Shown piece after piece: positions 1-64,000 of a stretch of DNA of 64,000 nt. Origin of the DNA: Clostridiales bacterium (GTDB lineage Bacteria > Bacillota > Clostridia > Saccharofermentanales > DTU023); contig SFGY01000007.1 in the NCBI GenBank assembly GCA_004556455.1, forward strand, positions 132,925 through 196,924. The letters are read 5' to 3'. A model generated the notes under the pieces. The model did not search any database. It worked only from the letters and a program-made list of their open reading frames with translations, and was not told the DNA's origin. The first letter of the stretch is position 1; each line of letters opens with the position of its first letter. Both the position numbers and the translations under genes were made by a program.

Positions 1-918
1 ATTTTTTCCCGTGGACTGGATCATGGGGAACACCGGATTGGATACAGCATGAACACTTAATGCAATTCCCGCGCTAATCAGATATTCAAATTCATCCTGA
101 TAGTCTGCGAAAGTTTTGCCTCGTTTTTCTTCGATACTTTGCGCGATCACCCGCTTTTTTTTATTTTCCATGTTCGAGGGAATCAAATCATAGACACGAC
201 GGATTTTGAGTTTTCTTTCGCTATCATATTTTGAGGCATCTGCGGCATAGTAACGATGGATTTCGCTCTGAATCTCCCGGACTCGCTGGATATTTTTCGT
301 TTCAAGATAGGCATTGACGGCCTCCGGAAGTCCGCCAACAAGCAAATATTTGCGAAAGTAATCCATCATTTTATTGTGGGCGGCCTCATCAAGGGCTTCC
401 CTTTGTTCAAACTTCCTGCGCAAGGAAGAGATGGCAAGCTCATTTAAGCCGTTCGCATACAGGAACTCCTCGAAATCAAGCGGAAACATGCTGATTTGTC
501 GTATGCTTCCCATGGGTATGGATGTCGTCTCTGAAAGCGTAACCCCGAGTAAGGAGCCACTGGCAATGTAGGTGAATTTGTTGTCCTGGGCCAGAAACTT
601 GAGCAGGGTCAGAAGCTGCGGGTAAGCCTGAATTTCATCGATAAAAATCAGGGTTTTCTCTTTATCCTTCATCCTGTCGCCAGCCAGCATGCTGACCTGC
701 AGGTAAAAGTCCTCTACCGATCGAACATCCGCAAAAAGTCCTGCCCCGAGAGAATCCTCAATCATATTGATTTCTATAACATGCTCAAAGAGCTTTTGAC
801 CAACGTGCCGTATAATGAACGTCTTCCCCACCTGGCGCGCGCCATTCACCAGGAGGATTTTCGGAGAGTTGGATTCCAGATGGGCTTTTATCTGAGCTTC
901 AATTTTTCTGAACAGCAT
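1..918 (-). CDS. AAA+ ATPase, DUF4143-type (N-terminal part; gene runs off the left edge)
   Basis: The reverse frame opens at ATG 918..916 behind GAGGTG. The translation MLFRKIEAQIKAHLESNSPKILLVNGARQVGKTFII...LIFIDEIQ has Walker A and Walker B-like motifs. There is no stop before position 1. Confidence 0.75.
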   Translation of the reverse strand, partial: MLFRKIEAQIKAHLESNSPKILLVNGARQVGKTFIIRHVGQKLFEHVIEINMIEDSLGAGLFADVRSVEDFYLQVSMLAGDRMKDKEKTLIFIDEIQAYPQLLTLLKFLAQDNKFTYIASGSLLGVTLSETTSIPMGSIRQISMFPLDFEEFLYANGLNELAISSLRRKFEQREALDEAAHNKMMDYFRKYLLVGGLPEAVNAYLETKNIQRVREIQSEIHRYYAADASKYDSERKLKIRRVYDLIPSNMENKKKRVIAQSIEEKRGKTFADYQDEFEYLISAGIALSVHAVSNPVFPMIQSTGKN

Positions 919-1239
919 AGACTCACCTCGATCTGACATTTCAGCATAATATTAGCCAATGAAAACAAACTTTTCAATATTATTTCAACCTTTAATATAT
1001 GACTTTTCAAATTTATTTTAAAGTAAAATTAATGACTTTTCAAATTATATTGTTGATTATTTTATGACATTTCAATTTATTTTGAATTCACAATCGCGGG
1101 GACTACAGTCTTTCTTCTGCTTCGAGTTTTAGCTAATATTCTTCAATATTTCAGCGGCAGCACCTATTTTCTGTCTTATATCGTGCAACGAAGCAAGGTG
1201 TGGATAGGCCCGCTTAAATAAAGATATCGCCATCTTAAT

Positions 1240-1640
1240 TTATTCTTCTGAATCCAGGTCTTTGAGACGTTTACCCTCTGCCGTTTTCCAGCAAGTGTTT
1301 CCGCTTAGCGAGGCTCCACCTACAAAACCGGCCGCTGCTGATGGTGATGTAAAGAGAAGATCTTTGCTCAGGCTTCCATCCGCCTGTATTGCAGTCGCAT
1401 ATTTCTTCGATTTTGGCATCGGCACTAAAGGGCAAATAGACTCCCGTCTGCTTCAGAGCGTCAATGCTGCGGGCTTTTTCCAGCAGCGTGCGGGGAATTT
1501 TGTACGCCACACCCGTCCAGTTGGCCAGAGAGCATTTGATGCGACCATTCGCGTCCCCATCCATTAAAAAGAGATTGATTTTCCGGGCATAAGTTTCGCT
1601 CCCACAAATTATTTTTTCCTGCCATACGGAAGATGCTCTT
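1240..1640 (-). pseudogene. Remnant of a GIY-YIG/DUF4357-type protein (internal deletion plus frameshifts)
   Basis: One reverse frame reads ...ARKINLFLMDGDANGRIKCSLANWTGVAYKIPR...LKQTGVYL (typical N-terminus of this family). Another reads ...LLFTSPSAAAGFVGGASLSGNTCWKTAEGKRLKDL* (typical DUF4357 C-terminus). The catalytic middle is absent and no in-frame ATG precedes KINLFL. Confidence 0.45.
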
Positions 1641-1955
1641 CAGCAACTTTGCTCAAATTTTCCTCCGAAACAAAGGAGTACTTCAAAACTTTAGGTTCCT
1701 GAAGGTCGGGTGTCTCCATATCCGTATTATCTGCCCATTGCTCACATTGTGTCATAACTGTCTGTACAGCGTACTCCATGTCTTCCGGGGCCGTTCTTTG
1801 TAAGTTCGTGTTCGATTGTGTTAGCTTCACCTCAGGTGGGTGAGCGGTTCCGAATGCGCATGAGAGCCTCCTTTCAGGCATAAAAAAAGCAGTAGGTCGG
1901 TTGATCTACTGCTGGGGGTTATTAGTTGTGAGTTTTATTACTGCCTGAAACCTGC

Positions 1956-2084
1956 TTATTTTTTCTTAGACATAAAAATTCCAATAGCAACGCCGCAAAA
2001 AACGCCAATAGGAATCCCTACGCCAATATTCTGAATTGCAGCTCCTATGGCACCACCAAACATCAGGCCAAAGCTTAATCCCAT
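1956..2084 (-). CDS. Small glycine-zipper-like membrane peptide (42 aa), possibly the tail of a frameshifted longer gene
   Basis: Reverse ORF MGLSFGLMFGGAIGAAIQNIGVGIPIGVFCGVAIGIFMSKKK*, below the ORF-track cutoff. An upstream MEDNEKKTNNGDNQDQEK frame (starting near 2150) is one base out of phase. Confidence 0.3.
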   Translation of the reverse strand: MGLSFGLMFGGAIGAAIQNIGVGIPIGVFCGVAIGIFMSKKK

Positions 2085-2174
2085 TGCTATTGGATTGCCT
2101 TTTCCTGATCTTGATTATCGCCATTGTTCGTTTTTTTCTCATTATCTTCCATAATTAACAGTCTACTCCTTTCC

Positions 2175-3155
2175 TTAAACCAAGAGTTCTGGCTGCTTTC
2201 GCAGTTCATTAAATACCGAGCGGTATAGGCTCGTGTCATCAATTTTCAGAATTGAGGTGATCTTACTACCGGCATCTTTGGACGAGGCTCCGCAGTGATA
2301 AATGACTTCCTGTTCTGTCCCATAGTCGATGGCAATATAGCGATCGTGATATTTTCCGCCCGTAGTTTTCAACTGAAGATGAATCTTAGGATATTCCTGA
2401 AGAAAATCCTTGAGCATAGAGGCCGTTAATCTGGAACGATTGTGAAGATTATCACTGAAGAGTGTGATTTCCACAGTATCTTTGGCAGAAAGAAATAGTT
2501 CCAATGTTTTCAGACTGATGTAGTTATCGACCACATCAATGGATTTTTTGGCAGACTTATAGATTTTTCCGTACGCGAGATCCGCTTCCACCTTCTTCCC
2601 GTCCAAAATCAGAAAATGTTTGTAGGTGTCCGGGTCAACAAAATTGTCCATGACTTTTTTCAGGTCTTCCTTGGTTGCCATGGTGTCTTTGATTTCTGCA
2701 ATATCTTTGGTGTTCTGGTTGGTCTGTGTCGCCAACTGCAGAAGTGCTTTAGAGCCAAGCACATCCTGATTCTCAACGATATAATCCTTCATCTGCTTGA
2801 AAAGACGGATGAGCGCTTTACTCTGTCTGGTTGCAAGGTCTCCTCTAAGTACCGTCATGAGCATATAGATGCCTTGTTCTGTAAAGGCATACGGCAGATA
2901 GCGAGAACCTCCCCAACTTGAGGTCGAAAATTTCGACCTCAAGTTTTCAAGCTCATTTTTTGTGAGTTGAAACCGAAAATCTTCATCGAATTTTTCAATG
3001 TTGTTTTTTACCTGCTCGTTAAAACGCTTTGTTTCATACCCATAGATTTCCGCTAAGTCCGCATCCAGCATCACGCGCTGTCCACGAATGAGATAGATAC
3101 GGTTTTGAATACTTTCCTGGGTGAGAACAACCAGGCTTTTTTCTTGATCGCTCAT
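2175..3155 (-). CDS. ORF6N (KilA-N-like) domain DNA-binding protein
   Basis: The N-terminus IQNRIYLIRGQRVMLDADLAEIYGYETKRFNEQVKNNIEKFDEDFRFQLTKNELENL matches the ORF6N signature. The C-terminus has the KYHDRYIAIDYG...YHCGASSKDAGSK motif common in such proteins in R-M islands. Confidence 0.75.
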   Translation of the reverse strand: MSDQEKSLVVLTQESIQNRIYLIRGQRVMLDADLAEIYGYETKRFNEQVKNNIEKFDEDFRFQLTKNELENLRSKFSTSSWGGSRYLPYAFTEQGIYMLMTVLRGDLATRQSKALIRLFKQMKDYIVENQDVLGSKALLQLATQTNQNTKDIAEIKDTMATKEDLKKVMDNFVDPDTYKHFLILDGKKVEADLAYGKIYKSAKKSIDVVDNYISLKTLELFLSAKDTVEITLFSDNLHNRSRLTASMLKDFLQEYPKIHLQLKTTGGKYHDRYIAIDYGTEQEVIYHCGASSKDAGSKITSILKIDDTSLYRSVFNELRKQPELLV

Positions 3156-3168
3156 AGCTCCTGCTTTC

Positions 3169-3667
3169 TCATTTTGTGGTCAAATTTTTTGACCACAAAA
3201 CAGGTGATAGTGGTAGTAAGTCAAGTACATTGATGCCTCCGTTTATTGCTTCTATTTTAGCATCCTGGCTGTTCATTGCCTGTGAAAACCTGCGCACCAC
3301 CGTGTTGGCCGATAGCTTGACCCGGCCACTCCTCTTCAGGTAGTCTTCAATATCGAAGACGTTTCGCTTATCAAAATCCTCCAGCATCTTGTAGTTCGGG
3401 TGCCTGGTGATGTCAAAGGGTGCAAGCCGAGCACCGCAGCTGATCAGAATGGACTTGGCGGTCTTCTTCATCGCGCCACTGATTCTGTACAGATAGCTGC
3501 ATTCGGTCTAAAAGCAGGGCGTAAAGAATTTTGGCCTCTGCCGACAAGCTGTTAAAAATGGGATTTTCGACCAGTGCCCTCGGCATCATGTAAAAGCGAA
3601 AGCGCTCGCCGTCCGTCCCGTAGAAATATCCAAACCTCACATCCGTCAAACCTCCTTTCCAGGCCAT
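3169..3667 (-). pseudogene. Replication initiator protein A (RepA_N family), frameshifted
   Basis: ORF 3413..3667 reads FRFYMMPRALVENPIFNSLSAEAKILYALLLDRMQLSVQNQWRDEED, the RepA_N N-terminal signature, then stops. The reading continues in another frame (3169..3471). Confidence 0.6.
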
Positions 3668-3760
3668 GCCGGTTCATTGTTCTTTGGTAACCCTTTGGGC
3701 ATAAAAAAAGACGATAGAGTTTTCATCTACCGTCTTCGTGAGTGATATTCTGTTGTCTTG

Positions 3761-4039
3761 TTAAATAGTGCCGAGTGTCCGGTTGAATCCGCGTAGCAGT
3801 TCAATGGCGACCGCTGCAATGAGTGGTAACCCAAACGGGCTGATGATAAAGGCGATGACCAGTGCTGCGACCATCGTGCCCATATCATGCGCGAGGAAAG
3901 AGGCAACAGCTCCGAACAGAATCAGGGTTACCAAAATATCCCAAGTACCACATTTCCAAGGCCAAGCAGGAAAGAGAGCGTCCAGGTTACCAAGGTCAGC
4001 ACAAGTCTGATTGGCAACAACAGAATTCGCAACATCCAT
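3761..4039 (-). CDS. Small two-TM membrane protein (92 aa), function unknown
   Basis: ATG at 4039 lies 8 nt after GGAGGAG (4054..4048). Sequence: MDVANSVVANQTCADLGNLDALFPAWPWKCGTWDILVTLILFGAVASFLAHDMGTMVAALVIAFIISPFGLPLIAAVAIELLRGFNRTLGTI. The longer track ORF (to 4204) lacks an RBS. Confidence 0.5.
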   Translation of the reverse strand: MDVANSVVANQTCADLGNLDALFPAWPWKCGTWDILVTLILFGAVASFLAHDMGTMVAALVIAFIISPFGLPLIAAVAIELLRGFNRTLGTI

Positions 4040-4086
4040 CGCATAGGCTCCTCCGTTTCTTTTGATTGATGAGGAAGCCGATGTGT

Positions 4087-4545
4087 TTACGCCGCTTGCC
4101 TCATCTCTTTGCAGGTTTTTGTAGTTTGTGGAAGCTTGAAACACCTGATATTCAGGGCTTTCTTGCCATGTGTCATTATTATGACACCTTCCCCACAGCA
4201 ACAATCATAGATACGGGAATCTGCTGTGGGGCGGAGAATGGAGACAAGGGTTTTAACAACGCTGGCTGGCGTATAAAATTCTCCGCCACTAACACCTTCT
4301 TTCTCAGCGAACTGGTGGATGCAATATTCATAAGTGCGCCCAAGAAGATCTTGATTGTCGGTCGTTTGGCTCATGTCGATGTCATTCGTGAAGATGTCGA
4401 CGACATCACCCAGAACTTGTCTGCCCAGATCTGGGCTGGAGCAGACATTTTGAAACTCCTTCAGCCCGTTGAGCATCTGCAAAACAAATGGTTCTATATA
4501 CTGCTTTCTATCATAAAAGTTCAGAGTGTAGAGGTCAATTTAAGG
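4087..4545 (-). pseudogene. hsdM: Type I restriction-modification methylase HsdM fragment (5'- and 3'-truncated)
   Basis: DLLGRTYEYCIHQFAEKEGVSGGEFYTPASVVKTLVSILRPTADSRIYDCCCGEG corresponds to the HsdM GEFYTP and YDPxCGSGG motifs. The frame is closed by a stop upstream (about 4546) and breaks right after motif I. Confidence 0.7.
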
Positions 4546-4550
4546 CGTTG

Positions 4551-4850
4551 ATAAGGCTTATAAGAAAAAGCGTGATGTCGGGCTATGCGAATTTATAGGA
4601 GAAGCACATAGCGTAGTGATGTGAATCTGTAAGGAATAAGCGCGACGCTGGGCAATGCGTTTTTTGAGAGAAGCACATAACGTAGTATTTCTGTTTTTAA
4701 TTAGCTGGATTTTATATTTTCGTCAAATGCCGGAATATCAGATATTTGACGAAAACTTAGTGCCCATTCATTTAGAGATCGCTATAGTAGTGATGTAGAT
4801 TTGTAAGGAATAGCGCAATCAGGATGGTGCAGATTGCTAAGGAAAAAGCG
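4551..4850. repeat. Degenerate direct repeats of about 68 bp (three copies) in non-coding DNA
   Basis: Copies share ...gtagtGATGTrrATyTGTAAGGAATA(A)GCGCrA...GCA...: 4612-4686, 4787-4850 and a weaker copy at 4551-4617. No ORF covers them. Confidence 0.55.
4717..4755. repeat. Perfect 12-bp inverted repeat (hairpin) TTTTCGTCAAAT-N15-ATTTGACGAAAA
   Basis: Read directly: 4717-4728 is the reverse complement of 4744-4755. Confidence 0.7.
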
Positions 4851-4875
4851 CGAACCGTTTTGGGGTTCGCGCTTT
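4845..4875 (-). terminator. Rho-independent terminator downstream of the LPXTG surface-protein gene
   Basis: AAAGCGCGAACC / GGTTCGCGCTTT forms a 12-bp stem. On the minus strand it is followed by TTTTT. Confidence 0.5.
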
Positions 4876-5008
4876 GATGGGTGCATATGGTTTTCTTGCG
4901 CTTTTCTCACACTTGTCGCGCACCATTCCTGCACTTGACTCGTTCTTGATTTGTACTGTTTTTAGCGCTTGACTCGCACTGTTTTTGCGCTTTGGCTAAT
5001 ATACCGCC

Positions 5009-7219
5009 TTATTTTCTGAGCTTGAATCTCATGAGGATGATGAGCAGAGCTGCCGTCAGGAGAAGGGCGAGCTGATTCTGGTAACTGGCCTCGCCGGTGG
5101 CCGGAAGCTGGACAACGGTTATTTGCGGCGGAGCAAACGGGTGGAGTGCAGGGAACGGCTCCTGAAAGTGCTTGCCAGGCCTCCTGATCCCGGGATTTGG
5201 ATGGCAGTTGGTCACGTTTAATCCTCTGTATGTGACGTCGTAACTGATGTCGTCCAGGTTAATTCTGCCGCGTTCTTCTCCTTGCTCTTTTATACTGAAC
5301 ATGTCGTCCGCGGAAGGATTTATTGTCCATACGACTTCCGTCTGCCCATCCGGCAGAACTTTCCTGGATGCGTCAAAGTCTACCTCATCTCCACCGATAA
5401 CTTGCAGCTTATCTTCCGCAAATTCCTGGCCTTTGTTTAATAAGCTGAACGTAATTTCCGGTTTGGTTTTGGGGGCGCCAATCCAGATTTTATTCGCGGT
5501 AACATGCTGCTTCCATCGGGCAATGAGTATATTCGTTGTGGTTACCTTCTTCGCATCTATCATAAGATTGGCATACGAGGCAGCATAAACCTTTCCGTCC
5601 GAGGCGTTTTCCCAGCCGATGAATTCAAATCCTTCTTTTGCTTTGAACAGATTAGCATTTTCCAGAAGAAGACGGTCATTGATGAGGATGGGTTCTCTGA
5701 TGATATCCGGGTCATTCGATCCCAGACCAGCTTTATAAATGACTTTGGTTTTTTCCTTGACATCGCCCCACAGCGCCGTCAGCACGACATCCTCCGTAAT
5801 CTGAATTTTGTCGCCGGGTTGAAACCGCTTTTCTTCCCCGGTTGGCATAGTTTGCTTCCAGGCCAGGAAAACTTTCCCCTCTGGAGCTTTCAATTCACTC
5901 GGCGGCAGCAGGACCGCAAAGGCATGCTCCGCATAATGTTCAGGATCCTGGGGAACCTCCCCCGTCCCCTCTCCCGCCACATACGTCACCGTAAATTTAT
6001 CCAGATTGACGTAGTAGGGATAAAAGCTCATATCCTTTGACACGACCGTTTCCAAATTGAAGGGAATATAGCGGTCTCCCTCTTTTGTGCTCCATCCCAT
6101 CCAATGGTAGCCTTGGGGAATGCTTATCGCTTTCGTATCATCACCTACGCTCAGGATGTTGCCGTAAGCATCTTTAACTGTGGGAAAAAGCTCGGGCTTA
6201 ACCCTCTGGCCATAAAAAAGAGTCTCGGTAGAGGGTGTACCCCCATCACGGCGCGGGTAGAAATATCCCTTTAATTCGGCTGGGCCCCACTTGGCATATA
6301 CATGGACAAGTTTCGCAGGCATGATTTTCAGATGATCTCTGGCTTCTGTTCCCTCTGCACACTGAGGTCTCAGATACCAGCCTTTAAACTCATAATACTG
6401 AGGAAAATCTTCCGGCGGCTTATCTGGAACAAGATCAAAGTAAGGCGCCAATTCCTCCTCATACCTGACTTCCTCAGACTTGTATTCGTCCTTTCCATTG
6501 AACATTTTCAACGGGAAGGATGCCCGCGGGTATTTAAGCTGATCCTCACTACCCTCGTCGCCGAGTTCCATCATATAACCTAATTCATCATCAGGAATAA
6601 ATCCAGCATCTTCGGGTGACAGACGCTCATACCCTTCTATGGGATGATATTCTTCTTCATAAGTAATGAGGTCAAATACTGTAGGAATCCTCTTGAGTTC
6701 ACGATAAACTCCATCAAGACCTTCGCCCATATAGATCAATGTATGCTTTATGAGGCCTTCATCCAGTTCACACCAAAAATCAACATTTTCCCCGGGCATC
6801 AGCTCAATGGTTTGAACATCATAATCATAATGGTTAAAGGGATGCCAACACCTGTCTTCAAAATCTTTGATAGGAAAATGGCTTGCAATTCTCTGCCCGT
6901 ATTTGGCGTCAAACTCATATACCAATTTACAATCGTTTATATCAGCATCACCTATTGCCCAGGCGTCACCCGTTTGTTCATGATAAAAACGCATGGTGTA
7001 CTTGTTTCTCGTATAGTAAACATTGACGACCGTGCTTCCATCCGGCTTAATAACTTTTCCCGTGTCATATTCTTTAAACGTAAAGAAGTTGCGATATTTG
7101 TCGGAAAGATTCTCTTTGCCATAGCCCTCTGCGTCATCCTTCAGGATCGCTGTCTTCTGCATTTTCAGTCCAGTAATTGATGATATACTTCGTATCTGTT
7201 CTGGGTGTCCAGACTGCAT
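5009..7219 (-). CDS. Cell-wall-anchored surface protein, C-terminal portion (Flg_new/Listeria-Bacteroides-type repeats, LPATG sorting signal)
   Basis: Repeats such as YEFKGWYLRP...VHVYAKWGP, GYHWMGWSTKEGDRY, KVFLAWKQT...VVLTALWG and GFEFIGWENASDGKVY. The C-terminus LPATGEASYQNQLALLLTAALLIILMRFKLRK is LPXTG plus a TM segment plus a basic tail. This ORF has no signal peptide of its own. Confidence 0.8.
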   Translation of the reverse strand: MQSGHPEQIRSISSITGLKMQKTAILKDDAEGYGKENLSDKYRNFFTFKEYDTGKVIKPDGSTVVNVYYTRNKYTMRFYHEQTGDAWAIGDADINDCKLVYEFDAKYGQRIASHFPIKDFEDRCWHPFNHYDYDVQTIELMPGENVDFWCELDEGLIKHTLIYMGEGLDGVYRELKRIPTVFDLITYEEEYHPIEGYERLSPEDAGFIPDDELGYMMELGDEGSEDQLKYPRASFPLKMFNGKDEYKSEEVRYEEELAPYFDLVPDKPPEDFPQYYEFKGWYLRPQCAEGTEARDHLKIMPAKLVHVYAKWGPAELKGYFYPRRDGGTPSTETLFYGQRVKPELFPTVKDAYGNILSVGDDTKAISIPQGYHWMGWSTKEGDRYIPFNLETVVSKDMSFYPYYVNLDKFTVTYVAGEGTGEVPQDPEHYAEHAFAVLLPPSELKAPEGKVFLAWKQTMPTGEEKRFQPGDKIQITEDVVLTALWGDVKEKTKVIYKAGLGSNDPDIIREPILINDRLLLENANLFKAKEGFEFIGWENASDGKVYAASYANLMIDAKKVTTTNILIARWKQHVTANKIWIGAPKTKPEITFSLLNKGQEFAEDKLQVIGGDEVDFDASRKVLPDGQTEVVWTINPSADDMFSIKEQGEERGRINLDDISYDVTYRGLNVTNCHPNPGIRRPGKHFQEPFPALHPFAPPQITVVQLPATGEASYQNQLALLLTAALLIILMRFKLRK

Positions 7220-8669
7220 AAAGTTTCAGATCTCCCTCAAGGCTGTCGCCAAAAGCAAATGCCGTTCCCCCTTCGGATACAGACCAATGATCGAACTGAT
7301 AGCCCGGTCTTGTAGGTTCTGAAGGGGCTTTTGTGACGTCCCCGGGCAAAACCAGCTGCGGCTCGACATAGCTCGCGTCCCGACCTGAATAAAAGTAGAT
7401 GTATTTGCCTTCTTTAATTTGGGGCCAGAGTTTCTGATCCTCAGAACCGAGGGTATAGTTCGCCTCCACAGGACCGTTTTCCAGATCCGGATCTAAATAC
7501 CAGCCGGTTACTTTCTGTTTCAATTCCAGAGGCAGGAGCACATCCGTGGTGCTGACTGTTGTACTCGGGCTTCCCTCTTTGGTTTGAAAGATACGCGCGT
7601 CAGGGTTTATGCCATCCATAAAGAACACATGGACGAGCTTTTTAAATCTGGCTGAAACCAGAATTGTTTTATCTTTGTCCAGCTCAATGGGTGAAGAAAA
7701 GTCCAACGGTGTATCTTCATCTTCAATAAACCAGCCAATAAATTTGCCTGTTTCACTGAGCGGCGCTTTAGGCTCCAGTAAAAACTCCCCGTTTTTGACG
7801 ATCTGACGCTCGACTTCCTTGCCTTCTACTTTGAAAATAAAGGTCCACGCAGGCTCTGCCGGGGAAATAATGCGGCGGGGTCCTGTACGCTTCTGGCTTT
7901 TTTCTCTGTGAAGATAGTTCGCATGAATCTCCAGTATTTCAGCCCCATCGTCACTGTCAAAGGATAGAGGGAGACTTGGATCAAAAGCGGTAGTCCCGTC
8001 GGCATAACTCAGGCCACTGAAAGTGTAAGCCTCGATTTCGGGCAGTTCCAATGCCGCAAGAGTATCTCCGTCACGGATTTCTTCTTCGTACAGGAGGCTG
8101 TCTCTGATACCATCCTTGTAAATAAAGACACGACACGTTTGAACCCGTGTTTTCTCATAAAGGAGCAGCAGGTCAACAACTGCGCCCTCCTGATCTGAGG
8201 AAAACTGAATCACTTGTCCGAGATCAAAAGGCTGACCTTCCATATCGACGATGCCGACGAAACGGCAGCCTTCAAACTGTGGGAGATCAAAAGCCGGGAT
8301 AAGATCGCCATTCGCACAGCTGAATTCAGCAAACGGCTCAGGACTCACCTGTCCATTCACAGAAGTAAAGAAGCGAAACTGCTGCTGAGCAACTTTGTCC
8401 TGCGGCAAATCTATTTCATTATTATTGTTTTCAGGAGGCGGCAGCTCTGTTTTCTCTTCCGATTTCTCTTCCGAAATTTCCTTATCCTCTTGCTGCGAGC
8501 CGTCCGCTGCCGTCAAACCGGACTCACCTGAAGGATCGTTGTCCATGACCGATGCCTCCTCTTTGGTAGCAGAGACAGTGATCACGCTGATCGTCGAAAA
8601 AACAAATCCCAGAGCAAGGATAAGCGCCAGGATAGTCTTGAACTTAAGTTTGCCGTAACCGTTTTTCAT
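7134..8669 (-). CDS. Same surface protein, N-terminal portion with signal peptide (overlaps the next ORF in another frame)
   Basis: RBS AAGGAGA. Signal peptide MKNGYGKLKFKTILALILALGFVFSTISVITVSA. Flg_new-type repeats (GKFIGWFIEDEDTPLDF, GYQFDHWSVSEGGTAFAF...LKLYAVWTP). It ends ...KYIINYWTENAEDSDPEG*, while the other frame continues DDAEGYGKENLSDKY. Confidence 0.8.
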   Translation of the reverse strand: MKNGYGKLKFKTILALILALGFVFSTISVITVSATKEEASVMDNDPSGESGLTAADGSQQEDKEISEEKSEEKTELPPPENNNNEIDLPQDKVAQQQFRFFTSVNGQVSPEPFAEFSCANGDLIPAFDLPQFEGCRFVGIVDMEGQPFDLGQVIQFSSDQEGAVVDLLLLYEKTRVQTCRVFIYKDGIRDSLLYEEEIRDGDTLAALELPEIEAYTFSGLSYADGTTAFDPSLPLSFDSDDGAEILEIHANYLHREKSQKRTGPRRIISPAEPAWTFIFKVEGKEVERQIVKNGEFLLEPKAPLSETGKFIGWFIEDEDTPLDFSSPIELDKDKTILVSARFKKLVHVFFMDGINPDARIFQTKEGSPSTTVSTTDVLLPLELKQKVTGWYLDPDLENGPVEANYTLGSEDQKLWPQIKEGKYIYFYSGRDASYVEPQLVLPGDVTKAPSEPTRPGYQFDHWSVSEGGTAFAFGDSLEGDLKLYAVWTPRTDTKYIINYWTENAEDSDPEG

Positions 8670-8967
8670 AAAAATGGTTCTCTCCTTATTTACTCTTCTC
8701 GTTTAACTCTTACACTGGACGAACCTGATAGGTCAGAAGATCATTATAGACCAGTAGATGTCTGTCAAATCATTACGTGTTTATAACAGAGGCCGTCAGC
8801 GCCGGAATAAATCTTTCGACCCTTTTATCCGTAAGTCTGCCGCCCATCATTTGGACTTCATATACCACTTTCATTATACACTAAGAAAAATGGATATTAA
8901 ATGTCTATTTTAAGGCTTATATGCGCTTTTTCAGATTTTCACAGAATGAAGACTGATCCGGTCATAG

Positions 8968-9012
8968 AAAAAAGCCGACGCCAAGCTTTAAAAAAGCTGG
9001 CAATCGGCTTTT
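8968..9012 (-). terminator. Terminator of the liv operon (bidirectional shape)
   Basis: Outer stem AAAAGCCGA / TCGGCTTTT, inner stem CCAAGCTT / AAGCTGG. A T-run of 6 follows on the minus strand. Confidence 0.6.
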
Positions 9013-9201
9013 GTGCTTTCGCGAAAACGGTGTACGGCTACTTCGACCTTTGCGCTTGCTTCGTTAGCCCTGGCGACAATTTCGGCTTTTGTGGCAGCTA
9101 CAGCTTGAGTTTTCCTCAAACTTTAGCCTTTGCGGTCCTTAGTTACGGCTATGAAGCCTGGCCACTTAGCCCGGTTTTGCCAGTTGCTTGGCCTTAGCAG
9201 C

Positions 9202-9957
9202 TTATTCCGCTTGGGCAGTTTCTTCGGCGTTGGCGGCGGCTTCGGCGTTTTTCTTTTCGCCGAGGTAGGCGGCCTGGACGCGGGGGTCGGCGAGCAGGGT
9301 TTTGCCGGGGCCTTCGAGAATGGGCTTGCCGGTCTCGAGGACGTAGGCGTAGTCGGCGATTTCGAGGGCTTTTTTGGCGTTTTGCTCGATCAGGAGGATG
9401 GTGTTGCCTTCCTCATGGATCTGCTTGATGATATCGAAGATTTCCTGAATCAAAATCGGGGCGAGGCCCAGGGAGGGCTCGTCGAGCATGAGTATTTTCG
9501 GTTGGATCATCAGAGCGCGGGCCACGGCCAGCATCTGTTGTTCACCGCCGGAGAGCGTTCCGGCTTTTTGCCAGGAACGTTCGCCCAGAATCGGAAAGAG
9601 CTCGAAGGCATGGTTGATGCGTTTGTTGATGGCGTCTTTGTCATCGACCGTATAGGCGCCGAGCACCAGGTTTTCGCGCACACTGAGGTTGGCGAAGACG
9701 TGCCGTCCTTCGGGCGAGAGGGCGATCCCCTGTTTGACAATATCCCGGGTGGGCATATTGGTGAGGTCGACGTCGTCACAGACGACGCTGCCACCGCTCT
9801 TGGCGACCTGGTTCATGATGGAGCGCAGAGTGGACGATTTTCCGGCGCCGTTGGCTCCAATCAGGGTGACAATCTGGTTGTCACGGATATCCATGGTAAG
9901 TCCCTGAACGGCCTTGATGCCGCCATAGTTGACATGGAGATTTTCTACTTTAAGCAT
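9202..9957 (-). CDS. livF: Branched-chain amino acid ABC transporter ATP-binding protein LivF
   Basis: MLKVENLHVNYGGIKAVQGLTMDIRDNQIVTLIGANGAGKSSTL..., LSGGEQQMLAVARAL, ILMLDEPSLGLAP. The ATG at 9957 overlaps the livG stop. The longer track ORF is upstream read-through. Confidence 0.9.
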   Translation of the reverse strand: MLKVENLHVNYGGIKAVQGLTMDIRDNQIVTLIGANGAGKSSTLRSIMNQVAKSGGSVVCDDVDLTNMPTRDIVKQGIALSPEGRHVFANLSVRENLVLGAYTVDDKDAINKRINHAFELFPILGERSWQKAGTLSGGEQQMLAVARALMIQPKILMLDEPSLGLAPILIQEIFDIIKQIHEEGNTILLIEQNAKKALEIADYAYVLETGKPILEGPGKTLLADPRVQAAYLGEKKNAEAAANAEETAQAE

Positions 9958-10723
9958 TGTCCACCCCCAGATAAGCCTCAATAACGGCCTTGTTCGATTG
10001 AATCTCTGCAGGTACGCCGTTGGCGATGAGGTTGCCGTGGTCAAGCACGTAAATGCGTTCGCAAATCCCCATAACCACGTCCATGTGGTGCTCGATGAGG
10101 AAGATCGTGAGATGGTAGCGGTCACGAATCTGACGAATAAAGTCCATGAGCTCCTGAGTTTCCTGCGGGTTCATGCCGGCTGCCGGCTCGTCGAGCAGGA
10201 GGAGTTTAGGATCCGTCGCCAGGGCGCGGGCAATCTCCAGACGTCTTTGTTTGCCGTAAGGCAGAGATGTCGACTGATCGCTGGCCTGTTCACTGAGGCC
10301 CACTTCTTCGAGAAGCTTGGCGGCTTTTTCGTCGATAATCTGCCGTTCGTGATTGTAGCGCGGGCTGCGCACCACGTTTTCGAGCCAACCTGATTTCATG
10401 CGCAGGTTACCGGCAATTTTGACGTTGTCCAGCACACTCATGCTCTTAAAGAGGCGAATGTTCTGGAAGGTCCGGCAAATCCCAAGGTCAGCGATGTGTT
10501 CAGGCTTCATTCCAGTGATATCAATATCCTTGCCTTCGGGAGTATAAATGATTTTCCCTTCGGTCGGGGTATAAACGCCCGTCACCATGTTGAAGGCTGT
10601 GGTCTTGCCGGCGCCGTTAGGCCCGATCAGACCGACGATTTCGTTATTCTCGATGTGCATGGAAAAGTTGTTAACCGCCACGACACCACCGAAACGCATG
10701 GTGATATTTTCCAGTTTAAGCAT
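9950..10723 (-). CDS. livG: Branched-chain amino acid ABC transporter ATP-binding protein LivG
   Basis: MLKLENITMRFGGVVAVNNFSMHIENNEIVGLIGPNGAGKTTAFN..., LPYGKQRRLEIARALATDPKLLLLDEPAAGMNP. Confidence 0.9.
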   Translation of the reverse strand: MLKLENITMRFGGVVAVNNFSMHIENNEIVGLIGPNGAGKTTAFNMVTGVYTPTEGKIIYTPEGKDIDITGMKPEHIADLGICRTFQNIRLFKSMSVLDNVKIAGNLRMKSGWLENVVRSPRYNHERQIIDEKAAKLLEEVGLSEQASDQSTSLPYGKQRRLEIARALATDPKLLLLDEPAAGMNPQETQELMDFIRQIRDRYHLTIFLIEHHMDVVMGICERIYVLDHGNLIANGVPAEIQSNKAVIEAYLGVDNA

Positions 10724-11768
10724 GGTCGGCCTCCATTTTCTTTTTTGAGAGGGCGGGTTTATTCTTGCGCTTTTTGTTGGTGGCGCGAATAATGACGTAA
10801 ATCATCAGGAGCGCGGAAAGGACCACCATGCGCAGGCCCGGCAGGCCGTCCGAGTGGATAAAGAGGAAGTGCATCGGCTCGTCGAGGAAGCGCATGATTT
10901 CCATGGCTGAGGTGACGAGAATTGCCGAAACGACGGTGCCCCAGATATGGCCCATGCCACCCAGAACGACGATCAGAAGAATGTTAAAGGTCAGCTGGAA
11001 GGTAAACTGCATGGGGTTGACGGTACCGATCAGCGTCGCCATGAGGCCTCCGCCGACTCCGGCCCAGAAACTGCCGATAGTAAAGCTGACAACTTTGTGA
11101 CTGAAGGCGTTAATGCCCACCGCACTGGCAGCAATTTCATCCTCGCGGATGGCTTCGAGAGCAGCGCCGCGGCGGGATGTCGTCAGCAGAACCATGAAGA
11201 TAATCATCAGAAGCGCCATGCCGCCGTAAAGCCAGAAGCTGTCGATACGGGGAATGCCTTTAAGCCCCAGAGCGCCATTGGTGATCCTGAACTGGGTGCG
11301 AATGAGCACAAGAATGATTTCCGCAAAGCCCATCGAAGCGATGGCCAGGTAGTCGTCATTCAGCCGCAGGACGGGCAGAGAGATGAGGAAGCCGAGCAGG
11401 GCCGAAACCAGTCCGGCCAGAAGCAGAGCAGGCAGATAATGCATCTGGATGTTCTTCAGCCAGTCATAGCAAGGCACAATCATGAAGATCGCTTCTTTAC
11501 TCTCAGAAGACATGGTCAGCACAGCCACCACATAGGCGCCGATCGCCATGAAACCGTAGTGTCCCAGCGAGAACAGACCGGTATAGCCGTTGATGAGGTT
11601 CAGTGAAAGTCCCAGTGTCACATAAATAAACGAAAGATTCATGATCTTTCTGTAATAGTCGTCAAAGGGGATAAAATTCACGACAATCAGGAGAAGGGCG
11701 AAAATAGCAATGCCGATGAGATGCTTCCCGACTTGCTGTTTGTTTGTTTTCAGCAGTTTAAAGCTCAT
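10716..11768 (-). CDS. livM: Branched-chain amino acid ABC transporter permease LivM
   Basis: A 350-aa polytopic membrane protein with GYTGLFSLGHYGFMAIGAY, positioned between livH and livG. Confidence 0.85.
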   Translation of the reverse strand: MSFKLLKTNKQQVGKHLIGIAIFALLLIVVNFIPFDDYYRKIMNLSFIYVTLGLSLNLINGYTGLFSLGHYGFMAIGAYVVAVLTMSSESKEAIFMIVPCYDWLKNIQMHYLPALLLAGLVSALLGFLISLPVLRLNDDYLAIASMGFAEIILVLIRTQFRITNGALGLKGIPRIDSFWLYGGMALLMIIFMVLLTTSRRGAALEAIREDEIAASAVGINAFSHKVVSFTIGSFWAGVGGGLMATLIGTVNPMQFTFQLTFNILLIVVLGGMGHIWGTVVSAILVTSAMEIMRFLDEPMHFLFIHSDGLPGLRMVVLSALLMIYVIIRATNKKRKNKPALSKKKMEADHA

Positions 11769-11769
11769 A

Positions 11770-12657
11770 TCACACCTTCTCTTTCACGTTCGAGCCAAAG
11801 AGGCCGGTCGGTTTAATGATCAGAATAAGAATCAGAATAACAAAGGCAAAGCCATCGCGGTAGTCGTTCAGCGAGGGCAGCAATCCGACAATGAGAATTT
11901 CGCTCATGCCGAGAATCAGGCCGCCGACGACCGCGCCGGTGAGGTTGCCGATGCCGCCGATAACGGCAGCGATAAAGCATTTGATACCCGGCATCATACC
12001 CATGAGCGGCATCAGCTGGGGGTAGCGGCAGCTGTAGAGAATACCGCCGATGGCCGCCAGAGTTGAGCCGATAAAGAAGGTCATGGAAATGATACGGTTG
12101 ATGTTAATTCCCATGAGCGAAGCAGCCTCATAATCCGTGGAAAGCGCGCGCATGGCCATACCGGTCTTCGTCTTCAAAATAATAAAGCTCAGGATGGCCA
12201 GCAAAATGGCGGTCACTACAGGAATAACAATCTGAATGACGTTGAAGCTGATCGCCCCAACTTTGACGCTGTGATCGAGCAGCGCGGGAACGCTGAAAGG
12301 ACGAGGACGGCCGCCAAAAAGCAGGATGGCCAGGTTTTCCATAAGGAAGGAAGCGCCGATGGCCGATATCAGAACGGTAATACGGGGTTCGTTGCGCAGC
12401 GGAGCATAGGCAAAACGCTCAAGCAGGATACCAAAGAGGCCGGTCAAAAGCGCTGCGACGATAAAAACTAACCACCAGGGCAGTGGGGTCCAGAGCATTC
12501 CGTAATAAACCAGATAAGCACCCAGCATAAAAATATCGCCGTGTGCGAAGTTGATCAAACGGAGGATGCCGTAAACCATGGTGTAACCGATGGCAATCAG
12601 GGCATAAAGGCTGCCCAGGCTGAGTCCATTGATCAAATGTTGGATGAAAAATGACAT
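11770..12657 (-). CDS. livH: Branched-chain amino acid ABC transporter permease LivH
   Basis: MSFFIQHLINGLSLGSLYALIAIGYTMVYGILRLINFAHGDIFMLGAY is the classical LivH N-terminus. RBS AGGAG. Confidence 0.9.
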   Translation of the reverse strand: MSFFIQHLINGLSLGSLYALIAIGYTMVYGILRLINFAHGDIFMLGAYLVYYGMLWTPLPWWLVFIVAALLTGLFGILLERFAYAPLRNEPRITVLISAIGASFLMENLAILLFGGRPRPFSVPALLDHSVKVGAISFNVIQIVIPVVTAILLAILSFIILKTKTGMAMRALSTDYEAASLMGININRIISMTFFIGSTLAAIGGILYSCRYPQLMPLMGMMPGIKCFIAAVIGGIGNLTGAVVGGLILGMSEILIVGLLPSLNDYRDGFAFVILILILIIKPTGLFGSNVKEKV

Positions 12658-12747
12658 GGAACGTATCTCCTCTTGCGTTTTGTGAAAGGGCCGGGCGATG
12701 GCCCGGCCCTAAAAGATCACAAAGCATTCGCGAGTGAACTCTCGGCT

Positions 12748-14055
12748 TTATTTCTTAGGTTCAACGGTGGTCAGGTAGACAAAGGCATTGTCCTTAACCT
12801 GGTTGATGCAGGCGGATTTAACCGCGTCGCCGTTCTCATCGAGACTGATCGTGCCGGTCGCGCCGATGAAGCCTTCGGTCTTCGCGAGAGCATCACGGAT
12901 GGCCTGAGGTTCAACAGAATCAGCACGCTTGATGGCGTCGATAATGACCATGTAAGCGTCGTAGCCGAGGGCAGCAAAAGCGTTGGCTTTTTTGCCGAAT
13001 TTGTTTTCATATTTTTCGAGGAAGGCTTTGGAAACATCGTTCACAGGTTTTTCAGCTGTAAAGTGAGAGGAGAAATACACCTCTTTGTTGATGTTCTCAC
13101 CGCCGATGCTGATGAAGTCAGGAGATTCCCAGGTGTCGCCGCCGAGCATCGGAGCTTCAATGCCGAGGTCTCTGGCCTGTTTAATCATCAGAGCGCATTC
13201 GCCGTAGTTACCGGGGCAGAAGATGACGTCAGGATTCTTCTGCTTCACGTTATTGAGCTGAGAGGTGAAGTCCTGGTCGCCCGTCTTATAAGAAGCTTCA
13301 GCAACGATAGAATCTTCGCCGTTCACGGCTTTGAAGGCATCCGTAAAGAACTTGATCAGGCCGACAGAGTAGTCCTGAGCGATATCCTTAATGGTTGCAG
13401 CTGTTTTGGCTTTGAGGTTGTCAATCGCGAAGTTCGCCATAACCGTGCCCTGGAAGGGGTCGATAAAGCAAACACGGAAGTAATAGTCGTTGCCGAGGGT
13501 CACGGCCGGGTTGGTCGGGGAGCAGCCCACAGCCGGGATTTTGCCGTCTTTGAAGGCGGTGCCGCCGGCGATGGAGAGCGAGGAACCGTAGGAACCGATA
13601 ACCGCGTTGACCTTGTCTTTGTCGACGAGGCGCTGTGCAGCGTTAGAGGCTTCCACCTGTTCGGATTTATTGTCAACCTTCACGAGCTCGATTTTTTTGC
13701 CGAGGACTTCCGGGACTTCTTCTAAAGCGAGTTCAATACCTTCGAAGGTCAGTTCGCCGCCGGAGGCGCTGGCGCCGGTGAACGGCTCAAAGACGCCGAG
13801 TTTAACCACGTCGCCGCCCTCTGCAGGAGCTGCTTCCGCTTTGGTCTCTTCGTCTTTTTTCTCTTCTTTAGATTCTTCAGCAGGAGCTTCTTCTTTTTTC
13901 TCTTCAGAAGGAGCTTCTGTCTTTTCAGCATCTTCTTTTTTCTCTTCTTTAGCGGCCTCTTTAGCCGGGGCTTCTTCTTTCTTCTCCTGAGGAGCACAGG
14001 CCACAACACCAATGACCATGATGAGGGCAAGAAGGAGTGTCAGTACTTTTTTCAT
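12748..14055 (-). CDS. Branched-chain amino acid ABC transporter substrate-binding lipoprotein (LivJ/K-like) with a long E/K-rich tether
   Basis: RBS GGAGG. Lipobox LALIMVIGVVAC. About 60 aa of EKKEEAPAKEAAKEEKKEDAEK... precede a Peripla_BP_6-like core (KLGVFEPFTGASASGG...VIGSYGSSLSIAGG). Confidence 0.85.
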   Translation of the reverse strand: MKKVLTLLLALIMVIGVVACAPQEKKEEAPAKEAAKEEKKEDAEKTEAPSEEKKEEAPAEESKEEKKDEETKAEAAPAEGGDVVKLGVFEPFTGASASGGELTFEGIELALEEVPEVLGKKIELVKVDNKSEQVEASNAAQRLVDKDKVNAVIGSYGSSLSIAGGTAFKDGKIPAVGCSPTNPAVTLGNDYYFRVCFIDPFQGTVMANFAIDNLKAKTAATIKDIAQDYSVGLIKFFTDAFKAVNGEDSIVAEASYKTGDQDFTSQLNNVKQKNPDVIFCPGNYGECALMIKQARDLGIEAPMLGGDTWESPDFISIGGENINKEVYFSSHFTAEKPVNDVSKAFLEKYENKFGKKANAFAALGYDAYMVIIDAIKRADSVEPQAIRDALAKTEGFIGATGTISLDENGDAVKSACINQVKDNAFVYLTTVEPKK

Positions 14056-14233
14056 AAATATCCTCCAGATTTTATCCTTCTGTGCATGAATTCATGGTTT
14101 ACCTGAGTTCATGGGTCACAAATGGATATGTTCCCGGTCCCGGGAGAAGGCTGTTTCCCCCTGCGGGCCTTATGTTCCGTGCCAGCTGCTCCACGAAGGA
14201 GCAAATCATACCTGGCACAGTCCAATTGCTAGT

Positions 14234-14262
14234 AGTTTAGCTTTTTAACCAAAAAAGTACAA
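14234..14262 (-). promoter_or_regulatory. Putative sigma-70 promoter of the liv operon
   Basis: The minus strand reads TTGTAC-N17-TAAACT, about 175 nt upstream of the livJ-like start. A 40-nt imperfect hairpin (14179-14218) follows. Confidence 0.4.
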
Positions 14263-14334
14263 TAGTCTTCCGTTTTTTTAAACGCAATGACAGTGAAAAC
14301 ATGAGAGAATAAGGGAATAATGATGACAGAATCG

Positions 14335-14356
14335 CTTTTCCCGGGCAAGGGAAAAG
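14335..14356 (-). terminator. Weak hairpin after the V-ATPase operon
   Basis: CTTTTCCC / GGGAAAAG stem just downstream of the subunit D stop. No convincing U-tract. Confidence 0.3.
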
Positions 14357-14392
14357 TTCAGATCTGGCGAATGTTGAGAATTTGACAAAAAT

Positions 14393-15016
14393 TCAGGACC
14401 GGTGGGACGCCAGTTTTTCCTTGCCCCGTTTCAGGCGGAAAAGATCTTCTCTGTCTTTTTCTTCGAGAGCCTGGCTGAGGCGTTTGACCTCTGCCTCATA
14501 GCGGGGAATCTGGATTTTATTGATAGAGTCCGCGCGCTTGCCGCTCTTGCGGATTTCCGCAGATAGCCGCTGCAGGGAGGCTGTGACCTCCAGCACGCGA
14601 ATAAAGGTCTGTTTGAATTTGAGCGCCGCCTGAAAGGCCCGGTCCATACTTTCCGTCGAACGGTAAAGGCTGTAGGATGGATTCATCTGCCCTTCATGGC
14701 TGAGAATGCGAGGGAGTTCTACTCCCATCACCGATTCTCGCAGCACCGTGATGGCAGAGTCGGCGCTGACACTGCGGGAAATATTTTCGACCTCTTCTTC
14801 CCCTTCGGAGACCTTGGCCATGGCAATGGCCGTATAAAAGTCATTCTCTTCCCTGTCCGCCTGCTCGGCCAGTTTAACAGCCTCCGCTTTAAGGCGCATA
14901 AATTCGCGCATCAGGACGCTGCGCTTGCGGTCGAGAATACGGTAGCCCCCGCGTGAAAAAGCCAGCAGGCGCTTCGCTTCATCTAAATTCGATTTTGTCG
15001 CGGTGAGCTGATTCAT
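14393..15016 (-). CDS. atpD: V/A-type ATPase subunit D
   Basis: ATG 15016 lies behind AGAGGAGGA. MNQLTATKSNLDEAKRLLAFSRGGYRILDRKRSVLMREF is the subunit D signature. Last gene of the operon. Confidence 0.85.
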   Translation of the reverse strand: MNQLTATKSNLDEAKRLLAFSRGGYRILDRKRSVLMREFMRLKAEAVKLAEQADREENDFYTAIAMAKVSEGEEEVENISRSVSADSAITVLRESVMGVELPRILSHEGQMNPSYSLYRSTESMDRAFQAALKFKQTFIRVLEVTASLQRLSAEIRKSGKRADSINKIQIPRYEAEVKRLSQALEEKDREDLFRLKRGKEKLASHRS

Positions 15017-15177
15017 GCGTCCTCCTCTGCCCGTTCTGTCCAATGCTGCATTTGCATCAGTTCTTTGCTCAGGTTCTGATTCAGACTGGTCCATGCCAGT
15101 TAACCCTGGCACGACTTTCCGGTCCTACTCCCTTGATCTGTACCCCGACTTCCTCTGCTGCCTCTTTTTCGTCCGGA

Positions 15178-16578
15178 TCAGGCCATTTCCCCGGCATGTG
15201 CGGCCCGCCGTGCGGGGCGGAGAGTTTTATTCAGGCGCTCTTCTCCCAGACGGTCAAGCTCTTCATCGGGCAAAATAGAGAGGATTTTCCAGCCCATGTC
15301 GAGGCTTTCCTCAATGCTGCGATTTTCTTCACTTCCCTGTTTAAGGAAGCGCTGTTCAAAAGCTTCGCCGAAATCCAGATAGGCGCGGTCTCTGGCCGAA
15401 AGGTCATCCTTTCCCATAATCTGAGCGAGGTTGCGGATATCCGTCAGCTTCGCATAGGCAGAAAAGAGCTGATTGCTCAGATCGCTGTGGTCTTCTCGGG
15501 TATAGCCCTCGCCGATACCATCTTTCATCAGACGCGAAAGGCTGGGCAGAATATCGACAGGAGGATAAACGCCCGCACCCATAAGGCTCCGCGAGAGGAC
15601 GATCTGACCTTCAGTAATGTAACCGCTGAGGTCGGGAACCGGGTGGGATATGTCGTCGCCGGGCATGGTGAGAATGGGCAGCATGGTCACACTGCCCGGC
15701 CTGTCCTTGAGGATCCCTGCGCGCTCATAAAGCGATGCCAGATCAGAGTAAAGATAGCCGGGGTAGCCCTTGCGGCCGGGAACTTCGTCACGGGCCGAGG
15801 AAATTTCGCGCAGACCTTCGCAATAGGAGGTCATATCCATGAGCACGACGAGCACCTGCATGCCCAGATCAAAGGCCAGGTATTCGGCACAGGTCAGGGC
15901 GCAGCGAGGGGTAGAAATGCGTTCGGCCACGGGATCATTGGCTCCGTTCATAAAGCGCACCAGATGGCTGGAGGCGCCGCTGCGCCGGAAATAATCCTCA
16001 AAGTAGCGAGCATCGCTCTGTTTAATACCGATCGCGCCAAAGACGACTGCAAAATTGTCTCCACCCTGAGCGCCAAGGTCAGCCTGGCTGATAATCTGCG
16101 CCGCGAGCTCGCGATGGGGCAGGCCGGAACCGGAGAAAACCGGCAATTTCTGCCCGCGGATCAAGGTCATGAGGACATCGATCGAAGAGATCCCTGTACG
16201 AATGTAATTGCGCGGATAAACGCGGGCCATGGGGTTCATGGGACGGCCGTTGATATCGCGCTCCGTCTCGCCGGAAAAGGGTCCGCCCCCGTCGATGGCT
16301 TCGCCCGTGCCATTAAAGCTGCGACCGAGAATATCCGGACCCAGACGCAGGGTAAAGGGTTCGCCGCTGTAGGCAACACGGGTGCGGTCAAGCTCCAGGC
16401 CATCGCTGCCCTCATAGATCTGGGCAACGGAAAAGTTTTCCTCCAGGCGAATCAGCTTGGCGCGGCGCTCGGTCTCGCCATCCATAATGCGCAACATCTC
16501 ACCCGAGCGCACCCCGGGGACAGCTTTCAGAAAGATCAGTGGACCTTTGGCCCGAAGAATGCCTGTATAGGCTTTCAT
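15178..16578 (-). CDS. atpB: V/A-type ATPase subunit B
   Basis: [20 protein letters not shown]..., [37 protein letters not shown]. The start at 16578 overlaps the subunit A stop. Confidence 0.9.
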
Positions 16579-16579
16579 T

Positions 16580-18394
16580 TCAGCGTTTCTCCTTTTCATC
16601 TCTGGCGCCTAAGAGCGAAGCGTAGCTCTCGCTGAGCTTTTCAAAGCTGGACTGAATGTCCTCGATCAGGCGATCAGCCAGGTCCATGTGTTCTTCGCTG
16701 AGTTCATATTTGAGCCTCACAATGCGGGCCTGCAACTCCTTCATACGCACTTCCGAGTAAGGAATATGCTGTCTCAGAGCTTCGCGCGCTCCCTCCTCAT
16801 AGGCGACAATTACCCTCATCAGGGCAAACTGCCGGGGCAGTGAGGCGAAGCGGTCGACATCATTAAAAGCGTTCTGCTGCAAAAATCCTGTCTTGATGAG
16901 GGCGGCGACTTCCAGAGTCAGGCGCTGATCCGCAGGCAGAGCGGCTTCGCCGACGAGCTGGACAATTTCCTTAAGACTGTCCTCAGCCTGCAGGATATCG
17001 AGCAACTTATCTCTCAATTCCGGGAAACGCGGATTGACGTTCTGACTGTACCAGTTGCGTAAATCGTGAGCATAGGACGAATAGCTGTTCATCCAGTAAA
17101 TCGCGGGAAAATGACGGGCATAAGCGAGCTTGCGGTCCAGGGCATAAAAAGCGCCGACCAGTCGGCGGGTATTTTCTGTTACCGGCTCGGAGAAGTCACC
17201 CCCGGCCGGAGAAACGGCCCCGATGGCTGTGATGGAAGCGACGTCGCCTCCTAAGGTTTTTACCCGACCCACCCGCTCGTAGAACTCGGCCAGGCGACTG
17301 GCCAGGTACGCAGGATAGCCTTCTTCTGCAGGCATCTCTTCGAGACGGCCGGAAATCTCACGCAGGGCTTCGGCCCAGCGCGAGGTCGAGTCGGCCATGA
17401 TGGCTACATCATACCCCTGATCCCGGTAATATTCGGCCATGGTAATGCCTGTGTAGATGGAGGCTTCACGCGCGGCTACCGGCATGTTTGAGGTATTGGC
17501 AATGAGAATCGTACGGTCAATCAATTTTCTGCCGCTGCGGGGGTCTTCCAGCTTCTGAAATTCCTCCAGCGCATCGGTCATCTCATTGCCGCGCTCGCCG
17601 CAGCCGATATAGATGATAATGTCGGCGTTCGACCATTTGGCAATCTGGTGCTGGGTCATGGTCTTGCCGGTGCCGAACCCCCCTGGAATGGCCGCTGAAC
17701 CTCCGCGGGCCAGGGGAAAGAAGCTGTCGATCACACGCTGACCCGTGACCAGCGGCTCTTTGACGGAAAGTCGGGACTCCACCGGACGGGGGCGACGAAT
17801 CGGCCAGTACTGGCTCATCGTCAGCGTAAATTCGCGGCCGCTTTCATCTTCGAAGGCGATGACGTCTTCGTTGATCGTCGCCTGCTCCCTGAGCAGCGCT
17901 TTCACGGTTCCGCTCTTCCCCGGTGGCATGAGCAGCTTCAAGTTCACCGCAGCGGTTTCCGCTACGGTGCCCCAACATTCTCCGGACTTGAGCTTATCGC
18001 CTGCTTTCACCGTGAACGTCAAAGGCCAGACTTTTTTCTCATCCAGTTTTAAAAGGCCGAGGCCCTCCGGGATAAACGCGCCGTTCCGGGCGCGAATCGC
18101 CTCAAGCGGACGCTCTATGCCATCGAAAATATGGCCCAGAAGACCGGGGGCCAGACAGAGTTGCAACGGCTGGCCGCTGTTTTCCACAGGATCGCCGAGG
18201 CGCAGCCCTTCAGAGTCCTCATAAATCTGCAGTGTGGCATCGTCCTGATCCAGGGCGATCACCTCGCCGATGAGTTTTTTCTCTCCGGCGAGAACCATGT
18301 CGCGAAGATGAAAGCCCTTGATATTCCGGGCATGGCAGACCGGGCCGTTCACGGAAGAAAGAAAGGCCCCCTGCTTCTGTTTCACTGTTGACAT
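16580..18394 (-). CDS. atpA: V/A-type ATPase catalytic subunit A
   Basis: Walker [19 protein letters not shown], then GERGNEMTD and [22 protein letters not shown]. Confidence 0.92.
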
Positions 18395-19011
18395 GAGGCG
18401 GCTCCTTTCTCCCCCTGATTCAGAAGCTTATCCAGCTCCTTGATCGCTTCGTCTCCCAGGCTCCGCATGAGTTCATCTGCACTGTAACTCTCAACGGTGC
18501 CATTCTTATAGTAAAAATGCAGACCCTCCAGCTGAGCCTCCTCGCGGAGCGTAAACGGCAGAGGGGCTTCTTCCGGCAGAGCCAGAATCTCGTGCACGAT
18601 GGGCATAAGCGGCTCGCGAAGGCCGCGCTCACAGAGCAGCAAATCCACTTCAGAACCACCCAGCAGGGCCTTGCGGCAGATCAGGGTGAGCCAGTCAGGC
18701 TGACGTAAATCAGCGCGCAGTCTCAGTTTCAGACTGTGCTGCAAATCCGCCCAGGCCGCGCCGCGGGTTCGCAGGCGACGCTGGCGATGGCTTTCACGTT
18801 CCATTCTTTCACGTCCCGCCGAAGCCGCTTTTTCCTGAGCTGCGGCACGCTGCTGCAAGGTTTCACGAGCCTCTTCAATGGCCGTGCTGAGCTCTTTTTT
18901 CTGAGCGTCACTGTGGGCGTCAAGTTCGGCTTTTCTGGCATTTTGCTGTTCTCTGAAGCTCTGCTCGATAATGCCTCGAAAGAGCGTGAGCTTATCACGG
19001 ATGGTAATCAT
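18382..19011 (-). CDS. atpE: V/A-type ATPase subunit E-like stator protein
   Basis: A 209-aa protein with a charged N-terminal coiled coil (QQNARKAELDAHSDAQKKELSTAIEEARETLQQRAAAQEK) and a globular C-terminus, positioned between F and A. Confidence 0.65.
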   Translation of the reverse strand: MITIRDKLTLFRGIIEQSFREQQNARKAELDAHSDAQKKELSTAIEEARETLQQRAAAQEKAASAGRERMERESHRQRRLRTRGAAWADLQHSLKLRLRADLRQPDWLTLICRKALLGGSEVDLLLCERGLREPLMPIVHEILALPEEAPLPFTLREEAQLEGLHFYYKNGTVESYSADELMRSLGDEAIKELDKLLNQGEKGAASCQQ

Positions 19012-19038
19012 ATTTTTCCTTTCGGCGACCGCTTTCGA

Positions 19039-19329
19039 CTAAGTGATAGCCCTGATGCTTTCCGAGATTTTTCCTCGATCAGGAAGGGCAAAAACCAGGG
19101 GCCTCTCCCAGGCCAAAATCTGCTGGAGATAGGCATTATCGCGTCTGGCAAGCTCTTCCGCAAACTCAGGCCCCAGTAAAATGAGGGCGCATTCCGGATC
19201 ATGAAGCAGGGGCCCCAGCAGCACGAGGGCCTCGTCGGCGCTGTTCAGCTGCGGACTGACAATACCCATAAGATGGGCAGCGCTGCGGCTCTCGCTGTTA
19301 TAGCAGAGCAGTACGGCTTTCATCGTCAA
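19039..19329 (-). CDS. atpF: V/A-type ATPase subunit F
   Basis: About 96 aa, KAVLLCYNSESRSAAHLMGI...ALILLGPEFAEEL...PLVFALPD, with typical size and pattern for subunit F. Confidence 0.7.
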   Translation of the reverse strand: MTMKAVLLCYNSESRSAAHLMGIVSPQLNSADEALVLLGPLLHDPECALILLGPEFAEELARRDNAYLQQILAWERPLVFALPDRGKISESIRAIT

Positions 19330-19342
19330 TCTCTCCTGCCTA

Positions 19343-19768
19343 TTAGAGCTGACCCATGATGATGATCGAGATGATCAGACCGTAGATGGCGATACCTTCG
19401 GCAAGGCCTACATAAATCAGGGTTTTGCCGAGCAGCTTGGGATCTTCTGAGATAGCTCCGAGAGCCGAAGAGCCGACAGCACCTACGGCATAGCCTGCGC
19501 CGATGGTCGCAAGTCCGGTAGAAAGCGCCATGGCGATGTAGCCCAGGCCGGCGTTCGGGTTGACGGCGGCACTTTCACCGGCCGCTTTGACGCTGTTCGT
19601 AAAGACGAAAAAGGCAAAATAAGCAAGAACCATGGCGGCCGCGCCGAGGTTCAGGGCGAGGGCTTTTCTGCGGCTGGTGAGGCGCACTTTCTTGTCGGAG
19701 CGGAGAAAATGAACGCCGCTGAGAATCGTCGCGATGACAAGGGCGAGGGCAAGAGCAATAACAGACAT
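19343..19768 (-). CDS. atpK: V/A-type ATPase proteolipid subunit K (atypical N-terminal half)
   Basis: C-terminal hairpin GLATIGAGYAVGAVGSSALGAISEDPKLLGKTLIYVGLAEGIAIYGLIISIIIMG with a single carboxylate (E). The first ~60 aa form two further hydrophobic segments unlike a duplicated proteolipid. Confidence 0.75.
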   Translation of the reverse strand: MSVIALALALVIATILSGVHFLRSDKKVRLTSRRKALALNLGAAAMVLAYFAFFVFTNSVKAAGESAAVNPNAGLGYIAMALSTGLATIGAGYAVGAVGSSALGAISEDPKLLGKTLIYVGLAEGIAIYGLIISIIIMGQL

Positions 19769-19771
19769 GGT

Positions 19772-21754
19772 TTAAACCTCCTTGAGGCCGGCGGGCTTGA
19801 ATTCTCTTCCATCGCCGACAAAGTATTTGCTGAAAAGTTCGTAGTACATCAGACGAAGATCCTGAATAAAAACGATCAGACCTTCCAGACCAAGAATCAA
19901 AAGGTTGCCGAGCACTCCCATGAGGATATTCCCCACGCCGGAATTGAGCATGGAGGCGAGGGTATGAAAAGCCAGAAAGAGGCCGACATGGTTCAGCGCG
20001 AAGGCGCCGACACGAATGAAGGAGAGGCTGTTGGACAAAACATTCAGCAGCATCTCGATCAGGCTGAAGGAATTTTCCACATAATAATCTGCCGCGCTGT
20101 CGTCATAGAGTCTTGAGCTGTGCGTGAGCAGGGCAAAAAGCGGTTCCCGGAAAAAGATGAGCAGGGCGAAAAAGGCGAGCAGGATAAGGGGCAGCGGCGA
20201 GGGCAGAAGCGGCTGGCCCACGAGGCCCGCCACAACCAGCAGAAAGGAGAGGAAAAAGCAAAAGCCGGCAAGCCCCTCGCGGCCAAGCAGGGCCTCCCTC
20301 AGGTCACCAATTTTAACCTTGTTGACGATGCCCATGAGATAAGCCAGTGACAACAGGACGAGGCCGAAGGCGACAGCGGCCAGGAGGGTGGTGGTGGTGT
20401 TTTCAAAGGGCCGATAGAAAATGGGCAGAGGAATGAGCGAAGAGATCAGACCTTCATAGCCGAAAAACGAGTCGTAGATAAAACCCGTCACCATGGAGGC
20501 CAGGCCGATGCGCGACAAGACGCCGCCCATGCCGGGGTGGCGTTTTTTCTGCAGGAGCAGACCTGCAATCAGAAAAACCAGCCCCTGGCCAAGATCGCCG
20601 AACATGATCCCGAAGAGCAACATATAGGCCAGGCCGAAGAAAGTCGTCGGATCACTCTCGTGATAGGCAGGTGTGCCGTACATACGCACGAGGCTCTCAA
20701 AGGGCCGGATAAAGGCATTGTTTTTCAGCGATGTCGGGGCGAGCTCATAGACACGGGCCTCTTTTGATCCGAGGATATTGAGCAGGCCGTGGTATTTTTC
20801 AACCGCCGTGGTAATCGCGGCGATTTCGCTGCGCGGCGTCCACAGGGAGAGATAGGCATAGTGCTCGCTTTCGCCGAGATAGGGTAGCGCTTTGCGCAGG
20901 GCATCTTCGAGCAGAAGGTGGGAATAAACGCGGTCGATCTCACTTTTGCGTGAATTGGCCCAGGCAATACTGGCCTCTCTCGCTTTCTTCAGCTCCTCAT
21001 TTTTATTCCTGACGAGGGCTTCCAATTCCGGTCCAAAGTCACAGTCCAGATAACGCTCATCGAGCTTCACCAGCTCGGTGCGCAGGCTGCGGATCACCCG
21101 TTCGCTCTCCAGCTCAATTTCTCTGGGATAAACGAAGAGCAGAAGGCTCCGGTCCTTTTCCTGAATTAACTTGACATAAAAGGGCGGCACTTCGCCGGCG
21201 TTTTGAGCGAGCCTTTCCAGGGCGCTGTGGTCGACCCAGCCAAGGGTCATCTCCATGTTCTTCATCCTGGCCAGTCTGCCGACCGGGAAATCCAGACCAG
21301 AGGCCGCCAGCTCCTGATAGGGTTTAAGGCTCTCCAGATCTTTTTCCAGCTCATCAATGCGCCGGAAAAGGGCCTCGGACTCTTCTAGGAGCTGCGGCAT
21401 CACCTTTGAAGGAAGAAAATAGTCGCGAAAATGGTTCAGTTCATCGAGATTCAGCTCAGCCTTAATCCCTGTTTTCTCCTCCAGCTCAGCGATGCGCTCT
21501 TTATCGGCGTCGATATTTTCCTGTACACGAAAAGCTTTAACGTCGTTAAATTCGCGAATCTTTTCAGCATTTTCGACCTTGGCGCTGAGCAGAAAACTGG
21601 TCTCGTCAATCATTTTGCGGGCATCCACCCACTCCACGCGGCGCTGCAGGATGAGCTCACTCAAAAGATCGAAAATCGATGCTTTGGGCACGATGATATT
21701 CATCATCGCCATACGCTCAATGGCCATCAGCCACACTCCTTTCTTTCTGTTCAT
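19772..21754 (-). CDS. atpI: V/A-type ATPase subunit I (a-subunit)
   Basis: 660 aa, with a hydrophilic N-terminal half and a polytopic C-terminal half. The probable true start is MAIERMAMMNIIVPK at 21727. Confidence 0.85.
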   Translation of the reverse strand: MNRKKGVWLMAIERMAMMNIIVPKASIFDLLSELILQRRVEWVDARKMIDETSFLLSAKVENAEKIREFNDVKAFRVQENIDADKERIAELEEKTGIKAELNLDELNHFRDYFLPSKVMPQLLEESEALFRRIDELEKDLESLKPYQELAASGLDFPVGRLARMKNMEMTLGWVDHSALERLAQNAGEVPPFYVKLIQEKDRSLLLFVYPREIELESERVIRSLRTELVKLDERYLDCDFGPELEALVRNKNEELKKAREASIAWANSRKSEIDRVYSHLLLEDALRKALPYLGESEHYAYLSLWTPRSEIAAITTAVEKYHGLLNILGSKEARVYELAPTSLKNNAFIRPFESLVRMYGTPAYHESDPTTFFGLAYMLLFGIMFGDLGQGLVFLIAGLLLQKKRHPGMGGVLSRIGLASMVTGFIYDSFFGYEGLISSLIPLPIFYRPFENTTTTLLAAVAFGLVLLSLAYLMGIVNKVKIGDLREALLGREGLAGFCFFLSFLLVVAGLVGQPLLPSPLPLILLAFFALLIFFREPLFALLTHSSRLYDDSAADYYVENSFSLIEMLLNVLSNSLSFIRVGAFALNHVGLFLAFHTLASMLNSGVGNILMGVLGNLLILGLEGLIVFIQDLRLMYYELFSKYFVGDGREFKPAGLKEV

Positions 21755-22748
21755 GCCGCAAAACAGTTCTCAGCACGAGCGCATCCAGATCCAGCGACTC
21801 GCTGCTGTTGTCCTTGGCTTCCATAATCGTAAAAATATCCCGGTACTGAAACTCCCAGCTGTGAAGAAATTCCACAAACGTCGCCAGGCTGTGTTCATCA
21901 CGGGCCTTCAGCCGATGCAGGTGCTGCAACAGGAAGGACTCGATGCGCAGAACCTGACTATTTAGTTCACCGACAAAGACCTCGGCATAAGGGCTCGCGG
22001 CAATAAAAGCTTCGACTTCCTCTTCGCTCATGTGCGCGAGGGCATTGAGTTCATCCAGGTGAATCATTTTGCCGCCGGGCAGGGTGGCGTTGAGGATTAA
22101 CGAGGGCGAAAGCTCATAATAGCGTTTCGCGCGGCGGATAAAGCGGAGGTTCTTCATGTCGACGTCCAGGCCGATGGGTTCCAACACCGTTTTTCTGTCC
22201 CCTCCGGAGAGGCCATCCAGAGACTTTTCCAGTTGTTGATAGTAATTCTGATCGAGCTTCATCTCGAACTCAAATTCATTGTCCTCCGGGTGGACCATGC
22301 TCTCCCTGAGCAAGCGCAGATAATCCTCGCGCCGGCCAGGCAACAGCAGCTGCCCCTCCTGGGTACAAAGCGCAGCTTCACTTTGATCTTCGATCTCATG
22401 TAGCAAGGCTAGAACACCATTGAGCCGGGCGCGTCGCTTGAGATCTTCAACAAGAAAACGATCCCGGATACAGTCGAAGAACTTCTTATAGGAGAGCGGG
22501 TAAAAACGTTCGACCTTTTGGATTTGCCTGGCATAGCGCGCGAGAAGATAGTGTTGCAGCTCGCGCGGTTCAGAGGCCTCCGCAGGCAGATCTTCAAAGA
22601 GCGTCAGGCTGCGGGCCAGCTGCAAAAACTCTGCAAAATCTGCGGCCTGAATCAGGCGCTCAAATTCGTCCTCGCTCAGAAAATCGCGTTGCATCACCCG
22701 GATTTTGGTCACCGGGGCAGCGTGCAAAGCCATTTTATCCATCGTCAA
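21717..22748 (-). CDS. atpC: V/A-type ATPase subunit C (d-type)
   Basis: A 343-aa all-helical protein positioned upstream of subunit I, overlapping neighbours at both ends. Confidence 0.7.
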   Translation of the reverse strand: MTMDKMALHAAPVTKIRVMQRDFLSEDEFERLIQAADFAEFLQLARSLTLFEDLPAEASEPRELQHYLLARYARQIQKVERFYPLSYKKFFDCIRDRFLVEDLKRRARLNGVLALLHEIEDQSEAALCTQEGQLLLPGRREDYLRLLRESMVHPEDNEFEFEMKLDQNYYQQLEKSLDGLSGGDRKTVLEPIGLDVDMKNLRFIRRAKRYYELSPSLILNATLPGGKMIHLDELNALAHMSEEEVEAFIAASPYAEVFVGELNSQVLRIESFLLQHLHRLKARDEHSLATFVEFLHSWEFQYRDIFTIMEAKDNSSESLDLDALVLRTVLRHEQKERSVADGH

Positions 22749-23089
22749 GCCTGCTCAATCTGTTCTTTTAAAGAAGTGCAGAGCCGATCCAGGAGGGCCT
22801 CTTTGGCCTCAAGGTAAGCGGCAGGGAGATCCGCCGTGGCCTCAAACTGCAAACCGGAGTCTGCCAGTGGGGTTTCTTCAAGTCCTTCCGCCGGTGCGGC
22901 GGCAAGCTTTTCTGTCAGCTGATCAAGTTCACGCCGCAGAGCGAGGAGCTCCTTCCGACGGCTTTCACTATCGGCTTCAAATTCAGCCTCAAGCGTCTTT
23001 TTCCAGGCGCTTAAGTCGTTGTCGAGGTCCAGAACCTCCTGCATCATTTCCACTTTTTCTGTCCTGTCCATCGTCCTGTTCACCTTCAA
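22745..23089 (-). CDS. Small coiled-coil protein, probable V/A-ATPase peripheral-stalk (G/H-like) subunit
   Basis: 114 aa and highly charged (EKVEMMQEVLDLDNDLSAWKKTLEAEFEADSESRRKELLALRRELDQLTEKL). First gene of the ATPase block. Its ATG overlaps the stop of the acyltransferase gene. Confidence 0.5.
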   Translation of the reverse strand: MKVNRTMDRTEKVEMMQEVLDLDNDLSAWKKTLEAEFEADSESRRKELLALRRELDQLTEKLAAAPAEGLEETPLADSGLQFEATADLPAAYLEAKEALLDRLCTSLKEQIEQA

Positions 23090-25122
23090 TCCGAGTTCTC
23101 TGCCGTCCCGCTTTGCGTGGGCTCCGCAAGGCTTGACGGCTGAGTTTTTTCATTGAGGATCTGCAAGATAAGGTCCAGAATGACTTGATCGTAAACCCAG
23201 GCGCCTTCCGGTATGGGATGGGTGGCATCCTGGTAAAAATATTCGGGATGATTTTTGGCCGCCGCATACCAGTCGGCGATATAAACATTGTCCTCTTTCT
23301 GAGCGTAGCTCGCAAGTTTTTCGTTATTCGGCTGTTCCCAGCTTCCCGGAACCACCGTGTTGACGAAGATAAGAGGACGGTCACCAGCCAGTGCCTTATA
23401 GGCAGGAATATCGTCCGCATTAAGGTCGCCATTGGTCGCCAGGCAGACAACAATGATGTCAGCCGGCACAGCGGAATTGAGAATCCCCTCCAGCACGCCC
23501 GGCCCCTGGAAGAAGTGCCGCGAGACCACAGCGTCGATGGTGACGTTAGGCACGTAGAGGCGCATGCCATCCATGGCCATGGCCAGAACAGAATCTCCAA
23601 TCATCACGAGATTGAGGCTGGCCAGTTTGGCCAGCTCCGAAGCCTTGTAACCGAAAGGATTTTCATCCGAAACAACGCCCGGCGCTTCCGTCGTTGGGGT
23701 GGCTGTCGTTGCTGCCGTGGTCCGCGCAGGTGTCGCTTTTTCACTGGGTTTCCTGCTCTGTGACGGCTTAGCTGACGCTTCGGCAGCCCTGCGCGAGGCC
23801 TGGGCCGCCAGACGGCTCTCATTTTCAGAAATTGCCGCTTCGACCGCTTCGCCCTTTAGTTTTGGCGCCTGGGGCTGGACCGGCGGGGGAAGAATCAACA
23901 TGACAGTCAAAGCCAGAGCCATAAAAACGGCCAGGGCCGAGCGCATACTTTCGCGAATGCTGCCCTGGCTGCGGAAAATCCGGTAGCTAAGCTCAGCAAG
24001 CAGAGCGAGCAGAGGCAGCTCTACAGCCAGACGCAGACCAAAACTGATCTTGGAAAAGCGCAAGCCCGCATCAAAGACAATCATCAGGGCATATTGCCAG
24101 AGATAAAGCTCATAGCTGCGGCTGGAAAGCCAGCGGAAAGGGGCGGATTCCATGAAAAAGCGCATCCCCGGAACGGCCTTCGCTCCTGCCATATATATGT
24201 ATAAAACAGCCAGCAGACTATAGAGATAAAAGCCCCCGCGGAAGAGAAAGCTCGAGCGCCAGCTAAAGAGAAAATACGAGGCGACGAGCAGAAGCAGGCT
24301 GAACCAGCCCATCAGAGTACGCAGAGGTAGGGGAAGATGGTGCTGAACTTTGCCCTGAAAGGTTTTTCGCATCTGCCGTCCGGCCACCCACAGGCTGGCC
24401 GCTGCTCCGTTCAGGAATGCGTGGGAGCGGCAGAGTGAACCGTAGTAAACACGAATCGGGTCGACAGCCGGATCGTAGAGCCTGGACATCAGCAGCGCCG
24501 AGGCTGCGCCTAAAAGCAGGAGGAAGAGGGCTGAGACTTCTCGCCCCCACAGTCTCGCCCGGCCGGGCAGATGGTCGCAAATCCTGGAAAGACCCATATA
24601 AAGAAGAGGAAAGAAAAGGTAAAACTGCATCTCCATGGAGAGGGCCCAGAGATGGACGAGAGGGTCAAAATGGCCATGGCGGTTGAAATAGGAGTTATCC
24701 GCCAGAATCTGCGCGATGTTGTTGCCCCCCAGGAGGGTAGGTGGAGCGCTGTCCTTAAGGAAAGGAGAGATTTCCGGAATCACAAAGCCGCAGAAAAGAG
24801 CCAGCATCATGCAGAGAAAAAGCAAAGGCGGCCAGAGTTTCTTGATTTTTCCCCCGTAATAGCGCATGAGATCGACTTCCGGGCGCACCACAAAGCTGCG
24901 GGTCGTATAAAAACCGGCCAGTGCAAAAAAGATGACGACGCCCAGAAAACCGGCAGGAACCAGATCCGGCCTGAGATGGTAGGCGGAAACACCGAGCAAA
25001 GCGAGCACGCGCAGCCCTTCCGAGCCGCTTTGACGTTTCGCCGTTCGCTTCGTCCGCCGCATGGCGTCTTGTGACCTTATGGCCTGTGAAGTGAAAAATT
25101 CCATACTCGTTGATTTTAGCAC
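23086..25122 (-). CDS. Acyltransferase-3 family membrane protein with C-terminal SGNH domain (OatA-like O-acetyltransferase)
   Basis: The N-terminus LRVLALLGVSAYHLRPDLVPAGFLGVVIFFALAGF is followed by about 10 TM segments. Then comes a P/A/T-rich linker and an SGNH-like LVMIGDSVLAMAMDG...DATHPIPEGAWVY. Confidence 0.8.
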   Translation of the reverse strand: MLKSTSMEFFTSQAIRSQDAMRRTKRTAKRQSGSEGLRVLALLGVSAYHLRPDLVPAGFLGVVIFFALAGFYTTRSFVVRPEVDLMRYYGGKIKKLWPPLLFLCMMLALFCGFVIPEISPFLKDSAPPTLLGGNNIAQILADNSYFNRHGHFDPLVHLWALSMEMQFYLFFPLLYMGLSRICDHLPGRARLWGREVSALFLLLLGAASALLMSRLYDPAVDPIRVYYGSLCRSHAFLNGAAASLWVAGRQMRKTFQGKVQHHLPLPLRTLMGWFSLLLLVASYFLFSWRSSFLFRGGFYLYSLLAVLYIYMAGAKAVPGMRFFMESAPFRWLSSRSYELYLWQYALMIVFDAGLRFSKISFGLRLAVELPLLALLAELSYRIFRSQGSIRESMRSALAVFMALALTVMLILPPPVQPQAPKLKGEAVEAAISENESRLAAQASRRAAEASAKPSQSRKPSEKATPARTTAATTATPTTEAPGVVSDENPFGYKASELAKLASLNLVMIGDSVLAMAMDGMRLYVPNVTIDAVVSRHFFQGPGVLEGILNSAVPADIIVVCLATNGDLNADDIPAYKALAGDRPLIFVNTVVPGSWEQPNNEKLASYAQKEDNVYIADWYAAAKNHPEYFYQDATHPIPEGAWVYDQVILDLILQILNEKTQPSSLAEPTQSGTAENSD

Positions 25123-25304
25123 AAAGGCGAATCCTCATCGAAGAAAAGCAGTGCTTCTATCGGTATTTTGGGCATTTCACCACGCCTTAATGAAAAGAAG
25201 TTTTTTTCCTTGTCATCCTCACAAAAATCAGCAGAAATAGGGCTCACCTGATTCGATCATTGTCTGGTGAGACCACCTTCTGAACTCAGACTTCCTACAG
25301 TTTC

Positions 25305-25332
25305 TTGACATTTTTTACAAACTCGCTAAACT
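25305..25332 (+). promoter_or_regulatory. Putative sigma-70 promoter of the T-box leader
   Basis: TTGACA (25305-25310), N16, TAAACT (25327-25332). Confidence 0.55.
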
Positions 25333-25344
25333 GTTAAAAAAATA

Positions 25345-25630
25345 AACCGATGACGAAGAAGAGTAGCTGGCGGCAAGCCCGGCGAGCGAGTGGCGGTACG
25401 GTGTGAGCGCCATCCGGGAAGCGTCAGTGAATGGGCTTCTGAGGGCAGGGAGAAAGGCTGAATTGCATCAGCCAAGTAATACCTGACGGTACCCTACCGT
25501 AATATTGGGGACCAATATGTTGGTATTGGATTGAGTGTGCGCAAGCAAAATTGGGTGGTACCGCAGAAGTACGGCCTTTTGGCCTTTGACTTTTGTCCCA
25601 TGTTCAGGGATGAAAGTCTTTTTTTATTTT
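25345..25630 (+). promoter_or_regulatory. T-box riboswitch, tryptophan specifier (UGG)
   Basis: The Stem I base CCGATGACGAAGAAGAGTA ... GAA-TGG-G-CTTCTGAGGG has the same spacing as the glyQS GAA-GGC-A-CUUC, giving specifier TGG at 25432-25434. The T-box sequence AATTGGGTGGTACCGC is at 25549-25566. The terminator GACTTTTGTCCC...GGGATGAAAGTC plus T7 is at 25588-25630. Confidence 0.85.
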
Positions 25631-25739
25631 CTCCCTCCTCTCATCCATGGCAGCATGGCAGCCGCCGTACCGCCGCAAAGCAGCGGTACAAGGGGATTTC
25701 GCAACAGTCGAAACCCACAGAAAGATTGGAGAAACGATC

Positions 25740-26924
25740 ATGAAAAACCTGAAAAAAAGCTGTGCTCTTTTTGTCCTCTTTGTCCTGCTCTGCAGCTGTC
25801 TCGGCGCCTGTGCGGGAGGAGCGACAGGTTCTGGAACCAGTACATCCACGAATTCAGCACCTGCTGGGAACTCTGATGTAGCAAGCTCTGCAGACTCTAC
25901 TCAAACAAAAAGCGAGAAGGGCGTAGCGGCTAAGACTGGCCCGGAGAATGCAGCGCCCGAAGCAGACGAGAGTAAATCAGCGAACCCTGAACCAGGCCAA
26001 AAGGAGCTTCACATCGGCATTTTGCAATTCGCTCAGCATCCCTCCCTGGATAACTGCCGAGAGGGGTTCTTAAAGGGTCTGGCAGAAAGCGGTTTCGTCG
26101 AAGGTCAGAATCTCACTGTCGACGTGCAGAATGCCCAGGCCGACATGGGGATTTGCGGCCAGATCGCTGCCCAGTTTGCCGGAAAAAAGCTTGACCTGAT
26201 CTGCGCCATTGCGACACCAGCCGCCATGAGTGCCTATAATGCCGCCCAGAGCAAGGGGATCCCCGTGATTTATACCGCCATCAGCGATCCGGTCGCAGCT
26301 CAGCTCGCCGACAGCGATAAAAAACCGCTGGGCGAGGTGACCGGGACGAGTGACCGTCTGCCCATCAAAGAACAGCTCTCCCTGATTCGTGAAGTCCTTC
26401 CTGATGCCAAAAACATCGGCATCCTCTTCAGCACCAGCGAAGCCAACTCCGTCTCCATGCTCGAAGTGTATAAAAAGCTGGCACCAGAGTACGGCTTTGA
26501 AATTGTCGATAGCGGCATCAGCAGCAGTTCCGATATTCCTCTGGCCTGCGATGCCCTTCTCAAAAAGGTCGACGCTCTCAGCAATCTCACCGACAATACC
26601 GTTGTCAACTCCCTGCCCCTCATTCTCAGCAAAGCCAAAGCAAAGAACATTCCCGTTTTTGGCTCAGAAATCGAGCAGGTTCGTCTGGGCTGTCTGGCCT
26701 CCGAAGGCATCGAATACATCTCCCTTGGCAGGCAGACCGGCGCCATGGCCGCAAAAATTCTCCGCGGTGAGGCCAAAGCTTCCGAGCTGCCCTACGAAGA
26801 AATCGCCGAAGCCTGCCTCAGCGTAAATCTCCAGGCCGCCTCTGACCTGGGCATTAAGTTCAGCGACGAGCTCCTCGCCCGTGCCGTAGAAAAATTCACT
26901 GAGATCAGCAGCGCAAATAAATAA
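25740..26924 (+). CDS. ABC transporter substrate-binding lipoprotein (ABC_sub_bind/PF04392-like), predicted tryptophan-related
   Basis: ATG 25740 follows TGGAGAAACGATC. Lipobox LLCSCLGAC, then a long S/T/A/E-rich tether. Core: HIGILQFAQHPSLDNCREGFLKGLAESGF...DLICAIATPAAMSAYNA. Confidence 0.8.
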   Translation: MKNLKKSCALFVLFVLLCSCLGACAGGATGSGTSTSTNSAPAGNSDVASSADSTQTKSEKGVAAKTGPENAAPEADESKSANPEPGQKELHIGILQFAQHPSLDNCREGFLKGLAESGFVEGQNLTVDVQNAQADMGICGQIAAQFAGKKLDLICAIATPAAMSAYNAAQSKGIPVIYTAISDPVAAQLADSDKKPLGEVTGTSDRLPIKEQLSLIREVLPDAKNIGILFSTSEANSVSMLEVYKKLAPEYGFEIVDSGISSSSDIPLACDALLKKVDALSNLTDNTVVNSLPLILSKAKAKNIPVFGSEIEQVRLGCLASEGIEYISLGRQTGAMAAKILRGEAKASELPYEEIAEACLSVNLQAASDLGIKFSDELLARAVEKFTEISSANK

Positions 26925-26997
26925 AACCGCTGCTCTGCTCATATCAGCTCACGCTCTGCGCCGCCAGCTTCCCCTGCGGCAGTATTAAACTCTTGAG

Positions 26998-27945
26998 GTG
27001 CTCATGGAGATTCTACTTGGCATTCTCGAACAAGGTCTGACCTATGCCTTTCTGGCCCTCGGCCTCTACTTCGCTTACATCATCCTTGACTTTCCCGACC
27101 TTACCGTGGATGGCAGTTTTCCCCTGGGCGCAGCTGTCAGCGTCTCCCTGAGCCTTGCCGGCCTGCCTCCCCTGCTGACACTGGTGGCCGCCGCGCTTGC
27201 CGGGGCCGCCGCTGGCCTCTGCACGGGCCTCATTCATGTCAAACTGCGGGTCAAGGATCTGCTTGCCGGTCTCATTATGCAAACGGCCCTCTATACGGTG
27301 AACCTCATGATTGCCGGACGATCCAACGTGCCGATTTTTGACCGGGATACCCTCTTCCAGAATACCCGTATGGATGCGTTTCTTCCCCCGTCCCTGCAGC
27401 CCCTGCGCGTGCTTATCATGATGCTGCCACTGGTCATTTTAATTAAGCTGGCCTGTGACGCCTTTCTCTCAACCCAGGCCGGTTTTCTTTTAAAGGCCGC
27501 AGGCGATAAGCCCAGCCTGGTCTGCAGTCTGGCGCATGATCCCGGCATGGTCAAAGTAGGAGGACTTGCTCTTGCCAATGCTCTGGTGGCGCTCTCCGGA
27601 GCCTGTGTCGCTCAGGAACAGCGTTTTTTTGAAATCTCCATGGGTACAGGCGCCATGCTCATGGGCCTGGCCTCAGTGATCCTTGGCCTGAAACTTCTGG
27701 AGAGTTTTGGCCGCTTGCGTGAGACCACGAAAGTCATTTTAGGTTCTGTGATCTACAAGGCAGTCATCGCCTTCGCCATTACTCTGGGCCTGCCGCCCAA
27801 CGCCTTAAAACTGCTGACGGCCCTGACCTTTCTCGTGATTCTGGTGGCCGGAAATGGGCAAATGGCTGCACATTTTCGTCGCCTCTTCGGCTTGAGCAAG
27901 ACCTGCACGGAAAGCAAAACCCAAAAGGAGGCCAAAGATGCTTGA
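26998..27945 (+). CDS. ABC transporter permease (partner of the PF04392 system)
   Basis: Polytopic membrane protein: LGILEQGLTYAFLALGLYFAYIILDFPDLTVDGSFPLGAAV. The start is GTG 26998 or ATG 27004. Confidence 0.8.
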   Translation: MLMEILLGILEQGLTYAFLALGLYFAYIILDFPDLTVDGSFPLGAAVSVSLSLAGLPPLLTLVAAALAGAAAGLCTGLIHVKLRVKDLLAGLIMQTALYTVNLMIAGRSNVPIFDRDTLFQNTRMDAFLPPSLQPLRVLIMMLPLVILIKLACDAFLSTQAGFLLKAAGDKPSLVCSLAHDPGMVKVGGLALANALVALSGACVAQEQRFFEISMGTGAMLMGLASVILGLKLLESFGRLRETTKVILGSVIYKAVIAFAITLGLPPNALKLLTALTFLVILVAGNGQMAAHFRRLFGLSKTCTESKTQKEAKDA

Positions 27946-28717
27946 ACTGCGTCACATTGACTTGAGCTACAATCGCGGAACTCCCAATGAAGTCCAGCTT
28001 TTTGAGGACTTTACTCTCAAGGTGGAAAGCGGACAATTTGTCAGCATCGTGGGCAGCAACGGTTCGGGAAAAACCAGCCTGCTCAATCTGCTGAGCGGCC
28101 GCTTCCGTCCCCAGAAGGGCGAAATTCTGATCGACGGCGAGGACGTGACGAAGCAGGCGGAGCACCTGCATTACCGCAGTCTCAGCCGGGTTTTTCAGGA
28201 TCCCTCCGCAGGAACTTCCCCCTCCCTGACGCTGCTGCAAAATCTTGCTCTTGCTGAACATAAAGGGCAGCGCTATGGCCTCAGACCCGGAGTTTCGCGC
28301 GAGCGCATGGATGATTACCGCAGCCAGCTGGCCGCCTTTGGGCTGGGTTTGGAAAACCGGCTCAACGACAAAGTGATAACCCTTTCCGGAGGTCAGCGTC
28401 AGGCCGTGGCTCTTCTGATGGCCACTATGACGCCGATCAAAATTTTGCTCCTGGACGAGCATACGGCCGCCCTGGACCCCAAAACCGCCGAAGCCATTAT
28501 GCAGCTGACCCATCAGATCATCCGTGAGAAAAAGCTGACCGCCCTGATGGTCACCCACAATCTGCGTTACAGTCTTCGTTATGGCGACCGTATTCTCATG
28601 ATGCACGGCGGCAAGATTCTTCTCGATGCGAACGGTGAAGCCAAAAAGGTACTGCAGCTGGATGATCTTCTCTCCCGCTTTTACGCGATCAGCATCGAGG
28701 CTGGCAACAGCATTTGA
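27938..28717 (+). CDS. ABC transporter ATP-binding protein
   Basis: GSNGSGKTSLLNLLSG, LSGGQRQAVALLMA, ILLLDEHTAALDP. Overlaps the permease stop. Confidence 0.9.
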   Translation: MLELRHIDLSYNRGTPNEVQLFEDFTLKVESGQFVSIVGSNGSGKTSLLNLLSGRFRPQKGEILIDGEDVTKQAEHLHYRSLSRVFQDPSAGTSPSLTLLQNLALAEHKGQRYGLRPGVSRERMDDYRSQLAAFGLGLENRLNDKVITLSGGQRQAVALLMATMTPIKILLLDEHTAALDPKTAEAIMQLTHQIIREKKLTALMVTHNLRYSLRYGDRILMMHGGKILLDANGEAKKVLQLDDLLSRFYAISIEAGNSI

Positions 28718-28741
28718 ACTCTATAAATTTTAGCTGCACCC

Positions 28742-28771
28742 TTGTCAGACTTTCCGTGCTTCAGGTATAAT
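28742..28771 (+). promoter_or_regulatory. Putative sigma-70 promoter of the lysine-riboswitch leader
   Basis: TTGTCA (28742-28747), N18, TATAAT (28766-28771). Confidence 0.6.
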
Positions 28772-28816
28772 TGGCTGGCAAAGCAAGCAAACTTACGCAA
28801 AAATCTAGCACAATCA

Positions 28817-28980
28817 ACAATAGAGGCGCGGCGTTTGGGTAGTCTTCCAACATTTCCGGACCGGGAAGGGAGATGAAGTCTTCGCCGCCGAAGAGGGAAA
28901 GACGGGTCCACGTCTTTTTTCTCTGGTGAAGGGCAGGAATTGTCCTCCACTGTCATGCCGGGGCATGGAGCGCTATGTGT
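28817..28980 (+). promoter_or_regulatory. Lysine riboswitch (L-box) aptamer
   Basis: AGAGGCGCGGCG...GGGTAG...GCCGCCGAAGAGGG...CCACTGTCATGCCGGGGCATGGAGCGCT reproduces the conserved L-box blocks, compared from memory with the T. maritima and B. subtilis lysC aptamers (GAGGCGC, GAGUAG, GCCGAAG, CCACUGUCA, GGAGAGC). Confidence 0.85.
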
Positions 28981-29009
28981 GAATCTTCACACATAGCCTT
29001 TTTCTTTTT
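28972..29009 (+). terminator. Intrinsic terminator of the lysine-riboswitch expression platform
   Basis: GCTATGTGTGAA-TC-TTCACACATAGC is a perfect 12-bp stem followed by CTTTTTCTTTTT. Its 5' arm contains the aptamer P1 3' strand (CTATGTGT, 28973-28980). Confidence 0.8.
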
Positions 29010-29039
29010 GCGGAACTTTTGTCTGAGAGCTTCTTCGCA

Positions 29040-29124
29040 AAGCTGTGCTCTGAGAAAAGCTGTGCTCCAGGCTGAGTTGTACTCAAAGCTGAGTTGTCTA
29101 AGCTTTTAAGCTACTTTTAAGCTA
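29040..29124. repeat. Three consecutive pairs of short tandem duplications in the kal leader
   Basis: AAGCTGTGCTC x2 (29040, 29057), GCTGAGTTGT x2 (29071, 29088), CTTTTAAGCTA x2 (29103, 29114). Confidence 0.7.
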
Positions 29125-29177
29125 TTAGTGAAACGCTATAAGTTAAAAAAAATAAAGTCATAAAGGAGAAACGAAGT

Positions 29178-29561
29178 ATGGAAGATGTTGTCATCCGTTT
29201 ACGCATGAGTCAGGGAGACGCCCACTATGGCGGAAATCTGGTCGATGGGGCCAAAATGCTGCAGCTTTTCGGCGACGTGGCGACCGAACTCCTCATCCGC
29301 CGCGACGGCGACGAAGGTCTCTTTGTTGCCTACGATCTCGTTGAATTTAAAGCTCCCGTGTATGCCGGAGATTATATTGAGGCCCGCGGCCGCATTGAAA
29401 AGGAAGGGAACAGCTCTCGTTCGATGAGCTTTGAAGCTTATAAAGTCATCACCGCCCGTCCGGATATCTCTGCTTCAGCCTGCGATGTCCTGGATGAGCC
29501 TCTGCTCGTCTGCCGTGCCCATGGCACCTGCGTCACACCAAAAACAAATCAGCGCAAATAA
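29178..29561 (+). CDS. kal: 3-aminobutyryl-CoA ammonia-lyase (hotdog fold)
   Basis: 127 aa. [82 protein letters not shown]. Lies in the kce/kdd context. Confidence 0.8.
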
Positions 29562-29599
29562 ACGTCCAATATTCATAAAGCAAAGTTCAAGGAGGTTTT

Positions 29600-30454
29600 A
29601 TGTCTGCTCAGAAAAGAAAAGTCATCATCACGGCTGCCATCAGCGGGGCCGAAGTCACCCAGGAAATGAACCCCAACGTTCCCTATACCCTGGAACAGTA
29701 TGTGCGTGAGGCAAAGGGCGCAGCACAGGCCGGCGCCTCCATCATCCATCTTCATGCGAGATTCGACGATGGCACGCCCACCCAGGACCGCGAGCGTTTC
29801 CGCGTCCTCATCGACGGCATCCGCGAGGCCTGCCCCGAGGTCATTATTCAGCCGTCCACCGGCGGCGCAACGGGCATGTCTGCTGACGAACGCCTGCAGC
29901 CCCTCGAACTTGATCCTGAGATGGCAAGCCTCGACGCCGGCACTTTAAACTTTGGCGGCGACGAGATCTTCGTCAATACCGAAAATATGATCATCGACTT
30001 TGCCGCCCGCATGCAGAAGCGCGGTGTGATGCCTGAAATCGAGGTTTTCGACAAGAGCATGATTGACATGGCTCTGCGCCTCCACCGCAAGGGCAAGATC
30101 GTTGCACCGCTGCACTTTAATCTGGTTATGGGCGTCAATGGCGGCATCACCGGAACCCCGCGCGACCTGGAATTCCTCGTGCACTCCCTGCCTGACGATG
30201 CCACCTTTACGGTTTCCGGCGTCGGCCAGAGCCAGCTCAGCATGAACGTCATGGCCATGCTTCTCGGCGGTCATGTGCGCGTCGGCTTTGAGGACAACCT
30301 GATGATGGATCGCGGCGTGCTCGCTGACTCCAACGCCCAATTTGTCGAGCGCATCGTGCGCATCGCCCATGAACTCAATCTGGAAATCGCCACGCCCTCA
30401 GAGGCCCGCGAAATCCTGCGCATTGACGAACACAAAAAGCTGCGCAGCATTTAA
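29600..30454 (+). CDS. kce: 3-keto-5-aminohexanoate cleavage enzyme (BKACE/DUF849)
   Basis: KVIITAAISGAEVT...PYTLEQYVREAKGAAQAGASIIHLHAR...IIQPSTGG...HVRVGFEDNL are typical BKACE motifs. RBS AAGGAGG. Confidence 0.88.
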   Translation: MSAQKRKVIITAAISGAEVTQEMNPNVPYTLEQYVREAKGAAQAGASIIHLHARFDDGTPTQDRERFRVLIDGIREACPEVIIQPSTGGATGMSADERLQPLELDPEMASLDAGTLNFGGDEIFVNTENMIIDFAARMQKRGVMPEIEVFDKSMIDMALRLHRKGKIVAPLHFNLVMGVNGGITGTPRDLEFLVHSLPDDATFTVSGVGQSQLSMNVMAMLLGGHVRVGFEDNLMMDRGVLADSNAQFVERIVRIAHELNLEIATPSEAREILRIDEHKKLRSI

Positions 30455-30529
30455 GCTCGATGACCGCTGGTCTCAGCCTTAAAAATATTTATATAAATTC
30501 TTATTAAAGAAATCAGGAGGAAAACATTT

Positions 30530-31564
30530 ATGGCCAAAGGCAACAAGTACGGCGCTCACCGCGTCATCGAACCGCAGGGACTGCTCCCTCAGGCAGCAAA
30601 AAAGATCGACAACACGATGGAAATTTATGATAACGAGATTCTCGTGGATGTCTCCGCTCTGAACATCGACTCGGCCAGCTTTCACCAGCTCTGGGAAGCC
30701 GCCGGTCACGATGAAGAAAAATTAAAACAGTCAATCCTCGATATCGTCGCCGAGCGCGGCAAAATGCAGAACCCTGTCACAGGTTCCGGCGGAATGCTCA
30801 TGGGCACCATTGCCCAGATCGGCAAGGACCTGAAGGATCGCGACGTCAAGGTGGGCGACCGCATTGCGACCCTGGTCTCCCTCTCAACCACTCCCCTGCA
30901 AATTAAAAAGATCCTGAAGGTTTACCCCCAGATCGACCGCGTCGAGATTGAGGGCCAGGCCATTCTCTTCGAGAGCGGCATCTACGCAAAGCTGCCGGAA
31001 GACATGAGTGAAAACCTCGCTCTCGCGGCTCTGGACGTGGCCGGCGCTCCAGCCCAGACGGCCAATATCGTCAAACCTAATGATTCTGTGCTGATTCTCG
31101 GCGCTGGCGGCAAGAGCGGTATGCTCATTGCTTATGAGGCCATGAAACGTGTCGGGCCCTGCGGCAATGTGGTTGGCATGAGCCATAATGACCGTCCGAA
31201 GGACACCCTCCTGAATAATCACTTTGTCCATCAATTCTTTGTCGCCGATGCGAAGAACCCCGTCGAAGTCCTTGACAAGGCCCTTGCCTGCAATAACGGC
31301 AAAGAGTATGACGTCGCCATCAACGTGGTCAACATCGACGGCACCGAGATGTCCAGCATCCTGCCCGTGCGCGACGGCGGCCTCGTTTACTTCTTCAGCA
31401 TGGCCACCAGCTTTACCCGCGCGGCTCTGGGCGCTGAGGGCGTCGGCAAGGATGTCACCATGATCATGGGCAACGGCTATACCAAAAACCATGCCGAAAT
31501 CACCCTCTCCGAACTCCGCGAGTGCCCTGCGCTGAAGGAGTATTTCGAAAAGCACTATCTCTGA
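30530..31564 (+). CDS. kdd: L-erythro-3,5-diaminohexanoate dehydrogenase
   Basis: 344 aa. GAHRVIEPQGLLPQAAKKIDNTMEIYDNEILVDVSALNIDSASFHQL, with a Rossmann VLILGAGGKSG. Lies between kce and kamA. Confidence 0.8.
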   Translation: MAKGNKYGAHRVIEPQGLLPQAAKKIDNTMEIYDNEILVDVSALNIDSASFHQLWEAAGHDEEKLKQSILDIVAERGKMQNPVTGSGGMLMGTIAQIGKDLKDRDVKVGDRIATLVSLSTTPLQIKKILKVYPQIDRVEIEGQAILFESGIYAKLPEDMSENLALAALDVAGAPAQTANIVKPNDSVLILGAGGKSGMLIAYEAMKRVGPCGNVVGMSHNDRPKDTLLNNHFVHQFFVADAKNPVEVLDKALACNNGKEYDVAINVVNIDGTEMSSILPVRDGGLVYFFSMATSFTRAALGAEGVGKDVTMIMGNGYTKNHAEITLSELRECPALKEYFEKHYL

Positions 31565-31630
31565 TCTGAGCGCGTGGCGAGGGCAGGCCTATTGCACACG
31601 TAAGACACAGATCCCACGGATCACACGGGA

Positions 31631-31658
31631 GCGAGGAGATGCAAGCCACCCTCCTCGC
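31631..31658 (+). other. Intra-operon hairpin between kdd and kamA
   Basis: GCGAGGAG-N12-CTCCTCGC, an 8-bp stem without a clear U-tract. Confidence 0.4.
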
Positions 31659-31753
31659 CTCCCCTTTATCACTCCCGGAGCAGAAACAGCGATCTTTTGA
31701 ACGCAAATGCAGTCCGAGCTCGCTGTCGCTTTCGGGTGAAGGAGAACCTTAAG

Positions 31754-33052
31754 ATGAATGCCAACGAAAAATACATCAACCGCAAGGGAGAAGCCCGCCG
31801 TCGCGAGCTTTTTCCCGACGTGTCCGACAAAGACTGGAATGACTGGCACTGGCAGGTCAGCCACCGCATTGACAGTATCGATCAACTGAAAAAACTCCTG
31901 CCCATGAGTGAAGAGCAGCTGGCCGGGGCCGAAAAGGCTCTGCAACTCTTTCGCATGGCGATCACCCCTTATTATCTGACCTTGATTGACCCCGAAGATC
32001 CCTTTGATCCGGTGAGGCAGCAATCCGTGCCGACCGCCGATGAGGCCTGGCGCGCCCCCGAAGATCTCGTCGACCCCCTGGAAGAGGACGAAGATTCTCC
32101 GGTTCCCGGCCTGACGCATCGTTATCCGGACCGCGTACTCTTCCTCATCACCGACATGTGCTCCATGTACTGCCGCCACTGCACCCGCCGCCGCCTCGCC
32201 GGCCAGAAGGATGGCGCCAGGAGCCAGGCGGATATCGATGCCTGCATCGACTACATCCGCAATAAGCCGATGGTGCGCGATGTCCTGCTTTCCGGCGGCG
32301 ACGCTCTGCTCATGGGCGATGAACGCCTCGAATACATTCTGCGCAAGCTGCGCGAGATCGATCACGTGGAGGTCATACGCCTCGGCAGCCGCACCCCGGT
32401 CGTCCTGCCCCAGCGCATCACGCCTGAACTTTGCGCCATGCTGAAAAAATACCATCCGGTCTGGCTCAACACGCATTTCAATCACCCCAATGAAATCACC
32501 CCCGAGAGCCAGGAGGCCTGCGCGCGCCTGGCCGACGCGGGCATTCCTCTGGGCAACCAGTCCGTCCTGCTGCGCGGCGTCAACGACTGTGTTCATGTCA
32601 TGCGCAAGCTTGTGAACGGCCTTGTTTACATTCGCGTGCGTCCTTACTACATCTACCAGTGCGACCTCTCGCTGGGACTTTCGCACTTCCGCACCCCGGT
32701 CTCCAAAGGCATCGAGATCATTGAAGGTCTGCGTGGCCATACCTCCGGCTTCTGTGTACCCACCTTTGTCGTGGACGCTCCGGGCGGCGGCGGTAAAATT
32801 CCCGTCATGCCGGACTACGTCATTTCGCAGAACCCCGGGCATGTCGTCCTGCGCAACTACGAGGGGGTCATCACCACCTACAAAGAGCCGGAAACTTATC
32901 ACCAGGACTGCCACTGCGAGGTTTGCAGCGGCCAGCGCAAGGTCATCAACGTCGGCGTCTCCAAGCTTCTGGCCGGAGATGAGATGTGCATTGAACCGAA
33001 AGTTCTCCTGCGCAAAGTCAAAGTCGATGACGAACACAATTATTACGAATAA
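31754..33052 (+). CDS. kamA: L-lysine 2,3-aminomutase (radical SAM)
   Basis: ATG 31754 follows GAAGGAGAA. ...[12 protein letters not shown]..., [12 protein letters not shown] (CxxxCxxC), [26 protein letters not shown]. Confidence 0.92.
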
Positions 33053-34115
33053 ACGGCCCACATCCGCGGAACTCCTTGAGCTCACGGGGGTCCGTGAGCT
33101 CTCTTCTCTCGCCTTCATCGGTCTTTCCAAGAATGCGGGCAAGACGAGCAGTCTTAACCACCTGCTCATGGCCTGTATGAATGAAGGTTTTGAACGGCCT
33201 CTGGCCCTGACCTCCATCGGCCGCGATGGCGAGGAAAGCGACGTCGTCACCCAGACGGAAAAGCCCCGCATCTATGCCCCGGCAGGGAGTCTGCTGCTCA
33301 CGGCGACCGGTTCTCTGCAGCGCTCCGACGCCCTGCTGGACATTCTTGAATTAAGTGGGATATATACGGCTTTTGGCGAAATTGCCCTCTGCCGTGTGCT
33401 CATTTCCGGCTATGTCGAACTGGCCGGGCCCTCCATGGCTCAGGAGCTGAAACTGTGCGAAGCCCTTTTGCGCCGGACTGCGCCGGACGCCCTTTATCTC
33501 ATCGACGGCGCGCTGTCGCGGCGTTCACCTGCCGGTGGAGGCCTCAGTGAAGCGGCTGTGCTGGCCTTTAATGCCGGCCACAGCGGGCGCATCTCAGAGC
33601 TGCTGCACTCCTGCCGGCACGCTCTGCGGCTGTTAACCCTGCCAGCCGTTGATCTGGATCTTCAAAGGAAATTGGCCTCTGCCCTCGGAGAGAATCAGGA
33701 AGATCTTCGTGCACTTGCCCTGGGAAAAAACGAAAGCTTCCGCCCGCTTCGCCTACATACGCTCCTGGGCGGTGACGAACTGCGCGATTTCGTCGACAGC
33801 TCCGATCGCGGACTTATGTTGCGAGGAGCCCTCACGGACCGCAGCGCTACGGCCCTGCTAAAAGCGCGGAGGGCACGCTCTTTCCGCCTCATTGCCGAGG
33901 ACGGCACGCGTATTTTTCTCAGCCCCGCCAAGCTGAGAGAGCTGGAAACTGCGGGCATCGAACTGAACGTTCTCTGCCCCCTGCGCCTGCTCTGGCTGGC
34001 CTTTAATCCCCGCCTGGATGACGGCAGTCCCCTCTCGTCCACGGAGATTCTGCCCCGGCTTCAGGCCGAATTGCCCCTGCCGGTTTTCGATCTCGGCCCG
34101 GCCCTCATGGTCTAG
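33027..34115 (+). CDS. Uncharacterised protein with N-terminal P-loop-like motif, conserved position between kamA and kamDE
   Basis: The first in-frame ATG (33027) overlaps the kamA end by 26 nt. [20 protein letters not shown] resembles a MobB-like deviant Walker A. The rest has no motif I recognise. Confidence 0.6.
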
Positions 34116-34138
34116 ATCCCAGTCGGCCCGCTTGGCCA

Positions 34139-34216
34139 GGGAGTTTAGACCGAGAAGTTTAGGCCGAAAGTTTAGGCCTGGAATTTCAGGCCGGGAAGTT
34201 TAGAAAGGAGTTTATC
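34139..34216 (+). repeat. Six tandem copies of a 12-14 bp unit (rAGTTTAGrCCG) filling the intercistronic spacer
   Basis: AGTTTAG (variants ATTTCAG, AGTTTAT) starts at 34142, 34156, 34169, 34183, 34197 and 34209. The last copy merges with RBS AAAGGAG and start GTG 34217. Confidence 0.8.
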
Positions 34217-35806
34217 GTGCTGATTTGCAGCTTAGCGGAAAAACAGGCTCTGCTCCTCGATGAAATCCTGGAAAACTGTACCTGCCGCAGTCCTCAGGGA
34301 CGCGATGTGAAAGATGAACTGCAGTTTTACTCGGACACCGAGCGCGACGAGCTGATTCATGAGTTTTCTGTGATCGCCCGGCTGCGCCGTTCCCTGCAGG
34401 AAAAAAAGGCGCGCTGGCGCGAGGCCGAAACGCTGCTCAGCCGCTTTCGCCGCAATGACGAAAGCCTCTCCCGTCTGGAAAAAGGTCTGCTCCCTGACGA
34501 GGCCGAACTCTTTGAAATCAAGCGCTCTCTGGGACTCTTCCGTCTGCTCGCCTATTACGACGATTTGCTGTGCGATGCGGACATTCGTCTGACTGATCTC
34601 TCCGAGGCTGAGGCTCTGCTCAATCCTCCGGGTCGCCGGGAAGAGGGTTTTCACATCTACTCCGCCTGGTCCGATGAACTGCGCCACGTACGTGAGGAAC
34701 GTAAGCTTTTAGAGGAAAAGCTTTCCCTCCTGCTGCGCGAACGCGAGGAACTCAGCAGCCAGGCCGCTCGTGAAGCCCTTTTTGAGCAGAGAGCGGAGCT
34801 GCTGAACCGACAGAAAAAGCTGGAGGATAAGGAGCTTGAGCGCGTCGCCGCCGGTCTGCGCGACTGGCTGCCCGCCCTGCGCGAAAATTTTGCCGCTCTC
34901 GGCCGCTTCGATTTTCGCCTGGCCAGGGCCGAGCTGGCTGAACGCTGGCAGGCCCCCATTCCGGAAATCCTTGAGCCCGGTTCCGGCAGCCGGATCACCG
35001 GCGCCTATCACCCTCTGCTGGCCGCAGAACTTATGGACAGAGGACTTTCCTTTACCCCGCAGTCGATCTTTCTGGGCGAAGGGAGCGTCGTCATCAGCGG
35101 CGCCAATATGGGCGGGAAAAGCGTGGCTCTCATGTGTTTCCTGCTTTGCCTCTTACTCACCCAGCTGGCCATCTGTCCCCCTTGCGAGGCTCTGTCCACA
35201 GATCTCTACGACTTTTTTTCCTATCTGACCGAAGCCGAAGGAGAAGCCCGCCTGGGTCTTTCCTCTTTTGCTCAGCAGGCCGTGCGCATTCGCGAGGTGC
35301 TGCGTCTTTCCCAGAGCACTCGCGGACTCGTCGTCATGGACGAAGCCTGCCGCGGCACCAACCCCGATGAGGCCACCGCCATGCTGCAGGCCATCTGCCG
35401 CATCTTCGCCCGCAGCAAGAGCCGCCTTCTTTGCGCGACCCACTATCGCATGCCCCATGAAAAGGGCATCCGGCACTATCGCATTCGCGGCCTGAAGCCC
35501 GAAGCAGCAACAGAAGAGCGCGTGACCACTGAACAGTCCATGGTCACCCGGAAGAAAGAGGATTTCGCCAACGCGTTGCGCGCCGCCCCGGGAGACGAAA
35601 AAAAGAGCAAGTCGGATCTGGAAGATGAAAAAGCCATCGCCGCCATTCATGAGGCCATGGATTATACTCTGGCCCCCCTGGAAGAAGCGGAAGATATCCC
35701 GGCAGCAGGTCTCTGCATCGCCGAAAAAATGGGGATTGATGCCGTCTTTCTCAGGGAGATGCGACAAATTTACGAGGAAAATCGCGAGCCTGGCGAAGCG
35801 CCGTAA
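34217..35806 (+). CDS. MutS-family ATPase paralog (core/clamp plus domain V only; no mismatch-binding or Smr domain)
   Basis: VVISGANMGGKSVALMCF (MutS Walker A TGPNMGGKS), VVMDEACRGTNPDEA (DELGRGT) and LLCATHY (ATHY). The N-terminal ~270 aa are coiled-coil rich. Confidence 0.8.
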   Translation: MLICSLAEKQALLLDEILENCTCRSPQGRDVKDELQFYSDTERDELIHEFSVIARLRRSLQEKKARWREAETLLSRFRRNDESLSRLEKGLLPDEAELFEIKRSLGLFRLLAYYDDLLCDADIRLTDLSEAEALLNPPGRREEGFHIYSAWSDELRHVREERKLLEEKLSLLLREREELSSQAAREALFEQRAELLNRQKKLEDKELERVAAGLRDWLPALRENFAALGRFDFRLARAELAERWQAPIPEILEPGSGSRITGAYHPLLAAELMDRGLSFTPQSIFLGEGSVVISGANMGGKSVALMCFLLCLLLTQLAICPPCEALSTDLYDFFSYLTEAEGEARLGLSSFAQQAVRIREVLRLSQSTRGLVVMDEACRGTNPDEATAMLQAICRIFARSKSRLLCATHYRMPHEKGIRHYRIRGLKPEAATEERVTTEQSMVTRKKEDFANALRAAPGDEKKSKSDLEDEKAIAAIHEAMDYTLAPLEEAEDIPAAGLCIAEKMGIDAVFLREMRQIYEENREPGEAP

Positions 35807-35907
35807 GGTCTCGCTGAAACAATAAATAATCAAACAATAGAGAATAGTAAAAAAATAAATAGTAAATTCTCTGATATCTGAACAAGATATCAGAACAAGG
35901 AGAAAGC

Positions 35908-37572
35908 ATGGCTGAATTACATTTAGATGGACAAAAAGTCTGTGAGGCCAGGGAGGCTGCCGCAGCCATCGTGCGCCAGACCGTTGAAGAACTGGATGAC
36001 CGCTCCACGGTGACCGTGGAGCGCACCGTCCTGCGCCTGATGGGGATTGACGGCATCAATGACGCCGGGGTTCCCCTGCCGAACCTCGTCATCGAGCAGC
36101 TGCAGGAGGAAGGGCTCCTGGGACAGGGCGCTTCGTACTGGATGGGGCGGGCCTGTCTCTCCCTGGGCAAGTCGCCGCAGGAGGTTGCTGAACTCTGTGC
36201 CCAGGGCGATTTTTCTTTTCGCCAGCTGGAACCTGTCGACGCCTTTCAAATCCGGGTCTGGGGCGAAGGCGAAGCCGAAAAGAGCCTCAAACGCATCCTG
36301 GCCTCCCGCAGCAGGCGCGACGAATATTTAAAGCGCTTCGGAGATCACGGCGGACCGCTGCTCTATGTCATCGTGGCCACGGGCAATATTTACGAAGATA
36401 TCGTCCAGGCCAAGGCGGCCGCCAAACAGGGCGCCGACGTCATCGCCGTGATTCGCACCACCGGCCAGAGCCTGCTCGACTACGTGCCCTATGGCGCTAC
36501 CACTGAGGGCTTCGGCGGAACCATGGCGACCCAGGAGAACTTCCGTCTCATGCGCAAAGCTCTGGATGAGAGTGGCGAAGAGCTGCATCGCTACATCCGT
36601 CTCTGCAACTACTGCTCCGGCCTCTGTATGCCGGAAATCGCTGTCATGGGTGCCTTTGAACGCCTCGACGTGATGCTGAACGACGCTCTCTACGGTATTC
36701 TTTTCCGTGACATCAACATGCAGCGCACGCTCATCGACCAGCGCTTCTCGCGGCTCATCAACGGCGTCGCCGGAGTCATCATCAACACGGGCGAAGATAA
36801 CTACCTCACCACGGCCGATGCCTTCGAAGAAGCCCACACGGTGCTGGCCTCGCAGTTCATCAACGAGCAGTTCGCCCTCGATGCCGGCATGCCGGAAGAA
36901 CAGATGGGTTTAGGCCACGCCTTTGAGATGGATCCCGAGCTGGAAAATGCCTTTCTCTACGAGTTCGCTCAGGCTCAGATGGCCCGGCAGATTTTCCCCC
37001 ATGCGCCGCTGAAATACATGCCCCCGACCAAATATATGACGGGCAATATTTTCCGCGGCCACATTCAGGATGCCCTCTTCAATATCATCACGGTGATCTC
37101 CAAACAGCGGATACACCTCCTCGGCATGCTCACCGAAGCCATCCACACGCCCTTTATGTCAGACCGCGCCCTCTCCATTGAAAATGCCCGCTATATCGCC
37201 CGCAGCCTCAGGGACTTCGGCGACGACATCAGCTTTAAGCCGGGCGGGATCATGGAAGAGCGAGCTGCCTTTGTTCTGGATCAGGCCCTGGAGCTGCTGC
37301 GCAATATCCAGCGCGACGGCCTCTTCCGTACCCTCGAGCTGGGCCGCTTTGCCGATATCAAACGGCCTCTGGACGGTGGCAAAGGCCTTGCCGGGGTCTT
37401 CCACAAAGAAGAAAATTACCTCAATCCTTTCCACGACCTCTTTATGAGCGCGGCCGAAGACAATATGCAGCAAACGCGCGCAGCCCGTGAAGAGCAGCAA
37501 GGCAAAGCGGCGAACTGGGTCGCCGAAGAACGTGAGATACAAACCCCGGCGGAAGGAGGATGCACGAAATGA
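35908..37572 (+). CDS. kamD: Beta-lysine (D-lysine) 5,6-aminomutase alpha subunit
   Basis: 554 aa. RBS AAGGAGA. ERTVLRLMGIDGI..., IYEDIVQAKAAAKQGADVIAVIRTTGQSLLDYVPYGATTEGFGGT, followed by the B12-binding subunit gene. Confidence 0.85.
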   Translation: MAELHLDGQKVCEAREAAAAIVRQTVEELDDRSTVTVERTVLRLMGIDGINDAGVPLPNLVIEQLQEEGLLGQGASYWMGRACLSLGKSPQEVAELCAQGDFSFRQLEPVDAFQIRVWGEGEAEKSLKRILASRSRRDEYLKRFGDHGGPLLYVIVATGNIYEDIVQAKAAAKQGADVIAVIRTTGQSLLDYVPYGATTEGFGGTMATQENFRLMRKALDESGEELHRYIRLCNYCSGLCMPEIAVMGAFERLDVMLNDALYGILFRDINMQRTLIDQRFSRLINGVAGVIINTGEDNYLTTADAFEEAHTVLASQFINEQFALDAGMPEEQMGLGHAFEMDPELENAFLYEFAQAQMARQIFPHAPLKYMPPTKYMTGNIFRGHIQDALFNIITVISKQRIHLLGMLTEAIHTPFMSDRALSIENARYIARSLRDFGDDISFKPGGIMEERAAFVLDQALELLRNIQRDGLFRTLELGRFADIKRPLDGGKGLAGVFHKEENYLNPFHDLFMSAAEDNMQQTRAAREEQQGKAANWVAEEREIQTPAEGGCTK

Positions 37573-38396
37573 GCGGCGGACTTTACAGTATGGAGAAACG
37601 CGATTTCTCCACCGAACTTGACCTCACAAAACTAAAGCCCTACGGGGACACGATGAATGACGGCAAGGTACAGCTTTCCTTTACCCTGCCCGTCGCCGAC
37701 AATCCCACCTCCGAAGAAGCGGCCAAGCAGGTGCTGCTCAGCATGGGGCTGAAAGAGCCTCTCATCACCTGTCACCAGGCGCTCGACAAAAACTTCACTT
37801 TCTTTGTCGGCTACGGCCAGCTGGAAAAGACGCTGGATTACACACAAATTCACGTCAAAGCCGTCGAAGTGGACGTGCTCAGTATGGAAGAGACCGATCA
37901 GTTCATCCGCACGAAACTGGGGCGGCCCATTCGTGTTCTCGGCGCTTCAACCGGCACCGACGCTCATACCGTAGGCATCGACGCGATCATGAACATGAAG
38001 GGCTATGCCGGACACTACGGTCTGGAGCGCTATGGCATGATCGAAGCCCTCAACCTGGGCAGCCAGGTCCCTAACGAAGACTTTATCCGCAAAGCCCTGG
38101 AATACAGAGCGGATGTCCTTCTCGTCTCTCAGACGGTCACGCAGAAGAATGTCCACATCCAAAACATCACCGAGCTGATCGAGCTTCTGGAAGCTGAGGG
38201 CCTGCGAGAAAAATTCCTCGTGATTATCGGCGGCCCCCGCATCAGTCACGAGCTGGCCAAAGAACTGGGCTGCGATGCGGGCTTCGGCCCCGGCTCCTAT
38301 GCCGACAACGTCGCCAGCTACATCGTGGAAGAACTGGCCAAGCGTAAGGAGGCTGGCCTTTTCAGTGTCGGCGACCTCTCTAAAGAACAGAATTAA
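37569..38396 (+). CDS. kamE: Beta-lysine 5,6-aminomutase beta subunit (B12- and PLP-binding)
   Basis: ATG 37569 lies 9 nt after GGAGG. LKPYGDTMNDGKVQLSFTLPV, then the base-off B12 motif GASTGTDAHTVGIDAIMNMKGYAG (DxHxxG). Confidence 0.88.
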   Translation: MSGGLYSMEKRDFSTELDLTKLKPYGDTMNDGKVQLSFTLPVADNPTSEEAAKQVLLSMGLKEPLITCHQALDKNFTFFVGYGQLEKTLDYTQIHVKAVEVDVLSMEETDQFIRTKLGRPIRVLGASTGTDAHTVGIDAIMNMKGYAGHYGLERYGMIEALNLGSQVPNEDFIRKALEYRADVLLVSQTVTQKNVHIQNITELIELLEAEGLREKFLVIIGGPRISHELAKELGCDAGFGPGSYADNVASYIVEELAKRKEAGLFSVGDLSKEQN

Positions 38397-38460
38397 ATAG
38401 AACAAGAGCTGAAGTCTCCGCAGCCTCTTGCTGCGCTGCACTTAGAAAGGAAAAAAGAAG

Positions 38461-40461
38461 ATGAGAGAAGAACTTTGGCGCGCTTCCGCGGAGCGCCGCG
38501 AAAAATCGCAGATGATGGCCTTCATGAAGCAGCTGAAAGCCCGGCACGGACTGGAGTTTGAGGATTACCGCGAACTTCACGATTGGAGTATTAAAGAGCC
38601 TGAACTCTTCTGGGACGAGCTCTGGAAGTTCTTTGAGATTAAAACCTCCAGACCTTACGACAAAGTTGTCGACGATCTCCACAAATTTCCCGGAGCGGAG
38701 TGGTTCCCCGGGGCCATGCTGAACTACACGGAGAATATGCTGCGCGAACGCAAAGGAGATGAACCCGCCCTCATCTTCCGCGGTGAAGATTCCGAGCGCC
38801 GCGTCATTTCCTGGAGCGAACTGCGCTCCCAGGTTTTCCGCATCGCCGAAGCCCTGCGCGCCGAAGGTCTGAAAGCCGGCGATACTGTGGCCGCTTATAT
38901 GCCCAACCTCCCCGAAACCATCATCGCTATGCTCGCCGCAGCCGCAGTCGGCGTGGTCTGGTGCTCCTGCGCCACGGATATCGGCCCTCAGGCCGCCACG
39001 GATCGTCTCGGTCAGGTCGAGCCCAGGGTGCTCTTTACGACCGACGCCTACTACTACAAAGGAAAAACTTTTGATGTCTCCGCCAAGGCAGCCCAGCTCG
39101 CCCAGAATATGCCGAGCGTGAAACGCGTGGTTTACACCCATTACGCCGGAGATGTGGATGCTGCCGTCGCTGCCACCCCCAACGCCCTGTGCTGGGAGGC
39201 TTTCCTCGAACGTGGTGATGAGAGTCGCTTCCGCTACGAGCAGGTTCCCGCCTCCCATCCGCTGGTCGTCATGTTCTCCTCCGGAACCACCGGCAAGCCC
39301 AAGTGCATGGTGCAGTCGCACGCTGGCCTGCTCATCAACCAGCTGAAAGAAGTCGTTTTGCATCATGACATCAGCGAAAAAGACCGCATGCTCTACATCA
39401 CGACCTGCTCCTGGATGATGTGGAACTGGATGCTCTCCGCCCTGGGCGCGGGCTGCTCCCTTGTCCTTTACGACGGCAACCCCTCCTGGCCCGAAACGGC
39501 GGCCATCTGGAAAATCCTTGAAGAAGAAGCCGTCACCTGCTTTGGTCTCTCCGCTTCGTACATTCACGCCCTCATGGCCGAAGATTTTGTGCCGAAAGAT
39601 CACGCCGATCTCAAATCTCTGCGCTGCATCTCCCAGACCGGCTCAGCCCTCTCCGACGCGGGTTTCCACTTTGTCTACGACAAGATCAAAAAAGACCTGC
39701 ACTTTTCCTCCATTGCCGGTGGGACGGATATCAACGGCTGCTTTAATATCGGCAACCCGCTGAACCCTGTTTACAGCAACGAACTGCAGGGCCCGGGCCT
39801 GGGCGAAGCCGTCTTTGCCTATAACGACAAGGGCGAGCGCGTTTACGACGAACAGGGCGAACTCGTCTGTGAGTTGCCCATTCCCGCCATGCCGCTCTAC
39901 TTCTGGAACGACCCCGAGGGCAAACGCTATCACGCGGCCTATTTTGAGGTTTATCCCGGCGTCTGGCGTCACGGCGACTACATTGAAATGCACAGCGATA
40001 CCGGCGGTGTCACCTACTACGGTCGCTCCGACTCCGTCCTGAAACCCTCCGGCGTGCGTATCGGCACCTCCGAAATTTACGCTCAGGTGCAGAAAGTCGA
40101 CGCCGTGCTCGACAGCCTCGCCATCGGCCAGCAGTACCACGACGACCAGCGCGTGCTCCTCTTTGTTCAGATGAAGGAAGGCCGGAGCCTCAGCCCCGAG
40201 ATTGCCAAAGAGATTCGCACAACCCTGCGCAAAAATGCCTCGCCGCGCCACGTTCCTGCGGTCATTCTCGAAGTCAGCGACATTCCCCGGACCCTGAACG
40301 GCAAAATTGTCGAAAGCGCCGTCACCAACATCGTCAATCACCGTAAAGTCACCAATCGCGACGCCCTGCAGAATCCGCAGAGCCTCGACGAATACGAAAC
40401 GCTGCTGCCGCTTCTGGAAGATAAAGGCAGCGAAGCCGAGCGTGAGGCCAGGCTCTTCTGA
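38461..40461 (+). CDS. aacS: Acetoacetate--CoA ligase (acetoacetyl-CoA synthetase, AMP/PPi-forming)
   Basis: 666 aa. LWRASAERREKSQMMAFMKQLKARHGLEFEDYRELHDWSIKEPELFWDELWKFF is the characteristic AacS N-terminus. AMP-binding motif FSSGTTGKPKCMV. Confidence 0.85.
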   Translation: MREELWRASAERREKSQMMAFMKQLKARHGLEFEDYRELHDWSIKEPELFWDELWKFFEIKTSRPYDKVVDDLHKFPGAEWFPGAMLNYTENMLRERKGDEPALIFRGEDSERRVISWSELRSQVFRIAEALRAEGLKAGDTVAAYMPNLPETIIAMLAAAAVGVVWCSCATDIGPQAATDRLGQVEPRVLFTTDAYYYKGKTFDVSAKAAQLAQNMPSVKRVVYTHYAGDVDAAVAATPNALCWEAFLERGDESRFRYEQVPASHPLVVMFSSGTTGKPKCMVQSHAGLLINQLKEVVLHHDISEKDRMLYITTCSWMMWNWMLSALGAGCSLVLYDGNPSWPETAAIWKILEEEAVTCFGLSASYIHALMAEDFVPKDHADLKSLRCISQTGSALSDAGFHFVYDKIKKDLHFSSIAGGTDINGCFNIGNPLNPVYSNELQGPGLGEAVFAYNDKGERVYDEQGELVCELPIPAMPLYFWNDPEGKRYHAAYFEVYPGVWRHGDYIEMHSDTGGVTYYGRSDSVLKPSGVRIGTSEIYAQVQKVDAVLDSLAIGQQYHDDQRVLLFVQMKEGRSLSPEIAKEIRTTLRKNASPRHVPAVILEVSDIPRTLNGKIVESAVTNIVNHRKVTNRDALQNPQSLDEYETLLPLLEDKGSEAEREARLF

Positions 40462-40639
40462 GCCAAAGCCGCAGTGGCTCTGTGGAGTGAGCGCTTTCAG
40501 TGATCATGCCCAATAGGTTCCAGCCTGTGGCCTTATAGCCAGAACCGAGGACTTGATCTGCGGAGAAAACGCTTTCAGCGATTATTACTGACGGGAAAAA
40601 ATATGCGGCAACATTCAATGCCGTTTGTCCGCATCTGAG

Positions 40640-40753
40640 TGTTATAATGGCGCGTGATAGGCTTGTGCAGTGGTAATGCGCCAGCTTCCGCGCCGACCTC
40701 AGTGCCGGCGGGACCAGAATGCGCCCTGACAAGATCATGTCGGGCGCATTTTT
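40640..40753 (+). promoter_or_regulatory. Extended -10 promoter plus attenuator-like leader upstream of hppA
   Basis: TGT-TATAAT at 40640-40648. GGCGCG (40649) can pair with AATGCGCC (40675-40682). A second AATGCGCCC (40718-40726) pairs with GGGCGCATT (40742-40750), followed by TTTTT. Confidence 0.5.
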
Positions 40754-40852
40754 GTGTGAGTCGGTCGTGCTGCAACTGTACAAACCGCCTTGTTTTTTCC
40801 ACCAGCTCGGCAGAAAAGCCGAAGCTAATCAGTAGAATAGGATGATGTATAA

Positions 40853-42970
40853 ATGAGTACCATGATTCTCTTCGGCGTCGTGGCCCTGACCCTGCTTTAT
40901 GTGGTTTCAGAGGTCCTGTCCATCAAGAAGATGGACGAAGGTACGCCCGAAATGAAAGAACTTGCCGGGATAATCCGTTCCGGGGCTGATGCCTTTCTTA
41001 AAACGGAATACAAAATGATCACGCTGGTTGTCGTCGTACTGGCTCTGGTCTTTTCCTGCTTTATCGAACGCTGGAGCGGGCTCAGCTTTCTCTTAGGCGC
41101 AACCATGAGCAGCTGCGCCTGCATCCTTGGCATGATCAGCGCGACCTATGCCAACGTGCGGACCTCCAATGCCGCCAGAACCACCCTGAACATCGGCGAA
41201 ACAGTGCGCGTCGCCATGCGCGGCGGCAGCATCAGCGGCCTCTCCGTTCAGGCCTTTGGTCTGTTCGGCGTACTTCTGCTCTTTGTCATTCGCGGCGGCG
41301 TCGATCCCGAAGCCACCAGCAGTGGCCTTCTTGTCAGCCTGCCCTGCAATCCTGATCTCATGATCATTGCCACCTATTCGCTCGGCTGCTCCGTGGTCGC
41401 CATGTTTAACCGCGTGGCCGGTGGAAACTATACCAAGGCCGCCGATATCTCTTCCGACATTCTGGCCAAAATCCGCCACGATCTTCCTGAAGATGACAGC
41501 CGCGTCCCCAACGTTATCGCAGACTTCATCGGCGACAACGTCAACGATATCGCCGGCAACTGCAGCGACCTGCTGGAAAGCTTTGTCGCAACAATTTCCG
41601 CCAGCTTCATGATCGCCGTGGGCATCTATCGCGGAAACGAGGCGCTCATCCCCTTTGAGACCTTCAACGCGACCATTCTTTTCCCCATTCTGCTCGCGGG
41701 CGGCGGCCTTCTCAGCTGCCTCATCGGTATGTTTGTCGGCACTCACCGCAAACTCAGCAACAATCCTTCCCGTGACCTCGACATGGCGAACTGGATTTCT
41801 TCCGGCCTGACGATCCTCTTTGGTCTCTGTTCCTCTTACTTCGTTTTCAATAACGAAAAACTCTACGACAGCTTCAAGATCGGCTGGCTCAGCCCCTGGA
41901 TTTCTGCCGTTTTAGGCATTCTCAGCGGCGTCGCCATCGGTGTGATCACCGAGTACTACACGAGCACCGACTTTAAGCCGACCCGTGAGCTGGCCCGCAT
42001 CGCTCCTGAAGGCGATGCCTTTATCGTCACCAAGGGCGACGCCATCGGCTCTCGCTCCTGCCTCCTGCCCATCGTCGTCATCGGCGTGGCGCTCTTCATT
42101 TCCGGCAAACTCTGCGGAACTTACGGCCTGGCCGTTTCCGCTCTGGGCATGCTCTCCTTTGTCGGCGCGACCGTCTCCATCGACGCCTTTGGCCCGATCT
42201 CCGATAACGCCGGCGGCATCGCCGAATCCGCTCATTTGCCCGCCGAAGTGCGTGTCATTACCGATAAGCTCGACGCTGTCGGCAACACGACCGCTGCCAT
42301 CGGCAAAGGCTTCGCCATCGGTTCCGCCGCTTTCGCCACCGTCTCCCTGATCGTGGCTTATGTCGGCAGCTACACACCGCTGGGAGCTGAACCCGTCCTG
42401 AACTTCGCCTCCTTCGTCGTCATTGCCGGCGGCATTATAGGCGGTGCTCTGATCGAATACTTCTGTGCCATTCTCACCGACAATACCATTGAATCTGCCA
42501 AGCTGATGGCCGATGAAGGCGACAAACAGATGTCTGTCCCCGGCGTACTCGAAGGCACCAAACACGCCGATTACAACACAATGATCACCCTCGCAGCCCA
42601 GCAGGCTCTCAAGAAAATGCTGGCCCCTTCGCTGCTGGCTCTGACCATCCCGCTCCTCGGCGGCATCCTCTTCGGCGTCGAATTTGTCGGCGGCCTCCTT
42701 CTGGGCGCGACCATCGTCGCCATTCCGCGGGCTATCTTCATGGGTAACTCCGGCGGCGCCTTCGACAATGCCAAGAAGTATATCGAATCCGGCGAACTCG
42801 AAGGCCACGGCAAAGGCAGCCCGGCGCACAAAGCCTCCGTTACCGGCGATACCATCGGCGACACCCGCAAAGACGTCGTGGGCGTGGCTCTCGACATTTT
42901 CATCAAGATGATGTCGACCGTCGCCAACACCCTCGCCCCGATCTTCGCCCGCATCAGCCTGATGAAATAA
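40853..42970 (+). CDS. hppA: Membrane-integral ion-translocating pyrophosphatase (K+-dependent-type GNTTAA signature)
   Basis: 705 aa and about 16 TM segments. NYTKAADISSDILAKI, PEDDSRVPNVIADFIGDNVNDIAG...DLLESF, DAVGNTTAAIGKGFAIGSAA, GGAFDNAKKYIE, VTGDTIGDTRKD. Confidence 0.9.
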   Translation: MSTMILFGVVALTLLYVVSEVLSIKKMDEGTPEMKELAGIIRSGADAFLKTEYKMITLVVVVLALVFSCFIERWSGLSFLLGATMSSCACILGMISATYANVRTSNAARTTLNIGETVRVAMRGGSISGLSVQAFGLFGVLLLFVIRGGVDPEATSSGLLVSLPCNPDLMIIATYSLGCSVVAMFNRVAGGNYTKAADISSDILAKIRHDLPEDDSRVPNVIADFIGDNVNDIAGNCSDLLESFVATISASFMIAVGIYRGNEALIPFETFNATILFPILLAGGGLLSCLIGMFVGTHRKLSNNPSRDLDMANWISSGLTILFGLCSSYFVFNNEKLYDSFKIGWLSPWISAVLGILSGVAIGVITEYYTSTDFKPTRELARIAPEGDAFIVTKGDAIGSRSCLLPIVVIGVALFISGKLCGTYGLAVSALGMLSFVGATVSIDAFGPISDNAGGIAESAHLPAEVRVITDKLDAVGNTTAAIGKGFAIGSAAFATVSLIVAYVGSYTPLGAEPVLNFASFVVIAGGIIGGALIEYFCAILTDNTIESAKLMADEGDKQMSVPGVLEGTKHADYNTMITLAAQQALKKMLAPSLLALTIPLLGGILFGVEFVGGLLLGATIVAIPRAIFMGNSGGAFDNAKKYIESGELEGHGKGSPAHKASVTGDTIGDTRKDVVGVALDIFIKMMSTVANTLAPIFARISLMK

Positions 42971-42992
42971 ACATCGGCGGCTTCACAGCAAT

Positions 42993-43030
42993 AAAGGGGA
43001 CCATCTCCAAAAGAGATGGCCTCCTTTTTA
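42993..43030. terminator. Bidirectional terminator between convergent hppA and the tryptophanase-family gene
   Basis: AAAGGGGACCATCTC-caaaa-GAGATGGCCTCCTTTTT, with an A-run and a T-run on the two sides. Confidence 0.6.
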
Positions 43031-43120
43031 AGTTTCGTGAGCTTTCGCGATCAGTCCATGTCGCTCTGTCTTTGCCACTCAGTCCTGCTCACACAGCCCT
43101 GGTCAAACAGCCTTTGTCGC

Positions 43121-44758
43121 TCAATCCTTATTCGGATAAGGTTCCAGGAAGGCGTGGAAGTGGCGCATGGGCAGATTGCGGCCCCAGGTAATGCGCATGT
43201 TCGGGATATTTTCGCGATCTTCATAGAGCGCTTTTACCGCCGCGATCACATAATCCAGGTGCTCTCTGGAAAGCTGGCTGCGGTTGATGCAGAGGCGCAC
43301 GACATTGCAGATTTCGGCCTGCTGTTCGGGCGTCTTGAGGTCGTATTCCATGGAAAAATCTCCCAGTTCCGCCACACGAATGCCATAGCGGCGAATCATC
43401 TCCAGCGAAAAGCCCTGGCCCGCAAATTTTTCGTGCGAGCGTTTGCCGTCAAAAAATTCATCCATATGGATATAGACGGCGTGGCCTCCGGCAGGAATAA
43501 CGACCCCCTTGACGCCTGCCCTGTACAGACCTTCGGCGAGATACTCGCACTGGCGCACGCGCTCGTCCTGATAATCGAAGCGGCACTCTTCATAGAGCCC
43601 AGCGGCCAGAGCCATGATATCGTGACCGGACATGCCGCCGTAAGAATCGTTGCCATAGCAGGAAATCTGTTTGACCTTGATGAGAACGCCGACGTCTGTC
43701 TTGACGCTGCCATCCGGATTGAAATCAGAGAACTTCCGCCAGAAACGCCCACGATCGCGGAAGGCCAGCATACCGCCCATATTGCAATGGCCGTTTTTCT
43801 TGGCGGACATGGTGAAGCCATCGCAATACGAGAACATCTCGGTGGCGATCTCAGCGATGGACTTGTCGGCGTAGCCTTCCTCGTTCATTTTGATGAAGTA
43901 GCAGTCTTCAGCCCAGCGGGCGACATCGAACATAAAGGGAATATCGTATTTCTCGGCCACCTTCGCTGTTTCGCGGATGGATCTCATGGAAACAGCCTGC
44001 CCGCAGACGGTGTTATTGGTGATCGTCGTGTAAATAAGCGGGACATTCTCGGGGCCGACCTTCTCAATGAGTTCGACAAGCTTCGGGATGTCCATATCGC
44101 CCTTGAAAGGATTCTTCTCATAATGGCCGCCTTCCGGCACTTCCCAGAGCAGTTCCTGATGATAGAGATTGCGGGGAATCGACCCCATCTGCTTGATATT
44201 GCCTTCGGTGGTGTCGAAATGGCCATTGGAAGGGATGGTGTAGACCTTGCCTGGCGTGCGCTTATTGAGAATATTGCGCACAATCTCGAAGAGCACAGAT
44301 TCAGCCGCACGTCCCTGCTGGAGGATAAAGGTATTGGGTCTTTCCATCTGAGCCGCGCCTCCATTGAACAGGCCGCCCTCCTCCTCATACAGATAAAGCC
44401 TGTCCATGAGCAGGTCGATGTCCTGGCAGTCCGTGCGGAGCAGGTCGAGGCCCCGATGCCAGTTCTTCTCCCCTCCGCGTTCAAAAATATCGCGGAACGC
44501 ATCGAGCAGCACATAATAGCCCTTGTTTCGACCATAGGACTCATCGCCCAGGAAGAGCGAAGACCACTGCTGGTCGGTCATGGCCGTCGTACCTGAGTCC
44601 GAGAGCATATCGACCGTCAGCAGCCCTGCCGGGAAAGCAAATTCATTATAATGCGTCGCTTTAAGGGCGCGTTCACGCTGTTCCAGCGTCACACGGGGAA
44701 TATTGCGTTTCACATAGCTGAGTGAACGTGGCGTTGGGACATTTAAGGGATATTCCAT
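43121..44758 (-). CDS. tnaA: Tryptophanase / tyrosine phenol-lyase family beta-eliminating lyase (long form)
   Basis: 545 aa. DMLSDSGTTAMTDQQWSSLFLGDESY, and the PLP-lysine motif FTMSAKKNGHCNMGGMLAFRD (compare E. coli TnaA SAKKD...MGG). Trp versus Tyr specificity is not resolved by eye. Confidence 0.8.
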   Translation of the reverse strand: MEYPLNVPTPRSLSYVKRNIPRVTLEQRERALKATHYNEFAFPAGLLTVDMLSDSGTTAMTDQQWSSLFLGDESYGRNKGYYVLLDAFRDIFERGGEKNWHRGLDLLRTDCQDIDLLMDRLYLYEEEGGLFNGGAAQMERPNTFILQQGRAAESVLFEIVRNILNKRTPGKVYTIPSNGHFDTTEGNIKQMGSIPRNLYHQELLWEVPEGGHYEKNPFKGDMDIPKLVELIEKVGPENVPLIYTTITNNTVCGQAVSMRSIRETAKVAEKYDIPFMFDVARWAEDCYFIKMNEEGYADKSIAEIATEMFSYCDGFTMSAKKNGHCNMGGMLAFRDRGRFWRKFSDFNPDGSVKTDVGVLIKVKQISCYGNDSYGGMSGHDIMALAAGLYEECRFDYQDERVRQCEYLAEGLYRAGVKGVVIPAGGHAVYIHMDEFFDGKRSHEKFAGQGFSLEMIRRYGIRVAELGDFSMEYDLKTPEQQAEICNVVRLCINRSQLSREHLDYVIAAVKALYEDRENIPNMRITWGRNLPMRHFHAFLEPYPNKD

Positions 44759-45150
44759 CTTGAGCCTCCAAAAAGAATATGCTGCTGTGCAGGTTGAAAA
44801 AGACTGACATCACGATCATAAAACAAAGGAAAACAAGAAGCAAAAGCCTATGCAAAGCAAAAGCAAACGCGGAAAAAGATTCAGAGCAAACTCCTGCTCA
44901 GTGAAAATACCCTGGCCCTACCATCGACTATTTCCATATGATGCCTCTGATATCCTGCTGCGCTTCCGGGAGGACGATCAGCCTATATACATCCGACATA
45001 GTGATCTATAATCTACTGCTTTAATTCTGATCTTATAAATGATGGGAACAAAAGATATTTATGTTGGCAGTGCTGGGCGTTTACACACGATCAAGGTAAG
45101 CTCTAAAATGGAAAGGTCAAGCCATAAAGAATGTTCTTTGCGTTGCTTGT

Positions 45151-45216
45151 GCGACTTAAATGAGACTTGAATCTGACTTGAACACGACTTAGATCTGGCT
45201 TGAATCCTTGAAGATA
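45151..45216. repeat. Five to six phased 11-bp direct repeats (nnGACTTGAAy) upstream of a lipoprotein gene
   Basis: gcGACTTAAAt gaGACTTGAAt ctGACTTGAAc acGACTTAGAt ctGGCTTGAAt ccTTGAAGAta, with a strict 11-bp period, 57-122 nt upstream of ATG 45273. Confidence 0.75.
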
Positions 45217-45272
45217 AGAAAAGCGCCGCGCTGCAAGTTTCACCCTATTGATTTGCTTAAGAGAAGGACTCG

Positions 45273-45923
45273 ATGAAAATGAACCCTATTTCTCTAAGAT
45301 TAAAGAGACTTCTGCTTCTTGGCCTGTTTCTTAGCTTGCTCGGACTGTCATTAAGTGCTTGCTCAGGTGGGGCTGCAAAAAAGGGCGAAGAAATCCTGAA
45401 AACATGTGGCTACAGCCCTTTCGAGGTATCTACAGACAGTGTAGGGACGGGCGCTCAAGGGACTATCATCCTCTATGAAAAAGACAAAGATTTGCTGGGA
45501 ATAAGGATTGTATCGACGGTTCGTGTGGCTCCAAAGGACTGGGGCGGCGTGGCTTTTTACCTGCCGAAAGGTTCAAACCTGGAGCATGTTTTATGTACAT
45601 ACCCGGAAAATGGCGAAGTGCAGGAACCTGATCCAGTAGCCGTGTGGAAAAGCGAGAATTCTCATGGAGACTTCAATTTGATGCTTGAAATTGATCGACA
45701 TCACGATCGGAAAGCAAGAGGTGGCGGCAAGGGCACTGTCGTCATCGAAGCCACCTGCCGAAATGAAACTGAAGGTTCAGACGGTCCCTCTTCCCTTAAA
45801 TTTGCCGTTGACTGCGGAGCCAGCTTTAAAAAAGGGCAGTCGATCATGGGGTTAGCTCATCGTGAGATCGTCGTGGATATAAAGAGAACGGAAAAACCCC
45901 GCCCGGCACAAAGCGAACCTTAA
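45273..45923 (+). CDS. Lipoprotein, function unknown
   Basis: Signal peptide plus lipobox LGLSLSACSGG. 216 aa with no recognisable domain. Confidence 0.7.
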   Translation: MKMNPISLRLKRLLLLGLFLSLLGLSLSACSGGAAKKGEEILKTCGYSPFEVSTDSVGTGAQGTIILYEKDKDLLGIRIVSTVRVAPKDWGGVAFYLPKGSNLEHVLCTYPENGEVQEPDPVAVWKSENSHGDFNLMLEIDRHHDRKARGGGKGTVVIEATCRNETEGSDGPSSLKFAVDCGASFKKGQSIMGLAHREIVVDIKRTEKPRPAQSEP

Positions 45924-46164
45924 AACCGCCCATGGCCACCGAAAAACGAACCTTAGAAAGTTCAAATACCCGCTTGAAGACTTCCGTTCTTTCGGCTAAA
46001 CTAAACTCACACTTTAATTCTGCCGAAAAAATCGGTGTTTTAGTCAAATCATTCAAGTGATAGATCATGTATCGAGATAGTGGCTTGCTCTCATTTCGGA
46101 TTTTCAGAATTTTAGACAAAATTTCGAGTAATGGACGGTTATCCTAAGCAAACTATGGCTTAAA

Positions 46165-46303
46165 CCATCCACACCTTGATAACTTGCACGCGAAACCCAT
46201 CCACTACTTAGTTTCTTGCACGCTGGCCCATCCACTACTTGCTAAGTTGCACGAAAAACAGAAAAACCAAAGGAAAACCATCCATTAGTTGCTACGTTGT
46301 ACG
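46165..46303. repeat. Four iteron-like 26-bp direct repeats CCATCCAyyAsTTGnTAnsTTGyACG
   Basis: Copies at 46165-46190, 46197-46222, 46228-46253 and 46278-46303, with spacing 32, 31 and 50 bp. The DNA is non-coding and lies between convergent genes. Confidence 0.75.
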
Positions 46304-46426
46304 AAAAAAGGTTGGTCACCTTTTCTGAAAAGCCTGTCCAAATAGGCTTCTTTCGCACCGACAGAAATATTGCCCTGCTTTATCCTTCTCACCAGATCAC
46401 CCTTCGCAGCTGCATCCCCAGATGCC

Positions 46427-46473
46427 AAAGGGGCGTCTCTCAAGATTTATCTCTTGCGAGGCGCCCCTTTTTG
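46427..46473. terminator. Strong hairpin terminator between convergent genes
   Basis: AAAGGGGCGTCTC...GAGGCGCCCCTTTTT (10-bp GC-rich stem with one G-U pair). T5 on the plus strand, T3 on the minus strand. Confidence 0.55.
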
Positions 46474-46526
46474 CTTTCAGCTGAAATGAAGCACTGAGTT
46501 AAAACTCAAATTGTAAATGAAACGAC

Positions 46527-47189
46527 TTACTGAACGCTCGGAATCTGCCAGGTGGCGCTATCCGTACTGATATGGACTAAATGCCGTCTCACAAAACCAA
46601 GACGGCGATAATAGTAGAGATCACTGACACCTTCTCCATGAATACTGTGATCGGCGCTGCCTTCTGCAGGGGTAAAGGGAATCTCCAATACCAGCTCCGG
46701 CGTCACAGGATTGGTGGGTGACGCATCCTGCAAATAGCGGTTCCAAAAGGTACGATAATCATCCCAGGCACCATAACGAATCTCGTATCGGACTTTGCGA
46801 GGCTCAGGTTTCTGGATCTGCCAGTTAAAGAACATAGCCGAAGTACTTTGGATGCTGGCATTGCCAACTTGCGTCTCTGCTGGAAAGCTGATGTTGTATT
46901 CAATAAAGGGAAACTGCTTGTTTTTTCCCATCATCACTAAGTTCGGAATGGCAGAATTCTTTTGTACTTCTTCAAGATAACGGACATAGGCGGGAGCCAT
47001 CAGATTGACCGTGTTGATGCGACCTTGCAGAATATACGTATAGTCACTTCCCGCTGGGGCAGACAGGATCTGAAAATCATTCTCAACTTGCACCTGTAAA
47101 TCAATATCCGCAGCATGAACAGGAACGGCCATAAAAAGCAGAGTAAAGCTGAGCAAGGCCAGCAGGGCGAACTTATTCATCTTTTTCAT
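46527..47189 (-). CDS. Secreted protein, function unknown
   Basis: RBS GGAGG. Signal peptide MKKMNKFALLALLSFTLLFMAVPVHAAD. 220 aa with no recognisable domain. Confidence 0.7.
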   Translation of the reverse strand: MKKMNKFALLALLSFTLLFMAVPVHAADIDLQVQVENDFQILSAPAGSDYTYILQGRINTVNLMAPAYVRYLEEVQKNSAIPNLVMMGKNKQFPFIEYNISFPAETQVGNASIQSTSAMFFNWQIQKPEPRKVRYEIRYGAWDDYRTFWNRYLQDASPTNPVTPELVLEIPFTPAEGSADHSIHGEGVSDLYYYRRLGFVRRHLVHISTDSATWQIPSVQ

Positions 47190-47220
47190 AGTCTAACCTC
47201 CATCATTTCGCTGATCATAC

Positions 47221-48444
47221 TTAATAGCGCCGTCTGGCAAGCACAAGAACGCCGGCGGCCAGCAAAAGCAAACCGGGAAGGAATGACACGTGCTCACCTG
47301 TGCTCGGTAGATTGATAACAGGAGAAGCTTCTGACGGAATTGTCGTGGGCTGATAAGGACTGGTTATCGGCTGGGTCACCATAGGAGGATTAAACTCGAC
47401 AGGTGGACAAGGCATCCAGGGGCAGGGAATAAGAATATCTTGCGGTTCTTCAGGCTTATCAACGATCTGAAGAGTCAGCTGAATCGGCACACTTTCCCCC
47501 GGTGTTGTTACATAAGTTGAATCTGTCCCATATGTTGGATCCTGACAAGAGTGGAATTTCAAATGCTCAGCATAGAAAAAGGGATCGTCGATGGTATAAG
47601 TTTCCGGCAGGCCCATTTTTTCCTTTGCTTCTTTAACGAAACCCTCAGCAAATTGTCTTACTTCAGCCTCAGGGATTTCATCTAGGGGTTTTCCAATATA
47701 ATCTGGATATACGATTTTTGCCATTGCCAAAACCGTTTTCCCGCTGGCAGCCTGACATATAAAAGTCACTTCGCCATCGACTGTCCCGGTAACCGTCAAC
47801 TTATCTCCAACCTTTACCTTACTCTTATCAATGGCCACTTTGGGGAGAGAGACGGATAATTTACCGGTTTGGTTGATAGCCGCGCGTAAATCTTCAAAAT
47901 TAGTATCTTCGTTCTGTATGACCATTGTGACACTAAGCTCGTTCCCATTAATGTCGACATTGTCCATACTGGGAACATGAAAGAGATTTGAACCGGAAGT
48001 AAAAGCAATATCCCCGAGAGTTAAACTGGCTTTATCCGGCATAATAAGACCATCCGGTAAAGTAATCTTGGCCGTAAAGGTGCTTTTAATCCTGACCGGC
48101 CAGTTCTTGCCTGTCGTGCCCCAGACCTGACTGCTCTTCTCGATCCAATCCTGGTTTAGACCGTTGATTATATCAGCAATGAAGTTTGAATCATAAGTCC
48201 CGGTAAAAATAAGTTGGTCGTTTAAGCCCGCCTTTGTGTAGATCGCCTGAGCCTGCGTGTCATTGGCGGAAGGTGCTTCGCCCTGCAGGCGCACGAGGAG
48301 GTCACCGTTTCCCTCATACCATTCTGTTTTGGTTAACGGAGGATTTGGCCAAAGTGTACCCCCCCCCGAGGTGGCAAGCACTGAAATTTGTGCACATAGT
48401 ACAAAAGCAATCAGTGCCAGAATGCTAAAGATTTTATTCCTCAT
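47221..48444 (-). CDS. LPXTG cell-wall-anchored surface protein, function unknown
   Basis: RBS AAGGAGA. Signal peptide MRNKIFSILALIAFVLCAQISVLA. Pro-rich stalk, then the C-terminus LPSTGEHVSFLPGLLLLAAGVLVLARRRY. Confidence 0.8.
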   Translation of the reverse strand: MRNKIFSILALIAFVLCAQISVLATSGGGTLWPNPPLTKTEWYEGNGDLLVRLQGEAPSANDTQAQAIYTKAGLNDQLIFTGTYDSNFIADIINGLNQDWIEKSSQVWGTTGKNWPVRIKSTFTAKITLPDGLIMPDKASLTLGDIAFTSGSNLFHVPSMDNVDINGNELSVTMVIQNEDTNFEDLRAAINQTGKLSVSLPKVAIDKSKVKVGDKLTVTGTVDGEVTFICQAASGKTVLAMAKIVYPDYIGKPLDEIPEAEVRQFAEGFVKEAKEKMGLPETYTIDDPFFYAEHLKFHSCQDPTYGTDSTYVTTPGESVPIQLTLQIVDKPEEPQDILIPCPWMPCPPVEFNPPMVTQPITSPYQPTTIPSEASPVINLPSTGEHVSFLPGLLLLAAGVLVLARRRY

Positions 48445-49054
48445 TCTTTTTCTCCTTTCCGGTAGTCTGTTTCCGGTAGTCTGCTGTCCTTTATGGATCA
48501 GTCACAACTTCATTCTAGCCCGATTGTGCTTGAAAGGAAAGCACAAGAAAGATCCAGACCGTTCCGAAAATGGGCGCTTCGAATCTGCGAAGCAGCTTTG
48601 CAATCGTGTGTAGCCTGTTTCTATGCTCTGGTTTAGACATAACTCACAGCTCGATATAGTTGCGGCCATACTAAGTGATGGCTTTATTCCACGTGTTTCA
48701 AATGCCAAAGTGAACTCTTTTTTGCTGGTGCTTCACAACGTGTGTAGTTTTAGCCATGAGAAAAATTCTGTCGCCACATGATACCCGCGGCACAACATGT
48801 CACCACATGACACGACAAGGCACCATATTTTGCCCAAAAAAATTCTTTCCGTAAACGTTTAAATTTTGAAAAGAGCTGTTATAATAGGTGTGATCTTAAT
48901 AGAGAAATCTTCTGACCCGAAGAGATATGGACCGGGCGCGGATAGTCGGACAGATGAGGCTTTTCGAGATTTTCCCCGGCTTTAGTCCGAGTTCAGGCAC
49001 GTCAATGGGCATAAGCTTTTCTCAGACACATTTTTGCTTTTCAAGGAGGGCAGC

Positions 49055-49903
49055 ATGAAAATTTTTCTCGCCGGCTGTGGCACCATGGGTTCCGGAATCG
49101 CACAAACGTTTGCGGTCAACGGACACGAAGTTTACATGTTCGATCAGGAAATGAGCTTTATTGATCGCGGTTATGGCATGATCGAAAAACAGCTCAAACG
49201 TCAGGTCGAAAAACAGCGCATGACGCAGGAAGACGCGGATGCTGCGCTGGCCCGTCTGCACAAAACGCTCGAGGTCAAAGATGCGGCCGAGGTCGACATG
49301 GTGATCGAGGCCATCTTTGAAAATATGGAAGCGAAACGCGCCATTTACAAAGAGCTCGACGAGGTCTGCAAAGAGGATTGCCTCTTCTGCAGCAACACTT
49401 CTTCCCTCTCCATCACGGAAATGGCCCGCGGCTTTAAGCACGAAGCGCGCTTTGTGGGCTTCCACTTCTTTAACCCGGCCCCTGTCATGAAGCTGATCGA
49501 GGTCATTCGCGGCAATTCCAGCTCGGATGAAACGGTCGAAAAAGCTTTCGAAATCGCTAAAGCCATTGGTAAGGATCCCGTCCTCGTCAAAGAAAACGCC
49601 GGCTTTATCGTCAATCGCATCCTCGTCCCCATGATTAACGAAGCGGCCGACCTCTACGACCGCGGCATCGCCAGCGCCGAAGATATTGACAAGGCCATGC
49701 GTCTGGGCGCGAATCACCCGATGGGACCTCTGGAACTCGGCGATCTGATCGGCCTCGACATCGTTCTGAACATCATGAACGTCCTGCTGGACGAGACGGG
49801 TGATCCCAAATATCGTCCTGCCGTCATTCTGCGCAAGATGGTGCGCGCGGGCAAGCTTGGCCGCAAATCAGGTCAGGGTTTCTACGACTACACGAAAAAA
49901 TAA
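49055..49903 (+). CDS. hbd: 3-hydroxybutyryl-CoA dehydrogenase
   Basis: ATG 49055 follows AAGGAGG. MKIFLAGCGTMGSGIAQTFAVNGHEVYMFD, FHFFNPAPVMKLIEVI, GFIVNRILVPMINEA. Confidence 0.9.
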   Translation: MKIFLAGCGTMGSGIAQTFAVNGHEVYMFDQEMSFIDRGYGMIEKQLKRQVEKQRMTQEDADAALARLHKTLEVKDAAEVDMVIEAIFENMEAKRAIYKELDEVCKEDCLFCSNTSSLSITEMARGFKHEARFVGFHFFNPAPVMKLIEVIRGNSSSDETVEKAFEIAKAIGKDPVLVKENAGFIVNRILVPMINEAADLYDRGIASAEDIDKAMRLGANHPMGPLELGDLIGLDIVLNIMNVLLDETGDPKYRPAVILRKMVRAGKLGRKSGQGFYDYTKK

Positions 49904-49997
49904 AGCCACCAAGGGGTGATCGCTTCAGAAGCTTAGAAAAATAAAGCTTTAATCACGATGCCGCGCTCACAAATGCACGGCAAGAAAGGAATAACTT

Positions 49998-51182
49998 ATG
50001 CAACACGATATCGCTATCCTCGGCCCCTGCCGCACAGCTATCGGCAAATTTGGCGGCTCTCTCGCCAACGTTCCCGCCGTCAAACTCGGAGAAATTGTCA
50101 TTCGGGAATCCCTGAAACGCGCCGGGGTCAAACCCGAACAAGTTGACGAAGTGCTCTTCGGCAACGTCATCCAGGCCGGCCTCGGCCAGAATCCCGCCCG
50201 TCAGGCGGCCAGAAATGCCGGTCTCCCCGACGAAGTACCTGCTTCCACATTGAATAACCTCTGCGGCTCCGGCCTCAAGACCCTCAATATGGCGGCCGCC
50301 ATGATCAATAACGGCGACGCCGAAATCATGGTCGTCGGCGGCATGGAAAACATGTCGGCCGCCCCCTACCTGCTCGACAAGGCACGTTTCGGCTATCGCA
50401 TGAATGCGGGCACCCTCAAGGACGCCATGATCAGCGATGGTCTCACCGATGCCTTCTACGGCTACCACATGGGTATGACCGCAGAAAACGTCGCCGAACA
50501 GTTCCACGTCAGCCGCGAAGAATGCGATCAGTTCTCCTATGAGAGCCAGTTGAAAGCGAAGAAAGCTCAGGAAGAGGGCCGTTTCAAAGAGGAAATCGTG
50601 CCGGTTCATATCAAAGAGCGCAAGCGCGAATACGATTTCGAGGAGGATGAATTCCCCCGTCACGAAACCACGCTGGAAGCCCTCGCCAAATTAAAGCCCG
50701 CCTTTAAAAAGGAGGGCGGCGTGATTACCGCCGGCAACGCTTCGGGTATCAACGACGCCGCTGCCGCCATGGTAGTCATGTCGGTCGAGAAAGCCAAAGA
50801 ACTGGGTCTCAAACCCATGGGCATTTTGAAATGCGGCGTCTCCGTGGCTCTCGATCCGGCGATCATGGGCATGGGTCCCTACTTTGCCATTAAGAAGCTC
50901 ATGGAAAAGAGCGGCGAAAAGATCGAAAACATTGAGCTCTGGGAGCTGAACGAAGCCTTCTCCTCACAGTCCGTGGCGGCCGTCCGCGACCTCGGCATCA
51001 ATAAAGAGCTCGTCAATGTCAACGGCGGCGCGATCGCTCTTGGACATCCCATCGGCTGCTCCGGCGCACGTATTCTTGTGACCCTGCTCTACGAGATGGA
51101 GAAGAGAAATCTCCACAAAGGCGTGGCTTCCCTCTGTGTGGGCGGCGGCATGGGCGTCGCTTCCCTGGTCGAGCGTCCGTAA
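49998..51182 (+). CDS. thl: Acetyl-CoA acetyltransferase (thiolase)
   Basis: STLNNLCGSGLKTLNMAAAMI (active-site Cys), NVNGGAIALGHPIGCSGARIL, LCVGGGMGVA. Confidence 0.92.
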   Translation: MQHDIAILGPCRTAIGKFGGSLANVPAVKLGEIVIRESLKRAGVKPEQVDEVLFGNVIQAGLGQNPARQAARNAGLPDEVPASTLNNLCGSGLKTLNMAAAMINNGDAEIMVVGGMENMSAAPYLLDKARFGYRMNAGTLKDAMISDGLTDAFYGYHMGMTAENVAEQFHVSREECDQFSYESQLKAKKAQEEGRFKEEIVPVHIKERKREYDFEEDEFPRHETTLEALAKLKPAFKKEGGVITAGNASGINDAAAAMVVMSVEKAKELGLKPMGILKCGVSVALDPAIMGMGPYFAIKKLMEKSGEKIENIELWELNEAFSSQSVAAVRDLGINKELVNVNGGAIALGHPIGCSGARILVTLLYEMEKRNLHKGVASLCVGGGMGVASLVERP

Positions 51183-51363
51183 ACGGGTTGAACTGCTTTA
51201 CTCCGGCCACCGCACTGCAATGCGCGGCGGCCTCTGCCTTTCTGAGCAGACCCCGCTGCTTCCCTGTTGAAACTGCCTCGATGAATTTTAAGTCCCCTTA
51301 GGGGCTGGAATTTATGAAAATTCATGGCATACATGACATACATGACATAAGGAGAATCACACC

Positions 51364-52143
51364 ATGTCTTTTGTAGAAATTCAGAAAAACGGCAAGACCG
51401 CTGTTCTCACCATCAATCGTCCGGAAGCGCTGAACGCCCTGAACAGTCAGGTTTTAAGCGATTTAAAAGCGGCTCTTGACGAGCTGAAAAAAGAAGCCGA
51501 CCTGCGCTGCCTGATCATCACCGGTGCGGGCCCCAAGTCTTTTGTCGCCGGTGCTGATATCGGCGAAATGTCCACCATGAACCCGAAAAAGGGAGAAGCC
51601 TTTGGTATCGCCGGTAACAAGGTAATGAGCCAGGTGGCCAGCTTCCCCTGCCCCGTGATCGCCGCTGTGAACGGCTACGCCCTGGGCGGCGGTTTTGAAC
51701 TCGCCCTGGCCTGCGACCTTCGTCTGGCCTCGGAAAAAGCGCGTTTCGCCTTTCCCGAAACTGGCCTGGGCATTACCCCTGGCTTTGGCGGCACCCAGCG
51801 TCTCGCCCGTCTGGTCGGACCTGCGCTCGCCTCTGAGCTGATCTTTACCGGGCGCACGGTCAAGGCCGATGAAGCTCTGGCCAAAGGCATGGTCAGCCAG
51901 GTTTGCGCCCCCGAAGAACTGCTCGATAAGGCACAGGAGCTCGCTGACACCATCGCCGGCCGCGCCCCGATTGCCATCCGTCAGGCCAAAAAAGCCATTC
52001 GCGGCGGACTTGACCTTACCCTCGAAAAAGGCCTGGACTATGAGTCTGAGTGCTTCGGTGAATGCTTCGACTCCGAAGATCAGAAAAACGCCATGAAGGC
52101 CTTTGTGGAAAAACAGCCCTTTAATGACTTTCAAAACCGCTAA
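51364..52143 (+). CDS. crt: Short-chain enoyl-CoA hydratase (crotonase)
   Basis: AVLTINRPEALNALN, ITGAGPKSFVAGADIGEM, AAVNGYALGGGFELALACDLRLAS, FPETGLGITPGFGGTQRL. Confidence 0.9.
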   Translation: MSFVEIQKNGKTAVLTINRPEALNALNSQVLSDLKAALDELKKEADLRCLIITGAGPKSFVAGADIGEMSTMNPKKGEAFGIAGNKVMSQVASFPCPVIAAVNGYALGGGFELALACDLRLASEKARFAFPETGLGITPGFGGTQRLARLVGPALASELIFTGRTVKADEALAKGMVSQVCAPEELLDKAQELADTIAGRAPIAIRQAKKAIRGGLDLTLEKGLDYESECFGECFDSEDQKNAMKAFVEKQPFNDFQNR

Positions 52144-52200
52144 GGGTTAAGTGAAGGTGCCGTAAAAGCTCTCTTCGCTATGACATTTTAAAAGCAATAC

Positions 52201-52240
52201 GAAACCCCTGAAAACGCTTGTTTTCAGGGGTTTCTTTTTC
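52201..52240 (+). terminator. Rho-independent terminator after crt
   Basis: GAAACCCCTGAAAAC-gctt-GTTTTCAGGGGTTTC followed by TTTTT. Confidence 0.8.
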
Positions 52241-52278
52241 AATGAAGCTCAGCTCATCGCTCATGAAGTCGCTTCAAC

Positions 52279-52310
52279 AAAAATCGGCCCAGTGCTGGGC
52301 CGATTTTTTT
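52279..52310. terminator. Bidirectional terminator (crt side and mgl-operon side)
   Basis: AAAAATCGGCCCA-gtgc-TGGGCCGATTTTTTT. Confidence 0.7.
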
Positions 52311-52337
52311 AATTGATAGAAGATTGCTCTTTCCGGC

Positions 52338-54029
52338 TTATTTCTTGCGCACGTATTTCAGGCAGTCGAGGGTGACGGCGGTCAGAATGATAATACCTTC
52401 AAAGACGAACTGCAGGTTTGTGTCGATGCCAAGCACCGTGAGCGAGTAGGTCAGAGCCGTGAAGATCATAACGCCGACGACCACGCCGGAGATCTTTCCG
52501 ATACCGCCGGTAAAGGAAACGCCGCCAACCACACAGGCCGCAATGGCGTCCATATCCCAGCCCTGGCCGTAGGCCGCGGAGCCGGATCCGGTCATGCGCA
52601 GGCATTCCAGCCAGGAACCAAAGCCATAGAGCACACCGGCCATCATAAAGGCCCCCATGGTCACCCAGAAAACGGAAATGCCCGAGACGGCAGCCGCTTC
52701 AGGGTTGCCGCCGACCGCGTAAAGGTATTTGCCGAAACGGGTTTTATTCCAGATAAACCAGATAATGATGATGGCTGCGACAGCCCAGGCAATAATTGTG
52801 GGGAAGCCTTTGATCGTAGGAATAAAGGTTTCCTTAATTGCCGGCTCAATCGCGCCGAAGGAAACGCCCTTGGTCGCATAGGTCACGAGGCCGAAAATAA
52901 TCAGCATGTTCGACATGGTCGAAATAAAGGGATGCATCTTGTATTTAGCCGTAAAGAAGCCGGCCAGCGAGGTAAAGAGTACCGAGAGCACGATGCCCAC
53001 AAAAAGAGCCAGAAAGGCTCTGCCGATCAGCGGCATATGGGTAAAATCAAAGATGTGTCCAAAAATACTGCCCGTATTGACGCCCCGGTGCATGATGACG
53101 GTTGAGGTCACCATGCCCATCCCGACCATGCGCCCGATGGAGAGGTCCGTTCCGGTCAAAAGGATCAGGCCGGCCACGCCGAGCGCGAGGAAGATGCGCG
53201 GGGAGGCCTGCTGCAAAATATTCAGCACGTTATTGGCGGTCAGAAGGCGGGTGTTTTTCAAAATTGGCGCCAGGAAGCAGAGAAGAATGAAGATCAGGAT
53301 AATGACCAGGTAAAGTCCATTCTTGAGGAAGAACTCTTTGTTATTAAAAGAATAACGCCGGAGTTCCCATTTCTGAGCCTGCTTCTGTGCAAAAGTGAAT
53401 TTAGACATGCGCAGCAGGTCAATCATGTGATACTGTTCGACAAAGGCCCGGTGGCGATTATCCTTAATCTCCTGCAAGGCCTTTTTATGCATCATTTTGG
53501 CATCGAAGAGGCGGTTTTTATAGACGTAATTCTCGTCTTTAATCTCCTGCTGCATCTCCGGTTTATGCTCGCTGCGAATTCTGGCAAGATTTTCTTTATG
53601 TTCTCTTGAAAGTGTAGCAAGATGCTTTTTGTGCTCTTCAATCGCCTGAATCTTGGCCTTTTTAAGGCTTTCCACTACCGGCTCATAATATTGGCTGCGA
53701 TAATTCGCCTTGAGATAATCTTCTGCCTCTTTGATGAGTGCATTGACCTCTGCCTTATTTTTGGCTTCCACAGCCAGGGCAGCCTTCAGGGCTTTTTTGT
53801 CCTCCGCCACGATGTCCGCCTTTTCGGCCTTCGAAAAATTGCGGTCGTTGCGGATAAGTTCTATGTGACGGCGCAGGCTCAGAACCTTATCCGTCCCTTC
53901 AACCCGCAGCGCATCGATCTTCTCCTGAATCGCGGCAACATGCTCGCTGATGGGACGCAGGAGCTCTTCCTGCTGCTCCACACTCAGAATGCCGCTCTGA
54001 TCGGCCTGTAGCCTCTTCTCATCTGACAT
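52338..54029 (-). CDS. mglC: CUT2-family sugar ABC transporter permease (MglC-like) with a ~240-aa N-terminal charged coiled-coil extension
   Basis: The C-terminal ~320 aa form a polytopic permease (LTGTDLSIGRMVGMGMV..., GGNPEAAAVSGI). The N-terminal 240 aa are K/E-rich with no TM segment. Confidence 0.8.
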   Translation of the reverse strand: MSDEKRLQADQSGILSVEQQEELLRPISEHVAAIQEKIDALRVEGTDKVLSLRRHIELIRNDRNFSKAEKADIVAEDKKALKAALAVEAKNKAEVNALIKEAEDYLKANYRSQYYEPVVESLKKAKIQAIEEHKKHLATLSREHKENLARIRSEHKPEMQQEIKDENYVYKNRLFDAKMMHKKALQEIKDNRHRAFVEQYHMIDLLRMSKFTFAQKQAQKWELRRYSFNNKEFFLKNGLYLVIILIFILLCFLAPILKNTRLLTANNVLNILQQASPRIFLALGVAGLILLTGTDLSIGRMVGMGMVTSTVIMHRGVNTGSIFGHIFDFTHMPLIGRAFLALFVGIVLSVLFTSLAGFFTAKYKMHPFISTMSNMLIIFGLVTYATKGVSFGAIEPAIKETFIPTIKGFPTIIAWAVAAIIIIWFIWNKTRFGKYLYAVGGNPEAAAVSGISVFWVTMGAFMMAGVLYGFGSWLECLRMTGSGSAAYGQGWDMDAIAACVVGGVSFTGGIGKISGVVVGVMIFTALTYSLTVLGIDTNLQFVFEGIIILTAVTLDCLKYVRKK

Positions 54030-54041
54030 AGGTCTCTCCCC

Positions 54042-55556
54042 TTATAAATACTTCGCGCTGAGGCGCAAAAGCTCTTCCTGATTGGTCTCTCTGGTATTCA
54101 CAATGCCGGAGAGATAGCCGTTGGACATGACTGCAATGCGGTTGGTAATTCCCAGAATTTCCGGCATCTCTGAGGAAACGACCAGGATCGTCTTGCCCTC
54201 TTTGGCCATTTTGATGATGAGTTCGTAAATCTCGTATTTTGCTCCGACATCTATGCCTCGTGTCGGTTCATCCATCATGAAAACCTTGGGCTCACATTCC
54301 AGCCATTTGCCAAAAATGACTTTTTGCTGATTGCCGCCCGAAAGGCTGGTAATCATGTCATCCGGGCCCATGGTTTTGGTGCGCATCACCTTGATCTGTT
54401 TCACGGTCGCCTTGACCATTTTCGTATCCGAAAGCGCCATTCCCGTCTTGTATTGTTCCAGGTTGGCGATCGTCGTATTAAAGGTAATGTCACCTTTCAG
54501 AAAGAGCCCGTTCGCTTTGCGCTCTTCGGTGATCATGGCAAAGCCATGTTCCATGGCTTCACGGGCATTGGCGAAGTTCATCAGACGACCTTTGTAATAG
54601 ACACGTCCCGCAGCACGCGTGCGCACGCCGAAAATGGTCTCGAAAAGTTCGGTGCGCCCTGCGCCGACCAGACCATAAAAGCCAAAAATCTCGCCTTCCC
54701 GAACCTCAAAAGAAACGTCCTTAAGATAAGGCGGATATTTTGTTGAAAGATGGACCACTTTGAGAATCGGCTCACCGGGCTGATTGTCCACCTCAGGAAA
54801 ACGATTTTCCAGAGATCGCCCGACCATGGCGGAAATCAACTCGTTCATATTGGTGTCAGCCACATTTTTCGTGGCGACAAGTTTACCGTCCCGCAGGACA
54901 GAAACCTGATCGCAAATCTCGAAGACCTCATCCATTTTGTGAGAAATATAAATTAAGGAAACGCCCTGATCTCTGAGTTTTCGCATCATGGCAAAGAGCT
55001 TTTTCACTTCCGGCTCCGTGAGCGAGGAGGTGGGCTCATCAAGCACAATGATTTTGGAGTGATAGGAGATCGCCTTGGCAATCTCGCACATCTGCCGCTC
55101 AGAGACAGACATTCTGCGCATGGGCTGAGTTAAGTTAACGGTCATCCCCAGGCTGCGGAAGAGCTCAGCAGCCTCATTTTTCATCCTGGCTTCATCAATC
55201 ATGCCGACGGAATTCAGGGGATAACGCCCCAGAAACAGATTGTCGACCACACTTCGGTCCAGGCACTGATTGAGTTCCTGATGGACCATGGCAATGCCGT
55301 TTTCCAGAGCCTCCTTTGGTCCGGAAAAGGCCACCTCCCTGCCGTCAAGGAAGATACTGCCTTCATCCTTCTGATAAATGCCGAAAAGGCATTTCATCAT
55401 CGTGGATTTTCCTGCGCCATTCTCGCCCATCAGGCCCATGACGCTCCCTTTTCTGACATCCATGTCGACGTGGTCCAGAACCACATTACGGCCGAAGGCT
55501 TTCGACATACCACGGATGGAAAGCACGATCTGATTTTCAGTTTCAGCCATCGTCAA
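54042..55556 (-). CDS. mglA: Sugar ABC transporter ATP-binding protein (tandem ATPase, MglA-like)
   Basis: GENGAGKSTMMKCLFG, SVSERQMCEIAKA and IIVLDEPTSSL in the first half. A second, degenerate NBD has LSGGNQQKVIFGKWL and VFMMDEPTRGID. Confidence 0.9.
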   Translation of the reverse strand: MTMAETENQIVLSIRGMSKAFGRNVVLDHVDMDVRKGSVMGLMGENGAGKSTMMKCLFGIYQKDEGSIFLDGREVAFSGPKEALENGIAMVHQELNQCLDRSVVDNLFLGRYPLNSVGMIDEARMKNEAAELFRSLGMTVNLTQPMRRMSVSERQMCEIAKAISYHSKIIVLDEPTSSLTEPEVKKLFAMMRKLRDQGVSLIYISHKMDEVFEICDQVSVLRDGKLVATKNVADTNMNELISAMVGRSLENRFPEVDNQPGEPILKVVHLSTKYPPYLKDVSFEVREGEIFGFYGLVGAGRTELFETIFGVRTRAAGRVYYKGRLMNFANAREAMEHGFAMITEERKANGLFLKGDITFNTTIANLEQYKTGMALSDTKMVKATVKQIKVMRTKTMGPDDMITSLSGGNQQKVIFGKWLECEPKVFMMDEPTRGIDVGAKYEIYELIIKMAKEGKTILVVSSEMPEILGITNRIAVMSNGYLSGIVNTRETNQEELLRLSAKYL

Positions 55557-55656
55557 CCCTCCTGATTATAAAAAAGGTTATCAGGAAGGGGAGCCTTCCT
55601 GATAACCCGACGGAACCACTTAGTCCGCCACGACTGCCTTTGCAGAGAGGCTCCTG

Positions 55657-57066
55657 TTATTTCTTGAGGATCTCCATGTAGGAAGCCGCGTTATCGGTCT
55701 TCACCATGTTGATGGCGAAAGCGTCATACTGGCTGGGGTTGCCCAGGCGGTTGGTGATGTTGGACTCGGTCTGACCGTCGCCGCCGATGTATTCGACTTT
55801 GAGGTTCAGAAGTTTGTCATAGTTCTGGAGCAGAGGCTGATAGGTTGAGCCGAGGAAGTTATCCGCGGAGTTGTAGATATTCAGCCAGACGTTCTTCATC
55901 GGATGCGCCTTCTCATCGAGCTGGTTGGCAACCGGCTTGTAAGGAACGGTGGAATCCAGGAAGTCTTTGTAGTTCTCAGAAGTGACCGCGAGGTTGAGGG
56001 CGTAGTAGGAACGCTCGGCTTCGACATATTTGTAGTCTGTGTCGGTCAGGACGTTGCCCGCATCATCCTTGATGCTGATGCCGGTGTTGACATCGACGTT
56101 ATCGAGCAGGTTGCGCAGAACACGGAGCGTCAGGTAAGCCTGAACGTCAGCATGCTGGCTGATCGTGCCGCCGAAACCGTCAGCAATGGCCGCAACAGCG
56201 TCGCTGTTGGCGTCGTAACCGAAGGTCGGGACTTTGTTCTCTTTGGACCAGCCGTTGAACATGGCCATGCCCATGCCGTCGTTGTTGGAGACGACGATAT
56301 CAATCTGATCACCAAAGGTGGAAGCCCAGGTGCTGATGGCGTTGCCGGCCGTAGCCGCATCCCAGGTGGCGCCTGCGGCGTTCTTCATTTCCTGAGAAGC
56401 CAGTTCGCGAACCACAAAGGTCTTGTCGCCGGCTTTGATTTCGCCGTCTTTGACGACCGTAGCTTTGCCGTCAACGTTGGTGCCGGCGGGGGTGGAGTCG
56501 ATCGCGCCGTCTTTTTCAACTCCCGTGCCGAGAGCTTTACGGGCGCCACGCGTACGGGCGATGGAGTCGTTGTGGCCGATATCGCCGATAGCGAGAACGT
56601 AGCCGATGGTGCCATCACCATTGCGGTCGATTTCATCGGCGTGTGCCATGATGTAATCCACGACCATCTGGCCCTGGAGTTCTGCACCCTGGTTAGCATC
56701 AAAGCCAACATAGTAGGTCTTGTCGTTGAAGTTCAGAGCTTCCATGTCGAGCTCACCAGTGGAGCTGTTGGAGGGCTGACGGTTGTACCAGACCAGGGGC
56801 TTGTCCTTGTTGGCCACTTCGCCGCCGTCAGCTTTTTCTTCTGCCTTGGGCTCATCAGCCTTTTCTTCGGCTTTGCTTTCGTCAGCTTTTTCTTCTGCCT
56901 TCGTTTCCTCGGCCTTTTCGTCAGCCTTTTCCTCGGCCTTGGGGGCTTCGGTTTTTTCTTCAGCCTTGGGGGCCTCGGTCTTCTCAGGGGTATTCGCAGG
57001 GGCGCAGCCAACGATAAAGGCAGCCATCAATGCGATAACAACCAGAAGGCTCATTATTTTTTTCAT
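55657..57066 (-). CDS. mglB: Sugar-binding lipoprotein (MglB/Peripla_BP_1-like) with a repetitive KAEEKAD tether
   Basis: RBS AGGAGG. Lipobox AAFIVGCA. EKTEAPKAEEKTEAPKAEEKADEKAEETKAEEKADESKAEEKADEPKAEEKAD. Then the binding-protein core (PLVWYNRQPSN...VVSNNDGMGMAMFNGW). Confidence 0.8.
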   Translation of the reverse strand: MKKIMSLLVVIALMAAFIVGCAPANTPEKTEAPKAEEKTEAPKAEEKADEKAEETKAEEKADESKAEEKADEPKAEEKADGGEVANKDKPLVWYNRQPSNSSTGELDMEALNFNDKTYYVGFDANQGAELQGQMVVDYIMAHADEIDRNGDGTIGYVLAIGDIGHNDSIARTRGARKALGTGVEKDGAIDSTPAGTNVDGKATVVKDGEIKAGDKTFVVRELASQEMKNAAGATWDAATAGNAISTWASTFGDQIDIVVSNNDGMGMAMFNGWSKENKVPTFGYDANSDAVAAIADGFGGTISQHADVQAYLTLRVLRNLLDNVDVNTGISIKDDAGNVLTDTDYKYVEAERSYYALNLAVTSENYKDFLDSTVPYKPVANQLDEKAHPMKNVWLNIYNSADNFLGSTYQPLLQNYDKLLNLKVEYIGGDGQTESNITNRLGNPSQYDAFAINMVKTDNAASYMEILKK

Positions 57067-57097
57067 AAACTATCCTCCTAAAGATTTACGCAAACCT

Positions 57098-57131
57098 GTG
57101 CAAACTCTTGCACACGAGAACAACTCGTGTG
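57098..57131 (-). promoter_or_regulatory. Two overlapping palindromes in the mglB leader; the first resembles a LacI/GalR-family operator
   Basis: GTGCAAACTCTTGCAC (57098-57113) matches the GalR/GalS-type pattern GTGnAAnC..nTTnCAC. CACACGAG-aacaa-CTCGTGTG lies at 57111-57131, 32-65 nt upstream of the start codon. Confidence 0.4.
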
Positions 57132-57337
57132 GTTCGCTGAGCGCGAAAAGCCAGCACACGGGTGCGTGTTTACACCGAAATCATAGCAAAGATAGGTCCA
57201 ATAAACAAGCTGACAAAAAGTATCTCCCTCCCATCGTGGGCTTTATGCACTTTTTGAAAAAGCCTGAAAAACCGTCCTTTTTCGCCTGCATCCTGCCCTC
57301 ACGGCAGAGCTGCTGTTCCCTCTGTTAACTCTCACTC

Positions 57338-57370
57338 AAAAAAGGCCCTCGCTTTTAAAAAGCAGAGGGC
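57338..57370 (-). terminator. Terminator of the P-type ATPase operon
   Basis: Minus strand: GCCCTCTGCTTTTTAAAAGCGAGGGC followed by CTTTTTT. Confidence 0.6.
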
Positions 57371-57393
57371 AGAAGTTTGAGAAACTCAGGCGT

Positions 57394-59424
57394 TCACAGC
57401 CGCTTTACAAAGAGGGCGCGGATGGCATTCAGGACGGCCAGTACCATAACCCCGACATCGGCAAAAATGGCCGTCCACATATTGGCCAGACCCAGGGCGC
57501 CGAGCAGGAGACAGAGCAGCTTGACCCCCAGAGCAAAAACAATGTTCTCCCGAACAATGCGCAGACATTTGCGGGCGATGCGGATGGCTTTGGCCACATT
57601 TCGCGGGTTATCGTCCATCAGCACCACATCCGCCGCTTCTATCGCCGCGTCGCTGCCCAGGGCTCCCATGGCGATGCCCACATCAGCCAGGCGCAGCACC
57701 GGGGCATCATTGATCCCGTCGCCGACAAAGGCCAGTCCTGATTTTGCTGGGCGCACGGCAAGAAGCTCCTCGAGTTTAGCCACTTTATCACCCGGCAGCA
57801 GTTCGCTTTCCACCCGATCGATGCCCAGTTTCCGCCCCACTTCTCCAGCGACACGGGCGTCATCGCCGGTAAGCATGACGATCTCGTGAACGCCAGCCTG
57901 CCTGAGTTCCTGAACAGCCGCGGCAGACTCTTCCTTGATCACATCCGAGATAAGGATATGCCCCGCGTAAGCGCCATTGATGGCGATGTGTACGATGGTT
58001 CCTACATGGCCGCAGGGAATAAAGTCCAGCCCCAGACGCTGCATGAGTTTTTCGTTACCGGCAGCCACCTCTGTGTCGTCAACCACAGCGGTGACCCCTT
58101 CGCCGTGATATTCCTTAAAATCACGGACGCGGGAGCGCTCGGGCTCATGACCCCAGGCTTCCCTGAGGCTCCTGCTGATCGGGTGAGAGGAAGCGTATTC
58201 CGCGTGTGCCGCAAGTTCGAGAATTTTTTCCTGCGAATAGGAACTGTGGTGTAAGCCCTGAACCTCAAAACTACCACGGGTCAGCGTCCCTGTCTTATCG
58301 AAGACAACCGTTCCTGTTTTGGCAAGCGTTTCGAGGTAGTTCGCACCTTTGATCAGAATACCTTCCCGGCTCGCTCCACCCAGGCCAGCAAAAAAGCTCA
58401 GAGGGATGCTGGCGACCAGAGCGCAGGGACAGCTAATGACCAGAAAAATCAGCGCACGGTAAATCCAGTTGCCCCAAAGGGGGTCGAGGCCCATAAAAAT
58501 CCACCTGATGAGGGGCGGTAAAAAAGCAAGGGCCAGGGCCGAAAAGGTCACGACCGGCGTGTACACGCGGGCAAATTTACTGATAAATTCCTCGGATTTT
58601 GCTTTGCGCGAACTCGCATTTTCCACGAGCTCAAGAATTTTAGAAACGGTGGATTCGCCGAAGGGTTTTGTCGTTTTAATCCTCAGTACAGCGCTGAGGT
58701 TGATACAACCGCTGATAATCTCGTCCCCTGCACCGACTTCGCGGGGCAGGCTCTCACCCGTCAGGGCTGCTGTATTGAGAGTAGAACGACCTTCAATAAC
58801 TCTCCCGTCAATCGGCACTTTTTCGCCGGGCTGCACCACAATGGTGCTGCCCACAGGCACTTCGTCCGGATCGACCACGACCAGCTCTCCCTCACGCTCC
58901 AGCCGCGCCGTATCCGGCCTGATGTCCATGAGCTCCGCAATATTCTTCCGGCTGCGGCCGATTGCGACACTCTGGAAGAGCTCGCCCAGCTGATAGAAGA
59001 GCATGACCGCCACAGCTTCGTTGATATCGCCGCTGCGCTGATAAATGGCCAGGGCAATCGCTCCCAGCGTGGCCACGGCCATGAGAAAATTCTCATCAAA
59101 GAGGCGGCGGTTACAGAGGCCGCGCCAGGCTTTGCGCAGAATATCCCCACCCACAATGAGATAGGCCACAAAAAGTCCGATAAACTGAAGCAGTCTGGCC
59201 AGCCAGAGGTCCACGGCCGCACCTTCCGGCAGAGCAAAAAAAGCTGCCAGGCCTGCCATAAAAGGACTTTTCGCCTGAAATGCCGCGATATTCTCCCCGG
59301 GCACACGCAAGATCTTCCCCAGTAAAAAAGCTGCGCAGTTTTCCAGGGGCAAAAAATTAAAGAGAAGGAGCAGGGCCAGAGCCACTAGAATTCTCTTCAG
59401 GAGCTTCTTTTGTTTATTTGACAT
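57394..59424 (-). CDS. P1B-type heavy-metal ATPase, Zn/Cd/Pb-like (CPC; TM8 ADVG), lacking a fused N-terminal metal-binding domain
   Basis: ISCPCALVASIP, DKTGTLT, MLTGD, VGDGINDAP, and the C-terminal FADVGVMVLAVLNAIR (compare ZntA ADTGATVLVTANALR). ATG 59424 is preferred over TTG 59478. Confidence 0.85.
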   Translation of the reverse strand: MSNKQKKLLKRILVALALLLLFNFLPLENCAAFLLGKILRVPGENIAAFQAKSPFMAGLAAFFALPEGAAVDLWLARLLQFIGLFVAYLIVGGDILRKAWRGLCNRRLFDENFLMAVATLGAIALAIYQRSGDINEAVAVMLFYQLGELFQSVAIGRSRKNIAELMDIRPDTARLEREGELVVVDPDEVPVGSTIVVQPGEKVPIDGRVIEGRSTLNTAALTGESLPREVGAGDEIISGCINLSAVLRIKTTKPFGESTVSKILELVENASSRKAKSEEFISKFARVYTPVVTFSALALAFLPPLIRWIFMGLDPLWGNWIYRALIFLVISCPCALVASIPLSFFAGLGGASREGILIKGANYLETLAKTGTVVFDKTGTLTRGSFEVQGLHHSSYSQEKILELAAHAEYASSHPISRSLREAWGHEPERSRVRDFKEYHGEGVTAVVDDTEVAAGNEKLMQRLGLDFIPCGHVGTIVHIAINGAYAGHILISDVIKEESAAAVQELRQAGVHEIVMLTGDDARVAGEVGRKLGIDRVESELLPGDKVAKLEELLAVRPAKSGLAFVGDGINDAPVLRLADVGIAMGALGSDAAIEAADVVLMDDNPRNVAKAIRIARKCLRIVRENIVFALGVKLLCLLLGALGLANMWTAIFADVGVMVLAVLNAIRALFVKRL

Positions 59425-59531
59425 CTTAATGACCACTTTCCATAACTTGCCTTTATCTCGCTGAGCTCTGCAAGACAACTTTCCAGATCATGTTTCGTAT
59501 CAGCTTGCATTGCGAGACAGCCCATTCGACA

Positions 59532-59750
59532 TCAGAACTCAATGCAGCAATCCGGCTCAATCTTCTTGCACGCTTTGGCTACTTCCTGCATAACCTTCTG
59601 TGGGTCACTTCCTTCCGTGAAAACCACGCTCATTTTCTGCATCATAAAATTCACCGAAGCCTCCGCCACACCCGGAATATTACGGGCTGCACGCTCCATT
59701 TCGTTGGCACAGTTGGCGCAATCCACTTCGATCGCATAACTCTTTTTCAT
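59532..59750 (-). CDS. Stand-alone heavy-metal-associated (HMA) domain protein / metallochaperone
   Basis: MKKSYAIEVDCANCANEMERAARNIPGVAEASVNFMMQKMSVVF has a CxxC metal site of the CadA/ZntA MBD type. C-terminal DCC. GAGG lies 8 nt before ATG 59750. Confidence 0.8.
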   Translation of the reverse strand: MKKSYAIEVDCANCANEMERAARNIPGVAEASVNFMMQKMSVVFTEGSDPQKVMQEVAKACKKIEPDCCIEF

Positions 59751-59931
59751 TTTCACTGCCTCAGCTTTCTATATATTTTTATTTCCTAAAACTTTTTGCT
59801 CACAGGCATAGCAATCTTGTATTTTTTTACTCACAGGCACATCAAGCTTGAGCCGAACGTTCAGGCGCTTGTCGTCCTAAGCGTTTCAGCATGCTCGCAG
59901 ATCCTGCAAGCAAGAGCCAACGCTTTAAACA

Positions 59932-59991
59932 AACGATTAAACATTTGTTTAATCGTTAGCTTCATTATAGCTTGGTCCCAGAAAGTGTCAA
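59932..59991 (-). promoter_or_regulatory. Near-consensus promoter followed by a perfect 12-2-12 inverted-repeat operator (ArsR/SmtB-type architecture)
   Basis: Minus strand: TTGACA (59991-59986), N16, TATAAT (59969-59964), 6 nt, then AACGATTAAACA-AA-TGTTTAATCGTT (59957-59932). Confidence 0.6.
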
Positions 59992-60318
59992 GACAACTTT
60001 TAAAGAAAACGAAACTCATGCCTCACGACGGGTGATGCAGTCTATGAGTGCGGGTCTTTTCCTGTTGACTCAGTCGACGGACGTCTATAACAGAGATAAT
60101 TACGATGAGATCGATAGGATAAAGTCATTGTAAAGGTATCTTATGTGATTGAGCTGGTCTGGAAGTGGTCGTAAGATAAGTCTGGTCTTTAAAAAAGTCC
60201 CGCACACAGTTGAAGCTACTCTTTTCCAGACTCTGTAATGCGTGGTGTCGGGCTGAATTGCTGCGGCTATCTGCGGGCATTTGCAAATCTTTTGCAAATA
60301 TATAAGGAGGTTGTTGAT

Positions 60319-61683
60319 TTGGATCTGTTGTTAAGTCTTAACTGGATGGCCATCTTTGTCCTGTCCATCGCATTATTGTGCTTCAAAGGCCTCAACTGGC
60401 TCTCTGAGAAAATTAACTGGACTTTGGTGGTACTCCTGGCGATGGTACTGGGTGCGGCGATCGGTCTCGTTTTTTCGACTACTGACGGCAGTTATCTGAC
60501 CTGGGTCAGTCTGATCGGAGATATTTATATCCGTATTATTAAGGCCGTAGTGGTTCCTGTCGTCTTTATTTCCATCATCGCGGGGTTTATCAGCCTGAAC
60601 GATAAGGAAAAAATTCGCACCATCGGCCTCAAGTCTGTTTTCTGGCTGATGTTGTCGGCAGCTGCTGCGATTGTGCTCAGTATCCTTTTTGGCTCCGTTT
60701 TCCATCTGGGAAACGATGGCGCTATGATCTTTAAAGAGATTGACAGTGTGTCAGAGAGTACTCTCGCCGCCTATGAGGGCGTGCAGAAGAGCTTCGATCA
60801 GGTTCTCCTGAATCTCTTCCCAAGTAACGTGCTGGGTGACATGGTCAACAATAGTATTGTCCCGGTGATCTTTAGCGCCATTGCTCTCGCTCTGGGCTAT
60901 ATCGCGGTTGCGTCGGAACAGGGTGAAGCTAAAGTTTTGCCGTTCAAACACGTGGTAGAGGCCTGCAAAGAGATCATTTACCGCATTCTGGCCTTCATTA
61001 TTGACATGACCCCTTACGCTGTGCTCTGCCTGACAGCCACAGCCGCCGGCAAACTGTTTACTGACCGCTCGGCCCTCTTGCAGCTCCTGCTCCTTGTCGT
61101 GTTGATTTATGTTCTCTGCTTTCTGCATGCCTATGCCTTTAACGCCATTCTCATCCGCTTTGTGGCGAAACTCAGTCCCCTGCGCTTTTTCAGAAAAATT
61201 TTCCAGGCTCAGGCCACGGCTTTTACTACTCAGAGCAGCGTCGGCACTCTGCCCGTGACTATTGATTCCCTCGTGAAGCGCGTGGGCGTAGACGAAGAAG
61301 TGGCGAATTTTACCGCACCTCTGGGCACGACCATCGGCATGCCCGGCTGCACCTGTATCTGGCCCGTGCTGCTGGCCATTTTCTACAAAAATGCGGTCGG
61401 CCTCGCCTGGGGCGTTCAGGATTATCTCCTGCTCTTTGTTCTTACTCTGATCCTCGCTCTGGGCAGCGCAGGTATCCCCGGCATTGGCGTCGTCTCCGCA
61501 GTAGCTGTTTTCAGCGCGATGAATCTGCCGATTGCCGCCGTTGTTCTCATGATGCCGATTAACAGCATTTCGGACATGGCCAGAACCATGAACAATGTCA
61601 CCTGCTGCAATGTTTCGGCCACTCTTGTAGCCAGCCAGACCGGTTTGCTCAATCGGGGAATTTTTGAGGCGGACCACAAGTAA
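60319..61683 (+). CDS. Dicarboxylate/amino acid:cation symporter (DAACS/SLC1 family)
   Basis: TTG 60319 lies 8 nt after AAGGAGG (alternative ATG 60346). IRIIKAVVVPVVFISIIAG, AFTTQSSVGTLPVTIDSL, GTTIGMPGCT, MPINSISDMARTMNNV. Confidence 0.8.
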   Translation: MDLLLSLNWMAIFVLSIALLCFKGLNWLSEKINWTLVVLLAMVLGAAIGLVFSTTDGSYLTWVSLIGDIYIRIIKAVVVPVVFISIIAGFISLNDKEKIRTIGLKSVFWLMLSAAAAIVLSILFGSVFHLGNDGAMIFKEIDSVSESTLAAYEGVQKSFDQVLLNLFPSNVLGDMVNNSIVPVIFSAIALALGYIAVASEQGEAKVLPFKHVVEACKEIIYRILAFIIDMTPYAVLCLTATAAGKLFTDRSALLQLLLLVVLIYVLCFLHAYAFNAILIRFVAKLSPLRFFRKIFQAQATAFTTQSSVGTLPVTIDSLVKRVGVDEEVANFTAPLGTTIGMPGCTCIWPVLLAIFYKNAVGLAWGVQDYLLLFVLTLILALGSAGIPGIGVVSAVAVFSAMNLPIAAVVLMMPINSISDMARTMNNVTCCNVSATLVASQTGLLNRGIFEADHK

Positions 61684-61723
61684 ACCGATCAGGAGTGATG
61701 ATATACAAAGAAAGGAAGTTCCT

Positions 61724-62218
61724 ATGAAGAAGTCCAGCCTGTTTCTCATCCTTTTGCTTCTTGTCAGCGGCCTGATGACCTTCGTGAGCGCCAAACTCTC
61801 TGTAACCCGCTTTGATGCAGCGGTCCGTGAGCTGGGCGATATCCATTATGACGAGGCCAGCAAGGCAGGACTCGACAGAGCCGAAAAATACTGGCAGGCG
61901 CTCGATAAAAATCTCAAATGTGACGAGCGTGTCAGCGAAAAAGAAACATTTGTCGAAAAGAAAAAAGCTTATGCCAACCTGGCCATGAAAGCGGCGATCA
62001 TCAGCGACAAGCGCAAGATTGCCGATGAATTGAGCGATGAAGCAATCCTCGCGAAGATCACGGAAGCACGCGAAACTCTTGATGCCTATCTGAGCCCCGA
62101 AGAGCAGAGCAGCCTTGACAATTACAAGGAATTCACCAGTCTGGAAGCCGCTTTTGCAGCCAATGACGCTAATGGCGGTTCCGCACCGGCTGAAGAAGAG
62201 GCTCCGCCCATGTGTTAG
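61724..62218 (+). CDS. Small secreted or N-terminally anchored helical protein, function unknown
   Basis: MKKSSLFLILLLLVSGLMTFVSA signal/anchor. 164 aa, charged and helical, ending ...EEEAPPMC*. Confidence 0.6.
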   Translation: MKKSSLFLILLLLVSGLMTFVSAKLSVTRFDAAVRELGDIHYDEASKAGLDRAEKYWQALDKNLKCDERVSEKETFVEKKKAYANLAMKAAIISDKRKIADELSDEAILAKITEARETLDAYLSPEEQSSLDNYKEFTSLEAAFAANDANGGSAPAEEEAPPMC

Positions 62219-62433
62219 CCCCTGGCGCACGCAGCTTCAAATGACAGCCCCCAAACTTCTCAGGGTCCTGATCCATGTGTTAGCCCCTGAGTGCAGGCGG
62301 GAACAATCATGAAGCTGACAAGCTGACAGTGACTGCGGCAAGCGTTAATCCTTGCGTACAAGCTGGTCCAGCATGGATGTGAAACAAATTTGCCAAAAAC
62401 AAATTTGAATAAAGAAAAAGAAAGAAGACTCTT

Positions 62434-63783
62434 ATGAAAAAAACAATTTCTGTTTTGATCAGCCTCCTGCTCCTTGCAGGAATGTTCTTTACCGGCAATC
62501 TCAACGTGGCTGCAGAAGAAGTCAAAATGCCGAGTGATCCCGACTTCGATTTTGAGAACGAATACATGTATGGCGACTACAATGCCCATTCGCTGGCTGA
62601 TGAAGACCATCAGGGAAAAATCGAAACCTTCGAAGACAAGGAGATCGTTTACGAGATCATTAATTACGATCACCTGCTTGAAATCCTGAATTCTGAAGGT
62701 AATTATCTGATTCAATTCAGCGGCTCCTGGTGCCACAACACCCGTGCGCTCGCTCCCGCCGTTCAGAAGCTGGCCAAAAGCTATGGCATCAGGAAAATCT
62801 ACATGTACGATTTTCACTTTGACAACAAGGCCGATGGCAACACCTTCATCCGTATGACCAACGGCAAAGAGAATGTCGGCGTGAACTATAACTACATGTA
62901 TGGCGAAATCATCAGCCAATATCTGGATAATCTGGACGACTGGGTCGAGTATCCCTCAAGCACCGAAGCTGCCATCACCTATACCAACGCCGAAGGCAAA
63001 GAGACAACCGTAGCCAGATTACAGGAGCCTTTCCTCTTCCTCTACAATAAGGACAACAAAGAAAACAACTCTTCTGCCGATGTGAAACACGACAAGTATC
63101 CGATCGTCTATGCATTTGAAGAAATGGTCGACCGCGACGCCAACGGGGTCTACGTCAGCAAAAAAGATGCCAGCGGTGAAGTGATCAAAGACGCTGAAGG
63201 CAAACCCGAACGCGAATACATCACGGAAGACTTTGAAGGACGCCTGGAGAAACTCTTCCAATTCATCAAGGACAATAAGATTGAACTCGCCAGCTACGAC
63301 AAGGTGGCCGCTCTGAAGAGTAAATTTGCCTCTCTGACCGATGCTGACAAACTCGCTCTTTATCCGATTAACTATGCTCAGCTCGTCTGGCTACTGGACC
63401 AGCCCGGGAAGACCTATGTTCTCTTTGCCAATCCCTCCGATGACGCCATCAACAAGATGGTCGGCGAACTGAACCAGAAAGCCCTGGATGCAAACGTTAA
63501 GATCTACCTCGTGGATAACCGTACCGACGCTGGAATCGTCACAAAATGGAATTACAAAGACCGTGAAAGCACCGACTTCCTGGCGGATGACGGTATGCTC
63601 AAGTTCATGAAAGAAGATCTGATCGCCCGTTTCTTCACCAATCTTGAAGCGAAAGACCTCACCCCCGGAACGCTCGTCGCCTATCAAATCGATGCTGTCG
63701 ATACCGATGGCTTCCCGGCTCCGGTGGTTGATGTGACGAGCAATGCAGCCGATCTCGACCGTGTTCTTACTTCTCTGAAGTAA
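62434..63783 (+). CDS. Secreted protein with thioredoxin-fold-like region carrying WCHNT (CxxT) in place of WCxxC
   Basis: Signal peptide MKKTISVLISLLLLAGMFFTGNLNVAAEE. NYLIQFSGSWCHNTRALAPAVQKLAKSYGIRKIYMYDF resembles the thioredoxin active-site strand-helix. A second Cys-less segment (YVLFANPSDDAINKMVGELNQKALDANVKIYLVDN) looks similar. Confidence 0.6.
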   Translation: MKKTISVLISLLLLAGMFFTGNLNVAAEEVKMPSDPDFDFENEYMYGDYNAHSLADEDHQGKIETFEDKEIVYEIINYDHLLEILNSEGNYLIQFSGSWCHNTRALAPAVQKLAKSYGIRKIYMYDFHFDNKADGNTFIRMTNGKENVGVNYNYMYGEIISQYLDNLDDWVEYPSSTEAAITYTNAEGKETTVARLQEPFLFLYNKDNKENNSSADVKHDKYPIVYAFEEMVDRDANGVYVSKKDASGEVIKDAEGKPEREYITEDFEGRLEKLFQFIKDNKIELASYDKVAALKSKFASLTDADKLALYPINYAQLVWLLDQPGKTYVLFANPSDDAINKMVGELNQKALDANVKIYLVDNRTDAGIVTKWNYKDRESTDFLADDGMLKFMKEDLIARFFTNLEAKDLTPGTLVAYQIDAVDTDGFPAPVVDVTSNAADLDRVLTSLK

Positions 63784-63829
63784 GCTTATCGTTGGCCAGT
63801 GGCCCGCGCTGCGGGATTGAAAATTATAC

Positions 63830-63864
63830 AAAGAAGGCGGCAGAACTGCCGCCTTCTTTATTTT
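63830..63864. terminator. Bidirectional terminator between convergent genes
   Basis: AAAGAAGGCGGCAG-aa-CTGCCGCCTTCTTT, a 14-bp perfect stem followed by ATTTT. Confidence 0.75.
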
Positions 63865-63869
63865 CGTAA

Positions 63870-64000
63870 TCAGCAGCGGTTGAAAAAGTCCAGGGCTGTC
63901 TGGCAATGCAGGGCCGCGCCTGCGCTGAACATGGATTCATCGAGATCGAAGCGGGGGGAGTGGTGCCCGTTGAATTTACCCTGAATCAAGCCCGGGTTGC
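63870..64000 (-). CDS. M20-family amidohydrolase/peptidase, C-terminal end only (gene runs off the right edge)
   Basis: The reverse frame reads ...NPGLIQGKFNGHHSPRFDLDESMFSAGAALHCQTALDFFNRC*. HHxxFDxDE...G is typical of M20D amidohydrolase C-termini. Confidence 0.5.
   Translation of the reverse strand, partial: NPGLIQGKFNGHHSPRFDLDESMFSAGAALHCQTALDFFNRC

Follow-up and report, generated by a model that had tools for sequence, protein, structure and literature searches.

A predicted lysine-ON riboswitch at the head of a putative lysine fermentation operon in an uncultured Clostridia lineage

Leader and operon at the kal locus

The window, by which we mean the whole 64-kb stretch of DNA analysed here, derives from an uncultured Clostridia lineage and carries, downstream of an ABC transporter operon (ABC ATPase stop at 28717), a leader that combines a promoter-like site, an L-box aptamer and an intrinsic terminator ahead of kal. 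The elements of this leader, all on the + strand, are as follows.

28742..28771, +, sigma-70-like promoter: TTGTCA (-35), 18-nt spacer, TATAAT (-10); 11/12 consensus matches
28813..28983, +, lysine riboswitch (L-box) aptamer with a five-helix junction P1–P5, by match to RF00168 and, for P2–P5, by RNAalifold
28817..28823, +, P1 5' strand ACAAUAG; AAUAG is invariant in 8/8 kal-linked leaders
28858..28862, +, L2 loop bases GGACC of an L2–L3 kissing interaction, complementary to 28905–28909
28905..28909, +, L3 loop bases GGUCC of the same interaction, complementary to 28858–28862
28972..28997, +, intrinsic terminator hairpin of 11 bp with loop AUCU; 5' arm 28972–28982, 3' arm 28987–28997
28973..28980, +, P1 3' strand CUAUGUGU with G28977 bulged; the segment common to P1 and the terminator
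28998..29009, +, terminator U-tract CUUUUUCUUUUU, read directly from the sequence
29010..29162, +, untranslated spacer with short direct repeats, from the terminator to the ribosome-binding site
29163..29168, +, ribosome-binding site AAGGAG, 9 nt ahead of the kal ATG, read directly from the sequence

The promoter-like site at 28742–28771 is the only one on either strand within 28400–29400 and would place the transcription start near 28778–28780, about 35 nt ahead of the aptamer. The stretch singled out by the first-pass annotation also begins at 28742, the first position of this site. The same scan of both strands detected no promoter-like site in the 150-nt spacer that separates the terminator from kal, so expression of the operon depends on read-through of the terminator. 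Between 28717 and 28972 there is no further + strand terminator, and transcripts of the upstream ABC operon should therefore run into the same hairpin.

The spacer itself appears unconstrained. It contains three 17-nt repeat copies at 29032–29094 and two 11-nt copies at 29103–29124, and compared with the nearest genome, the uncultured Clostridia metagenome-assembled genome (MAG) CAMJYM01 (locus L001; Kal identity 97%), it retains 50.7% identity with 65 gap columns. We considered a second RNA element within 29010–29162 and rejected it, as Rfam matches there were at chance level only and the repeats represent a window-specific expansion.

Downstream of the spacer lie the following genes, listed with their best-supported family matches.

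29178..29561, +, kal, 3-aminobutyryl-CoA ammonia lyase, the first regulated gene; NF052388, 194 bits (cut-off 160)
29600..30454, +, kce, 3-keto-5-aminohexanoate cleavage enzyme; NF052387, 409 bits (cut-off 382)
30530..31564, +, kdd, L-erythro-3,5-diaminohexanoate dehydrogenase; NF052381, 271 bits (cut-off 200)
31697..33052, +, kamA, lysine 2,3-aminomutase; TIGR03820, 618 bits (cut-off 525), match from residue 43
33108..34115, +, kamB, lysine 5,6-aminomutase reactivase subunit, start approximate; NF052386, 263 bits (cut-off 210)
34217..35806, +, kamC, reactivase ATPase; NF052383, 337 bits (cut-off 300)
35908..37572, +, kamD, lysine 5,6-aminomutase alpha subunit; NF052384, 877 bits; PF09043
37560..38396, +, kamE, lysine 5,6-aminomutase beta (B12-binding) subunit; NF052385, 390 bits (cut-off 280)
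38461..40461, +, acetoacetate-CoA ligase (AMP-forming), probably the final operon gene; NF002937, 865 bits; TIGR01217, 809 bits

NCBIfam equivalog cut-offs are passed for KAL, KCE, KDD, lysine 2,3-aminomutase, KamB, KamC and both the alpha and beta subunits of lysine 5,6-aminomutase, and by these assignments kal-kce-kdd-kamABCDE encodes the complete lysine fermentation (3,5-diaminohexanoate) pathway. The equivalog matches bear out the earlier proposal that the aptamer precedes a lysine degradation operon and not biosynthesis or uptake genes. Two gene starts probably differ from those of the open reading frames: kamA probably begins about 40 codons within the frame at 31697–33052, and the kamB match covers residues 163–491 of a frame at 32622–34115. 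Among the scanned open reading frames of 29178–42970 we detected no butyryl-CoA:acetoacetate CoA-transferase (AtoAD-type); the gene that follows kamE, in its place, is the AMP-forming acetoacetate-CoA ligase.

Aptamer conservation and ligand

A match to the Rfam Lysine family RF00168 spans 28813–28983 (+) and covers the full model (1–182) at 68.5 bits (E 9e-16), far above the family gathering score of 30 bits; it was recovered identically under permissive filters, and RF00168 was the sole Rfam family matched in the 64-kb window. The first-pass annotation had placed an L-box aptamer with all conserved blocks at 28817–28980, and the Rfam model both upholds that identification and moves the boundaries slightly outwards. 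The conserved RF00168 core blocks AGAGGNGC, GCCGAA, CUGG, CUGUCA and GGAGNGCUA are all present. The element is almost certainly a lysine riboswitch, and on the strength of this core we predict that its aptamer binds lysine.

We compared the aptamer with those at other kal loci. A scan for Kal with one genome per species returned 80 loci, of which 7 carry an Rfam L-box directly upstream of kal (L001, L002, L003, L013, L056, L072 and L080); these are annotated as Clostridia, Tissierellia or related Bacillota lineages. Together with the window they form a set of eight kal-linked leaders, and a ninth example, L129, is metagenomic. Across the eight, the core blocks AGAGGNGCG, GCCGAA, the GG of J3/4, CUGUCA and UG..GC.CU are invariant, and helices P2–P5 show compensatory changes in RNAalifold. 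Complementarity of 4–7 nt between L2 and L3, at equivalent loop positions and with differing sequences, recurs in 8/8 leaders; the individual complements are weak against shuffles. The comparison of the window with L001 adds a direct case: two of the four differences between their aptamers are C28861 to U and G28906 to A, a compensatory change that turns the kissing pair C28861–G28906 into U–A.

Identity between the window and L001 is 97.7% over the aptamer, 94.5% over kal, 90.3% over the end of the upstream gene and 81.4% over the promoter and 5' leader. By this measure the aptamer appears to be under stronger constraint than its flanks (97.7% versus 81–94.5%).

In principle the element could be a specificity variant of the L-box that recognises a ligand different from L-lysine, for instance beta-lysine or some further intermediate of the pathway. 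The first dedicated intermediates of the operon are isomers of lysine, other riboswitch families include variant classes whose specificity has changed, and the kal-linked aptamers, at 57–82 bits against RF00168, score somewhat below the best L-boxes. We nevertheless regard a different ligand as improbable, given that all RF00168 core blocks are present and invariant across the eight kal-linked leaders and that the junction is indistinguishable from that of the OFF-type L-boxes recovered by the same core pattern (below).

Terminator overlap in kal-linked L-boxes

In the window, P1 is formed by AUAG (28820–28823) with CUAU (28973–28976) and by ACA (28817–28819) with UGU (28978–28980); the Rfam alignment offers an alternative P1, CAAUAG/CUAUGU, in which the two outer pairs are non-standard. 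Under both readings the P1 3' strand falls wholly within the terminator 5' arm, as the first-pass annotation had noted, with agreement in both pairing and coordinates. In DNA letters the terminator reads GCTATGTGTGA-ATCT-TCACACATAGC, then CTTTTTCTTTTT to 29009, and in RNA letters GCUAUGUGUGA-AUCU-UCACACAUAGC, then CUUUUUCUUUUU to 29009. Its stem comprises 11 perfect pairs, 5 of them G-C, closed by a 4-nt loop and followed by CTTTTTCTTT. An earlier description as a perfect 12-bp terminator at 28972–28997 was right about the position and the U-tract and one pair too long, since a 12th pair would reduce the loop to 2 nt, which is impossible. The segment 28973–28980 can thus pair either with 28817–28823 in P1 or with 28989–28996 in the terminator, and the two structures, which share it, are mutually exclusive.

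This layout recurs in every kal-linked L-box that we identified. The terminator 5' arm begins 3–7 nt upstream of the first P1 3' nucleotide in 9/9 cases, which include the close pairs window/L001 and L002/L003 and so amount to about six independent ones. In the window and the seven genome loci, the terminators start inside the conserved GCGC of J5/1 and cover 4–6 of the first 6 nt of the P1 3' strand (6/6 in the window, where the terminator offset is -1 for the core stem to -7). At least five unrelated terminator sequences are found among these leaders. Their RNAalifold consensus contains P2–P5 plus the terminator, whose base (alignment columns 178–187 with 212–221) reaches 88.8% pairing and includes 5 pairs in which both partners change; its covariation score was reached by 0/500 shuffles, and slid registers were only 31–61% paired. 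P1 itself is 78.6% paired in register and shows no covariation within the eight leaders, its 5' strand varying too little for any to appear.

As a control, we collected 120 metagenomic L-boxes by core-motif pattern, regardless of context, and applied one strict terminator finder to the kal-linked and control sets alike. A terminator was found in 62 of the 120 controls, and in 58 of those 62 its 5' arm lies 8–117 nt downstream of the P1 3' strand, which is the OFF layout. The lone clean overlap among the 62 is L129, in which a terminator AGCGCU...GGCGCC, followed by seven U's, overlaps the aptamer 3' end. L129 is followed by kal (73% identity) and kce (72% identity); it was recovered blind, and the 120 sampled L-boxes include no second kal locus. 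Apparent overlaps at L108 and L170 (lysC) were rejected for poor U-tracts, and that at L123 for a misplaced J5/1 motif. Overlap of the terminator with P1 thus seems close to absent outside kal-linked L-boxes, and layout and kal association predict each other in 9/9 cases, drawn from about six independent lineages. The ON set further has a weaker P1 than the controls (median -3.7 versus -5.3 kcal/mol; one-sided Mann–Whitney p = 0.004, a test that ignores relatedness).

These comparisons bear on whether the aptamer is a functional part of the leader at all. The hairpin might instead act mainly as a constitutive terminator or attenuator of the upstream ABC transporter operon, with the aptamer a non-functional relic and kal controlled in some other way. 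Transcripts of that operon do reach the hairpin, with no + strand terminator intervening, and at 73 of the 80 kal loci the roughly 3 kb upstream contain no L-box, so other regulators must serve there. A relic would, however, hardly be expected to keep higher identity than its flanks and a compensatory change in a tertiary pair, nor does it account for an aptamer–terminator overlap that recurs with covariation in about six independent lineages; with no alternative promoter detected in the spacer, we consider this explanation unlikely.

Predicted switching logic and its precedents

The minimum-free-energy structure of the full leader contains the terminator (-86.7 kcal/mol), and a structure in which P1 is forced reaches -68.4 kcal/mol, which gives the terminator state an advantage in stability of about 18 kcal/mol. 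In folds of the growing chain, terminator pairs arise once 28992 has been transcribed, while P1 is marginal and absent from the minimum-free-energy fold at every chain length. Before the terminator 3' arm appears, an alternative pairing of 28972–28982 with the leader segments 28793–28799 and 28806–28809 is 2.5 kcal/mol better than P1.

With the terminator favoured by so large a margin, the folding energies imply that the decision has to be kinetic, like that of the pbuE (ydhL) adenine riboswitch of Bacillus subtilis, a kinetic, co-transcriptional ON switch. The window resembles pbuE in that the P1 3' strand lies within the terminator 5' arm, no separate antiterminator is present and the terminator is thermodynamically dominant; it differs in having a lysine five-way junction in place of a purine three-way junction, with another ligand and another regulated function.

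We propose the following sequence of events. Transcription would start about 35 nt before the aptamer, and P2–P5 with the L2–L3 kissing loop would fold first. The last segment of the aptamer to emerge, J5/1 with the P1 3' strand (28970–28980), doubles as the terminator 5' arm, and the terminator 3' arm would emerge just 7–17 nt afterwards. In the absence of lysine, P1, weak and bulged (4+3 bp), would not be held, the more stable terminator would form and RNA polymerase would release a transcript of about 225 nt at the U-tract (28998–29009). When lysine is abundant, its binding in the five-way junction would lock P1 and J5/1, the bottom 4–5 pairs of the terminator (GCUAU/AUAGC, adjoining the U-tract) would not form in time, and polymerase would continue across the 150-nt spacer and transcribe kal-kce-kdd-kamABCDE together with the acetoacetate-CoA ligase gene. 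The ligand would have to hold P1 and J5/1 for about 17 nt, from completion of P1 to completion of the terminator stem; with so short an interval, the switch could work effectively only at high lysine or with the help of a transcriptional pause.

As the P1 3' strand lies inside the terminator 5' arm, P1 and terminator exclude one another and the logic is that of a lysine-ON switch; we infer the direction of the response from this geometry together with the physiology of the operon. Overall, we put the probability that the locus is a transcriptional lysine-ON riboswitch at roughly 85%. The earlier suggestion that lysine-stabilised P1 permits read-through is in this way supported, as an interpretation, by the overlap geometry, its recurrence in 9/9 kal-linked L-boxes, the opposite arrangement in 58/62 controls and the covariation.

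A conventional lysine-OFF switch, in which lysine would promote termination at 28997–29009 and repress the operon, could draw on the fact that the experimentally characterised natural lysine riboswitches are all treated as repressors (PMC11477304; PMC10974012) and on the alternative leader helix (28793–28809 with 28972–28982) as a ligand-independent antiterminator before the 3' arm is made, but it is very improbable, because stabilising a P1 whose 3' strand is the terminator 5' arm cannot favour the terminator, the terminator offset (-1 to -7) lies apart from that of OFF-type controls (+8 to +117), the leader has no space for the additional antiterminator on which OFF switches rely, the leader helix loses one pair in L001 without compensation, and repression of lysine degradation by lysine makes no physiological sense. 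On that same loss we rejected the leader helix as a functional element. A further pairing, CGCAAAAA/UUUUUGCG (28796–28803 with 29005–29012), was likewise not supported as a functional element in L001, the one genome in which it was checked.

The lysC switches of B. subtilis and Escherichia coli share the RF00168 fold and conserved core with the window. Unlike the classical OFF-type (lysC-type) layout, in which the terminator follows P1 by 8–117 nt (the 58 controls), the window terminator begins within the aptamer, and no downstream segment is free to serve as a separate antiterminator partner; the logic should therefore be opposite. The regulated genes differ correspondingly, being catabolic in the window and biosynthetic or uptake genes in lysC-type systems.

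Comparative genomics has predicted natural lysine-ON riboswitches since 2003, and the precedent invoked by the first-pass annotation, predicted activating L-boxes on lysine catabolism, is indeed on record. ON-logic lysine riboswitches that bury pieces of the terminator stem are mentioned in the passage of Barrick & Breaker (2007) that cites Rodionov (2003) (PMC2258182), and the L-boxes that precede kal/kce in Clostridium sticklandii, Fusobacterium nucleatum and Thermoanaerobacter have been called positively regulated (Mukherjee 2017, PMC5584792). As far as these published descriptions go, the predicted cases (Thermoanaerobacter tengcongensis, F. nucleatum and C. sticklandii) resemble the window in aptamer class, in pathway, in having kal/kce first and in the proposed burial of part of the terminator stem by the ligand-bound form. 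The window differs in its host, an uncultured Clostridia lineage, and in that the switch heads a complete nine-gene operon, whereas the published examples precede kal alone, kal-kce or an operon that opens with a pspF-type regulator. The literature that we searched contained no experimental study of a natural lysine-ON riboswitch or of a natural kal-linked L-box.

We therefore regard the window as a well-supported further example of the lysine-ON wiring already predicted in 2003 and not as a new switch class; the locus neither opens such a class nor settles a long-standing question. What the present analysis adds is the rule of J5/1–P1/terminator overlap for kal-linked L-boxes, its support by covariation and the conclusion, drawn from modelled energies, that control would be kinetic. 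We lean slightly towards viewing kal-linked L-boxes as a coherent natural lysine-ON subclass, characterized by a terminator that invades both P1 and, starting 3–7 nt upstream of its 3' strand, the J5/1 segment of the binding pocket, by a P1 weaker than that of OFF switches and by a decision window of <20 nt. If so, its members would respond only to high lysine and act as threshold-type inducers of fermentation, and the present locus would provide a ready-made natural lysine-ON part. Artificial lysine-ON switches have meanwhile been evolved by metabolic engineers, the natural switches known to them being repressors (PMC10974012).

The locus offers a clean test case, with promoter, aptamer and overlapping terminator in a leader of 270 nt followed by the full target operon. 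That operon corresponds to the lysine-to-butyrate/acetate fermentation route, which is relevant to gut and anaerobic-digester Clostridia, and the switch bears on when the pathway would be expressed. Two further systems invite comparison. The glycine riboswitch on the gcvT operon is likewise an amino-acid ON switch that induces catabolism of its own ligand (PMC11477304); it differs in belonging to another aptamer class, often in tandem, and in being experimentally validated. Engineered lysine-ON riboswitches (Zhou & Zeng 2015; Lys-A variants, PMC10974012) share the intended lysine-dependent activation, but they are translational switches obtained from OFF switches by laboratory selection, whereas the window, judged by its sequence, would be a natural transcriptional design.

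P1 strength and L-box distribution at kal loci

P1 is weaker in the kal-linked ON switches, in which the terminator overlaps P1, than in OFF switches, in which it lies downstream, with median energies of -3.7 and -5.3 kcal/mol, respectively (one-sided Mann-Whitney p = 0.004, uncorrected for relatedness among the ON sequences). Energies were computed in a 9+9 nt test construct, comparing the ON members (window, L001, L002, L003, L013, L056, L072 and L080 from genomic kal loci and L129, a metagenomic L-box with kal-kce) with 48 OFF-type metagenome L-boxes. A further metagenomic L-box, in a lysC leader (L170:520-640), carries a stable hairpin (-16 kcal/mol) that overlaps the 3' end of the aptamer and is followed by TATTATCT, which lacks a proper U-tract; the platform of this L-box may act on translation or in some other way that involves no terminator.

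An L-box occurs within about 3 kb upstream in only 7 of the best 80 kal loci, all of them from Bacillota, and the loci of this set from Bacteroidales and Eremiobacterota/Vulcanimicrobiota, like many from Clostridia, have none within that distance. Since the L-box is near so few of these loci, kal in most lysine fermenters must, judging from the sequences compared, be regulated otherwise or from further upstream.

Sequences flanking the riboswitch

Two features flank the riboswitch in the window:
25647-28717, ABC transporter operon (PF04392 binding protein, permease and ATPase), upstream of the L-box
29032-29124, short direct repeats in the spacer between terminator and kal

No plus-strand terminator belonging to the ABC transporter operon was found ahead of the riboswitch terminator, and its transcripts probably run into the L-box and come under its control. 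The 5' leader offers two pairings with the terminator region: CGCAAAAA (28796-28803) is complementary to UUUUUGCG (29005-29012) at the end of the U-tract, as is also the case in L001, the closest relative (Kal 97% identical), while UUACGCA...UAGC (28793-28809) can form 11 base pairs, including G-U pairs, with the terminator 5' arm (28972-28982), one pair more than in L001. Either could modulate termination; both are probably due to chance.

The spacer contains three copies of a 17-nt repeat with the core AAAGCTG[T/A]G and two exact copies of the 11-nt CTTTTAAGCTA. Because it is about 65 bases longer in the window than in L001, these repeats look like a recent expansion by slippage or duplication within an unconstrained leader.

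Operon end and gene starts

The pathway of lysine fermentation usually ends with butyryl-CoA:acetoacetate CoA-transferase; the kal operon closes instead with an AMP-forming ligase, and a pyrophosphatase follows about 390 nt later:
38461-40461, AMP-forming acetoacetate-CoA ligase, probably the last gene of the operon
40853-42970, membrane ion-translocating pyrophosphatase

The pyrophosphatase could recover the energy of the PPi released by the ligase, in which case the pair would represent a variant ending of the pathway.

Family matches begin only at residue 43 of the kamA ORF (31697-33052) and residue 163 of the kamB ORF (32622-34115), and the mechanically called ORFs are on this basis too long, with predicted true starts internal to both. 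One further ORF lies antisense to kamA:
31589-33271, minus strand, 560-aa ORF
No Pfam family matches this ORF, which appears to be a shadow ORF.
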